In this document: piece by piece, positions 1 through 64,000 of the stretch
Position numbering within the stretch: the first letter of the stretch is position 1
Layout of the letters: each line of letters starts with the position of its first letter
Source: Nemertoderma westbladi
Lineage: Eukaryota; Animalia; Xenacoelomorpha
DNA: 64,000 nucleotides
Assembly: GCA_032718475.1 (NCBI GenBank)
Contig: JAUCBJ010003590.1
Coordinates: 1-64,000, forward strand
Direction: 5' to 3'
Made by a program: the position numbers and the translations under genes
The notes under the pieces: generated by a model
Seen by the model: only the letters and a program-made list of their open reading frames with translations
Told to the model about the DNA's origin: nothing
Databases searched by the model: none

Positions 1-1819
1 TAAAATATCACAGAATAAGTAAACAACAAATATATGGCTGTATGGCCCATTACGTAAATGGTTTTGATATTTCGGTTAAAGTTAATCACAGACTTAAAAA
101 GAATATGTTTATGACGTAATAATAAGTGATAACAACATAATGAATTGCATCAATTAAAATACTTTGAGTTAATATTATTCACTAGATTTATAGATCTGAT
201 TTGTAGTCTATATAAAATAATGTAGATAGATAGATATGTTTATTGACAATTTACATATGCGGTACAAATAATATCAAATATAATACTGCACAAAACCTTT
301 ACGATAATTAGTTATTGACACAGTTATATAAATTGTCCAGTAGATTTTTGAAACTGTCTATTTTGTCTTGAGAACTTTAGCGAATACTAAAATTATTTGA
401 ACGTAATTTAACACAAAAATAACAAACAAACCGACATAATAAACCTGAATATCTAGTGAATGGTAATAACCTACGCTTAATATACAGACATTACTGACTC
501 TATATACCTACACATTTGTTCAATATTATCCATATTACCATTGAAAAAGATACATATACATGTACATATAGTGGGTTTAATAAATAATACCTCACAACAA
601 TGTTAAATTTATTAAAAGGAGCAGGTTACAGTTGGCTACAGAGGCACATATACAGATTTTACAGATTTATTTCTGGGAGAGTAATCAGTACTTATTTGAA
701 TCGATATCTCCCTGGAGAGGGATGATTTTGATTGCATCGCAAATCCTCCCTATCTGAACAAATCATATTTAAAAAATTAAATGTTAATTATAATTATAGC
801 TGAGTGAGCTTCATTTATTAAACTGTAAAAATAAATCAATAGGCCTAGGCCCTACAAAAGTACAATCTAAAAACTGAAACAATAAATAGTTTGTAATAAC
901 AGTTAATGTGAAGTTTTCAAATCGAAATCGAATCGAAAGTTTTGTAGTAATGCTGTCCCTGTGCCCTGCCCCTTCAACTGAAAACTGGGACCTCCCAATA
1001 ATAAGAATTCCAATCTTTAGTCCTCGGCTGTTGAAATCCACCATCAGTACAGACAAATAAGTCAATCCTCCACCTGTCAGTGCTGGTTTAAGGGGACTTC
1101 CTGGTCCTGGCAGACTTGAATTCTGTAATTGGTAGGTCTAATGAAGTAATGTGTGAATCCAGAGGGTAAAGGCGAACTCGCATTCAGGTAGATATGTTTT
1201 ATTTATGAGTTTAGGTTAAATAAATCACAAAACCAAAACTATAAAACCAAAAATATGAGCTACTGTACAGTGCAGTAGGCCTGCAGTAACTACACTACAG
1301 CACTACAGTAATATAGAGATAGGCCTTGCAGTACAGCAGTATAACAATACATATACGCAATAAACATTGAATACAGGCATGCCAGAATGAGTATTGTACA
1401 ACATACCATACTGTGTACTATTTTACATGTGGAAAATTCCTCCATTACCGCCAATTTTAAAATTAGCCAATCATCAATCTCAGATTAGATAATAGAAGTG
1501 ACAGCAGCGTCTATCGCATAATGTTTATTTTATGTGACAAAATAACATTGTTCTGATATGTAACAAACCATGTTCTTAAAATGTTAGAACTAAACACTTA
1601 TAAAACATTTTTGACTAATGTTTATGTTCTCACATTAAAATTACGTTTTTCTAACATCAACAGTTATCATTTATTTAATGTCTGACAAAGACATTATAGA
1701 GTAATGTTAAAATAACATATATTGAACATCTAAATATTCTATCAAACAAGGGAATGACATTTATCAACATTTATAACAAATTAATGATGTTTTTCTGACA
1801 TTCCTCGAAAGTAAATTGT

Positions 1820-4093
1820 TTGCAGGGATGAGGGAGGACATTACGCTGAAGTCAAAAGAAGCGAGGAGGGACGAGGAAGTGTTGCTACTGGGCAACCAGA
1901 GGGGAAGGACGGACAGTGAACCGTCGATAGTCGAGGTGGAGAAAGAGAGCCGGTGGGGTCGTACTCCGGGAGATTGCTGTCGCCCCGGAGAAACACAACC
2001 TGGCGAAATATACCACACACCAGGGAGAGGTGTACAGAGTGTACCGGTACGAGGAAGAAGACAGGAGAGGGGATCGGAGGGAGACTTCCCGTCGGAACGT
2101 AGCTGCTGATCGAGGATATGGTAGTCGCGGGGAGGACTTCTCGGAATATTCGAGAAGATTAAACTTCGATCCGGAAGGACACAGGCAGACTGCAGGACAT
2201 ACTGTACAGTAGGCCTTACTGCACATACTATAGGCCATGCTGGGAGAGATAGTGCAGGCGATAGGGTAGCGCGAATGACGGGACTGGACCCGGATGTCGC
2301 GGCATACATACCAGTCAATAGGCAAGAACCCGATAGGCCTATACCGGTACCTGCACACCAGTATGACTATAACAAGCAGGGATACAACATATACCCAGGG
2401 GAGGGCCGGGAGTATTGCAGATAGGTGTATGGGCCCCAATATAATAACATCAACCCCAGTACCAAACACAACATCGGTGGGGAGGGGACAGGGTGACATT
2501 CCCCCATTACAGTATCAGCAATATACATAACCAAAAACAAGAACCCCAAACCCCTCGGATCCAAACAAATCATGCGACACAGAGATATGGAGGGGACCGC
2601 TACCCCCGATGATATATCCCACCCAGGGAAAGTCGATGGGCCCGATAGGTGAACTGCACCCAACATCAAAGGAGCCTCTCTCCCTACCATCAAGCGCGCT
2701 GGAAGTACAAGCGATGGGAATGGCAACACTCATCATGCGCTGAAAACTAGAATCGAGCTGCCACCAGTGGAGCCCTTCAAGTTCGATGGTAGTAAGCCAG
2801 AGGAATATCTGCAATTCAGGCGTATATATACAGCAACGAAATCTTAACAAAAAACCTCATGCAGGCGGAGTGCCTTAAATATCTATAAGTTTATACAGGG
2901 GGGCCAGCTTACGACATCGTGAGACAATACCAAGGTATTGAAGGAGGATTCACGACCGCATGGAGAGCCCTGGATAGGGAATTTGGCCACCCTGCGAAGA
3001 TTATCCTCGAAACCTTAAGGGGAATAACATCAGTCGGACTCGCAGACAACCCTGTCAGAATCAAGACCTTTGCTAATAAAGTAGAAAAGGTGCTGATAGT
3101 ATTAAAAACTCTGGATGCACCTTACAAACTCAATGCATCAAACAATATCACTACAATAGTGCAGGCACTACCGATCTGGCTGAGAAACAAGTGGAGAAAG
3201 ATCGCTTTCTCCACCCAAGAAAGGAAAGCTGCGGAGCCAGGGCTGGAGGAGATGTCGAACTTCCTTAACTATGAGGCGGAATTAATCACAGATCCAGTCT
3301 ATAGTGAGGACAGTTTGGGGAAGGCGCCAAAAGCTGAATGTAACAGGCCTAAACCCGAACATAATGTGGCGTATGCACTACAGACCGCATTCGGCGAGGA
3401 TAGGGAGCGAGACCCGGTGGCGATTCTTACGCCATTCGGATGGACGCTTAGTGGCCCAATTAAGACCAGAATCCCATTTAGCGTGTCGGAATCCTCAGGG
3501 TGCATGTTTGCGGGGACAATGAAGGAAATGGAGGATGAAGGAGCAGAGGAACAACTCAAGAGGCTGCTGCAGCAGGACTTTGAGGGGTTGAAGGAGACTG
3601 GGGTCAGAACCTTGGTGGAGGATAAACAGGCACAAGAGAGCGTGAAGAACTCAATGCAATGTGAAGGGGGGCGATATACCATAGGGATGGTATGGAAGCA
3701 ACCGAAGGTGCCACTGCCAGACAATAAGAGAATGGTCTTGACGAGGCTTCGAAAGTTGAAGCAAACACTTAAATGGAGCCCCGAAAAGGATGAATACATC
3801 CACAAGACGATTAAGAAGTACGTGGACAGAGGGTGGGCCGTGGAACTACCGGTCGATGAACCAAATACGGACAGGACCTACTATTTGCCACTCCATGTGG
3901 CTCTTGACCCAAAGAAGGGCAAACTGAGGATGGTGGTCGAAGCGTCAGCCAAGACTAACAGCAAGAGACTAAATGACTACCTGCTGGAATGCCCCAATAT
4001 CTACAACTAGGGGATAGAGGTCCTCTTAAGATTTAGAAATGGAAAGTGCACCTTCACGTGCGATATAGAAGGCATGTTTAATCACGTGCTGAT
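1820..4093 (+). mobile_element. Decayed BEL/Pao LTR retrotransposon gag-pol fragment
   Basis: Around 2744, KTRIELPPVEPFKFDGSKPEEYLQF resembles a BEL Gag (DUF1759-type) start. ORF 2919-4010 has Gag helices, AILTPFGWTLSGP and the BEL RT N-terminus YYLPLHVA..KLRMVVEASAK..LNDYLLECPN, continuing past a stop as VLLRFR..CDIEGMF and ending ~4093. No LTRs found; left boundary approximate. Confidence 0.8.
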
Positions 4094-4942
4094 TATAGGT
4101 TTACTTTCGCGGTAGGGCCATCGATATTACTTTCAGTTTAATAGCCTTTAAGGTGCCGGTACTGGACCTTTGCTACTGATTACAGTACGTTAGGGTTAGG
4201 CCTACATAAATTTATTTTTAATTTTGAAACCTTTGGTTATTGTACTTTATTGCTACTAGTAGCGGCACCTAGGCCTAAACAAATTACTTTTAGTTTTGTG
4301 GCATTGAAAGTAGTGATACCGGTAGCTGTAGTCATGAATAATGCTGTTTGTAATCAATTTTTCGTGCCTCCGTAGGCAAACATAAAAAATACACTCCGTC
4401 GTGATTCAAATTTAAAAATGCAATAATATCTACACAATTATTCCCCTTTCCGAACATAATATTTCTCTCATATTATATCCAATATTATGACATATTTCCA
4501 TCCCAGACATGCTTAGCCGGCCTCACCCACCAACTCCAACCAATATTGCTGGCTGCTCCCCTACGAATCATTGTAATCCAATAAAGGAGGTAGCTACACA
4601 ACCTCCCTCTTTTCTCTCATTGGCCCCTTAATATGCCAACCTCACCCACCTATTATTACTCTCACCCAGTTATTAACAAAGGAATAATTGATTACCTTCA
4701 AACTCCATTGCCGTTCATCAAAAATTGGTTATTGCTCAGTCAAACAGCCACGCATTAATTATACTCTATTTACATGGGTTGAACGTAAAATCTATGCACT
4801 AGAAAGACAAACTGTGTTTAGGTGATAATTAGGGGTCAACTTCATATCGACCCCACACCGGGTTTAAAAGGGGCCACATTTGGATGGAAAAGTCAGTCCC
4901 AAAAACCAGTCTTATAGTTGGCCACCTCGGCATCTAAACTAG

Positions 4943-5183
4943 GCTCTGCTCCAAGGTAGACGGTGTATTTGTTCCCAGACCGGGCCCTAACATGGCTCCG
5001 CGGTCGCTGGGAAGGTAAGACGATTCCGCCTAGGACTGAGTTTTGGCTGACTAGCCTTAAAGTGAGCTCTGCTCCAAGGTAGAGGGCGTCTTTGTTCCTA
5101 TGTCGGCACCTAACACGGGTTCGTGGTCGCTAGGAAGGTGTAAGATGATTCCGCCTAGGATTGAGTTTTGATGGCTAACTAGC
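4943..5183. repeat. Tandem direct repeat, 2 x ~123 bp
   Basis: GCTCTGCTCCAAGGTAGA...GATTCCGCCTAGGA(C/T)TGAGTTTT starts at 4943 and again at 5066. Confidence 0.85.
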
Positions 5184-5804
5184 TCCAGAGTGCTTGCGCA
5201 CTCTGTCCACTGGCTTCGTCTCAGGACCGACTATTTAGTTATGGGGGCAAAGTAGCAGTGTCCCCATAGCTTTTTTTTACAGTACACTATTTGTATATGC
5301 CAGAAGGGAGTAATATACATCTTGGGAAGAACAAAAATCACTGTGTTTTTGCACTATTTTGAAGGGTGTGGATGTCCGTAAATAACAAGTCATTGAAGGA
5401 CCGTATTCTAGTGGGAAATATTTTATGTCAGCCGGGAACCAAAACAATAAGGGAAAATATAGCACTCCCTGGAACTTTTAGAGATTCAAAGCCGTTTTAG
5501 GAGTTTATCGTGCCAAGAAGCACGAGAATTCCATTACACTGTTGAATGTATTGTATGTTTTGGTTATAATTTTTATCCTCACAGTTGGCTCGTACACTCT
5601 CGGATAGTTTCGAAAGCTCCATAAGAGCTAAATATAGTAATCGAAACAAGGAAAATTTGTGACATAAATAAATATTAATATTTATTTCCCCCCAAAACTT
5701 CCAAGCCCCATTTTAATGATTCTGCTCCCAAAACCCTTTTAGAAATGTTAGGAGATGATTAATAAAATGGTGAATAACATAACATATTTATTATATGGTA
5801 CTGT

Positions 5805-5913
5805 ATTTTTGTTATTTTCCCGGTTATTTTGCCCTTGGAGAAGGATACCCTCGGGCCTGCGGCCCTTGGGAATCCTTCTCCGAGGGCAAAATTACCGGGA
5901 AAATAACAAAATA
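5805..5913. repeat. Long imperfect palindrome (MITE-like hairpin)
   Basis: TTTTGTTATTTTCCCGGTTATTTTGCCCTTGGAGAAGGATACCCTCGGGCC-TGC-GGCCCTTGGGAATCCTTCTCCGAGGGCAAAATTACCGGGAAAATAACAAAA; ~50 bp arms with few mismatches. Confidence 0.85.
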
Positions 5914-6853
5914 ACCGTGTAATAATTATTGTTATCGAAAATCATCAATAATTAATAAAATGTCAGATAATCTCAGAATTGTCAGAATTGAAACATTTTA
6001 TTATTTTTGCATCAAAATTTTTATATTAAAATCTAAATAAAAATCCGGGGTGGGAGTCCGTCCCCTTTACGCCCACCAGGGCAACATGGGGCTCTGCAAC
6101 CCAGACACCGGTGGGGCAGCACCCTTAGACCAAAACATAAACATCACAATTTGCGTTACCATAGAAATTATGTATTATGGTCTATGGATTAATCAAAATC
6201 AAATTAAATTACAAAGTGTAATATGAACTCATTATTAGTAGGCCAAGGTCCAGCCAGCATAGGGGATTCATTTAGCAGCATTCCCATGGTAACAATAATT
6301 ATATTCCAGAATTTTATGTCACATTTAGAATTGTTAGACCAGTAGCTATATTTTTCAAAAGATGCGATGAATTTATATTGAGTTATTAGAATACTACTGC
6401 ATGTTTGTTGTTTTACCATTTCCATGACAACCGGTGATAACACCAAATCAGCTACCGATTCAGATTTGTTATTCTATCAAAATGAATGGCCAGAAGCTAG
6501 GTCTTCACAAAAATATAAGTTCCGGGTGGTTACCAAAAATTATCCCCTATGCTGGCTGGCCCATGGACTATAGTGTGACCATGATGTCACAACTATATGG
6601 TTACACTCTGATACAGTTTAGTAACAATGTTAGATAAAATACATCACAATCATGTTTTACAAACCTATAATATATATTTATTACATTATAGAATCTCAAT
6701 ATATCCTTTTATTTTCAGTGCAAATGTGATGAAGTGGGCAAAGAAATAGAAGGAAAAGAAGATAGACAAAAGGAAATATGCGCCTTGGAGGAAAAAAAAC
6801 GTAAAAAAAAATATATATAATATATAAGATTATATTATTTTAATATAATAAAT

Positions 6854-8943
6854 TGTAGCGGTGCCACTTACAAACTACGTGTAAGGTGATATACAGACTC
6901 GTACAGATCTCGAGATGAGTCACTACCTGTGCGTCTTACCGGTACCGAGCTGCTTGATATATTTTATGTATTATGAGATATAGCAGTATAGCAGGAAATT
7001 GCATACTGCCTCATTGGCGACCTGACCTGACTGCTTAGCAAGATTTATTGAGCCGAACTGCATCTCACATCCCTCACATTACTTGCACCCCACTCCCACG
7101 CCTTCACCATGGCCAAGGCAAATGCCGTTTACCTGAAACTGCCCGCCTTCTGGACTAACCAGCCTGAGGTATGGTTTTGCACAGGCCAAGGCCCTCGACC
7201 GAGACATCACCAGTCGCCTCCTCCAGCTGATTCGGGATCCCCCTGCTGTCGACCAGTACTCCCAGATCAATGCCAAACTCGTCAAGGTGTTCGGACTCTC
7301 CCACCGTGACCATGCTGAGTGGCTCTGGGACATTCTGTAGTGACAATGCCAGTCGTACCGGACCCAGCAGTGCATATTATTCGTGGTCCGAGCAGGCCTG
7401 CCTACCACAAGTCCTCCACTGCACCCCCCCCCCCCCCCCCCCCCCAATTAGGGCTGATGTTCACACGCCCCTCAGCCTGCTCACAACAACTGGTGCTACT
7501 ACTTCCACCTGACGTTTGGTGCCGACACCCAGAACTACCACCACCGCAATGATGCCACGACTCCAGACTGGTATCCCGTTCCTAACGTCCAGGACTTCTC
7601 CTCCCATCTAGCAGGTGCACGGATCTTCTCAAAGATCGATCTGGTGCGAGGTTACCACCAGATACCCATTCATGATGTCAACCTCGCTAAGACCACCATC
7701 ATCACCCCATTCGGCCTTTTTGAGTTCCTCCAAGTTCCATTCAGGTTGAAAAACATGGCCCAGGCCATCCAGTGGATGATGGACTCAGTGCTCCAGGGTC
7801 TCGAATTCCTCTTCATCTACCTGGACGATGTCCTCATCGTGAGTCAGTCCAAGCAGGGGCACTGAGAACATCTCTGTCAGCTCTTCTCGCGCCTCCAGCA
7901 GCACGGCCTCGTCATCAATCTTGCCAAGTGCCAGATTGGTCAACCAGTCATTGACTTCCTCGGCCACTGCATCTCGGCCCAAGGAGCCATTCCCCTACCT
8001 GACAAGGTCGCCGCCATCCGGAGTTCGCCCAGCCCACATCTTTAAAGGTCTGTAGGAGTTTGTGGGGATGGTAAACTTCTACCATTGGTTTATCCCCTCT
8101 GCGGCAGCCATTTTCGCACTCTCTACAGGGTCCTTTCCGGTGCCAAGCCGAAACTCCTCGACTGGTCTCATGACTGGTATCCTTCTGTGTCACGAAGGAG
8201 GTCCTCTCCCACAGAACCACGATGGCCCACCCCGAAGCAACCGTCCCAATGCACTCGCAGTGGATGCCTCTAGCACAGCTGTTGGCACCATGCTCGAGCA
8301 ACTGGTGGGTGGGTCGTGGCGCCTCCTTGCATTCTTCAGCCAACAGTTGAGATGGGGAGGTTAAGTACAGTGCTTTCAACCGTGATCTCCTGGCTCTTTA
8401 CCTCGCTGTTCGACACTTCCGATACTTCCTGGAGAGGCGCATTTTCACCACCTACATGGATCATAAACCCATCACGTTCGTTTTCTCCAAGATTAGCGAC
8501 ACATGGTCCTCCAGACAACAGCGATGTCACGATGACAGACAATGTGACAGAGTTTACCATGTCCATTGCCCAGTACATATATCAGTGCTATACACTACAC
8601 ACCCCTGGCCTCAACTAAATCGCCATGGCTGCCGCCCAACTCGCTGACAGTGAGATGGCCACTTACCATACCCCCATCTCGGGCCTCAAACTGCGGGACA
8701 TCCCCATTGGCCCCTCCGATGCTGCGGTGCTTTGCGATGTCTCCCTCAGTGAGGACCCTACCGAGTCCTAGTCCATGGGCCCAAGATGTTCCTACTGGAC
8801 ATCAGAGGCTGCACCGAGACAGTGTGCGTCTTACGATTGAAGCCGGCACATTTAGACTGTACGTCTTACCGGTACCGAGCTGCTCGATATATTTTATGTA
8901 TTATCAGATATAACAGTATGGCAGGAAATTGCATACTGCCACA
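6854..8943 (+). mobile_element. Decayed, internally deleted Ty3/Gypsy LTR retrotransposon
   Basis: 5' LTR TGTAGC...TGCCTCA (6854-7013) is followed by PBS-like TGGCGACC (7015). A partial 3' LTR (~8860-8943) repeats CTTACCGGTACCGAGCTGC...GCATACTGCC.CA. Gag, RT and RNase H remnants lie between them. Confidence 0.85.
7109..8650 (+). pseudogene. Gypsy gag-pol remnants (Gag N-terminus, RT, RNase H), frameshifted
   Basis: MAKANAVYLKLPAFWTNQPEVWF (Gypsy Gag start); RGYHQIP..KTTIITPFGLFEF..YLDDVLI (RT); ALAVDASSTAVG..LAFFS and DHKPITF (RNase H), spread over several frames. Confidence 0.85.
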
Positions 8944-9369
8944 ATATATAATATAATAATATATAATATATGGGTTCATATTGTATAAATACAACTGCAG
9001 GGTGCGTGATCCGGTCAATAATAATAATAATAAATGGTAAGTAAAAAATAAAGAGACCAATATCCCACTGATTTTAAAAATTATATATAATATTTTGAAA
9101 ATTTTCGAGATGGCATTACTCTTAATCATGCTATTACTGTAGCTAAATAATAGTAAGTGTTCGTTTCTAAGAAACTACACATATTATAAATTATATTAAA
9201 TTTAAAATATTTTACAGTACGAGTCTCTAAGGTGGATCAAAGGCTTGTAGAGTGTAGACCGTGTGAGTAAACAACTGCTTTTTTTTTAGTTCATTCAGTT
9301 GGCATTGCCAGTTTCCCTCCCTTTTCTTAATTTTGTCTTTAAGTCCTTTGTAGTCCTTTGTTTTTAAGT

Positions 9370-9800
9370 CCTTAAAAGGCCAATTATCCCCATCTATTTT
9401 TACCTTGGCCACACCTGGTTTTGCTTCTTTGGAAACCAGCATATCTTTTTATTATACTTTATCACCGTTCAACAAACTTATCTATTAGTTTAACATAAAA
9501 TACTGTAGTGACCCCATCTCCATGTTGAGTAAATGAATTCGGATTTTCCAAGTATTTAGTTACTGAATTGACGTAGTTGTCTGACTTCGTAATTACAAAA
9601 CGCTTACACCCTTTTCTTGTATACGAACCAAAAAATTATTTCATTTTTTAATTACCTAATTGCGGATCTCTCGTGCTTTGTGAAATTGCCTTTGGGCTTC
9701 TTAGCTAATTCTGGATCAAAATAATCGCTTTTAACTGCATTAATAAATTTCTCTAATGTATGATTTGATGACATTAATCGAAAAAATGCTTTTTTTGTCC
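9370..9800 (-). mobile_element. Probable Penelope-like element RT N-terminal fragment (degenerate)
   Basis: Manual minus-strand translation: LEKFINAVKSDYFDP..KGNFTKHERSAIR*LKNE..VRIQEKG/..RFVITKSDNYVNSVTKYLENPNSF..KPGVAKVKI..NWPF, resembling the PLE NLT.EER.AL..L..DKG region. Contains stops and frameshifts. Confidence 0.5.
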
Positions 9801-10675
9801 AATGATTTTTTTCTTACAACCTACCTCATTTAATTTACTATCATCACGATTTAAATTAACCGTTGCTATGTTTAAGGGTCTGTAAAAAATTTCCCCATGA
9901 TGAAATTTTTGAGGGAATTTTTCTGAATGACTCAACCAACTGCTTTAAAAAAACCAACAATGGTTTAGATAGCTCAGCCTATATTCACATCATTTACTAT
10001 TATATTATTTAATATCATTATATATTATTACTTTTGCTGTTATTTTAAGTTTAATTTAACTAACCATCGCACCACCCCCAATATCACAAATTTTATATTA
10101 TAGATATTAATTATATTTTTATTTACTGTAAAGTATATGTTAGTATTAATTAAATAACACTGTAAAGTTATTATATATGTTGTACTAATGTTTGTTCTAA
10201 TGTCACGCTCACTCTATCTCTATCACACCACACCCCCGCTATTTAACTCGTTAAGTCGTATTATACAGGATTACTATTTTCATTGTATTTTTTTTACCTA
10301 TCCTACGTGGTTTTAATTTATCTATTGTTAAGTACGTTTTAATGTACCATCAACTGGGTTAATATACCATTAATGTTTATAATGTATTTTAATGTCAGGA
10401 TGTCCCACCGTTAATGTCCCATATGTTTGGATAATAATAAACAACAGTCATTATATATTTTTTCTGTATTATCAAATTATATTCAGCCACAATTCATTTT
10501 GTTACTCCAACTACACAAGAGAGCCTCCACACCCTTCTTTACAGATGTTGTGGTAATATTGTGTATTTTGAAAGACGTCATTATTATGTGTTAATGTTTG
10601 TTTATATTCGATTCATATATTTCATTTTGTTTGGTGGTGATAAACACGACAATATCAACACGTATTTTCTTGTAG

Positions 10676-10852
10676 ATGTCGGTGTTTGGAGTGAATGGAC
10701 TTTGGATAATAGTGTGTGCCCCAAAGGTCTTTCATCTCCCGCGGAAGTCCTTACCAAAAGATGGAAGGGTTGCGAAAAGGAGAGATGGGGTGGCGGATGT
10801 GAAGGAAGAGATCAGATGCCTAGCTGCCCTTCGGATAAAAGCTATTATTATG
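10676..10852 (+). CDS. Orphan coding exon with a thrombospondin type-1-like repeat
   Basis: TTTTCTTGTAG acceptor and GTTTGT donor; 177 nt symmetric phase 1-1 exon encoding DVGVWSEWTLDNSVCPKG..RWKGC..GGGCEG..C. The rest of the gene is not resolved. Confidence 0.55.
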
Positions 10853-10919
10853 GTTTGTATGTTCAAAGCAGTAGTGGGTTACTACATGTATGTATACAAA
10901 TAGTAGTAAATTGAACCTA

Positions 10920-12070
10920 ATCGGTGCTGCGTTGGTGTTTCAACACCCAGAAATTACTTATCCTTCATTAATTTGAAATTCATATGGCTGTAGACAGGGC
11001 CGTCGAGAGGAAAAAGCGGTCCCGGGGCAACATAACTGTGGATAATACGGGTCCCCTTTATATTTGATGTGAAATACGTGAAATTTCCCCCCCCCCCCCC
11101 ATTTGACAAAAACAAACTGGTTTATTAGCATTGGAGGGGTTCCCTGCTTCGCGCCCTCACCTCAATTGGGCTACCCGAGTCAGCTGTCAGATTGATATGC
11201 AGGAAGCCAGAAACCAGACAACCAATAGAATGATAGATCAACTCACCTTCACAACAAACTGTTCCACCAATTGTTAAATAATTTTCATGTTCTGGAATAA
11301 ATATTTACGAAGTTGTATCATTTTGATCACGTCATGATCTCCAAATAACAAGGTGATGGTTTACCTCGTCTATGTTAAGAAAATTGATCATGGGGCCCGT
11401 TCTGGGCCCCCTGGCGGGCATCTTACGGGCCCGGGAACCCCTGTCTCGACGGGCCCTGGCTGTAGGGCAATGCTGGCATTCTCAAGATTTCCCTTACCTT
11501 GTGCCTTTAGTTCACCCATTGGCATAGCAAATATTTTCTTGGTTTTCTCAAACTCCACTTGCTTTAACAAATCTCCAAATCCAGAATGATTGAAATGTCT
11601 GATAATTTTTAACCAATTTTACTTATTTGAGTATTTATATTTAAACACACAATATATATGTATTAGACCGTTATACAAATTAAAAATACAAATACCCATC
11701 ACCACACAAAGCGACTCAGAACTGGTCTGCCAGCCCCGCACCTCGCAGACCGGCCCCGTCCCCGAAACCCAAGCCTCGCCACGACCGTCGGCCGCCCCGG
11801 AGGCAGAGGGAGCTGGACCGGAGAAGCGCGTCTGATAATTCCATAATAATCCATAATAATAAGTCTTCAGAGTAGTTTTTCAAAAATATCATGCTCACTC
11901 TTATTGTATCGCTTTATAAACTCATTGAGGTAACATGCCAATTCCTTAACATTTAGGTCTTTGATATCTTTATTAACTGATGGACAGGAACTTCGTGAAG
12001 GCTGACTTCTTTGTAGACTCGACTGAATTGGGATTTTGATTTTTACATATGTACTCATCCTCTGCAATGA
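10920..12070 (-). mobile_element. Crypton-like (DUF3504/tyrosine recombinase-associated) transposon fragment, interrupted by a hAT MITE
   Basis: Minus-strand peptides DIKDLNVKELACYLNEFI, then GDLLKQVEFEKTKKIF..ELKAQGKGNLENASIALQP, resuming beyond the MITE as YEFQ..FLGVETP; matches the Crypton pattern LK..GKGN.PN.A..L...LG..TP. Confidence 0.55.
10995..11458. mobile_element. Non-autonomous hAT-type element (MITE)
   Basis: TIRs CAGGGCCGTCGAGA / TCTCGACGGGCCCTG; 8-bp TSD GCTGTAGA / GCTGTAGG (one mismatch). Confidence 0.8.
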
Positions 12071-12482
12071 TAGGTCCTAAACGACTCTTCTTACCTGTGG
12101 TCCCATCATTGAACTTGGATGTTAAGACCTCTTCCATTGCAACCTGTCTAATGTCAACCTCTGTAGCGGCATCGAATTTGGAGGGGGTGTGCCCAAAACA
12201 CAGTAGTAAAACTAGCTAGTGAGAAATGTGAAATTGTCAACTTCAAAACCCTACGACTGTGATTAAGAGTAGTCCAAAATGGTGTACCCCCCCCCCCCCC
12301 CCCCCTTAACTCATATTATTTTTCGACTAGGCCTGTTGTACCTCTGCAGCAGTTTTTACTAATTTATATTTTGACCCTTTAGAGACGCCATACTACTACA
12401 GTACGTACTGAGTTTTTAGTGCTCACATATCTACTATACCAGTTCTACTGTTACTGCTCGGCGAATTATTGGCTATACAACC

Positions 12483-13727
12483 TGTAAAAGCTTTTGTGGG
12501 ATAACTGATACGTTTGCCTTTGCTGGCCAGTTCCCCCCCAGGCGCTGGAATACTCTAAAAGAGTTCTCTGACTGTATATATATTCCCCTCGCCCGCAAGG
12601 TGCCTTTACAGGTGTTTTAACGGACATAAAAATCATTCTGCTATATACGTGTTTTGGCGGACATGGTAAGGCAAAAAACCTGTAATGCACCAACTACCTT
12701 TCACAGCTTAGCCGTGATAATTCATATTACGACATCTAACAGCTGGTTGCTGACATGGAAACAGCCATTGGACGCACGGTTCTTTGTTTGGCTTGAGCCA
12801 ATCGGAGCGATTTTTCCTGTCGACGTGTAGCTTTTCAGTCGATCATAAGGAGAGTGTTCAGTCTTACTGTTTTTACTTGATACTTTGTTGTTATTGCTGT
12901 CTAAGCCAGAAACACCGGCCTTTCGGTAAGAACTCTAGTAAACTGCTTGAATTATCGAAAGTATAAACTGTTACCTTAACGAATCGAACCTTAACGCATC
13001 TTAACATACTTACTTAATTTAATTGCATTAATCATATTGTTTGTACTGTTATTTTACCGTCAGTTATTAATTGTACCTATTTGTTGATGGAAATATTGCT
13101 CTTTGGATAATACGGATAAATCACCCAAATTCCCAATTTTCTTGATACACTACAGGTTAGAGAGACCGGTTATACATAACAATTGCGATTTATATTAATG
13201 TGGTGTGTATTGAATCCAATGTTATTTAGCAGACCCTACGTGAGTCAATTACTGCTCTCTTTATGTGTGATCAAATATACTGACTGTCGGCAGAATAGTG
13301 TGTATGATCGTGATTGGTAACAAAGTATTTCCTAAAGAATACGCTTTATACTTTAATCATAAGCAGTATCGTTGCGTTTTAGTATAAGTCTTAGTTCTGT
13401 TTAAATAGATAAAGCGCCACGTCCTAAAGGAACTGTTAATATTTCCCGAAAGCCAATAATATCTGTCAGAGATTAATTATTAACGATCTATTGAATAATA
13501 CAGTAGGTATACACTGCAACCTTACACTGCAATAATAAAATTCAAGCATCCGAATTCAGTCTCCCGGGTGTAGATCCATCGGGTGAATGATCGCGCATGG
13601 GCTGACTTCGGCTAGTGTTTTGCGTATTAGCATAAATTATTGTCGTATGCTAAAGTGGTTTTAATTAACTAAAAGACATATAAATTTTGGCAGGTTAAAC
13701 TGCTAAAGGTCTTCAAAAGCGCGAACA
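12483..13727 (+). repeat. 5' LTR of copy 1 (divergent subfamily)
   Basis: TG...CA ends; shares blocks such as GCGCCACGTCCTAAAGGAACTGTTAATATTTCCCGAA, GGGTGAATGATCGCGCA and GGTTAAACTGCTAAAGGTCT with the other three LTRs. Confidence 0.85.
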
Positions 13728-14844
13728 AATGCTGTAAGGTAAACCCCCAACTAAAGAATAAGTCGTACTACTGGGTTAGAACGCATACTACCTAATCATT
13801 TCGGAGTCTGCATGTCCTGTAGTTTATTTAGGCTTGATCGTAGTCTGTCAGCGTTTGGTCGGCATTTTGTTTGAGTGGTTTGTACGCGTAGCGTAATATT
13901 TATTATTCAGAGTTTATGCGATTATCCGCAACATTCATTCCCCAAGTTTGTTCCTACAGTAATTGTGTTTGTTATACATACCGCTATAGTTAAATTAACC
14001 CCGGTACTACACGGGCTGCTTGGCGTAGGTAAAGACTGGTGATTTTGTGCATCGGTCACTCCAGCAGATGCCGTGGTTCTTTTAGCTGTTCAAGTATATT
14101 TAACTACAGATTATATGTTATACAAGTACTCGTACCTAATTTAGGGTTTAGTGTACAGTGCTTTCCGAAAGTAATTAGTGTAGGCATTATATTTGTGTTG
14201 TAAAGTGGTTGATAGGCACGTTCGATTAGCTCTATTAACTTCTAGGTAGGAACACTCCGTGATACATAACGTAGCACCTGTAGCGATACGGCTATAGGTC
14301 GTCAGGCGGTGGTATTTTCCTATCTGGACAACGCAGTGTATTTACTACTACGTATTATTTTCAAATACCGCAGTACCCTGTCCGTTGTAATAACCAGATT
14401 TCTAACCCTTTGTTAGGCTGGTTTGTAGACTTCTTGTAAAATTACCCTGAAAATTCGTATTTTGTGTTTTTGAAAATTTTTGTGTTTATTTAGAGATTGT
14501 AATCTCACCCGAATTGTACGTAATTTGTAGTATTAAGTAACTTAGGTAAATTAGTATTATTTGTTTTAGTGTCCTATAAGTAACACTTCACTGAATGCGC
14601 ACCGCTTTGTGTAGTGATTACTCCCCAGAAATAATAACATTTATTTCAAACATTGACAAAACCCATTAAAACGGGTATATATATATATTATAAATCAAAT
14701 CTAACGATTTATAAATAGTAGGCCTACCATACAACCATTAGGTCTTAATATCAGTTGGACTACTGCTTAAATAACGGCAATAAAGTAAGTTAAGGTAACC
14801 AAGTAACCCTTGAAATTCAGAAATTCAGTTATTTAAAATAATTG

Positions 14845-15260
14845 ATATACCGGTATTTACAATAAGCTTATTATATTTATTTCTATAAATTTTAGGTTGA
14901 AATCATACCGGTATTCTGTAATTAATTCTAGTTTGTAATTATACTTATATATATACACTATAAGTGTAAACTGCATACCGGTATTTACGATAGGCCTATT
15001 ATCTTTATTTCTATAAACTTAGGCTGAAATTATACCGGTACTTGTAATTAATTCTAGTCCAGAATTATATATACTACAAACTGTAAGCTGTATACCGGTA
15101 TTCCGATAGGCCTATTATATATTTATATATATTTGTGCTAAAATTATACCGGTATTCTGTGATAAACCTAGTCTGTAATAATAGTTATATATACTATAAG
15201 CATACCGGTATTCTAATATATTATATATCACGCTACACTGAGTAGCAGTACCGGTAATTA
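14845..15260. repeat. Degenerate ~55-65 bp tandem array built around ATACCGGTAT in the 5' UTR of copy 1
   Basis: About 8 copies of TACCGGTA with alternating TAGGCCTATTAT and TAATTCTAGT spacers, directly upstream of the gag ATG. Confidence 0.8.
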
Positions 15261-15344
15261 ATTACTAGGCTATCAGTTAATACTGAGTTACTAGACTTGC
15301 TCAGACTGTAATACAGCAGTAGACATTCAACTGTATACATAAAC

Positions 15345-18300
15345 ATGTCTGATACTAAGCAGAACCTGTCAGACAGTTTATTAGATGTAACTATCTGCGA
15401 CTCAGATAGAGGCGTAGAACCTTCTAGTCGTAAGTTCAGTTCACCTCCCACTGTGAGGAAAGTCATCCCTCCAGTAGTAATAAAAGAACCTAGGCTGGTC
15501 CAACATCGTAGGTCTATCATAGGCACTCGAGCTCAGGTCAAACGGGACCAAGAAGCAGCGGAACAGCAACAACCCGCGAGCCAAGAACTTACTTCTCAAC
15601 GGCCCGATAGCTCCAGTAGTGAAGATACGGTAGAACTGACACCCGAACGCGGAGCAAGGATGATGGATGAGGCTTATTCAGATCCCCTTCTCATCCTTCC
15701 TGCAGCCGTACTCACTAGGTTATTGATCGCTGTGGAAGAACACCAGATCGATTGGGCGAGAAGCCAGCGTACAACTAGAGATAGTTATGCGGGATACACG
15801 AGTGAAGAACTGAAGTCTATTGTCGAGTCGCAATGGAACTTCCCCGGACCCGGACTCCCGTTTGATTTATCAGAAGCTGCCTGGGAAGACATACACCGGA
15901 TGGGAGTAGCCAAGGAAACCATCGATCCAGCTGTGTGGAAGAGGTCCGCAGCCGGATACGCACAGGGATTCTTCAGCTCTATAGAGCGATTAAAAGAACA
16001 ACTGTTTCATCAACCTCAAGGACCTCAAGAGCAGGGATTGCTGCTTTATCAAGTTAGAGAAAGAATTCTACGAATCAGGCTAATCTTATCGGCCTTTGAG
16101 GAGGCTTCTAAACGAAGACAAGACACGTCGTTGCAAGTCGCCGTAAAGACTTGGTTTCAAAGGGTGAATCTCCAGGTTCAAGGAACAGCTCAGTGGAAAG
16201 CTCAGCTAGAGGAGCGATCAACCCATGGAGAATCAACAGACGCTACTTTTTCCCAAGTGGAAAGTGAAGCGACGGCAGAGAAACCGCATAAGAGGGATGC
16301 CATTGACATCTATCTGTCAGACTATCAACGTTTTTTAGGTGATGACGAATTGAGGAGAAGGTTAGAGGGGCTTACCCCTAATAGTGAAGGAACCAAGCTT
16401 GTGCTGGATGCCATCGATGTGGAAATGAGAGCTGCGAACCAGGCTAAATTTGATGAACAACTCCGCATCACACGAGTCCAGGAGGAGCAAATCAAGAAAA
16501 AACGTATAGAAGACAGAAAGACAGCGGCAGTGACAGCAGCAGTGGCAGCGGCAGAAGCAGAAAGAAAAGCGGCAGTGGCAGCGGCAGAGGCAGAGGCAGA
16601 AGCCGAAAGAAAGGCGGCAGAGGCAGATGCAGAAGCCGAAAGAAAAGTGGCAGCGGCAGCGGCCGAAGCAGAAAGAAAGACGGCTGTAACAGCGGTCGAG
16701 GCAGTAGCAGAAGCAGAACGGAGAGCTTCCGAAGAAACCACCCAATTAGAATTGGAAAACATTCAGGAGAATCAAGACTGCATAAATAAACAGTTAACAG
16801 CTAGTAATATGCAGATGATGAATCGATCTACTCCCAAAAGACAGGGATATACATCATCTGAGGAAAGCGATACCACCGATACTGAAGGCAAAGGAAATAG
16901 ATCTCGTCTAAGCAGACGTAAAAGAACATTCCACCGTCAGAAATTGCCTGATTTGCCTCCAGCTGTTAGAAGGCAACTAAATAACACCAACTTAGGTAGT
17001 ACAGAGCCCACAGACCAAATAATTAAAATAGAAAGACTCCCTACTATAGTAGATGAGCCTGAAATAATTAGGCCTGTTCTTGAAATCACCCCTTCGGTGA
17101 TAGACACACCTGTGCTCCCTGAAACTACCTCTAAATTCCCTCTGCATAGCACTAAGCTACCTGTGCCCCGTAGAACTGCCCAGGGGACAGTTCAGGTCCT
17201 GGACCCCGAGCGAAATATTCATAATTTGTCGCCCGTTGTCCCTCGTCCGCCCGCTACAACGTTGGCGACTCCCGCTTCGGCGGTCGAATGGGTGGACGAG
17301 AGACGGCGGGGGATGGATATCCTGCTCGGGCAGATGCAGGAGACTGTCCAGCAATTCAAGGGCACAGTAAGGGAAAGTAGGCTAGAGTTGCAAGAAGTGC
17401 AGCAAAGTATCGCGCTAGAACGCGATAAATTAGTAAATACTCAAAAGGGTATACCGCCACCCTCTGTAACAATGTGTCAACCTGTTAGGTCTGAAGTATC
17501 TCATGCGCAAGGTGTGGAGCCTACACGCATATATACTGCTAGCGAAGTAGAAACTCCTATAGTGAACCCTATTAAGGGTAATTATAGACCTGTTGATAAT
17601 GATATTCCCTATAATCCGAGAAATTTATATACCGATAACTCGATATTGAATAACACGATGGCCCAAGAAAGTTTTACGCGTCAAATGGCTAGAACCGAAG
17701 CCCGGCAAGCAGTAAAGGTGGGAGAGATCGTCAAGTTCAATGGAGATGAGATGAAATGGTTACCTTTTAATGAATATTACAAAGATAACATACAGAACTC
17801 TGTACTATCTAATGGAGAGAAACTTAGATTCCTCATCGAGTGCTTGGAAGGATCTCCCAAGTTAATGGCGTTAAAGTTTATTGGACATCCAGATGGATTA
17901 AGACAAGTTTGGGATACACTAAACATCAGGTATGGTAATAGGAATAACATAGCTGGGTATTTGTATGCAAAGTTGGTAGCGCCCCGAAAGTTTATTAGCA
18001 CCGGGATTATAGAGTTTTCCGATGAGATTCAGGAGATCTGTCGACAATTAGATTGGCTAGGTAAGTCTCATGAGTATCAGAATTCTATGGTTGTAGGAGC
18101 CTTAGCATCTACTTTGCCCAAGGGTGGAGTAGGTACACGCTGGGACAAGAAGGTGTTATATATGATGGAACAACAACAACGAGACCCTACCATGGCTGAT
18201 CTCATGTCATTCTTGGATAGCGAGGTGAAATTACAGCTCATAAAGCAGTCCAGAGAGAAGACAGCGGAAAGTAAGGTAAGTGAGAAACCCGTTTCTAGGA

Positions 18301-20309
18301 GAAGGGTAACACCAGTATGTTATACCGACGACGGTGAAAGCCAAACTTCTCAAGGAGAGGACAGCGGGAAAGACACTGACAGATCTTATTATGTCAATAA
18401 AATGCCTAAAGATCAGGTAAGTAAATCCGAGTCTCGATCCAATGACAGAAGGGAACCGGTACAAAAAACCCTTCCTACGTCTCCTAAAAGAATTCAGGTG
18501 AGAAAGCCCGAGGAAAGAACAAGTGTGCACCACATAGCACAGGTTAAAGTAAGTAACATCAAGCCGAAATGTGTGCTGTGCGACGGGCCCCACCGTTTAA
18601 ATGCGTGTGATAAATTCCTGAGGAAATCACTAAAGGATAGACGTGAAGTCATGTGGGATAAGCGGTTGTGTTATAATTGCCTCAGACGAGGACACCAACG
18701 GCGAACCTGTTACTCCGACGCAAGGTGTGCAAAGTGCGGCGCAAAACATCATATCTTGTTGCACACGGAATTCGAACGAAACAGCCCGAGTCAGGTAAGT
18801 GAGTCCGAACTACATGTCCAATTCAGTGATGTGAACGACACTGATCAATCTGAGATGGAAGGATTCTATACGGACGAGTTCTCCGACGAAAACGAATCCT
18901 GTTACTTAATAAACACCACCGCAGTGTATCGAGCACTCATGTATGAGAAAGACACAGACAGCGACCTCACCCTAACTACTTCAGATCAACAACCATCTTG
19001 GAAAGCGCCAACTTCCAATATAGGAATCCGAGAATTTCCTGTAGTCCAGTTACGGGTCCACGGACCTCAGAAGAGCTATATAGTGAACGCCCTCCTGGAC
19101 TCCGGTAGCACAGGAACATTCATCGATAAAGAACTAGCCGAAGTCATCTTTGCTGGACAACCCAAGTTCCGAACCAAGCTAAATATGTCAGGGATCATGC
19201 AGGTTTGGAATTCTACTGTAGCTGCCGACTATTATATAGGTGAGTTGTCCACTCCACAGGATAAACTAGGAGAATACAGTATAAGGTCAGTAAAAATGGT
19301 GGCAATAAAGAACTTCGCTACCACCCAAGTGGAACCTTATAATTGGGACGAAGATGATCATGCCCAACAACTTAACATCCCTAGATTCGACACCGATTAT
19401 CCTGGAGTACAAATATTAATCGGTCAAAACGCGCATGAGGCGCTGGAGACATTAGAGAAACGACCTACTCAACCGCAACCACTTCGGACCTATGCGGTAA
19501 GAACTAGAGTAGGTTGGTACCTTACTGGACCTTCCCGTAGAACGCTCAGAGAAAGACTGCTTCAAGATCGCGTCTGCCAGGTGAGTGAATGGGAAGATGA
19601 TACTAGTGAGGGAGACGACCCAACTGAGGGAACACCATACCCCTCAGATAATGACGATATTAGCTCCAATGTAGATCAATGGAGATATTGCCCCAAGAAG
19701 TTTAATCCAACTGACATCGCTTCCAGAGGAGCAACTCCTCAAGAACTGACAGATACTACAGACCGGTTAGGTGAACCCGACTTCCTGAGTAAGGAGGATG
19801 AATGGCCTCCCCATCTTACTCCGACTGAGATTAGACCAGCCAAGGGAGCGGAGAAAGTCAAACCTAAAACCCGGACGGGTGGATCGGAGTTATTTGAACC
19901 CGGGATAGATCTGTCGGTATTACATATTGCCAGGGACGACGCCGTGGATCTGGACCTCCCCACCGCGAGTGGATCCTTCATGAAGATCAGAGAGAGCGAT
20001 TGGAGCTCTGGAACATCAGACGTCTCGCAGGGACTCTCACCTCTCCTGCAGGGAGCGACGGACCACTATAGCTCCTGGAATCGGCTTTGTAAGGCCGTCG
20101 TGTACTTAGAGCGATGTTTCTATCGTCACTATTCCAGGACGAAGAGGAAACCTGGAATTGTATTCGGGATGCAGCGACTCAATCACCCAGTCGGTCGTTT
20201 GTGTTTACCGGAAGGGAATGGAGGACTCTCCGGAAACTGTGGAAGGCAAGATTCTCTTCCCACGACCACCTCCCTAATCCTTCAAACATCTAGGGACTCC
20301 ATAACGTAA
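15345..20309 (+). CDS. BEL/Pao Gag-protease polyprotein with vestigial pol tail; no RT or integrase core (1654 aa, open)
   Basis: AEAERK coiled-coil repeats; DUF1759-type Gag (IVKFNGDEMKWLPF..EKLRFLIECLEG); BEL triple knuckle CVLCDGPHRLNAC/CYNCLRRGHQRRTC/CAKCGAKHHILLH; protease ALLDSGS; then only QWRYCP..NPTDIASRG, YSSWNRL and HPVGRLCL remnants. No YxDD or DDE region. Confidence 0.9.
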   Translation: MSDTKQNLSDSLLDVTICDSDRGVEPSSRKFSSPPTVRKVIPPVVIKEPRLVQHRRSIIGTRAQVKRDQEAAEQQQPASQELTSQRPDSSSSEDTVELTPERGARMMDEAYSDPLLILPAAVLTRLLIAVEEHQIDWARSQRTTRDSYAGYTSEELKSIVESQWNFPGPGLPFDLSEAAWEDIHRMGVAKETIDPAVWKRSAAGYAQGFFSSIERLKEQLFHQPQGPQEQGLLLYQVRERILRIRLILSAFEEASKRRQDTSLQVAVKTWFQRVNLQVQGTAQWKAQLEERSTHGESTDATFSQVESEATAEKPHKRDAIDIYLSDYQRFLGDDELRRRLEGLTPNSEGTKLVLDAIDVEMRAANQAKFDEQLRITRVQEEQIKKKRIEDRKTAAVTAAVAAAEAERKAAVAAAEAEAEAERKAAEADAEAERKVAAAAAEAERKTAVTAVEAVAEAERRASEETTQLELENIQENQDCINKQLTASNMQMMNRSTPKRQGYTSSEESDTTDTEGKGNRSRLSRRKRTFHRQKLPDLPPAVRRQLNNTNLGSTEPTDQIIKIERLPTIVDEPEIIRPVLEITPSVIDTPVLPETTSKFPLHSTKLPVPRRTAQGTVQVLDPERNIHNLSPVVPRPPATTLATPASAVEWVDERRRGMDILLGQMQETVQQFKGTVRESRLELQEVQQSIALERDKLVNTQKGIPPPSVTMCQPVRSEVSHAQGVEPTRIYTASEVETPIVNPIKGNYRPVDNDIPYNPRNLYTDNSILNNTMAQESFTRQMARTEARQAVKVGEIVKFNGDEMKWLPFNEYYKDNIQNSVLSNGEKLRFLIECLEGSPKLMALKFIGHPDGLRQVWDTLNIRYGNRNNIAGYLYAKLVAPRKFISTGIIEFSDEIQEICRQLDWLGKSHEYQNSMVVGALASTLPKGGVGTRWDKKVLYMMEQQQRDPTMADLMSFLDSEVKLQLIKQSREKTAESKVSEKPVSRRRVTPVCYTDDGESQTSQGEDSGKDTDRSYYVNKMPKDQVSKSESRSNDRREPVQKTLPTSPKRIQVRKPEERTSVHHIAQVKVSNIKPKCVLCDGPHRLNACDKFLRKSLKDRREVMWDKRLCYNCLRRGHQRRTCYSDARCAKCGAKHHILLHTEFERNSPSQVSESELHVQFSDVNDTDQSEMEGFYTDEFSDENESCYLINTTAVYRALMYEKDTDSDLTLTTSDQQPSWKAPTSNIGIREFPVVQLRVHGPQKSYIVNALLDSGSTGTFIDKELAEVIFAGQPKFRTKLNMSGIMQVWNSTVAADYYIGELSTPQDKLGEYSIRSVKMVAIKNFATTQVEPYNWDEDDHAQQLNIPRFDTDYPGVQILIGQNAHEALETLEKRPTQPQPLRTYAVRTRVGWYLTGPSRRTLRERLLQDRVCQVSEWEDDTSEGDDPTEGTPYPSDNDDISSNVDQWRYCPKKFNPTDIASRGATPQELTDTTDRLGEPDFLSKEDEWPPHLTPTEIRPAKGAEKVKPKTRTGGSELFEPGIDLSVLHIARDDAVDLDLPTASGSFMKIRESDWSSGTSDVSQGLSPLLQGATDHYSSWNRLCKAVVYLERCFYRHYSRTKRKPGIVFGMQRLNHPVGRLCLPEGNGGLSGNCGRQDSLPTTTSLILQTSRDSIT

Positions 20310-21966
20310 CAACATATGGAGTGGGTGTGTGACTCTATTATTTTATATTATTTTATTATTTTTATATTTCTGTATGTATTACTATGTAATTTTATTATAA
20401 TCGTTTTCTTTAATTTTATTCAGTAGAATGTTATTTTAGCGATTATTTAGTAGATTAGTGCAATATATATTCGCGTTTATTATTTAATTACGTATATTAT
20501 ATTTAGTGCGACGGCGAAGAAATAATTATTTTTTCTCTTTCCTTACTGTCCGTATTATATTATAAATACGTAACTACAGTAAGATGAAATGTCCGTACTT
20601 ATTAAAGTACAATAAAGCCACTACTATATTAAAGTATTATTGGTAGGCAGAGTATTAGGAATGCAAAGTTCAGATCCTCGTGTCTCAGCTAAACCAAGCT
20701 CTGGGTAGACCTTGGAAACGACTTGCCTCTTCACACTGACATTGCTTCGTGCGATATTGCTCTCATACCGTATATTAAATAATACATATAGTAGCGTGAT
20801 GTCCCTCTAACAGTAGCGTAAAACGCACATAAATCTGTTAAACCTTTTGACCATCTGTAATTCTAGTCGATTAAGATATCGCGGCACCCACCGATATACT
20901 TGAAAGACAAATTTTAGAATCAGTGGTTAACGTCCCCAGACAAGTTCTGGAATAAATTGGTGCCCATCTCAAATATTAATTATTTAATATTTGCAAATCT
21001 AATAAATCAAAATCTGTAAAATTCAGATCCTTCAACAATTCTAGTCAATTAAGATATCGTAGCATTTACCGATATTCTTAAAAAGACAATTGTCATAGAA
21101 TTAAGGATCTTGTGTCCCCAGACATGTTCTAGAATCAAAATATGTCAATTTAATTATCAAATAATAAAATTTCAGGGAATAAATTTAAATTCATGCCTTT
21201 TAATGAATTTAATAAATTGCCATTTTTACGCAATTTATAACATTCCCAAAATTCCATTAATTAATAGATCAAGGGAGCGGAGATTTATCGTATTATGAGT
21301 ATGAGTGTGCGAAGTCTCCCAAACATAGTCAATAGCCGATAAAATTCATAAAGTCATGTATAAAACAGGACATTGACTATTAAAGAATTACTATTAAATA
21401 ACATCCCAGATCTGTATGCATTGGAATTACCCTAATTCTACCGCTAGCTTTACATAATGTCACCATAGCAACAACCACGCTAGAATTAGAATTGAGTTAA
21501 GAGAACAATAGAAAGCTTGTCCCATTGAATAGCATAGGGAATAAATAGTGCACTGATAGTATCCAAGGATACATAATAATACAGTGACATTCTGGAAGGC
21601 ATTGACTAACGGACAAGTGACCCGAGTGTGTGTAATTTGTGACAAGTTGTGTGTGTGGTATTTGTGAGTTTATAGGCGAATGTTACTACTAAGGTGTGTT
21701 TACAGTAGCGAGTCGCAATTGTGAAAGTAACCCTAACTCTCCAGTAAGAACCTGAGGTGTATCTAAGCCTTTGGGACGGACAGTCGAGTGACTTGTGCCG
21801 GTTGTCGTTGTCGTTGTGCGGCTACGTCGTTGGCGAAAGTACAGCGGCGACGACACATCGGCGCTGAGGATCTCGTACTGTCCGGGGGTTGATTGGGGTA
21901 GGCAGCGACGCCCGCTCGCCTAAATATAAACTCATTATAATATGGATAAACTCATATATAGCAGAT

Positions 21967-23281
21967 ATGACGGAGTTGATAGAAGATGGTCTTAGTATCG
22001 GGGAGCGATATACTCTACTTTTACAAGCGTTTGTTGATAGCTTAATACGCGGCGACGTTAGTCCAACTGCTGCGGAGGACGATGGTCGTTATATCGAACC
22101 GCCAATGTCCCAAGAGCAGCTCGCACGAGTTGGACTATAGAAAATTCGCTGCTCGATATACGCAGCGTAATGGTACGTATATGGTCTTCTTAACTACTGG
22201 TCATCCTATCGATTTACATAATACGGACTATGTCGACTATATATCCTGCCCAGCGGAGTCGGAATATAAACTGAAATTCGAATGCGAAAATTCTATTCGA
22301 AATCGACTCGAAAGAAAAGACACTAAAGAAACAAATAAACGCGGTAACTCCAACGTATATTTGGAATTCTTGATAGAAGCATTGTAACAACAAATAAATA
22401 TCACCCGCGTTTCCCCTACCAGACGTGCGTCTTTGGTATTATTACGATAAATGCCCTAGACCCAACTAATAAACGGAAAGACATAAACATCCACGGAAAC
22501 GTTGTGTTAAACACAGTTGTGCTCGTTATATTTACTGGAGTTTCGAGCGGAACTTGTTTGACGTATCACCTATGCTCACTCGGCTCGAACGATCCTGGAG
22601 TAAACCTACGATCAGAGTCCCGGAATACTCGGTCAAACCTCCTCATTCCTTAGTTGGACCTCAGACCTGCGATCCTGGTGGTGTCGCGGATCCTCGCGGA
22701 CTGTATTCACTGTTCAAAGATCTAGTGCTACCCTAACAATTAATCGGTAACACTCCGACAGTGATTTCTAGCTAGCCGCCCATCTTACCTAGCCGGATTG
22801 TGACGCGGACACCTAATATCACTATCCAACCGTATGGTCGTTCCCGTTTAACGCGATACAACCCTTCATCAAGGTGAAGGAGAGCGTTGTACGAAACGAG
22901 TTAAACGCTATTCTATAACCTGCGTTTGTTCAGATAAACGTAAGTTATAACAGTAAGTCCAATCGATAAACGAATTGGCCTTATCTCAGTTCGATTGGGA
23001 AATCTCGAATCTCTAAGAAGATATCAAGCTTAGAAAACCCTATTCTCTGCGAGAGTTTTGGATGAACGTATCCAGCTACGAGCGGAGGAAAATCAGCTCG
23101 AGGAGAAGCATATCGAAACGGCGGATACCCCGACCATAATCCTACACCTTCTGATGCAATCATATTGCACCCTTCACCCAGGATTTATAGCCCTCCTAGT
23201 AAAGTGGCTCGCCCCAAAGAGAAAAGGACTCTTGCTAGCCTCAAAAAACTGCGTAAACGCCGTCTGCGTAAGAAAGACTAA
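21967..23281 (+). pseudogene. Decayed accessory ORF of unknown function in the env-like position (copy 1)
   Basis: ORF fragments at 21889-23333 align with those at 37629-39157 in copy 2; one frame ends with the basic tail KEKRTLASLKKLRKRRLRKKD*. Confidence 0.6.
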
Positions 23282-23359
23282 CTGTTTAGAGTATCTTTAT
23301 ATTTTAGAAACTGTGATTTGTTATATTTTATAGACTTAAATCCCATTTTCTGGGAGCGG

Positions 23360-24584
23360 TGTAAAAGCTTTTGCGTAATTAGCCGGTTATTATCCCCGTA
23401 AAGTACTCTGTGGTTGGTTTACCAGGCATAAAAAGGCCGTGTCCTTGCTGTACTGGTGTTTTGGAGGACATAAAAGCCATTTCTTCTGTATTTGTACTTT
23501 AGAGGACATAATCTGCAATTTCGTGACGTAAAAGCTCGATACTCTTGAAAACAGTGTCGCTACCATGACGACGGCTAACGGCTGATATTGCCACGTTGCC
23601 CCATAGCCCTGCCTTCTGTATCTGCCAATAGGATTTGAGTTGGTTTTGATTTTGACCTATCACAGATCTACTGAACTGAATTTCCTATCTGTATGCTCAT
23701 TCTCTGTGGTGGGTGAGATCTTTGTAGAATAAGGGTAGCTGGTATTCTTATAGTTATTCTGATCAGTTTTTAGTGTTGTTGGTGATTCTAAGCCAGGAAG
23801 AACGGCTTTAGCCCTACACTAGTAGGCTTAATTATAAGGACATATATCCGTTATCTGCATTTATCACAACATAACATACCATACCTAATCAAACAACCTG
23901 TGCATACTTTATATTGTTATACTGCTATTTACTGTCAGTTCTTCATAATATGGTTGATGAATTATTATATTTGGAATAACGATAAATAACCCCGAAACCC
24001 AATATTCTTGATATACCGAAGGTAAGAGAGAAGGGTTACATATAACAATTGTGACTTATGTTAAAGTGGTTTGAAGTGAATCTAATGTTATTTGATAGAC
24101 CCTACATGATTCGGTCCGTGTTCCTTTTATATGTGACTAAAATCAGTGAAGATCGGCAGATTAGTGTGCAGTATTGTGCAGCATTGTGTATGAGTGAGAC
24201 TGATAACGAAGCATTTCCTAAAGAATGCGCCATATATGTGAATTGTAACTAAGCCATATCGTTGTGAGTAGTTTAAGTCATAACTCTGTTTATATAGATA
24301 GAGCGCCACGTCCTAAAGGAACTGTTAATATTCCCGAAGGTGAATAATATTGTCAGAGATTATATAATACTGTCAGTCGAATAATACATTAGGCTTACAT
24401 AGCAATAAAAATTAAGCCGTCGAACCCAATCTCCCGGGTATATCCAGCGGGTGAATGATCGCGCACAGATTGGTTTCGACTAGTGTAGTGAATTAAATAC
24501 TTGTCATAGACTAAAGGTGATTTATTATCTAGAAGACATCCTAATTTGGCGGGTTAAACTGCCAAAGGTCTAAAAGCGCGAACA
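23360..24584 (+). repeat. 3' LTR of copy 1
   Basis: Starts TGTAAAAGCTTTTGCGTAATTAGCC after the PPT and ends AAAAGCGCGAACA; homologous to the copy 2 LTRs. Confidence 0.9.
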
Positions 24585-24962
24585 GGTATATCCACATTTT
24601 CCACAATCCTGCAATCCAGTTTGGCCTATCAATTATTTAAAATTTATTAGCACAACCGGTAGGCCTACCATTACCGTATTTAAATGGTATGCTACACAGT
24701 AGGCCTATAGCAGTACCGGTGCCGGTACCGGTAACGGTACTAAATTACAGAAATACCTGCTTTATACCTACATCTGTACATACAATACAGCAAAATAGTG
24801 CTATATATACTAATACCGGTACTGATAGCCTGAGAGAACAGCAGTAGAGAAACCGGTAGCATGGAACCTAACATTAGACTTTTGGAGGACATAAAAAATA
24901 AAAAAAAGGACAAAAAAAGGATTTAAACGGACAATAAAAATTATTGCGTTTAATAAATGCAA

Positions 24963-25084
24963 CATATTCTGGAACATTTTGTTTATTCCATAACAGGTAC
25001 TCTGTACCTGGGCAACAATGCAATACCTCTGTAGTCATATTATTACGTAGTTATTCATACATAAACAAAATGTTCCAGAATATG
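24963..25084. repeat. Inverted repeat with 24-bp perfect arms
   Basis: CATATTCTGGAACATTTTGTTTAT (24963-24986) versus ATAAACAAAATGTTCCAGAATATG (25061-25084). Confidence 0.75.
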
Positions 25085-26134
25085 GTGTAGTTATTTAATG
25101 GAATGAAATTGCCTCGCAGCTGCAAAACCATACAACTTTTTAACGCTCCTATCTCAGCTATTCTACGACTAAATTCAGATTTGGAATCCTTGCATTGTCC
25201 GCTTTCCAACAGTACCAACAAGTCACTAAAAGGTTGAAGAATAACTGCGGTAAAAATGGTGCAATACAGTCGGAGACGTTTTTTAAACGCTTGTAGCTAA
25301 AAAAATAAAAGCAAAAATAAAAATTGTGGCTCACCCACGGGGGAGGAGTTTAGTGATATTATCTCTGTTTCAAATTTCATGCAATCTCATTAAGATTAGT
25401 AGAAAAATTGGGGGGGGGGGGGGGGGGGGGTGTAGGCCTACTGTACCAGAATAACGACCGTAAACCGTATGCCTAAGCTGTATCAGCATACTGTAGTGCT
25501 CTTTCTTAGAAGGTGACAATTGTCAGTATGATCTGTCTGTAGGTACTGTAGAGTTCATTCATTGTAGGTCGGCCATTGAAGTATTACTGTGTAACTCTTA
25601 AATTATGGCATTTAAGGTGAAAATCAAATATTATGGATTCTAATTACATTATTATTTTTCCAATAATTATTATCAGACCCAAATAAAACTCTTCATGAAC
25701 TGCCTATTCACCCTGCTGGTTTTGCACAATAACATTGCGTTAATGAATTCATTTTGTGTATAAACTAACAATAATAATAATCGAATGTTAATTATTTAAA
25801 TAAAATCGAAAATCTTTACAAACACATACTTCGTATCATTGATTTCAAAATGGGTATTTGATTGCGTTTTGGCGCCAAATAATAAAAAAATGTTCCTTGA
25901 AACTGTATTTCATGATTCATAGGCATACACATCTGGAGTTTAATTGGTTTCATTCATTCTTTAAAATCAATTTAATAACACTTGTTAGAGTATATAAGTA
26001 CAAATATATGGCTCGCATAATATCTTTTTACTACAAGAAAAGGGTCTTGTTTTTGTTTATCAAATATATTATTAAAAAATACATAATTCCATATAGAATT
26101 ACTTATTTATTTAGAAATATTCAAACTGTTCGAG

Positions 26135-26308
26135 ATGTATTCGTTGTTAATAGTCTTATTCTCGTCCCTAATCGTTGTCGACGCAGCCATTACCACTGAC
26201 GAAAAAAATCAGATCCTGGAGGCGCATAATCAATACAGGGCAAGTCTGCCTGGCACCTTGAAAGATGAGAATCCTTTACCACGCCCAGTTACACCACTCG
26301 TACCATTG
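26135..26308 (+). CDS. CAP/SCP (PR-1/CRISP-like) secreted protein, exon 1
   Basis: Signal peptide MYSLLIVLFSSLIVVDA then EKNQILEAHNQYRA (CAP HN..R motif); GTGGGT donor, phase 0. Confidence 0.85.
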
Positions 26309-26461
26309 GTGGGTCGCTTTCATATGTAGTACAGAATATTGAAGAGACACAGTTAAATAAGATGTTTGAAAAACTACTGTATATGGGTTAAAAAAATGTA
26401 TTCAGTTAAATTTATTGTTTAATGATTGCATCTGCTCAATAAATTATCTATCTTTGTACAG

Positions 26462-26573
26462 GTTTGGAATGAGCAGCTAGCGAGCAAAGCGGCGTCATTG
26501 GCGGACAGTTGTAAATTCGCGCACGTCACACATACGTATAATGGGAATTCAGTTGGACAAAATTTATACGCCT
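26462..26573 (+). CDS. CAP/SCP protein, exon 2
   Basis: TTTGTACAG acceptor; VWNEQLASKAASLADSCKFAH..VGQNLYA; GTAAGT donor, phase 1. Confidence 0.9.
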
Positions 26574-26682
26574 GTAAGTCCGAAATTAAGTACCGGTATC
26601 AAGTCAAATGGATAGTGTAAGATTGTGACAACTCAAAAATGGTGACAACACTCAGCGACAGTAAAAAATAACCCACCTTTAC

Positions 26683-27476
26683 GGATAGTTATAAAACCCG
26701 AAAATTATCCCCCGCGAAATTATCAACGAAAATATCGAAATTATAAAACAATCTTCAAAATCTCGCCTTCCAGTGAGATCGGTTTTATTAGAAGGCACAC
26801 TTCACATTTTTTAATTCATAAAATACGATAATTTCGCACCATTTTCGCCCTTAAAAGTAATTTAATATCAAATACTGTCTGCTGGTTGGTTGTTGGGTGT
26901 TGGTGACCAATGGCGGCTTCGTTGAATCAATTCAGCATCAGCTGATCAGTGTTCCAGTGTATGACAAGCATGGTACATCCTGAAGGTGTAAAGAAACCGG
27001 TCCGGTCAGCCGGTACCCTAACCCAACACTGCACAGGGGCCCTACCCATTACGGCATACGGTAGGCCTACCTCCGGGTAACATGTGTACACTGTACAGTG
27101 ACTGCCAGGCAAGTGGCGCATGTGAACAGGCTGACTGATGATCGTAACTAAACAGAACTGCAGTGCAGCAGTCGCAATGCTGTAGGCCCACACTCTTGAC
27201 TGTGCTGTCCTAATTTGAGCGCCATCTTGTGGTGTTTTGCCATCATTGGAATACCCTTAAAAACCAATCAGTAGAGACAGTGTATTTGGTATTAAATTAC
27301 TTTTAGGGTCGAAAATGGGGCGAAATTATCGGATTTCATTAATTAAAAAATGTAAAGTGTGACTTCTAATAATACCGATCTTACTGGAAAGTAAGATTTT
27401 ATTCAAAGTTGTATAATTTCGACACTTCCGTTAATAATTTCGTCTTTTTCGTTATTTTCGGGTTTTATAACTATCC
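26683..27476. mobile_element. Non-autonomous Mutator-like (MULE) foldback element in CAP intron 2
   Basis: ~200 bp TIRs GGATAGTTATAAAACCCGAAAAT... / ...TTTTCGGGTTTTATAACTATCC; 9-bp TSD CACCTTTAC / CACCTGTAC. Confidence 0.85.
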
Positions 27477-27942
27477 CACCTGTACCACCTTAGTTAAAAA
27501 TGGCCACATTCACAGACATTGTGAAAGTTTGGTGACAAGGACAACATTGAAATATCCGTGACAACATCCTGACAACATACAGTAGTATTGCAGTTATGTA
27601 GTTTAGTTATCCGGTATCAGCATAGTGAATAGTTTAAGCGCTTTTAGCATACGGGTAACCCCTGAGTGGGTTTGTTATTACTGTAAGTACATATTAGTCA
27701 AGTACGTAGTTCCTATATTATTAAAACAAAATGCATAGTTTTGAAAAAACAAGTCGAACCGTTTGAGAAATCCATTGCAAAGCTGTATAAGATAAGTCGG
27801 TGATTACACAGTGTTACACACACCAGTACCGGTAATTGTACTGTAACATACAAAATTGGCTCTATTTTCCTACCTTTACTATTTTTACCTTCATTTATGA
27901 TTTACTAAAATAATCGAATATTGTGTTTTTGTTATTCTGAAG

Positions 27943-28079
27943 GTTGGGGATCGAATAAGGGCCCATGCCTCCACGATGGAGCGGAGCCAGTGAATGATTG
28001 GTACAATGAGGTTGCACTGATGGAACGCTGGGAGAAACTCAATGAAATCAACTGGATGCCTATTGGACACTTCACACAG
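27943..28079 (+). CDS. CAP/SCP protein, exon 3
   Basis: Phase-compatible exon encoding CWGSNKGPC..VNDWYNEV..IGHFTQ (CAP signature); AG/GT boundaries. Confidence 0.9.
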
Positions 28080-28245
28080 GTATACTCAAACAACTAATAT
28101 CCTATTGGACATTTCAAACAGGTAATCCCAAACAACTAAGACCTGGTTTCCTATTGGACACTTCACACAGATAATCTCTAAGAATAATATTAACTGGTAT
28201 CCTGTTAGATAATTAATAATAACTGGTATCCTTCACTCAGGCAAT
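28051..28245 (+). repeat. ~43-bp degenerate tandem repeat of the exon 3 end and donor site
   Basis: CCTATTGGACA(C/T)TTCA(C/A)ACAG(G/A)TA is repeated about 3 times plus degenerate copies, and continues after the LTR insertion (~40368-40410). Confidence 0.75.
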
Positions 28246-29382
28246 TGTAAAGGCTTTTGCGTAATTAGCCGGTTATTTTCCCCGTAAAGTACTCTGTAGT
28301 TGGTTTAACCGGCATAAAAGGCCGTGTCCTTACTGTATTGTTGTTTTAGAGGACATAAAAGCCATTCCTTCCGTATGTGTACTTTAGCGGACATGATTAG
28401 CAATTCTATGACGCAATAAGCCGGATCCTCTTGAAACAGTGTAGATACCATGACGACGGCTAACAGCTGATATTGCCACGTAGAACATCTCTTTGTTCTT
28501 TGTTCTCTCTTTGTTCGGTCGACCAATCAGAGCGTTTTTTGCCTCTTTGTTGGAGATGGTGTATAGAAACTAGGGAAGTGAGTCAGTATGTGATTTTTCC
28601 ACAGCCTACAACACCGGCGTGGAACCTCCGTGTTTCAGTCTTTAGTTCAACATTAGTAGGCTTAATTATAGAACGTATATCCGTTATCTATCCATAACTT
28701 AATCATTCATACCTTAACATTACTGCTTTTGCTGTCGGTTATTCATTATATTTGTTGATGGAACATTATATTCAGAATACTGATAAACAATCAGACACCC
28801 CAATCTTCTTGATATACTAAAGGTTAGAGAGACTGGATACATATAATGATTGCGACTTACATTGAGTGGTTTGAAGTGAATCTAATGCTATTTTATAGGC
28901 CCTACATGTATTGTCTGTTATTCTCTTTGTATGTGACTAAAATTAGTAAAGGTCGGCAGATTGGTGTACAGCATTGTGCAGCATTGTGTATGATTGTGAT
29001 TGATAACGAAGCATCTCCTAAAGAATGCGCCATATACGTGAATCTATAGCCATCCCGTTGCGTCTGGTTTAAGTCATAACTCTGTTTATATATTTAGAGC
29101 GCCACGTCCTAAAGGAACTGTTAATATTTCCCGAAAGTGAATAATATTGTCAGAGATTATATATATTAAGATCAGTCGAATAATACAGTAGGTCTATCCC
29201 GCAATACGATTAGGCTTCCGAATCCAGTCTCCCTGGTATATCCAGCGGGTGAATGATCGCGCATAGACTGGTTTCGGCTAATGTAGTGTATCAAATATTT
29301 GTCGTAGGCTAAAGACGATCTATTATCTAGAAGACATCCCAATTTGGCAGGTTAAACTGCTAAAGGTCTGAAAGCGCGAACA
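28246..29382 (+). repeat. 5' LTR of copy 2 (1137 bp)
   Basis: TGTAAAGG...GCGCGAACA; near-identical to 39236-40362. Confidence 0.95.
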
Positions 29383-29395
29383 ATAACGGATATAC
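29383..29395 (+). promoter_or_regulatory. Putative self-priming primer-binding site (no TGG tRNA PBS)
   Basis: ATAACGGATATAC immediately after the LTR is the exact reverse complement of GTATATCCGTTAT at 28675-28687 inside the LTR. Confidence 0.65.
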
Positions 29396-29736
29396 CGTCT
29401 AATTGCAGGGTAGGCAATAAATACAGTTTAATATTGTTCTGGTAAGAACAATAACGGATAAAGCTTCTGTATTGCAGTAGGCAATAAAGCTGAAGTTGGA
29501 AGTACCGGCCAACCGGTACCCAGTAGGCCTGACTACCTAACCACCCGGACCGGTACCTACAGCAGTACAGGTACGGCAGTATTATTCGATTTTGATTATT
29601 ATATACCAGTAGGTCTTAATAATTAATCGGGGACGCCTGGTTTTTATTGGGATTTTACTTAGGCCTATTTCTGTCAGTTTTATTTATTTGTAGGCCAGTA
29701 TTGAGCAGAAGGCGTGTAAGCCTGCTCAGATTGTAC

Positions 29737-30320
29737 AGACAATTTGTAGGCTTGACTGTTGTCTAACTGTTGTTCAGTCTGAACGGATTGCAGTGTGTGT
29801 AGAGCATCTGTCCGATAAAGTGCTAGTTAGGAACGTAGGGGCTTCAAGTGCTGTGAGGTAAACCCCCTTTGAAAGAATAAGTCGTACTACTAGGTTAGAA
29901 CGCATACTAACTAATCATTTCGGAGTCTGCATATACTGTAGTTTATTTAGGCTGGATATTAGTCTGCCATCGTTTGGTCTGTACTTTGTTTGTGTAGTCT
30001 GTACAGGTAGCGTATAATTCTTATTTAGATAATTTGTAGGCTGGATAGTTGTCTGGCTGTTGTTAAGTCTGAGGAAATTTCGGTGTGTGTAGAGTGTATG
30101 TCCGATAAAGTGCCAGTTGGGAACGTAGGGGCTTCCAGTGCTGTGAGGTAAACCCCCTCTGAAAGAATAAGTCGTACTACTAGGTTAGAACGCATACTAA
30201 CTAACCATTTCGGAGTCTGCATATACCGTGGTTTGTTTAGGCTTGATAGTAGTCTGTCAGTATTTGGTCTGCATTTTGTTTGAGTAGTCTGTACGCGTAG
30301 CGTAATATTTATTATTCAGA
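29737..30320. repeat. Tandem duplication, 2 x ~291 bp, in the 5' UTR of copy 2
   Basis: AATTTGTAGGCT...TCCGATAAAGTGC...GAAAGAATAAGTCGTACTACTAGGTTAGAACGCATAC...GTAGCGTA occurs twice. Confidence 0.85.
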
Positions 30321-31254
30321 GTTTATGCGATTATTCGCAACATTCATATCCCCAAGTTTATTCCTACAGTAATTGTGCTTGTTATACATACCGTTATAGT
30401 TAAACTAACCCCGGTACTAGATCAGGGCTGCTTGGCGTAGGTAAAGACTGGAGATTTTGTGCTTTGGTCACTCCGGCAGATACCGTGGTTCTTTTAGCTG
30501 TTCAAGTATTTTAACTACTGATTATTTGTTGTACAAGTACTTGTACCTAATTTAGGGTTTAGTGTACAGTGCTTTCCGAAGGTAATTAGTGTAGGCAGTA
30601 TATTTGTGTTGTAAAGTGGTTAATAGGCACGTTGGTTCTGGTAGACCGCGGTAATTAACTTCTGGGTAGGAACACTCCGTGATACATAACGTAGTACTTA
30701 TAGCGATACGGCTATAAGTCGTCAGACGGTGGTATTTTCCTATCTGGACAACGCAGTATATTTACTACTACTTATTATTTTCAAATACCGTAGTAACCTG
30801 TCCGTTGTAATAACCAGATATTCTAACCCTTTGTTAGGCTGGTTAGTAGACTTCTTGTAAAATTACCCTAAAAATTCGTACTTGTAATTTTTGTGTTTAT
30901 TTAGAGATTGTAATCTCACCCCGAATTGTACGTAATTTGTAGTAATAAGTAACTTAGGTAAATTAGAATTATTTGTTTTAGTGTCCAACAAGTAGCACTT
31001 CACTGAGAGCGCACAGCTTCGGTGTAGTGACTCCCCCAGAAATAATAACATTTATTTCAAATATTGACAAAACCCATTTTAACGGGTATATATATTATAA
31101 ATCAACTTAAAAACGATTTATAAAATAGTAGGCCTGCCATACAACAATTAGGTCTCAATATCAGTTGGACTACTGCTTAAATAACGGTAATAAAGTAAGT
31201 TAAAGTAACCAAGTAACCCTTAAAATTCAGAAATTCAATTATTCTAAAATAATT

Positions 31255-31690
31255 GACATACCGGTATTTACAATAGGCTTATTATATTTATTTCTATAAA
31301 TTTTCGGCTGAAATTATACCGGTATTCTGTAATTAATTCTAGTCTGTAATTATACTTATATATATACATTATAAGTGTAAGCTGTATACCGGTATTCACG
31401 ATAGGCCTATTATATATATATAAATTTTGGCTGAAATTATACCGGTATTCTGTAATTAATTCTAGTTCATACTTATACTTATATATACTATAAGTGTAAG
31501 CTGCATACCGGTATTCACGATAGGCCTATTATATATTTAGATATACTTGTGCTAAAATTACCTACCGGTATTCTGTGACAAACCTAGTCTGTAATAATAC
31601 TTATATACTATAAGCATACCGGTATTCTAATATATTGTATATATATCACGTTACCTAGAGTGAAGATATCGGTAATTAATTACTAGGCTA
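31255..31690. repeat. ATACCGGTAT tandem array in the 5' UTR of copy 2
   Basis: Same array as at 14845-15260. Confidence 0.8.
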
Positions 31691-31761
31691 ACGGTGATAC
31701 TGAATTACTAGACTTGTTTAAACTGTAATATAGCGGTAGGCATTCAACTGTACAACCAAAC

Positions 31762-34700
31762 ATGTCTGACTCACAACAAACACTGTCAGATAGTCTCATA
31801 GAGGGTGTTAGAATGAGTATTAGACTTAGACAGCGTCTTAAAAGGATCTGTGACCAAGATCAAAGTATAGAACATCCCAGACCAAAGTCTAAGTCCCCTC
31901 CTATTGTAAGAAAGGCCATCCCTACAGTAGTAGTATCAGACCCTAGGCTAATTCAAGACCATAGGTCTGTTATAGGCACTCGGATCCAAGTCAAGCGGGA
32001 TCAAGAAGCAGCTGTCAAACAGCAGCAACATCCTAGCCAAGAACCTAGTTTTCAGCGGCCCGATAGCTCCAGTAGTTCGGATACTGTTGAGCGGACGCCC
32101 GAACGCGGAGCGAAGATGGCGGATACGGTTTATGATGAGCGGCCAACCTATGAAGAATCAACCGACGCCACTTTTTCTCAAGAAGAAAGCGAAGTGACAG
32201 CGGGGGGGCCGCAAAAGAGAGATGCTATTGATATTTATCTGTCAGACTATCAGCGATTCCTGGGAGACGAAGAGTTGAGGAGATGACTGTCTGGACTTCG
32301 CCCTAATAGTGAAGGAAACAAGCTTGTGTTGGACGCCATCGATGTGGATATGAGAGCTGCGAACCAAGCTAAATTTGATGAAAGCATCCGCCTCACTAAG
32401 GTTCAAGAAGAACAAGTAAAGAAAAAACGTATAGAAGACAGAAAGATAGCAGCAGCGGCAGTGGCAGAAGCAGAAAGAAAGGCAGCAGTGGCAGAGGCAG
32501 AAAGAAAAGCGGCCTTGGCAGCTACAGTGGCAGAGGCAGAAAGAAAAGCAGCCTTGGCAGCTACAGTGGCAGAAGCAGAAAGAAAAGCGGCTTTGGCAGC
32601 TGCAGTGGCAGAAGCAGAAAGAAAAGCGGCTATGGCAGCTGCAGTGGCAGAAGCAGAACGAAAGGCGTCTGAGGAGACTGCCCAACTAGAGTTGGAAAAT
32701 CTTCAAGAGAGGCAAGACAACTTTAATAAACAGTTAACAGCTAGTAATATGCAGATGATGAATCGATCTACTCCCAAAAGGCAAGGTTATACATCATCTG
32801 AGGAAGGCGATACCACAGATCATGAAGGCGGAGGAAATCGATCTCGCCTAAGCAGACGTAAAAGAATGTCCCACCGTCAGAAATTGCCTGATTTGCCCCC
32901 AGCTGTTCGAAGGCAACTAAATAACACAAATTTAGGTAGTACAGAACCCACAGACCAAATAATTAAAATAGAAAGACTCCCTACTATAGTAGATGAGCCT
33001 GAAATAATTAGGCCTGTTCTTGAAATCACCCCTTCGGTGATAGAGACACCTGTACTCCCGGAACCTACCTTTAAATTCCCTTTACACAGCACCAAATTAT
33101 CTGTGCCTAGAGGAACAGCCCCTGAAACAGTGTCGGTCCTGGACTCCGAGCGAAATATAAAGGATATATCGCCCGTAGTCCCTCGTCTGCCCGCTACGAC
33201 GTTGACGGATCCCGCTTCGGCGGTTGATTGGGTAGACGAGAGACGGCGGGGGATGGATATTCTCCTCGGAAAGATGGAGGAGAATCGAGTGCGTTCCTCC
33301 CAACAGGTCCGAGAGTTAGAAGGGACTGTTCAACAGTTAAAGGGAACTGTAAAGGAAAGTAGGTTAGAGTTGCAAGAAGTGCAGCAAAGTATCGCGCTAG
33401 AACGCGATAAATTAGTAAATTTACAAAAGGGTATACCACCACCCCCGGTAACAATGTGTCAACCTGTTAGGTCTGAAGTATCTCATGCGCAAGGTGTGGA
33501 GCCTACACGCATATATACTGCTAGCGAAGTAGAAACTCCTATAGTGAACCCTATTAAGGGTAATTATAGACCTGTTGATAATGATATTCCCTATAATCCG
33601 AGAAATTTATATACCGATAACTCGATATTGAATAACACGATGGCCCAAGAAAGTTTTACGCGTCAAATGGCTAGAACCGAAGCCCGGCAAGCGGTAAAGG
33701 TGGGAGAGATCGTCAAGTTCAATGGAGATGAGATGAAATGGTTACCTTTTAATGAATATTACAAAGATAACATACAGAACTCTGTACTATCTAATGGAGA
33801 GAAACTTAGATTCCTCATCGAGTGCTTGGAAGGATCTCCCAAGTTAATGGCGTTAAAGTTTATTGGACATCCAGATGGATTAAGACAAGTTTGGGATACA
33901 CTAAACATCAGGTATGGTAATAGGAATAACATAGCTGGGTATTTGTATGCAAAGTTGGTAGCGCCCCGAAAGTTTATTAGCACCGGGATTATAGAGTTTT
34001 CCGATGAGATTCAGGAGATCTGTCGACAATTAGATTGGCTAGGTAAGTCTCATGAGTATCAGAGTGCTATGGTTATTAGAGCAGTGGCTTCTACTTTACC
34101 GAAGGGTGGAGTAGGTACACGCTGGGACAAGAAAGTGTTATATATGATGGAACAACAACAACGAGACCCTACCATGGCTGATCTCATGTCATTCTTGGAT
34201 GGCGAAGTGAAATTACAGCTCATAAAGCAGTCCAGAGAGAAGACATTGGAAAGTAAGGTAAGTGAGAAACCCGTTTCTAGGAGAAAGGTAACACCAGTGT
34301 GTTATACAGACGACGGCGAAAGCCAGACTTCTCAAGGAGAGGATAGCGGGAAGGACACTGAAAGATCTTATTATGTCAATAAAATGCCTAAAGAACAGGT
34401 AAGTAAATTCAAGTCTCGAACCAATGACAGGAGAGAACAGGTAAGAAAAACTCCTCCTACGTCTCATAAGAGAATTCAGGTGAGAAAGCCCGAAGAAAGA
34501 ACGAGTGTGCACAATGTTATTCAAAATAAGGTAAGTAACATCAAACCAAAATGTGTGCTGTGTGACGGGCCCCACCGTTTGAATATGTGTGATAAATTCC
34601 TAAAGAAATCATTAAAGGATAGACGTGAAGTCATGTGGGATAAGCGGTTGTGTTATAATTGCCTCAGACGAGGACACCAACGGCGAACCTGTTACTCCGA

Positions 34701-35982
34701 CGCAAGGTGTGCAAAGTGCGGCGCAAAACATCACATCTTGTTGCACACAGAATTCGAACGAAACAGCCCGAGTCAGGTAAGTGAGTCCGAACTACATGTC
34801 CAATTCAGTGATGTGAACGACACTGACCAATATTCTGAGATGGAAGGATTCTATACGGACGAATTCTCCGACGAAAACGAATCCTGTTACCTGACAAATA
34901 CCGCAGTGTATCGAGCACTTACGTATGAAAAGGACACCGACAGCGAGCTCCCCCTAACTACTTCTGACAGACAACCATCTTGGAAAGCACCAACTTCCAA
35001 TGTAGGAATCCGAGAATTTCCTGTAGTACAGTTAAGGGTCCACGGACCTACAAGGAGTTATATAGTGAACGCCCTCCTTGACTCCGGTAGCACAGGAACA
35101 TTCATCGACAAAGAACTAGCCGAAGATATCTTTGCTGGACAACCCAAGTTCCGAACTAAGCTAAACATGTCAGGAATTATGCAGGTTTGGAAATCTACCG
35201 TAATAGCGGATTATTATGTAGGCGCGTTGTCCACCCCCCAGGATGAACTAGGAGAACACAGCATAAGGTCAGTAAAAATGGTAGCGATAAAGAACTTCGC
35301 GACCAGCCAAGTGGAACCTTATAACTGGGATGAGGACGATTTCACCCAGCAGTTTGAAATACCTAGATTCAACACCGATTACCCTGGAGTCCAAATACTC
35401 ATCGGTCAAAATGCGCATGAAGCGCTCGAGACATTGGAGAAATGGCCTGCTCAACCGCAACCACTACAAGTCTATGCGGGAAGAACTAGAGTAGGTTGAT
35501 ACTTTACTGGCCCTTCTCGTAGAACTCTTATGGAGAGATTACCAAAAGAACAGGTATATCAATTAAGTGAACGGGAAGTGGAGAGCAGTGAAGTTGACGA
35601 CCCAACTGAGGGAACACCATACTCCTCAGATAATGACGACATCGACTCCAATGTAGATCAATGGAGACATTGCCCCGAGACGATCAATCTAGCCGACATC
35701 GCTTCCAGGGGAGCAACTCCTCAAGAACTGGTAGATACTCCAGACCGGTTAGGTGGACCCGACTTCCTAAGTAAAGAAGATGAATGGCCTCCTCATCTTA
35801 CCCCGGTGAAGATTAGACAGGCCAAGGGAGCGGAGAAAGTAACACAACCACTCAATCACCCAGCTGGTCGTTTATGTTTACTGGAAAGAGACCAAAAACT
35901 GTCCGGAAACTATGGAAGGCAAGATACTCTTCCCACGACCACCTCCCTAATCCAACAAATATCTAGGGACTCCATAACGTAA
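31762..35982 (+). pseudogene. Gag-protease ORF of copy 2 with two in-frame TGA stops
   Basis: ORFs 31762-32286, 32326-35499 and 35530-35982 share one frame; stops at 32284 (Arg in copy 1) and 35497 (TGG in copy 1); same domains as copy 1. Confidence 0.9.
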
Positions 35983-37628
35983 CAACATACGGAGTGGGTG
36001 TGTGACTATATTATTTTATATTTATTTTTATTCTTTTATATTTATGTATGTATTATTATGTAATTTTATTATAATCGTTTTATTTAATTTTATTTAGTAG
36101 CATGTTATTTTAGCGATTATTTAGTAGATTAGTGCAATATATTTGCGTTTATTACGTAATTACTTATATTATATATTTAGTGCGACGGCGAGAAACAATT
36201 CTTTTTCTCTTTCCTTGCTGCCCGTATTACATTACGAATACGTAACTACAGTAAGATGAAATGTCCGTACTTATTAAAGTACAATAAAGCCACTACTATA
36301 TTCAAGTATTATTGGTAGGCAGAGTATTAGGAATGCAAAGTTCAGATCCTCGTGTCTCGGCTAAACCAAGCTCTGGGTAGACCTTGGAAACGACTTGCCT
36401 CTTCAAACTGACATTGCTTCGTGCGATATTGCTTTCATACCGTATATTAAATAATACATATAGTAGCGTGATGTCCTTTTAACAGTAGCGTATAACGCAA
36501 AATAAATCTGTTAAACCCTTTGACCATCTGTAATTCTAGTCTATTAAGATATCGCGGCACCCACCGATATACTTGAAAGACAAAATTCTAGAATCAGTGG
36601 TTAACGTCCCCAGACAAGTTCTGGAATAAACTGGTGCCCATCCTAAATATTAATTATTAATATTTACAAAATCTGTCAAATTTTAGATCCTTTAAAATTC
36701 TAGTCGATTAAGGTATCGTAGCACTTACCGATACTCTTAAAAAGACAAAATTCCTAGAATCTAGGATCCCAGTCCCCAGACACGTTCTGGAATAAAGTTA
36801 CGTCTATTTAACATTAAATAATAAAATTTACGGGAATAAATTTAAATTCATATATTTCAATGAATTTAATAAATTGTTATTTTTATACAATTTATAACAT
36901 TCCCAAAATTCCATTAATTAATAGATCACGGGAGCGGAGATTCACTCTATTAAGCGTATTTGTGTGTGAGAATCTCCAATATATAGTCAATAGCCGATAA
37001 AATTCATAAAATCATATATAGAGAGGATATTGACAATTAACGAATTACTATTAAATAGCATCCCAGATCTGTATGCATGAGAATTACCCTAATTCTACCG
37101 CTAGCTTTTCATAATGTCACCATGGCAACAACCACGCTAGAATTAGAAGTGAGTTAAAAGAACAATAGAAAGCTTGCCCCATTGAATAGCATAGTGAATA
37201 AATAGCGCACTGCTAGTATCCAAGGATACATAATAACAACGTGACATTCTGGAAGGCACTGACTAACGGACAAATGACCCGAATGTGTGATAGAATGTGT
37301 ACCATTTGTGACAGTTACGTGGAATTTGTGCGTTTGTAGGTGAATGTTACTACTAAGGTGCGTTTACAGTAGCGAGTCGCAATTGTGAAAGTAACCCTAA
37401 CTCTCCAGTAAGAACCTGAAGTACATCTAAGCCTTTGGGACGGACAGTGGAGTGACTTGTGCCGGTTATCGTTGTCGTTGTGTAGCTACATCATTGGCGA
37501 AAGCACAGCGACGACGGTACATCGGCGCTGAGGATCTTGCACTGTCCGGGGGCAGAGAGGGGTAGGCAGCGACGCCCGCTCACCTAAATATAAACTCATT
37601 ATAATATGGATAAACTTATATAGCAGAT

Positions 37629-39157
37629 ATGATTGAGTTGATAGAAGATGATCTTGGTATCAGGGAGCGATATACTCTACCTTTGCAAGCGTTTGTTGAT
37701 AGCTTGATACGTAGCGACGCTGGTCCAACTACTACGGAGGACGATGGTCGTTATATCTAACCGCCAATGTCCTGGGAACAACTTGCGCGTGGGTTGGACT
37801 GTAGAAAATTCACCGCTCGCTATACGCATCGTAATGGTACGTATATGGACTTCTTAACTACTGGTCATCCTATCGACCTACACGATACGAACGATATAGA
37901 CACCAAAAGGGAAATGGTTTATTTAAATATCATACCCAGCGGAAGCGGAAGGATAAACTGAGACTCGAACACGAAAACTCTATTCGAAACCGACTCGAAA
38001 GTGCAGATGTCGAAGAGCCGGATAAACGCAGCGACTTCACCAAATACCTGGAATTCTTGAGAGAAACCTATCTCGATATTACCAGTCAACAGAATCTAGA
38101 AACTCGATATCCTCAAGGTATACATCATGACCGCATGGTAGAACTCAAACGGCTCTATTCCACTATGATGTATCTTACCGCCGATCGACCGCTACCTGTT
38201 GTACCGGATAGCTTCGAACGAATGGAGGAATATTGTAAGCTGGAGAAAGATCACTCGCGTTTCCCCTACAAGACGTGCGTTTTTGGTATTATTGCGATGA
38301 ATGTCCAAGACCCAACCAACAAACGGAATGACATAAACATCCGCGGAGACGTTGCTTTAAACACGGTTTTACTCGCTATATTTACGGGAGTTTCGAGCGA
38401 AACTTGTTCGATGTATCACCTACGCTCGTTCGACTCAGACGATCTTTAAATAAACCAATGATCAGAGTTTCAGAATACTCGATCAGATCTCCTCATTCCC
38501 TAGTGTGTAGTGAGACCTCAGACTCTTGATCCTATTGGTATGACGGATCCTCCCGAGCTGTACTCACTACTCAAAGATCTAGTGTTACCTGAACAATTAG
38601 TCGGTGGCACCCCGGTTGTGGGCTTCCTAGATATTAGCCCATACTACCTAGCCGGATTGGGACGCGGACATTTAATATCGCCGTTTAACCCTTACCATCG
38701 TCCCGGCTTAACACGATATAACCTGTCACCAAAGTGGCGGAGAGCGTTGTACCAAATGAGTTAGACGCCATTCTACAAAGATCAGAAAAGGAACTTACGC
38801 TTGTTCAGATAAACGTAAATTGCACTAGCAAGTCCAAGCGGTAAACAAAGTAACTTTATCTAAGTTCGATCGGGAAATCCAGAATCTCTAAGAAGTTATC
38901 GAACTTGGACGATCCTATTCTCTGCGAGAGTTTTTGGATGAACGTATCCAGCTACGAGCGGAGGAAAATCAGCTCGAGGAGAAGCATATCGAAACGGCGG
39001 ATACCTCGACCATAATCCTACACCTTCTGATGCAAGCATATTGCACCCTTCACCCAGGAGTTATGGCCCTCCTAGTAAAGTGGCTCCCCCCAAAGAGAAA
39101 AGGACTCTTGCTAGCCTCAAAAAACTGCGTAAACGCCGTCCTCGTAAGAAAGACTAA
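37629..39157 (+). pseudogene. Decayed accessory ORF (~500 codons) of unknown function (copy 2)
   Basis: MIELIEDDLG..., fragments 37767-37961, 38057-38449, 38510-38764 and 38934-39209; terminal basic peptide KKLRKRRPRKKD*. Confidence 0.6.
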
Positions 39158-39235
39158 CTGTTTAGAGTATCTTTATATTTTAGAAACTGTGATTTGTTAT
39201 ATTTTATAGACTTAAATCCCATTTTCTGGGAGCGG

Positions 39236-40362
39236 TGTAAAGGCTTTTGCGTAATTAGCCGGTTATTTTCCCCGTAAAGTACTCTGTAGTTGGTTTAACC
39301 GGCATAAAAGGCCGTGTCCTTACTGTATTGTTGTTTTAGAGGACATAAAAGCCATTTCTTCTGTATGTGTACTTTAGCGGACATGATTAGCAATTCTATG
39401 ACGCAATAAGCCGGATCCTCTTGAAACAGTGTAGATACCATGACGACGGCTAACAGCTGATATTGCCACGTAGAACATCTCTTTGTTCTTTGTTCTCTCT
39501 TTGTTCGGTCGACCAATCAGAGCGTTTTTTGCCTCTGTGTTGGAGATGGTGTATAGAAACTAGGGAAGTGAGTCAGTATGTGATTTTTCCACAGCCTACA
39601 ACACCGGCGTGGAACCTCCGTGTTTCAGTCTTTAGTTCAACATTAGTAGGCTTAATTATAGAACGTATATCCGTTATCTATCCATAACTTAATCATTCAT
39701 ACCTTAACATTACTGCTTTTGCTGTCGGTTATTCATTATATTTGTTGATGGAACATTATATTCGGAATACTGATAAACAATCAGACACCCCAATCTTCTT
39801 GATATACTAAAGGTTAGAGAGACCGGATACATATAACGATTGCGACTTACATTGAGTGGTTTGAAGTGAATCTAATGCTATTTTATAGGCTGTACATGTA
39901 TTGTCTGTTATTCTCTTTGTATGTGACTAAAATTAGTAAAGGTCGGCAGATTGGTGTGCAGCATTGTGTATTATTGTGATTGATAACGAAGCATCTCCTA
40001 AAGAATGCGCCATATACGTGAATCTATAGCCATCCCGTTGCGTCTGGTTTAAGTCATAACTCTGTTTATATATTTAGAGCGCCACGTCCTAAAGGAACTG
40101 TTAATATTTCCCGAAAGTGAATAATATTGTCAGAGATTATATATATTAAGATCAGTCGAATAATACAGTAGGTCTATCCCGCAATACGATTAGGCTTCCG
40201 AATCCAGTCTCCCGGGTATATCCAGCGGGTGAATGATCGCGCATAGACTGGTTTCGGCTAATGTAGTGTATCAAATATTTGTCGTAGGCTAAAGACGAAC
40301 TATTATCTAGAAGACTTCCCAATTTGGCAGGTTAAACTGCTAAAGGTCTGAAAGCGCGAACA
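39236..40362 (+). repeat. 3' LTR of copy 2 (1127 bp)
   Basis: Near-identical to the 5' LTR; followed by TSD GCAAT. Confidence 0.95.
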
Positions 40363-41157
40363 GCAATCTCAAAGATCTGGAATACTATTGAAAACTTCAC
40401 TCACTCAAAATATCTAAAACGAAAGAAGGGCCCTAAGATTATTCATCACAGTTGTTACATTAACTGCAATTAAGTAAATAAAGAGGCAACTAATTTCATT
40501 TAAATTTCTAAACATTTTATTTAAGATAAATATTAAGTATTGAGAGCACCGTTAAGTTTAAATAATGTAACAAAATTACGTACTGTACATCATTGTACAG
40601 TATGAAGGAAACTATTCCCCGATAAGACCCGGTTGTTTATTTATACAGTACAAACCTCCCTCGCTACGCTCGCTCATTACATAAATACACTCAGTTCATA
40701 ACGTTGAAATGTGCTACAATGATAGACTGTAAATAAATACTGATGTATTCCATATCACTGTGGGAAACTAATAAGGTAATTGTAGGGCACAGAAACGATG
40801 GCGTTTTTCGCAATTTTCGCAAAAAACGTAAATGAAACCTCGCATTCTTCTTATAGGCCACCTGTAGTTACTGTAATTTATAGTTCGCATTCTATGTATT
40901 TATGCATTAATGCATACAGTAGGCCTACGTACAGTAGAATAGGCCTACTGCGGGGCGGGCAAGTCGCCTTGGGGCGGGTATATACAACATAGTATTATAC
41001 CCGTGGTACTGTAGGACTATTTACTAGATACTGCGTAAGTATTGTATGCATTAATTACTACCTTAGCACAACGGTAGACTGATTGACCCCCCCCCCCCCC
41101 CCCCCCCCTCTCTATTGTCTTATTATTCCTAATGGTAGGTCTTTCTTTCCGTACCAG

Positions 41158-41439
41158 GTGATATGGGAGAACACGAAAGAGATCGGATGTGGAGTTAGAT
41201 ACTGTGAGGATGACGGTATGACTCTCGTCGCTTGCGATTATTACCCCGCAGGCAACTACTTGGGTAATTACCCTTACCAAGCTGTACAATCTGGCAGTGG
41301 CAGTGATGACAGTGGCAGTGGCAGTGCCAGTGATGGCAGTGGCAGTGGTAGTGCCAGTGATGATGGAGTGGATACCACCTCAACACTAGAAGGTACAACA
41401 CCAGCATCAACATCTACGGAGGACACAACAGTCGCCTAA
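41158..41439 (+). CDS. CAP/SCP protein, exon 4 (terminal) with a Ser-Gly/Thr-rich tail
   Basis: TTTCCGTACCAG acceptor; VIWENTKEIGCG..VACDYYPAGNYLG (CAP motif), SGSG repeats, TAA stop; AATAAA at 41480. Spliced product ~234 aa. Confidence 0.9.
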   Translation: MIWENTKEIGCGVRYCEDDGMTLVACDYYPAGNYLGNYPYQAVQSGSGSDDSGSGSASDGSGSGSASDDGVDTTSTLEGTTPASTSTEDTTVA

Positions 41440-42531
41440 CGATGATACTGTACTGTACGGTAGGCCTACAATCAAACTTAATAAAGAATATGGGTAATGG
41501 TGTCATAGAGTAATAATTAATTTTATTATATTCTGTATGTAGTGTTGTCATAATAAGTATAACTATTCAGCTAATTGTATGTAGGCCTACTGTAGGTGGG
41601 CCTACTACACCTTATATTATCTTGGTGTAGTTTCTTTACACACAATCGTAACTCGCAACACAACATCTGTTATTGACATACTGTAATTGTTATGCACAAA
41701 AATTGTGTTTATTGTACACCCGCCAATGCTATTTGGTTTTCGCATCAAATTTATTTCCCACGAAAGCAGCTGGTATCTAGCGGCTGAAAAACGAACACTT
41801 TATTGTGAACAAATAAAGTAATGTTGAATTTTAATTTCAAAGTAATTTCCATGACATTGATTTTTTATATTAGCTATAGATACGACCCGCTAAGCTGCTG
41901 CAAAGCCCCTTAATTTAGTGGGCCAGTTATTTCTCTTAGATAGAACCCCTGTTTATATTTATTTAAAGCCCCTATTTAATAGTTCTAGCTCTTGTGCGAA
42001 ATCCAGGCTGGTTCTGTAAAACTGTTTTTCATTGTTTTAAAATCTTTCTTACTTAATAATAACATATATAATAAACTGATTAGCATTTAGGTAAATATGA
42101 TAATTATAGTTCAGTACATAATAATTAACGGTATAAGGCACCAGATCACGGTACCGGTAAGTATAACACAGACAGACACAGTCTGTGTATGAAAATGACT
42201 GAAAAGCAGAACAAGGAAACGACACGTCCTTCTGTAGTTGGTTAGTAAGAATATAATCAAGCAGTCAGCCATATGTATAGTAAAAATATGTGGTACTAAA
42301 AAATTACTTCAATCCTAAATACAGTATAATTATTATCTGTAATTTAGGACATACTCCCGCCACCGAACAAATAAACGCTTCTAGCTAAATAATTAGGCTC
42401 TATAAAAATTAATATTTTCAAATTATATATATATATATAGCCTTCGTCAAAATAACATGCAAAACAAAATGAACCATATAATGTAACAAAATAATATTTG
42501 GTTATAAAATATTTCTCAACGGGATAAGTAA

Positions 42532-45500
42532 TCATATACTACTTTCACTCTCGGACTCAGATTCATTGCATATCGTAGTGATTCGTTGTTGGGCTTCAGT
42601 AGCCGCCTGGCGTTGTGGACGCTCTGATCTTACTGGGGGCTCTGGTTGAACGAGAGTGCCGGTAGTTGTTTGATTAAGGGGGCCGAGTTCAATATTGTCC
42701 GTTTCTAGAGGATACAACTTCCGTACAGGGCGTACTAGTGTTCCTAACTGTGTACGTAGGACGACAGATCGTACCCATCCATCCTTACCGGGGTGTAAGG
42801 TGATCACACGACCAAGGGACCATTTAGAATGTGGTAAATGCGGATTATGTATTTGTACGATGTCATTTAAACGAATTTGTGTGGTTGGAAATGGGTTGTT
42901 CCATCGATGGTACTCGCGCAATGCAGTGAGATATTTGTGGGACCAGCGATTTTGAAACGCTTGCAATAAGTTTTGTATGTACAATTGACGGCGATTCAGT
43001 GTCGAATGTGGTACAAGGTCTGGATCATCGAGATCATCTCGCTCGATAATTCGATTTGGCAATGTGGTAATACGATGTCCAACCATTAATGTCGAGGGTG
43101 TAATGGGATTGAGGTCATCAATGTTAGAAGACACGTAGGTCAGTGGCCGGTCATTTAAAATAGCTTCAATTTCAATAACGACAGTCTGGAGCTCCTCCAA
43201 TGAAATCAAGGCACGTCCCAATATCTTTTTCAAAATATCCTTTACCATTTTGATTAGTCTTTCCCAGAAGCCTCCATACCAAGGACTAGCTGGTGGGATC
43301 GTCTTCCAAATAGTCCTCTGATTAAGTAGGTAATCACGTACACCTGGATCATCCTGTATAGCTTTCATAATATCATTTGCAGCAGTGAAGTTAGTTGCAT
43401 TATCGCTTAGTATCAAAGAAGGAGTAGAACGTCGCCCAATAAGACGTCGAAATGCAAAAAGGAAAGATTCTGCACTGGCATCTTTTGCTATTTCCAGATG
43501 TACAGCGCGTGAAGTCGCACAAGTAAACAAGACAATATAAACTTTAACTTGTTCATTACAATCTATTACAATGAGTCTACCAGTATAGTCTACACCAGTA
43601 GTTTCAAATGGTCTTGTTTTATTAACTCTAAAGATAGGTAATGGAGGTGGAGGAGGTGTTGAGTATGGGAGACCTCTGAGACGTTTGCAAGTAATACATT
43701 TATGACAGATGGATTTAACGATTTGTCGAATTCTAGGGATCCACCAATTCTGTCTAAGGTAAGTGACAGTGTCGCCAATACCAGAATGACAAATACGTTC
43801 ATGGGCGTATGAAATCAGTAGTCGGGTAAATCGGTAGTCGGTCAGGATAAAGTAGGATAGGTTGCTGAGTATTCCATGGTAGATCGGAATATTGTATTCT
43901 TCCAGCACATCGGATAATACCATCTACTAGAATCAAACGTAACTGTTTTATTATAGCAGGAGAGCGGGACTTGCTCTTATCATTCAAAAGACAACGATAT
44001 ACATCAGGATAACAAGTTTGTTGTATGTATTTAATTAAATACAACTCGGCAGTTTTAATATCATTGGAATTTATAGTATCTCTGACATTATCATTTACTA
44101 TTTGACTATGTTCATTAATGGACTTGCGCAAATTTATTCTATATTTGAGTTTGCGAATAAATATAAATACATATGCTGTCACTCGAAGTAGTTTATCATA
44201 ATTGCTGAATTTGGAAATGTTTATCAGTTGCTCTGGAACAGATAATATGGATTCAACTGTTGAACACAATGTATTTATTTGTGGTTGATTAATATAATTG
44301 TAGTTAACATGAGATTGTTTAGGCCAATCAGATGACGTTAGCCAATTGGGACCATGTCGCCATAAATCGGATTTCAGAAGTATCTTCGCTTTTATTCCCC
44401 TGGATAACATATCTGAGGGATTGTCATTGGTTGAAACGTATTGAAAGTCTGCATTTGGTAGAATGCTATGTATCTCTTCAACTCGATGACGAACATAAGG
44501 ATTAATAATGCCTTTAGATTTGACCCAAAGTAATGCGATTTGGCTGTCAGACCACACCCACAGACGACAATTTGGTAGTTGATGAGATAGTGTATCAGCA
44601 ACATAACGAATGAGCCGAGCACCAACTGTTAATGAGGTCAACTCCAGTTGAGGAAGTGATAATTTAGTCTTCTTCTTCTTTTGAGGAGATTCTGATGTTA
44701 GAGGTAGTAAGGGTGCGACTCGTCCCTTAGCCATCACTAACTCGGATTGTTCAGATTGAACTGCATAAACGACTGCACCATAAGCTTTAATGGAAGCATC
44801 GCAAAACACATGTAATTTGGAACTGAGTCCTAAAGGTAGTCGTCGAGGTACTTCGAATGAAACTACAAGATTGAAGTCATTAATAATGGATTCCCATTCC
44901 TTCATAAATACATCAGGAATGGGTTCCTTCCATGACAATCCACGTTGCCACAACTGTTGGAGGAACATATGTGATCGGATGGTTACTGGAAATAACCAGC
45001 CATTAGGATCATATAACTTAGAAGTCAAGCACAAAACAACATGTTTTGTAACAATATCTGGAGAAACAATGTCTACGGTGGGAAATCCAATAACATCAGT
45101 ATTTGTATCCCATAATAACCCAAATAAGGATATAGTAGTATTTGTGACTTTGGGACCATTGTTATCTTTGTCAATAATTTGTTGTAATTTAGGTAAATTA
45201 GTGTGACCCATTGTTTTAATGGGAATCCACCAGCAATGAGAACGTCGCAGCATTTGCGATAATAAGATATCAAACTGTCTTCGCTTTCATCAGTAGCCTG
45301 AAGGTTATCTACATAGATATTGTCAATAATACGTTTGGCTAAAGTGATTTCATCATTTGATTTTATTAGAGTAGATTTCACATGGTGTCGTATTGTTGCG
45401 TTGAGTAGAAATTGAGAGCATGTAGCCACAAACAACACTACGCGGAATCTGTAAATATCCCATGGGCTAGACTCATCTTCTGGATTACTGGGCCAAAAGA

Positions 45501-47718
45501 ATCGAGTAACATTACGATCGACTTCTTCAACTCCAATCTGGAGGAATGCTTTCTCTATATCAGCTACTGACGCCCATTTATTACAGCGAATTTTCATTAA
45601 TAATGATACCAGCATTTGACTCAATGATGGACCAGTATATAGGCAGTCATTAAGACTCGGTTTATGTGGTCCTGAGCGTGCAGAACAATCAAAGACAACT
45701 CTTAGTGGGGTTGTAGAAGATGTTGGCTTCATGACCCCATGATGAGCAAGGTAATGTACTTGTTGAACATTATTTGATAAATTGATAGAATCTAGTGGTA
45801 CCTTCTCAATAAATCCACGTTCTAGTTGATTCATAATCACATTATGAAAACAACGTAGGAGTTCAGGTGTTTTCCTGAGTTTGGACAATGTACCATATAA
45901 GCGCTTGCGAGCTAACTGGATATTTGTAGGCAGAACTGGGGCATCAGGTCGCCATGGGAACTTTACTACATAATTACCATTTTCGAATCGTATAGATTGC
46001 TCAAAGTTAAGAATAGTTGATTCATGCAATAGATCTGGGTCTTCGTAATTTATGCCAATTGCATCTAGACTCCAAATTCGATCGAAGGCAATCTCTACAT
46101 TCATTTCGGGGTTGGTATGCTCTTCAGGTCCAATGTCTGAAGTTGAGGTAAAACTACATAGTGCACTTAAAGCACTTTTTATAGATTCACTGGTGGGTAG
46201 ACAACCAGCTATAATATCCCCTAAGTTCGAAGGTATACAATATAAACCATCATATATTTTTTTGCATAAATAAACGAGAAAAAATAATCTACACCGATCA
46301 GCAGACCTAGATCTGGAATATCATCTCCTCCTCGTGGATCAGCCAAGGAGAAACCTTGGAGCTTAAGGGTTTCAATAAGTTAGTCCCTACCAGTGGTATG
46401 TAGACGATGTGGAAGTGTGTCCACTACAAGTGCATTAACCAGGACTGGACCGTCAGATGTAGCGACACTGAATGCCATCAATAGACATCAGAATGCGCCA
46501 AGAGGTGCATAAATTAAATGCATTCGTCGCAATATAAATGAACATTGTGAACCAGGGTCTAGTAATGCCCTTACTTCATGAGTACCAGGAGGACCATCTC
46601 TTGTTGAAGTTCCAACTATGATTGGTGCAATAGCCGAGAAAAGTAAAGCAAAGTAGGTAGGACTATATTACTACCACCTTGTTTAAAAGGAGCTGTATCA
46701 TTGGCAGCAGTAACCAATGAACCTGCAGTACTTGACCCAGTACTGGAAGGATGGTGAAAAGTTGAATTTACCTGAGATTTATGATCTGCACTAGAACGAC
46801 TAAGTAAATTTGAACTATAAGTATGTGGTGCTGACGACTCAGCAGCATGTAGTTGCTCAATCTCCTCCCTAAGTGCAACACGTAAGTCGTCTAATGACCA
46901 ATGTGTTGATTTCGCAGCACGATTAATGTTGCTGCGAATTTTAGCCGGAAGTTTGCGTACAGTAAGTTCTGCATAAACGTAACCAGCATCATCAATGTTA
47001 TAACCCAATGCATAGGTTTAGGTGATGACAGGTCAAATATTGTATTTAAACGTGCACGAAGTATAACTTCCTTTCTACCATAAGTATTCTTTAACAACAT
47101 TACAGCTTCGTTATAGTCTTCATTTGTGCGTTGAAAGTTATCAACTAAGCGCGCAGCTTCACCAGTTAGTTGTCCTTCCAGATATGTGAATTTTGTAGCA
47201 CCTGCAATATCTTGGTGTTTATCTACAGCATCAACAAATCTGTCCCAAAAATTGGGCCAGTCTATGGGGTTGCCAGAAAATGTTGGCAACTTTATACTCG
47301 GTAGCTTTTGCTGTCTAACTCGACCAATTTGATTATCATTAAGCATAGATGAATCATGATTGGATGATCTGCCATTACTTACTTCGCATTTGGTAGGACT
47401 TGGATTAAGGAATGTATCAACTATACGGAGTGCTGATGACATTCGACGGTCATCTCGACAATTTTTGTCGATTTCTGATACTACCTCAGTCTCAGTGGGG
47501 ACTAGGCTTAAAATGTGTTCATTTAAATCTAGAATCTTAGATTGTTGGTCTCGCAATGATGTAGTAACATTGATAATGTGATCTACATCAGGGTTTTCGA
47601 TAGCTATTTTTGCATCAGCATCAACAAACAATAAAGGATATAGCTCATCTAACAACTTAGTCACCATGGCACGGTGACCACCGCATTTGCTCTTTAGTTT
47701 GGCTAAAGTTTCAGCCAT
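42532..47718 (-). pseudogene. BEL/Pao gag-pol (Gag, PR, RT, RNase H, integrase) broken by frameshifts
   Basis: Gag KLPSIKLPTFSGNPIDWPNFWD; RT LRVVFDCSA..ADIEKAFLQ..IYVDN; RH LHVFCDASIKAYGA..WSDSQI..NPSDMLSRG; integrase H..H..C..C, GVDYTG, SDNATNF, GGFWERL, RPVRKLYPLE. Confidence 0.92.
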
Positions 47719-48424
47719 TGAGATTTAGTTTAGGCTATATCACAGAATAATAATCAGATAATGGCTCAGTAAATTGCGTTGTGTTTATAAATTAAAATAT
47801 TATTTATATTATACTGGTATTGCGTACCGGTATTCAATATTCATTATTCCAGTAGGCCTATCAGTCGGGCACTTTTTTTTTTTTTTTTTTTTTTTTCTTC
47901 TTATAAAAAAGCCCTCTTGCCGATTAATTACATATTTATGTTTATTGCACCACGGACACAGATAAATGTTAAATGAAACAAAAGCACACTTTGTTATCCA
48001 CTGTACGTGATACACATCACACACACCAAACGCACCACACGCACAAAAGCACCACACTCACAAACGCACCCAAACCAAAAAAATGAGATTAGGGCATCAA
48101 AAGTAAACCAGCCCTGACCGTTGCTAGTACCATTAATCAGATCGAAATTTATTGTTAAATTCAGAAGTTATGAACGAGTAGTGTGTAAAATAAGTAAAAA
48201 TTAAGATTAAAAGATATGTGTTGCAATCCGCAAGATATAAAAGTTTAAAGGGGCAAATATTTGGAAGAATAAGTAAACCACTAACAAAAATTAAAAAAGT
48301 CTAAATTCTAGAATTGTTTTGCACTTTATTATACATATTTTGTTCTGTTCCACTATGTTATTACTGTAATTTAAAACCTGAAAGAGAAAACCAGTGGTAT
48401 GTTGAGACGGACGTACAGACTACC

Positions 48425-51400
48425 CTAATAGCCGAGACTGTTAAATCGACCTGTATTGAATACGAATATTGTAATTACATCGATAAGGGCGACCGCCTTG
48501 TCGCGCAGCGCTGTCGTGGAGACTGGGTGACTGTCAGGTCCGTGTGGTGGGCCAAATAAGATAGTGGTAAGTGTTGGTCTTAGTCCTAAAGCCGAAATAG
48601 CTGCATGCAACATAATATGGTGAGAATGAAATAGTGGGCATTCCATAAAGTAGTGGAAAGTGTCCTCCCGTTGATGGCCACAGGAACATGATTTGACGGT
48701 TTGGACATGATTGGAGTAAAGGTCAGAGTTCAGAGATGAGCAATTACATCTCAGTCTGGCAAGTAAGCCGTTTATAGTTGGAGACCCAAGGGAGTAATAG
48801 GGAGGGATTGGATGCAGAGAACAAATTATAGGCAATACACTTTGCTTAAAAGTTGTGATAGAGTCTGCGGACTGCTTATCTGTAGGAAGACTGTTCCAGA
48901 GACAAACGACGGAAGGCAAGAATGAGTCTCTGTAAAAGTTTCTGCATGCCATTGGCGGACGAACGTTACCAGAGTTACGGGTGTCATAGACGCTGGCAGA
49001 CCTTACAACAGGGGGAAGCATGTCTAGTAAGTGCTGTGGGGCGTGGCCAGACATCATTTTATAGAAAATACACAATTTCTGATAGTCCCGTCTTTGTTGA
49101 AGTGGACATAGACCAGACTCCTTGTACAACTTGTTTGTGGGGCAAGATATTGTTAATCGACACACGATTCGAATTGATTCCTTATTTAGGAGTTCCAACT
49201 CAGTTTTGAGTTCCTGAGAACAGTTGTCCCAAACGGCACCGGCGTATTCCAGGTTTGAACGAACAAAAGATTTGTAAATGTTCATTAATGCATCTCTACC
49301 AACTTTGTACTTAACAATTCTTAACATGTTTAACTTCTTGTTGGCAGCGACGAGCATTTTTGCAACCTGTGAATGCCATTTTAAGGAGGATGAGAAGATG
49401 AGGCCGAGATGCCTATGCTCTGAGACTTCTGGGATAGGAATACCATTGAGAAATAAGGGGAGGTGATTTGGGTCGCGCGATCTGCGGTGAGAAAAAAGCA
49501 TACACTCAGATTTAGCAAGGTTAAATTTGACCAACCATCTTGCTCCCCAATTGGAAATTGAGTTGAGATCCGCATTAAGTGCGGATGCGGCAAGGATACA
49601 ATTCGACCTAGAGTTGACTTCTATGTAAAGAGCTGTGTCGTCAGCATAGAGACTAATATTACCAGTGACTACGTCTACTATGTCATTGATAAAAATCAAA
49701 AACAGTAATGGGCCCAACACAGAACCTTGTGGAACTCCAGCCAAGACCTTAACCCATGATGACTGTTGACCATTCACTACGACGCATTGAAAATTATCTT
49801 TTAAATAGTTATGAAGCCATTCAAGAAGCTTTCCTCCAATACCCATGTTTTCGATTTTATATAGAAGACTTTTGTGGTGGACTTTATCAAATGCTTTGCT
49901 AATATCCAGGAAAACTATGCATACCTCTTTTCCTTTGTCTAAGGCATTAACAAGGGCGTTGTAGAGAGAAATCAATTGGTAGATGGTCCCATCACCACTT
50001 TTAAAGCCAGACTGAAATTTTGAAATGTAATTTTTGACATGAGCAAAGATTATTCTGTGGATGTAATGTTCAAACAGCTTGCCGAGGTTACTAGTAAGGG
50101 CCACAGGACGGAAGTTGTTGCAAATATCGTTTGGAATATTTTTTAGGAGTGGCAAAACATAACGCAATTTCCAGTTCTTCGGGTGAACCACACTATCAAA
50201 TATGAACTGGAACAGTTTAGAAAGGTGATTTATGATTACAGGCATCCCATCCCGGCTTTAATCATTTTATTGGAAATCCCCTCAGCCGCACAGGTAGCAC
50301 TGTCAGGGTCTAAAGTTTTTATGTCACACAGAATTTCGGGCGTATGAAAGACAATCTCAGTTAACAAAGGTTCTGGAAAAGCAGTATGAGGCATAATGAA
50401 GTTTGATTCATCCAATGAATACTGGTCAATGAAAAAGGAGTTGAAGAGGTCTGCTTCCTCTTTTGGAGTGACAGCAACAACATTATTATAAGATATTGAG
50501 GGAATCTCCTGTTCTGGTACTTTCCCCAGCAGTTGTTTACAGATCAACCACCATTGTTTACTGGAAAATCTGGTTGAAATGAGTTTGTCCGACAGGTTTG
50601 AGAAATACTCCTTTTTTGCTTTACGGCATTCAAGAATGTACTTGTTTCTGGCTAGGCGGAAACTGGTCCAGGAGTTGTCATTGTTAGTAGATTTTGCTGT
50701 CCTGTGAACTCTGTCCTTTATACGAGAGAGGCGCCTTAACTTAGTGGTGTACCATGGCTTGTCGTTTGGGCGTACAGTAATAATTTTGTTCGGAATGGAA
50801 GAACTCGCACAGAGCATAAATTTGTCAGTCCATGCAGAAACAACTTTGTTAACTTCTGTATGCTCTAAGTAGACACTATCCCAGTCTGTTTCACTCAACT
50901 GATGCCTGAATTTTGAAAAATCCGCCTCCTTGTACAGCCAAATGCGCCTGGTGTACGATGGGATGTTTCGAATGGGAAATTTATATGAGAAAGAGATAAT
51001 GATCACTTGTGCTGTAAGGGCTAGATACAACTATATTGGAAATTGAATCGGGAAGATTTGAAATAACAGATGACGGCGAAGTGCTGGTCAATTGTGTTAT
51101 ACGTGTTGGCTCCCTAATATGTTGGAATAAACATTGGCGTGAAATAAAGGAAGTTATTTCACGACATTTTGATCAGTTTAAAAGGTCCTGGTTGAAGTCG
51201 CCCAAAATAAGTATTTCATTGAAACCTAAACTTTTTATTTCTGAAACCATCGAATTTGCTGCTTCCCAAAAAGAACTAGTAGTGGTGTTGGGGCGATAGA
51301 ATAGACCTATGGCGAGTTTTCTAGAACTAAGGGTACAGGAGCACCACAATGATTCGAATAGGGGATCTATATCCTCTATGTTAGAGAGTCTCTTAACAGT

Positions 51401-51826
51401 AAACATATTGGAAATGTATAAAGCTAGGCCACCACCGTGCGAAGGGCGGTCACGGCGCTGAGGTTCGTGAAACTTTGAAATAAGGAATTTCTTGGAAATA
51501 TGTGCTGGTGAAAACCATGTCTCGACAAATGCAAGAACTTCAAATTTTGAGGATAAATTTTCTGGCAAAAAATCCCAATTGCAGGATAATGACTGAATGT
51601 TCGTCAGCATAACTCGGAGAGATGGGAGATTTGGGCCGGGGTTAGGGTGAATGTCCCCAGATATGTACAAAATAAAGATTAAACAAGCAATAAACCATAC
51701 GAGAGCTAAGCCTGTAAACATCCACGAGGTAAGAGTGTCTAAAAAGTGCTCACTTTTTAAGTATCCGGAGATAGCCCCATGAAAAGTCCCCACGCTTGCT
51801 CGCCACTGCTCAATAGAGATATTCAT
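48425..51826 (-). pseudogene. LINE ORF2 (APE endonuclease + RT), split by frameshifts
   Basis: APE: TNIQSL, FVETW, GGGLALYI, YRP, LGDFN; RT: FRPVAL, FLDISKAFDKV, GVPQGSVLGPLLF, YADD; C-terminal CSCG..EDTFHYFMECP. Confidence 0.92.
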
Positions 51827-52503
51827 TTAAATAGGAGGAAACGAAATTGAATGAGGTAGCAAGCGTGCGAGAGGGGGTGTCTTGTAGGATTGCAACACGC
51901 AATTCACACTGATTGTCCCAAAGAGAAAATTATGTTTGTCAATAAGAAAGATGACACAGCGACAGGCAGGTGCTGATTGGTTTGGGAATGTTCCAACACA
52001 CGAGTGACATTCATACAAATACCCCAGTACACGTACAGCACACACACACAGCACACACAACAGACACACAAAATATGAGAATGGGATGGAATGAGATATG
52101 AGTGGAATGGGGTAAACCCAAGAAGCGGAAACAATGAGATGACATTGTTTTTATTGTAATTTGTATTCCCATCACCGTAAAATGTATTAATAATATAACA
52201 TATAGCAATATGGGGTAATGAAGGCCTAACAACTGACAAAGAAGACATCGGCACGTAATAAAACAATACAGTTTTGCTGGTTATCAATCACCGTAAAAAA
52301 ATGTTTAAGTTGATTACCAACCGGAACCCAGTAATATAAGGTGTTTATTGAAGTACTAAACCTATACTGTATACTTAAAAGTAAACAGCAAAAATGGAAA
52401 TACCGAAGTAAATGCCGGTACTAAAAAAATATGTTCACTGAGTTCGCACATCCAAAGGAACTACTTGCTTTTAAAAGTAAAAAAAAGAAAAGAAAAAAAT
52501 TTG

Positions 52504-52923
52504 TTTAAACCGAACGGCTTTACTGCTCACTTACTTGAAATTATAAAAAAACATGCTAATAAACAAAAGTAACTATTACTGTTCTTGAAATGCTGAGAAA
52601 AAAAAAATGTAATTTAAATCAAACGGCTTTGTTGCTCATTTACTTGATATGAAAAAAAAATGCTAATAAACAAATGTAACTATTACTGTTCTTGAAATGC
52701 TAGAAAAAAACAACCGGAATATATTTAAATCAAACCGCTTTACTCCTCACTTACTGAAATTATAGAAAAATATGCTAATAAACAAAAGTAACTATTACTG
52801 TTCATGAAATGCTTGGGGAAAAAAAATATTTAATTTAAATCAAACGGCTTTGTTGCTCATTTACTTGATATAAAAAAAAAAAATGCTAATAAACAAAAGT
52901 AACTATTATTGTTCGTGAAATGC
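52504..52923. repeat. ~110-bp tandem repeat x4 in the LINE inter-ORF region
   Basis: TTTAAATCAAACGGCTTT..TGCTCA.TTACTTGA..ATGCTAATAAACAAAAGTAACTATTACTGTTC.TGAAATGC repeated four times. Confidence 0.85.
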
Positions 52924-53041
52924 CATTGCCATGCATTTTACATGCACTAGTCAGAACCTGTCGTCGAGATTAATAAATTGGTTTGGGCTGTAAAAAGCGC
53001 AACCGCAATTTGATGCGTTAGCTTGGTAGAAGATCTTACAA

Positions 53042-54082
53042 CTAATTGCCAATGAGAAGGGAAGTTAAACCTGGAGCCAACCGCTTCAGAGAGAGCAGGA
53101 TATCAGCGAGACAGACCTTAGGATCTGTAGGGTTATGGCAATCGGTGATTAGCGACTCCACAATATCAAGAATAGATTTGAGATGGGTGATCTGTGTTGT
53201 TTCACCAGATAAACTTTTAACAAAGATTGAGCCATCCCTTGTCCAGCAGTCCGAGATTAACTTAGCCTTAACAAGTTTGCGACACTCGTAGAATAAAGAA
53301 GCACGGAAAGGGGTAAGGCATTCGTTGATGTATATGCGATCGGCAGCTATGTTTGTCTTTAGCTGAAATCGCGACCTGAAAAAACGATCTCGCGCTCTGT
53401 AAGTAGAGAACTTTACAACTAGTTGTTTTTTATTAAGGGATGGGTGAAACCGCGACGTATCTTTCTCTAATTCGAATGACTCAAGGCCGCAACGCTGAGC
53501 AATTGTGCAAAGGAGGTTCTCAATTCTATTGTCGAGGGAGGGACTGGTTGCCAGGTTTGTTGGGGGGGTCACCTTGTTGTTAATTGTCGAGTCGACTAAC
53601 GGACCAGATATTAGGAGGGTTTCGCGTCTTAAGTACTGGCTGTCCGAATCAGACTTCAATGCCAAACTGAATAAACTGTCTGATAGCTTCGAGCATTCTG
53701 AACATGGTTGTTGGAGTTTGGCGTCGATTGAAGCGACTAATTAGTGGGCGAGGTCATCGAATTTGATAGCAATCTGGTCGGCAATATCGGAACCCAGGGA
53801 CTTGAGGAGGGAACGGATGGAAGGGTCTGTTTCGTTCCCACTTCCGGACAGCGTCACAGAGGGAAAAACGATATCCAACTCGGCAGGGACAGACTCGGGC
53901 ACTGCGCTCCAAGCGGGAGCAGGTTGGCCTGCCGGTAAGCGTTTTGCATCAGGAGAGGAAACCGAGGAAGAGTGCGAAAGATCGCTGTAGTTGCGCTTAC
54001 CGGTACTGCTCGTATCGGTAGAATGCGCAGGGTCAATGTTATAGGGTGAGATCGAGTTTGGCTTTGGACCAATGTCAGACAT
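53042..54082 (-). pseudogene. LINE ORF1 (RRM/FP-protein C-terminal-like) with one in-frame stop
   Basis: ORFs 53741-54082 and 53042-53665 share a frame; LVVKFSTY..RD..IYINECLTP.R..LF..R....CWTRDGSIFVK is typical of invertebrate CR1-type ORF1. Confidence 0.8.
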
Positions 54083-55137
54083 ACCGCTATTATTGTGAAA
54101 AGTAAGAATCAGAACCCAACCAGATGGGCAAATTAAGCAATATTAATATACAAAGTGCAATAATGCCGGATCGGTAGTTGATACAGTTGTAAACTACATC
54201 TCAGTGTGTACCGGTAGGTAGGCTAAATTGAAAGTCTGAAATAGGTGATGCTCTACAAAACTACTGACCGTGACCTGTCATCATCATCATTTCTGGGTAT
54301 CAGGGTATGTATATTATAGTTAGTGATGGTGATAAATTCAAAATCTTCAGAATTTGATACTGGTGTAGCAGCATTATAGTTCAGTTCACTGCCTGACTGC
54401 CAGACTGCAGTTTATGCAGCCGGTAATGAGCGGCAAGAAGAAATACCAGTAATGCCAGAATGTAGTACAGTTTCAACAATAAGTACCGACTTTGATTCCA
54501 TCAGTTTGGTCTTATACCAGCATTCAGCATATGGATGGTAAATAAATAGACAGATGACAGATAGGGTTACCATCCGACAGTCCGATGTCCGGTATTCAGT
54601 ATTACTGTATTCAGTATTACCACGCGCACACTGGCTGACTGGTTATATTTACGCAAAACGGTAGACGGTACGATAATGGTAGGCTGTTGGTCAGTTAGTA
54701 CCGGTATGCCCAGTCTTCAGCTTTCTGGCTTTACAGGTACACCAACATTACAGCAGTACAGTGGTCCAGGCACCAATGTGCGAAATCCAGGCTGGTTCTG
54801 TAAAACTGTTTTTCATTGTTTTAAAATCTTTCTTACTTAATAATAACATATATAATAAACTGATTAGCATTTAGGTAAATATGATAATTATAGTTCAGTA
54901 CATAATAATTAACGGTATAAGGCACCAGATCACGGTACCGGTAAGTATAACACAGACAGACACAGTCTGTGTATGAAAATGACTGAAAGGCAGAACAAGG
55001 AAACAACACGTCCTTCTGTAGTTGGTTAGTAAGAATATAATCAAGCGCAGTCAGCCATATGTATAGTAAAAATATGTGGTACTAAAAAATTACTTCAATC
55101 CTAAATACAGTATAATTATTATCTGTAATTTAGGACA

Positions 55138-55630
55138 GCTCTAGTAGTTTTCGAGATATGAAGATTTCCTGGCACCCATACCATATGAGCACTTTTCGGA
55201 ATTGATAAAATTACTCAATATACATCACCCTTCAAGACTTCGGTATATCATTAAACCATATGCTTTTTTGGTTAATCGAATTAATTATTAGTAATTAATA
55301 GATACGACCCGCCAAGCTGCTGCAAAGCCCCAAAATTTAGTGGGCCAGTTATTTATCTTAGATACAAGATACAACACCTGAAACAATAGGTCTAGCGTGT
55401 CGAAAGTACTTGTCCCTAACTAAAATTATGTCTTCTTTCAGATGAGACAAATAAATATTTAATAGCTCCAATAGTTTTCGAGATATGAGGAGTTCCTGGC
55501 ACCCATACCAGATCAGCGACTTTTCAAATTAATAAAATTACTCAAAATACAAGCATCACCCTTCAAGACTTTGGTATAACCATTAAACCATATTATGCTT
55601 TTTTGGTTAGTCGAATTAATTATTAGCAAT
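55138..55630. repeat. ~330-bp tandem repeat that was the target of the minus-strand BEL (left part at ~41877-41992)
   Basis: TAGATACGACCCGC.AAGCTGCTGCAAAGCCCC at 41877 and 55299; TAGTTTTCGAGATATGA..TCCTGGCACCCATACCA at ~55145 and ~55472. Confidence 0.8.
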
Positions 55631-57856
55631 CGAAAGCGAAATTAGAATAAAATCTACAGTGTTTATTTTATAATAGACACTAAAAGAGCACCAAAATTAC
55701 AAGTAGCTCTAAATTTTCAAATAGCCAAAAGTGGTAATTTGGCCTTATAGCTTGGCTACTGAGGTTTTAGAATGTGCTGATTTCATTGGCAAGGTTTATA
55801 AAACTGTGGTATTTTAAAAAATGGCCAAATGTCAAAATGTCAAATGACAAAATGTCAGTCGAAAAGTTTAAGTGCCAGCCAGTGCACTTCTATTTCAGTA
55901 CTGCAGTACTCTGGTACTGGTCCGGTAATAATGTAGTGAATTATGTGGTATGTGCATTGCACTGCACAAATGCGTTAGGCATTTCATTACTGATGACTGA
56001 ATTATGCTGTTACGCATCAATGCCTTATCATTATTGTAGTTTGTAGTACTGTACCTATATTTATTTGATAGGCTAGTTATTATCACTTCCACACAAGCTG
56101 GCAGCCACGGGAGCCTAATCTTGGTCTGGTCATAGTATCTGAATCTGTATGCAGGCCGTAGCAGTTTTAGTTGTTTCTGTGTGTATAGATGCCGCTCGCG
56201 CGCTCGGTCTACAGTTCGACTAGTCAGGGATTTTCTACAGAACAGATGACACCAGGGCCTTCCGCTTCCACAACATTTGAACATTTCGACGAGCGATATA
56301 TTCAGTAAACCCGGAATCTGTTCCGATTTCAGTGTGCTAAATGCCTCAAATCCCTCGGAGCCCGCCAGTAAAAGAATATACTGTACCATTCATTGTCCAT
56401 CGATGTCAAGGCTTTTACAAGAGGCTGACCCACTTCCACCGCTACGAGTCTGTCTGAAACTCTTATGAGTGTTATCAAGTGCCTTGGGGTACCTGCCGCA
56501 CAGCAGGAACACTCACGAAAGTATATGTGTATATATATATTATCTAATATATATATCTGAACTGAATGTACAATCAATCACTGTAAGTATATAGCTTCAG
56601 CGCTTATAAACTGCTTCAAGGGAGTAAAGTGACAGTTACGTGTAAACCGTTCTGTTATATTGTGTTGTTGGCAAGCAAATGTGCGTGTGACTTACATATA
56701 TTACAGGTAGGACACTATGTTGGACTTAGTGCGTGGTAAGCGCACAGTTCACTCGTGCTGCATACATAGTGTTAGTAGATGATATTTACTAGTTGGGGAA
56801 TAATATTGCAGTACTATGGACGCACACACTCGCACTAAAATGAACTGAATCTTTTACAGACAGGGTGCAGTCAGCACTAACCGTGTGGAAATCGAGTTAG
56901 TTTGATCTCTGGTCTTGTATATTCATCAACAATAGTAAAGCAATAATAGTAAATAATAATAATGTAATACAGCAATGCATACAGCAAGGTGACATATCAC
57001 GAGTCCTGCAAGTTACATGACTTATAACATGCTTATTATGATGTTAGGTTATGCCTGAGAGTAATGGGATGAACATGGACTATATAAACAAGCAATACTG
57101 CAAAAATAGAACAGCCAATAGGACGCAAGAATACCTGTACCGTTAGTTACCAATGAGAGTTCAGCACTACCACAACTGCTGCTAGGCAACATATAAACAA
57201 GGTTCACGGTGGTATACAACATGAGTTAGGCATAAATATCATACGCACAGAAATTGAATGATTCTCTAATAAAAATATAAGATTTCGATATACAGTTAGT
57301 GTGTGCAGCAAAACCGTTCCCTAAAATTACATACAAGTTCAACAATCATTCTATGAATAACACAATATCGAGTTTTGAAAATTTACGTGTAAAGGGACAT
57401 ATACAATCTTTCAACAGTTAAAGACAACGTTGATATTGGATACTTACTACGCACGATTAAATGCGATAAACAATCTAACTAAATAATTAAATGAAATTAA
57501 TTAAGGGTAGATCAACTTCTCATATAAAGTAATAAAGTTCGTTGAGTCAGACTAAATAAATATTAAACGACCTTTCAAACAATATTAGAGTTCGATATGT
57601 TTACAAATATGATAGGTAATTTTTAAGTAGGTAATTAGGTAATATTAATCGACATAAGTAGGTAAGTATTGAGTCATATTATCCTTCAAATATAAAATAC
57701 ACAAATTCGACTAATATATTGAGTTTCATTCTTATAGTAAGAAATACATATTGTTCATTATTTGCAAATATGATAGTTTTACAACGTACTTAATGGTTGA
57801 CAAATGAGTACAGTGATTTTATAAAGTTTGACAGGCTAACTAATAGCAATCTTATA

Positions 57857-60282
57857 TTATCGCTTTTGCTTGGGATGCTTAGGGTTATTTCGCATACAGA
57901 GTCGTTTCCTCTTCTTTGCAGGCATTTGGGGCGCGGGTAACGTCAGGTCGTCGCTTGAAAGCGTCTCATTGGGACACGGGTGTATATCTACTGCATCTGG
58001 TGTCGGTGAAATCGGACGATCGGTGTATGTCCCGGTGGAGGTGCCGGGCATGGACAGGAACTCAACCGGTCTCGTTGCACCCGAGTCGACAGCCAGTCGA
58101 CGGATCTTTAGTCCTGGAGGAGCAGCTAAGCGCTTCCACTCAGCAGCCTGCACTGGTCTGGAGGGGACGGTTTGGGTAGCGACACCAAATGGGGGCTGCT
58201 TGCCGAGGAAAATTCTTGGAGGCACAGCATGGAGAACTGGTCCTTCACTTTGAGCGTGTTCGCTGAAAACTCGATGCTGAGGGAGCAGCTCGGGATGTCC
58301 TTCCAGGAACTGTGGACCATAAAACGTAGAGTCATTAATAAACTTTATTATATCGTAGGACGTTGCGCACTCTGGATGTATCTCGCGAAGGAAGCATCGG
58401 ACAAAGCGGGTGTTGGTGCAGGAAGCTACACAGTTGAGGAGCTCGTAACTCAGTAGCCAAGCACGCCGAACATCTGTTGCGCAGGTGAAGGGGGCAACCG
58501 TGTATACTCCGAGGTGAGCTTTCGCTGCGGCGCATCAGGACGTGGTGATCGCATTGAGATCTGCGCATCCTTCCCACGATTGAATGTATTGTGTGACACT
58601 CGTTTCATCTTCTACCTCGATGTTGGGACCAAAGGGGCAGTTTGGACTACTGTGTCCCTTGAGTTGGCAACGCTGTCACTGGGTGGCAAAGACTAGACAG
58701 GAAAAGAAGATGTGGTCATTGTTAATGTGGCAGTAGGGACAATAGAGTTTGATGTGACTATCGGTGAGGCGCTCACAAAGAACTCCAGGTTGGGTGGGAG
58801 GCTTGTGTGTGCGAAGACCGCAATGCGTACAATGGACATGTTTGCGAAATAACATAAAACAGAAACCTCGAACTGTGAGCCGCTTGGTCCCATGATACCA
58901 GTCGATTAAAGCGGACTCATTGTCAGGGGCGGGCACAACAGTGGTAGCTACTGAGGTCGCTTCTAGATGGATTGGTTCTTCCGCTTGGTCAGGGGCATCC
59001 ATAATATCAGTCTGTATTTGCCCAACCGAGAAGCCAGGTTTGATAATGGGTCTCTCAATCACCGATTGATGTAGATTGGAAATACATACGTCTCGGAATA
59101 TGGCAAAGCCGCCGCTGGCTAGCTCATCCATTGCAGAACGACGTAACTCTTGTTGAGACAATAACTTCACGCAAAACTGACTGTCAATGTTGGCAAAGGG
59201 GGTCAGGAAATGCCGAAAGCATTCGAAGTTCAGGAAATTACCGAGTTCATTGAGTTTGGCAAGTTGTGTTCCCAACAACAATGGGTGCGCTCTCAACGTA
59301 CGGCTACAGACATCTGCAAGCCATCCAGATAATGCTTGGTTTTCGAATATGAGGTACATCGCCAATGAGAGGTGCAAAGGAACGCTCATGAAACTATATA
59401 CGGCACCAGGAGCGGTGAGTGGTCCCTGAAAGTAATAAGGCAAATATGAGTCATCATAAAGTTCCAGCCATACTCCTGAAACGTGATATGGCCAGAAGAC
59501 GTACGGTCAACTCTGCTATATGTATCATTAGCGTTATGTCGGTACATGACCCATAAGAAGCCGCAGGATTGCGCCCAAGGAAGGATAACTTGGGTGTCGA
59601 CAAAGGGATATGGTATGTCGTGGACAACAGGGAAATCGTCTGTTAAATCCCGATATACGGCTGAACCGAGTTTATAAATAGATTCGTCCAATAGAATGTC
59701 CAGTACAGGTTGTGGTAATAAATCGGCGTCTATTCCCATGGCCGGGTGTCGATTCACATCGTTGACATAAGCCTCCGCTTTAACAATTTGTTGATGTCTT
59801 GCATGGCATTGATAGGTGGTCAAGGCTGGGAAAACGCTGTTGGTACCGCGACAAGTATGCGTAAAAACGTGTGTGGCTCCAGTGAGGCCATGGATATGAA
59901 TCAACCGAGTTGAACTGAGCTCATGATCTGGCACTGAGCCCTCATTGTAATAAATCATAACGCCGCAACTATGAATAGCATTAACTGTATGTAACGATTT
60001 AATGTTAGCCACTTCGGTGGTCAGTTCTACTGGTATACAGGAAGTATCCAATGAACCGGGTTCTCCACGCGCTATTCTTATAAATTCATAACTAGGCGTG
60101 TCACATATATTTGTGTTTGTTCGACATATCTAAAATCATCTTCAGGGTAGGCTACATCCAAGTTCCAGTGGACGAGGCGACGGTTATCCATAAATGTTTT
60201 TCATACTCCGGTTATATTCCTCCGAGAGTCATTGTCGTTGTGTTTCGAGATTATGTATTGAGTCGTCATTAGAAATATCCAT
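57857..60282 (-). pseudogene. Decayed ~800-codon ORF with three CCHC zinc knuckles and a basic C-terminus; probably TE cargo
   Basis: 57857-59443 is one frame with TGA stops at 58676 and 58535; frameshift into 59386-60051; candidate ATG at 60282. Knuckles CTHCGLRTH..C, CPYCHINNDHIFFSC and (*)QRCQLKGHSSPNC; tail KKRKRLCMRNNPKHPKQKR; no introns apparent. Confidence 0.65.
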
Positions 60283-61315
60283 AATTGTTATCAACAATGT
60301 ATAAATATATTAATAATTCAACAAAGCAAACCAATGAGTCGATATAATTGTTATGATAACTTGAGTTTGTATAGGGCCAGCAATGCTGAGCCGCCCTCGA
60401 TCCCCAGCCCGACACGGCCCAAGCTGCCCCTGGCCACGCTCGCTAGCGCCACTGTCTATTCCCTAGCCAACAGATGTGGAAGAACGGGTGGAAGACAAGC
60501 GTCTAATGCGCAGGGGAAGCTCGAGACCGGTCTCTCCAATGGTGGTCCGTCGGGGGCTCTATCGACTGTTATAGTGCGACTGAAATTAGTCTGCAATAGG
60601 GTTTCGGTTCACTACAGTAAACACACAGAGAATAGCTGTTATTTGTACTATCACACAAACTAACACACCCAATTTCACAAAACGCACAAATGTCCATTAC
60701 AAAACCTACTATTTCCCGAATGTTGATATTTTGAATTTCCATGGATACTCATTAAATAAATTTAAAGGTATTAATTTAAAAAAATATATATGATGAAACT
60801 CTAGAAATTTAATTAAAGGGTTGCGCGAGCGACACACCAGCGTCCCAATGTTTTAAATTAGTTATTAATTTATTGAGGATCAACATTCGGTAAATATAGT
60901 GGTAGAATAGGGTATTGCTCATTCATACAGATCTGGGTCTACTGTGATATTATTACGTCTTTGTTGGTTATATTATTTAATATATTTACTTGGTTGTGAT
61001 ATTTGTCTGTATAGTATCGGTGTTTATACTATTGTCGTATTAATGTCGTGATTAAATAATATGTACATAATTGCACATAATATACACATGTACATATCAT
61101 ACATAATTATTATGCCCCTTTTTTATTATCGAATGTTTATTGTAACAATAATAATCTGTTATAAATAATTATTACAATGCACCCAATAAATAGCGCGGAA
61201 TTAAACTAAATTAATTCAGTCTACAAGTTAATTACCTGTAAGCAATAAGTATTCGGCCGATAATTTATTTATTAGAATAATCCGTGATAAATATTCTAAT
61301 TCACCGCTGGGGGGG

Positions 61316-62477
61316 TATTATTCCGATCTAATCAGTACAAGCAATACTACCCACCAATAAGTAATGAATTACCTCCTATTGGGTTCTGTGTAAGATAGCC
61401 CAACAACAGGAGAAGGTGGTATCTGTTAACTATGGCTATAGAATGTATGCAGTGTAGCAACCTTCCTATGTAAGGGGCCCAATCAACAGGATGGTCGTAG
61501 GGCGAGTAAGCTGTACAATGTTTCCTATGGAGGGGTAATACAGCCTACCTAAGCAGCAGCCGACTGAGTAGGGAGAATAAGCCTAGACTGTAGTCAATGG
61601 TTACACAGAGGTAGGACAAGTCATGTGACACGATATTGCTTGCAGAGGCGGCAAATAATTACCTCCCAAGAAATATATTGGTTTTGGAATATTACGCTGA
61701 CAGAGGTCCAAGTTGTAAATAATGGATCTGAGGGTGAATATATGAGCTTAAATGTTAAATAGCTCGATGATATGTATGTATATCGGTTAAAGGTTCCTTG
61801 ATATTTATTATGAAATAAGAATCTTGGAATTAAAACCGCACAAATTATAAAAATAAATACAAAACGTTACTTATACCTAAATACCTACGTTACGACGGAA
61901 GTGGTGTAAACTTAGTGTTTACTTTAATGTATTACACGTAAAAAACAAAAAATGGCAGAGCAATAAGATTGTGGGAATTTACCAGGGAATGGAATATGCA
62001 ATTGTTTCGATCGTTTAGGACGTCGAAACCAGTAAGGAGACAAACGTTAATAGCACAAATAAAACAATAGATACGGTTAGTAGAATGCGTCCCCACAATT
62101 GCCGAAAATACGCTACCTGGTCGCTTAGTTATTTCGTATAGGGTATAACGATCTGTTGACGGGCTAAGACCGCATAAAATGGTTCCGATCGACTGAGAAA
62201 TTCGAACCAATAAGTCTGTGCGTATGGTAAGTCGATAAATAACAGTTCGATACTTGATTGAAGAAACGAAAGTGCCCCACGATTCATCCAAAGACTATGC
62301 TTTGAATATTTTTGATGGGCCAGTCGAACTTCTGCGCTTTAATTCCGTAAAACCAAGTATGAAAGGTAATTCGTCGGGAATAAAGCGATATTTCCTGCCA
62401 CAGGGAAATAAACAACTTTATGTGTTCCAAGACTGGAAATATGAATAAGATGGGGGTAAAATGAGGCCTACAAAACA
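61316..62477 (+). repeat. Putative solitary or 3' LTR of a distant relative of the Gag-PR BEL family
   Basis: Preceded by a PPT-like G7 run (61309-61315); ~1160 bp to ...CAAAACA; contains GTATATCGGTTAA ~460 nt in (compare GTATATCCGTTAT ~430 nt into the copy 2 LTR). No partner LTR in the window. Confidence 0.35.
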
Positions 62478-62979
62478 ATTAAGCGTTTACTTAATACACT
62501 ATGAAGTGTAAATATGTGAATGTGAATACTATGTGAATACACTAATACACTCTGGTGTATCTGTTTATTTCCCCTTTCTCCCTTCGATGCATTGATTTGC
62601 TCTATATTTCGCTTAGTCTAATACGGTATTTGATCATCTATTATATTTAACTGATATACAGTACCGGGAGGGTGTGGCAACACAATACAACAAGCAAATG
62701 TCTGATTAATTAATTATGTAAGGACTCAAGTCTGGTGACTGTCTTTCCCTTTAGAGGAAAACGTATTGTGACAAGTCTTTGGTCTAATTATATTGATATC
62801 GCTACAGTATTCAATTTGTGACAACTCTCAATCATGATGTAATTAATAATGAGAGCTTTGCTTACAATGATGGTCTGAAATATCGCCATATATTAATTAT
62901 TTATTAAGTTAGAGGTACGACGGTAGAAATGTATTTGATGCAATTGTCCAGATTATCACTAACGCTTAGTTATACTGAC

Positions 62980-64000
62980 CTACTACTACTAGGATCGGCA
63001 TGCTGCATTGCAGCTGCATTTTTAAGAATGCTGTGCCGGCTTGTCAACAAAATTGCACCGCCACAACTCCCTATCACCCATGACATTTGCTAGATCATCC
63101 GCATCTTTAAGGCCAGTGTCCTTTAAGATGCGTCTCAAGAAAGTCATGGGCTGTCCACCATGCTCATTCACTCCATTACAGTCTTGTATAGAGCTCCTGT
63201 ATTTCCTACGAAAGATAATATGGTCTATCTGGGACTTGTGACCACTGGGTCCACTATGAGTCCATAGCTTTCCAGTTCGCTTCTTGAACTGGGTTCCAGC
63301 CGAAAACAATCCATTTCCAGAGATAAAATCCTGAAGATGGACAGAATTTCGGTTAACACTATTGCTATAGACCCAGCGCGATGTAGGTGATTGATGCAGA
63401 CTTGCATTAAAGTCTCCCAGGAATGTTAAAGAATGCATGCTGATCCACTCCATCAGTAGCTGCTTGTAGATTGTGGTAGAAATTTTCCACCTCTTCTACA
63501 GGGGCAACACTAGTTGGGGAGTAGCACACAATCAGAACCACCTTAGGAAACTTCTTAGCCAGTCTTCCAGAACATGAGAAGTGGCAACGGATGATGCGGT
63601 TAGAGATTTGGTATATTTTGTCCAATGCTGCATGTGCAGTTGGATTCATCAATAGACCAATTCCACCATTGCCACTATCATCTGCTGACGCGAGGGCGAG
63701 TCGCCAACCGCCCCCCATGTCCTTAATCAGAACCTCATCAGTCTGTCCAGTCTGCATTCGGTGCTCTTGAACACCCACTGCGCTAAGAAAAAGCTTATCT
63801 GCCGATGCAGTCAGCTCACCTTGTCGCATTGGGGACCCGAGTGTTAGGGTGTTTACTGAGGCTAGTCTTGTGACTTGCCTCAGATTCACCAATGGCTTTG
63901 TTGGTCGGGGTGGAACATGAGAGTAGCCTCCAACTCCAGAATCCCTCTCCCCATCACAATCTGGCCTTCCTGGTGACCCAGGGTTTGGGCCAGAAAGGTC
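62980..64000 (-). mobile_element. RTE-type LINE derivative: APE endonuclease joined to the C-terminal end, RT absent
   Basis: VNTLTL, VGVQEHR, GGIGLL, CYSPTS, GDFNA, QIDHII..SSIQDC followed at once by GGQPMTFLRRILKDTGL..MGDRELWR; (TAG)n tail at ~62980-62992; runs off the window end. Confidence 0.8.

Follow-up and report, generated by a model that had tools for sequence, protein, structure and literature searches.

A BEL/Pao-derived LTR element of Nemertoderma westbladi that likely primes reverse transcription from its own RNA

Element anatomy and coding content

We analyzed a stretch of 64,000 nucleotides from Nemertoderma westbladi (assembly GCA_032718475.1, contig JAUCBJ010003590.1, forward strand), here called the window. 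A BEL/Pao LTR element, referred to as copy 2, occupies positions 28246 to 40362 of its plus strand, on which all copy 2 features given below also lie. Its 5' LTR of 1,137 bp (28246 to 29382) and its 3' LTR (39236 to 40362) both have TG..CA ends and are 98.9% identical (1,115 matches, 12 mismatches, and 10 gap columns that form one 10-base gap). The element is flanked by a GCAAT target site duplication (28241 to 28245 on the left and 40363 to 40367 on the right), and a purine-rich tract (39228 to 39235) precedes the 3' LTR. A long frame with one in-frame stop (31729 to 35496) encodes a BEL/Pao gag, with DUF1759 and three zinc knuckles, followed by an aspartic protease. The DUF1759 match (PF03564) had an E value of 9e-11, and all eight longer relatives of this frame were BEL/Pao polyproteins (23 to 37% identity), each containing PF05380 as well as PF03564. 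The remainder of pol is a short remnant of 49 residues from behind the RNase H region (35647 to 35790); reverse transcriptase (RT) and integrase were not found in copy 2, and the same gap is present in copy 1, described below.

Copy 2 is a young, recently inserted BEL/Pao derivative that is non-autonomous, because its pol holds only the protease and the 49-residue remnant, and it is not a full member of the Belpaoviridae. It has the TG..CA LTRs, target duplication, purine tract, BEL-type Gag (DUF1759 and a triple Cys-His box), and protease of this group but lacks a PR-RT-RH-IN pol and, behind its 5' LTR, a TGG-type tRNA primer-binding site. Given that the insertion is young, with an intact target duplication, despite the absence of RT and integrase, we infer that its cis signals worked with enzymes supplied from elsewhere. 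Public DNA runs contain the family in abundance: in two of them, examined as contigs for further copies, we found 11,621 contigs (run X1, possibly the source of the window) and 3,137 contigs (run X3).

Copy 1 is a chimera of differing 5' and 3' LTR types and has no matching target duplication. Its 5' LTR (12483 to 13727, plus strand) is ca. 72% identical to the copy 2 LTR, and its 3' LTR (23360 to 24584, plus strand) is ca. 80% identical. The N-terminal region of gag carries a 39-nt tandem repeat rich in Ala, Glu, Arg, and Lys codons, the copy number of which differs between copy 2 (32447 to 32680) and copy 1 (16546 to 16728). In both copies, the stretch that separates the pol remnant from the 3' LTR also holds additional, broken frames (37600 to 39200 and 21870 to 23330, respectively); a Pfam scan of one of them gave no match.

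Elsewhere in the window, a second BEL element (41993 to 55137) served as a control. It apparently contains a nested frame of a non-LTR-type RT (48425 to 51826, minus strand). Another LINE-like end lies at 62980 to 64000, and three inverted-repeat elements, probably small DNA transposons, are found at 26683 to 27476, 24943 to 25104, and 5800 to 5918.

The primer-binding position and its LTR complement

The primer-binding position directly after the copy 2 5' LTR (29383 to 29395) lacks TGG and is the exact reverse complement of a 13-nt segment within the LTR (28675 to 28687), the predicted self-primer, which has a second copy in the 3' LTR (39665 to 39677). The complement begins at the first base past the LTR end at 29382 (offset 0), and the primer segment lies 695 nt away from that end. 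When the copy 2 LTR was shuffled preserving dinucleotides, only 1 of 20,000 shuffles reached a match of at least 13 at offsets 0 to 5. Across the window, matches of this size in the preceding 1,137 nt were found at 48 of 62,740 positions, including the site itself, and most of the others lie in inverted-repeat elements. The accessible part of PMC6317226 predicts self-primers from an LTR complement of at least 10 bp beginning 0 to 5 bp past the LTR; by this Tf1-type measure, copy 2 has 13 bp at offset 0. In the control BEL, TGG stands one base past the 5' LTR, the target duplication is AGAGC, and the longest LTR match is 5 nt. Searches of copy 2 for tRNAs and against Rfam returned no tRNA-like sequence and no Rfam match. 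The 13-nt pairing at the exact LTR edge, first pointed out in a preliminary description of this DNA, is confirmed as a real feature. The leader also contains a local duplicate (29446 to 29463), in which the last 5 LTR bases are followed by a version of the primer site that agrees at 11 of 13 bases (from 29451).

The 12-nt core of the motif reported earlier for the 3' LTR of copy 1 is indeed there (23843 to 23854). In the 5' LTR of copy 1, the motif is changed (at 12961, with TATAAA at this position) and the sequence past the LTR end, which would hold the partner, has been lost. This changed motif is 77% identical to that of copy 2, about the LTR average of 75%, and a changed partner site matching it was not seen in the public-run contigs. 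Deletions or nested joins that start exactly at the LTR end and remove the primer site were observed in copy 1 (13727/13728) and in contigs of two runs (joint 29381 to 29605). The 3' flank of copy 1 (24585 to 24594) begins with 9 to 10 bases equal to a U5 word (29235 to 29243 in copy 2); these could pair with a portion of the primer site.

One public contig in each of X1 and X3 follows the site for 12 bases before diverging (joints at 29394), and in four contigs of each run, the LTR end is joined directly to the second-copy version of the site (29446 to 29463); those of X3 are mostly of the copy 1 3' LTR type. Over the surveyed stretch, just one variant reached at least 1%, at position 29480 (4.6% depth in X1 and 15% in X3), and the contig data therefore cannot show the site to be more conserved than its flanks. 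A short stretch searched for in public runs X4 and X5 gave no match, and a conserved 22-nt word of the LTR was not found in viral or metagenome contigs.

In predicted RNA folds, the 13-bp duplex (-16.0 kcal/mol) was part of the lowest-energy structure for all 15 choices of transcript start (28675 or upstream) and end (up to 29500), with pair probabilities of 0.4 to 1.0. When the leader was extended to 29620, the nested-only fold replaced it by LTR-leader stems that cross it; the program cannot draw crossing pairs, so the duplex and these stems never appear together. In the predicted LTR-leader stem, an LTR arm (29192 to 29205) pairs with leader positions 29402 to 29415, just 3' of the primer site (p of 0.8 to 0.98), and a second such stem joins 29170 to 29186 with 29579 to 29597. 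The LTR-leader stem alone is not significant, as it was equalled in 53 of 1,000 shuffles. On the 5' side of the primer site, another LTR arm (29255 to 29268) is predicted to pair with the LTR end (29366 to 29382); this closing stem appears in the consensus fold of three LTR types and in one of the three single-sequence folds. The order of these arms would be that of the three-duplex structure of Tf1, a suggestive likeness only; each of the two flanking duplexes can form, yet no single predicted fold contains both. The folds also contain at least seven alternative pairings of the primer site within U5 (29235 to 29243, 29286 to 29292, and 28747 to 28760), possibly competing states. If linked to the copy 1 3' LTR type, the variant at 29480 would restore a Watson-Crick pair with the corresponding arm of the LTR-leader stem, at the cost of one with the copy 2 arm; only this one pair is concerned.

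A motif scan of the LTR upstream of the 13-mer gave a candidate promoter (28523 to 28588) consisting of a CCAAT box (at 28523) and an initiator-like TCAGT (at 28583) 60 nt apart, words that we take to be promoter motifs on the basis of their consensus. The 5' LTR of copy 1 has a CCAAT and an initiator-like word with the identical 60-nt spacing. The 13-mer itself starts with TATA-like letters ca. 30 nt ahead of an initiator-like TCATTC at 28703, and the motif evidence for the transcription start is ambiguous. A donor-like word at 28823 is conserved in all three LTR types; two of them also share an acceptor-like word at 29350, which precedes the LTR end by 33 nt. Together, these words possibly delimit a second LTR intron that would shorten the loop between primer and site.

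A region near the right end of the window (61387 to 62645) is likely, but unproven, to be an LTR of a second family. It carries a variant of the motif (61777 to 61791, plus strand), and its partner (62646 to 62660, plus strand), 855 nt downstream, forms 15 bp with it, one of them a G.U pair. At the two positions where the variant departs from copy 2, the partner has changed accordingly (T-A to A-T and C-G to G.U). The preliminary description had listed an 11/13 variant at 61778 as support; it is present, and it is at chance level when taken alone, since ca. 3 matches with 2 or fewer mismatches are expected per shuffled window. Its weight comes solely from the partner found for it at 62646 to 62660; a partner of this kind exists for 33 of the 60,900 15-mers in the window. 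No homology of the region to the family LTR was detected by local alignment, blastn, tblastx, or a profile search, and the similarity of its leader to that of copy 2 was not significant (271 of 3,588). The ends of the putative LTR are nearly inverted repeats, and it ends in TA, in contrast to CA in copy 2. A 56-nt block 450 nt from the candidate (60883 to 60937) is 82% identical to the 3' internal region of the family (E value, 2e-9), with relatives in copy 2 (37062 to 37117) and copy 1 (21405 to 21460), each ahead of unexplained frames. This block also precedes three overlapping minus-strand frames with Cys/His clusters (57857 to 60129). They had no Pfam match, and an ESM Atlas search with the open reading frame at 59389 to 60129 returned nothing at 0.9.

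Split and contiguous matches in BEL/Pao relatives

We collected relatives from metagenome contigs with BEL polyproteins, obtaining 76 loci in 52 families (at 88% identity), 39 with at least 300 nt upstream. A strict test for primers assembled across a splice joint demanded a strong donor, a pyrimidine-rich acceptor, and at least 11 bp of complement at offset 0 to 3 after ACA or TCA, and it was applied to 3,713 sites. Matches of 11 to 15 bp were found in 17 of the 76 loci (14 of the 52 families), and in these the post-LTR site pairs only across a predicted GT-AG joint within the LTR. The controls gave 2 matches in 5,089 coding-region sites and 1 in 3,407 antisense sites. For most matching loci, the LTR end was set by the test itself; ends defined by repeats had split matches of 12 bp in L001, 15 bp in L003 to L005, 14 bp in L010, and 13 bp in L065 and L066, the last pair coming from relaxed scans only. 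Across the 14 related families, the letters of the site differ and each site is complementary to its own LTR, which argues against a host tRNA as the primer.

L013 has a contiguous match of 11 bp, the 3' part of which is the intron-split complement of its tree neighbor L025. L020 and L029 have contiguous matches of 10 to 12 bp only at offset 4 to 5 (at about 1118 and at 55, respectively) and represent either a third layout or degenerate copies. In L045, with a defined LTR end, the match is only 7 to 8 bp, and a 10-bp split match in L041 was read by eye. Other families had no match or too little flank. A 20-bp match in L062 and L063 was discarded, as it extends on both sides and belongs to a longer inverted repeat. 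In L028 (1066 to 1160), a relative with a split primer, the primer site is repeated several times in the leader, like the duplicate at 29446 to 29463 in copy 2. A loose TGG pattern after ACA was matched 3 times in 25 loci, never at a definable LTR end, some LTR ends lying off the contig. Scanned viral contigs yielded no BEL locus. We built trees from 529 poorly conserved columns, using 35 of the 76 loci together with 8 proteins and rooting them on the TGG-type control of the window. Copy 2 came out as the sister of a group made up of all 35 loci, P0001, and P0003 (support, 0.99); the loci had been fetched with seeds from that clade.

The 5' LTR of copy 1 may be related to this split arrangement. 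Around its changed motif lies an intron-like stretch (12926 to 13063, plus strand), the joint of which would end with the same six bases as the copy 2 primer, and copy 2 lacks both the donor and the acceptor of this stretch. A switch from a spliced to a contiguous primer between the two is possible. Changes matched on the primer and site sides were seen in the unproven second family and across the relatives, not for the copy 1 5' LTR type.

Priming mechanism, alternatives, and known systems

Together, the anatomy, the exact register, the above-chance match, and the same type of match with other letters in relatives support self-priming. We consider it likely that copy 2 primes reverse transcription by a contiguous self-primer from its own RNA, in a manner similar to Tf1, and not by a tRNA. 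Transcription would start upstream of 28675, our best guess being near 28585, and the segment at 28675 to 28687 would anneal to 29383 to 29395, with the two flanking stems giving the three-duplex layout known for Tf1. A helper element would supply RT and RNase H in trans; RNase H would cut after 28687, and the new 3' end would be extended from the last base of the LTR. The primer site would be recopied from the primer in every cycle, so that both sides stay matched. In most relatives, the same primer would be made by splicing an LTR intron, and the copy 2 family would use a contiguous one. The preliminary description had expected the start at or just upstream of 28675, a position that we do not adopt as necessary: in the split relatives, the RNA would extend beyond the pairing segment on both sides, so the start need not be there, and the CCAAT and initiator-like motifs point to one ca. 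90 nt upstream.

Among the other explanations, we regard as unlikely that the 13-mer belongs to U3, as part of a TATA region upstream of the start. Only the 3' LTR copy would then be in the RNA, and its pairing with the site would link the RNA ends, help packaging or strand transfer, or provide a primer, either derived from the 3' end or donated by a second RNA. The TATA-like beginning of the motif, its initiator-like spacing, and the presence of the same 13-mer at 39665 to 39677 fit this arrangement. However, two LTR types have, farther upstream, a CCAAT and an initiator-like motif at the shared spacing of 60 nt, and the split relatives require a pairing segment inside the spliced transcript; moreover, Tf2 has a regulated upstream start in addition to a downstream one (as far as described in the accessible text of PMC5341516). 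Splicing could also operate in copy 2 itself, the first 8 bases of the motif and the 4 that follow an acceptor-like site (29350) making 12 bp at offset 1 and the contiguous match being a by-product. Exactly this weak-donor joint (28682 to 29351) appeared in the relaxed scan, the acceptor-like site stands 33 nt before the LTR end, and the relatives are predicted to work by splicing. We nonetheless find it distinctly improbable, as the donor, GTTATC, bears little resemblance to the strong donors seen in relatives, no split match in any LTR of the window was detected by the strict scan, the acceptor is changed in the copy 1 3' LTR, and the candidate second family has no such joint and retains the offset-0 pairing through a change on both sides.

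A chance match, or the functionless fossil of one template switch, would agree with the equal matches at 48 of 62,740 window positions, the local duplication of the site, and the deletions that copy 1 and public contigs show from the LTR end onward, signs of a spot prone to rearrangement. The offset of 0 at the LTR edge, the retention of the site or motif in a second LTR type and in other copies, and the clade-wide pattern in relatives make this very unlikely. Even less credence is due to priming at the site by a host tRNA half or another small RNA, with the LTR match being secondary. Priming by tRNA is what the ICTV gives for the Belpaoviridae (PMC8742986), and priming by half-tRNAs without TGG is described for Ty1/copia lineages in the part of PMC6317226 available; against it stand the family-specific letters of the site in the 14 related families, each matching its own LTR, and the absence of any tRNA-like sequence from copy 2.

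Contiguous self-priming is thus our preferred reading for copy 2, and the earlier proposal of self-priming in a BEL/Pao element holds up as the best reading, with independent support from relatives. Copy 2 is not a one-off: relatives across the same part of the BEL/Pao tree show such a match, mostly with the complement split by a predicted intron. Copy 2 is likely the contiguous variant of a wider BEL/Pao trait that is mostly splice-built in relatives. A broader version, toward which we are tentative and lean slightly on the side of doubt, is that a whole BEL/Pao branch does without tRNA priming and has its primer made by the host spliceosome through an exon joint in the LTR, that the copy 2 family and L013 switched to contiguous primers, and that the copy 1 5' LTR, its intron-like stretch intact around a degenerate motif, represents the older spliced state next to the derived one. 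If the self-priming reading holds, self-priming would be present in all three LTR superfamilies, and in BEL/Pao, the first step of reverse transcription would be mostly tied to splicing and under host splicing control. Two RNA forms would be needed, a spliced primer and an unspliced template, and it would become clear why annotation tools based on tRNA sites miss such elements.

Within BEL/Pao, the nematode element Cer7 has reportedly been proposed to encode its own tRNA-like primer. The ICTV describes an 18-nt site for tRNA-Arg or tRNA-Gly in the Belpaoviridae and calls their replication poorly understood (PMC8742986). Self-priming is reported for Tf1/sushi elements, whereas for Tcn1 and TAR copia elements it is a prediction (PMC6317226, accessible part), and in Tf1, RNase H cleavage releases the self-primer (PMC4600332, PMC5341516, and PMC10085805, each in its available text). 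Our search of the open-access journal literature found no report of self-priming or of a splice-built primer for BEL/Pao, and neither is mentioned in the accessible portions of PMC3118150, PMC554778, PMC12440569, PMC3286476, PMC8220671, PMC3601003, and PMC5445492.

Compared with the systems described so far, copy 2 resembles Tf1, Tf2, and Tj1 (Tf1/sushi, chromoviruses of Ty3/gypsy) in lacking a tRNA site and in having post-LTR bases complementary to an upstream LTR segment, and its two predicted flanking duplexes, although not part of one predicted fold, could be arranged in the order of the Tf1 "pretzel" (both as far as covered by the available text of PMC10085805 and PMC4600332). Unlike Tf1/sushi, copy 2 has a BEL/Pao gag and protease, lacks a chromodomain integrase, and is non-autonomous; its primer segment is separated from the LTR end by 695 nt and probably does not start at the first base of the RNA, and its relatives split the primer by an intron. 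Since its proteins are BEL/Pao, copy 2 is not a Tf1/sushi member, and our claim is only that it works alike. By the same predictive criterion, it also resembles the TAR lineage (Houba as well as Osr-1, in Ty1/copia) and the Tcn1 lineage (PMC6317226, in part), although these belong to other superfamilies and to plant hosts. With the Belpaoviridae as defined by the ICTV, it shares LTR size, TG..CA ends, the 5-bp target duplication, the purine tract, a DUF1759 gag with zinc knuckles, and the protease, and it differs from them in lacking the tRNA site, RT, most of RNase H, and integrase (PMC8742986). Finally, as in the fungal GalEa copia elements, which have a conserved hairpin site and no primer-binding site, the tRNA site of copy 2 appears to be replaced by intramolecular pairing; going by the accessible text of PMC5445492, GalEa has no LTR complement and pairs as a palindrome downstream, whereas the partner in copy 2 lies inside the LTR.
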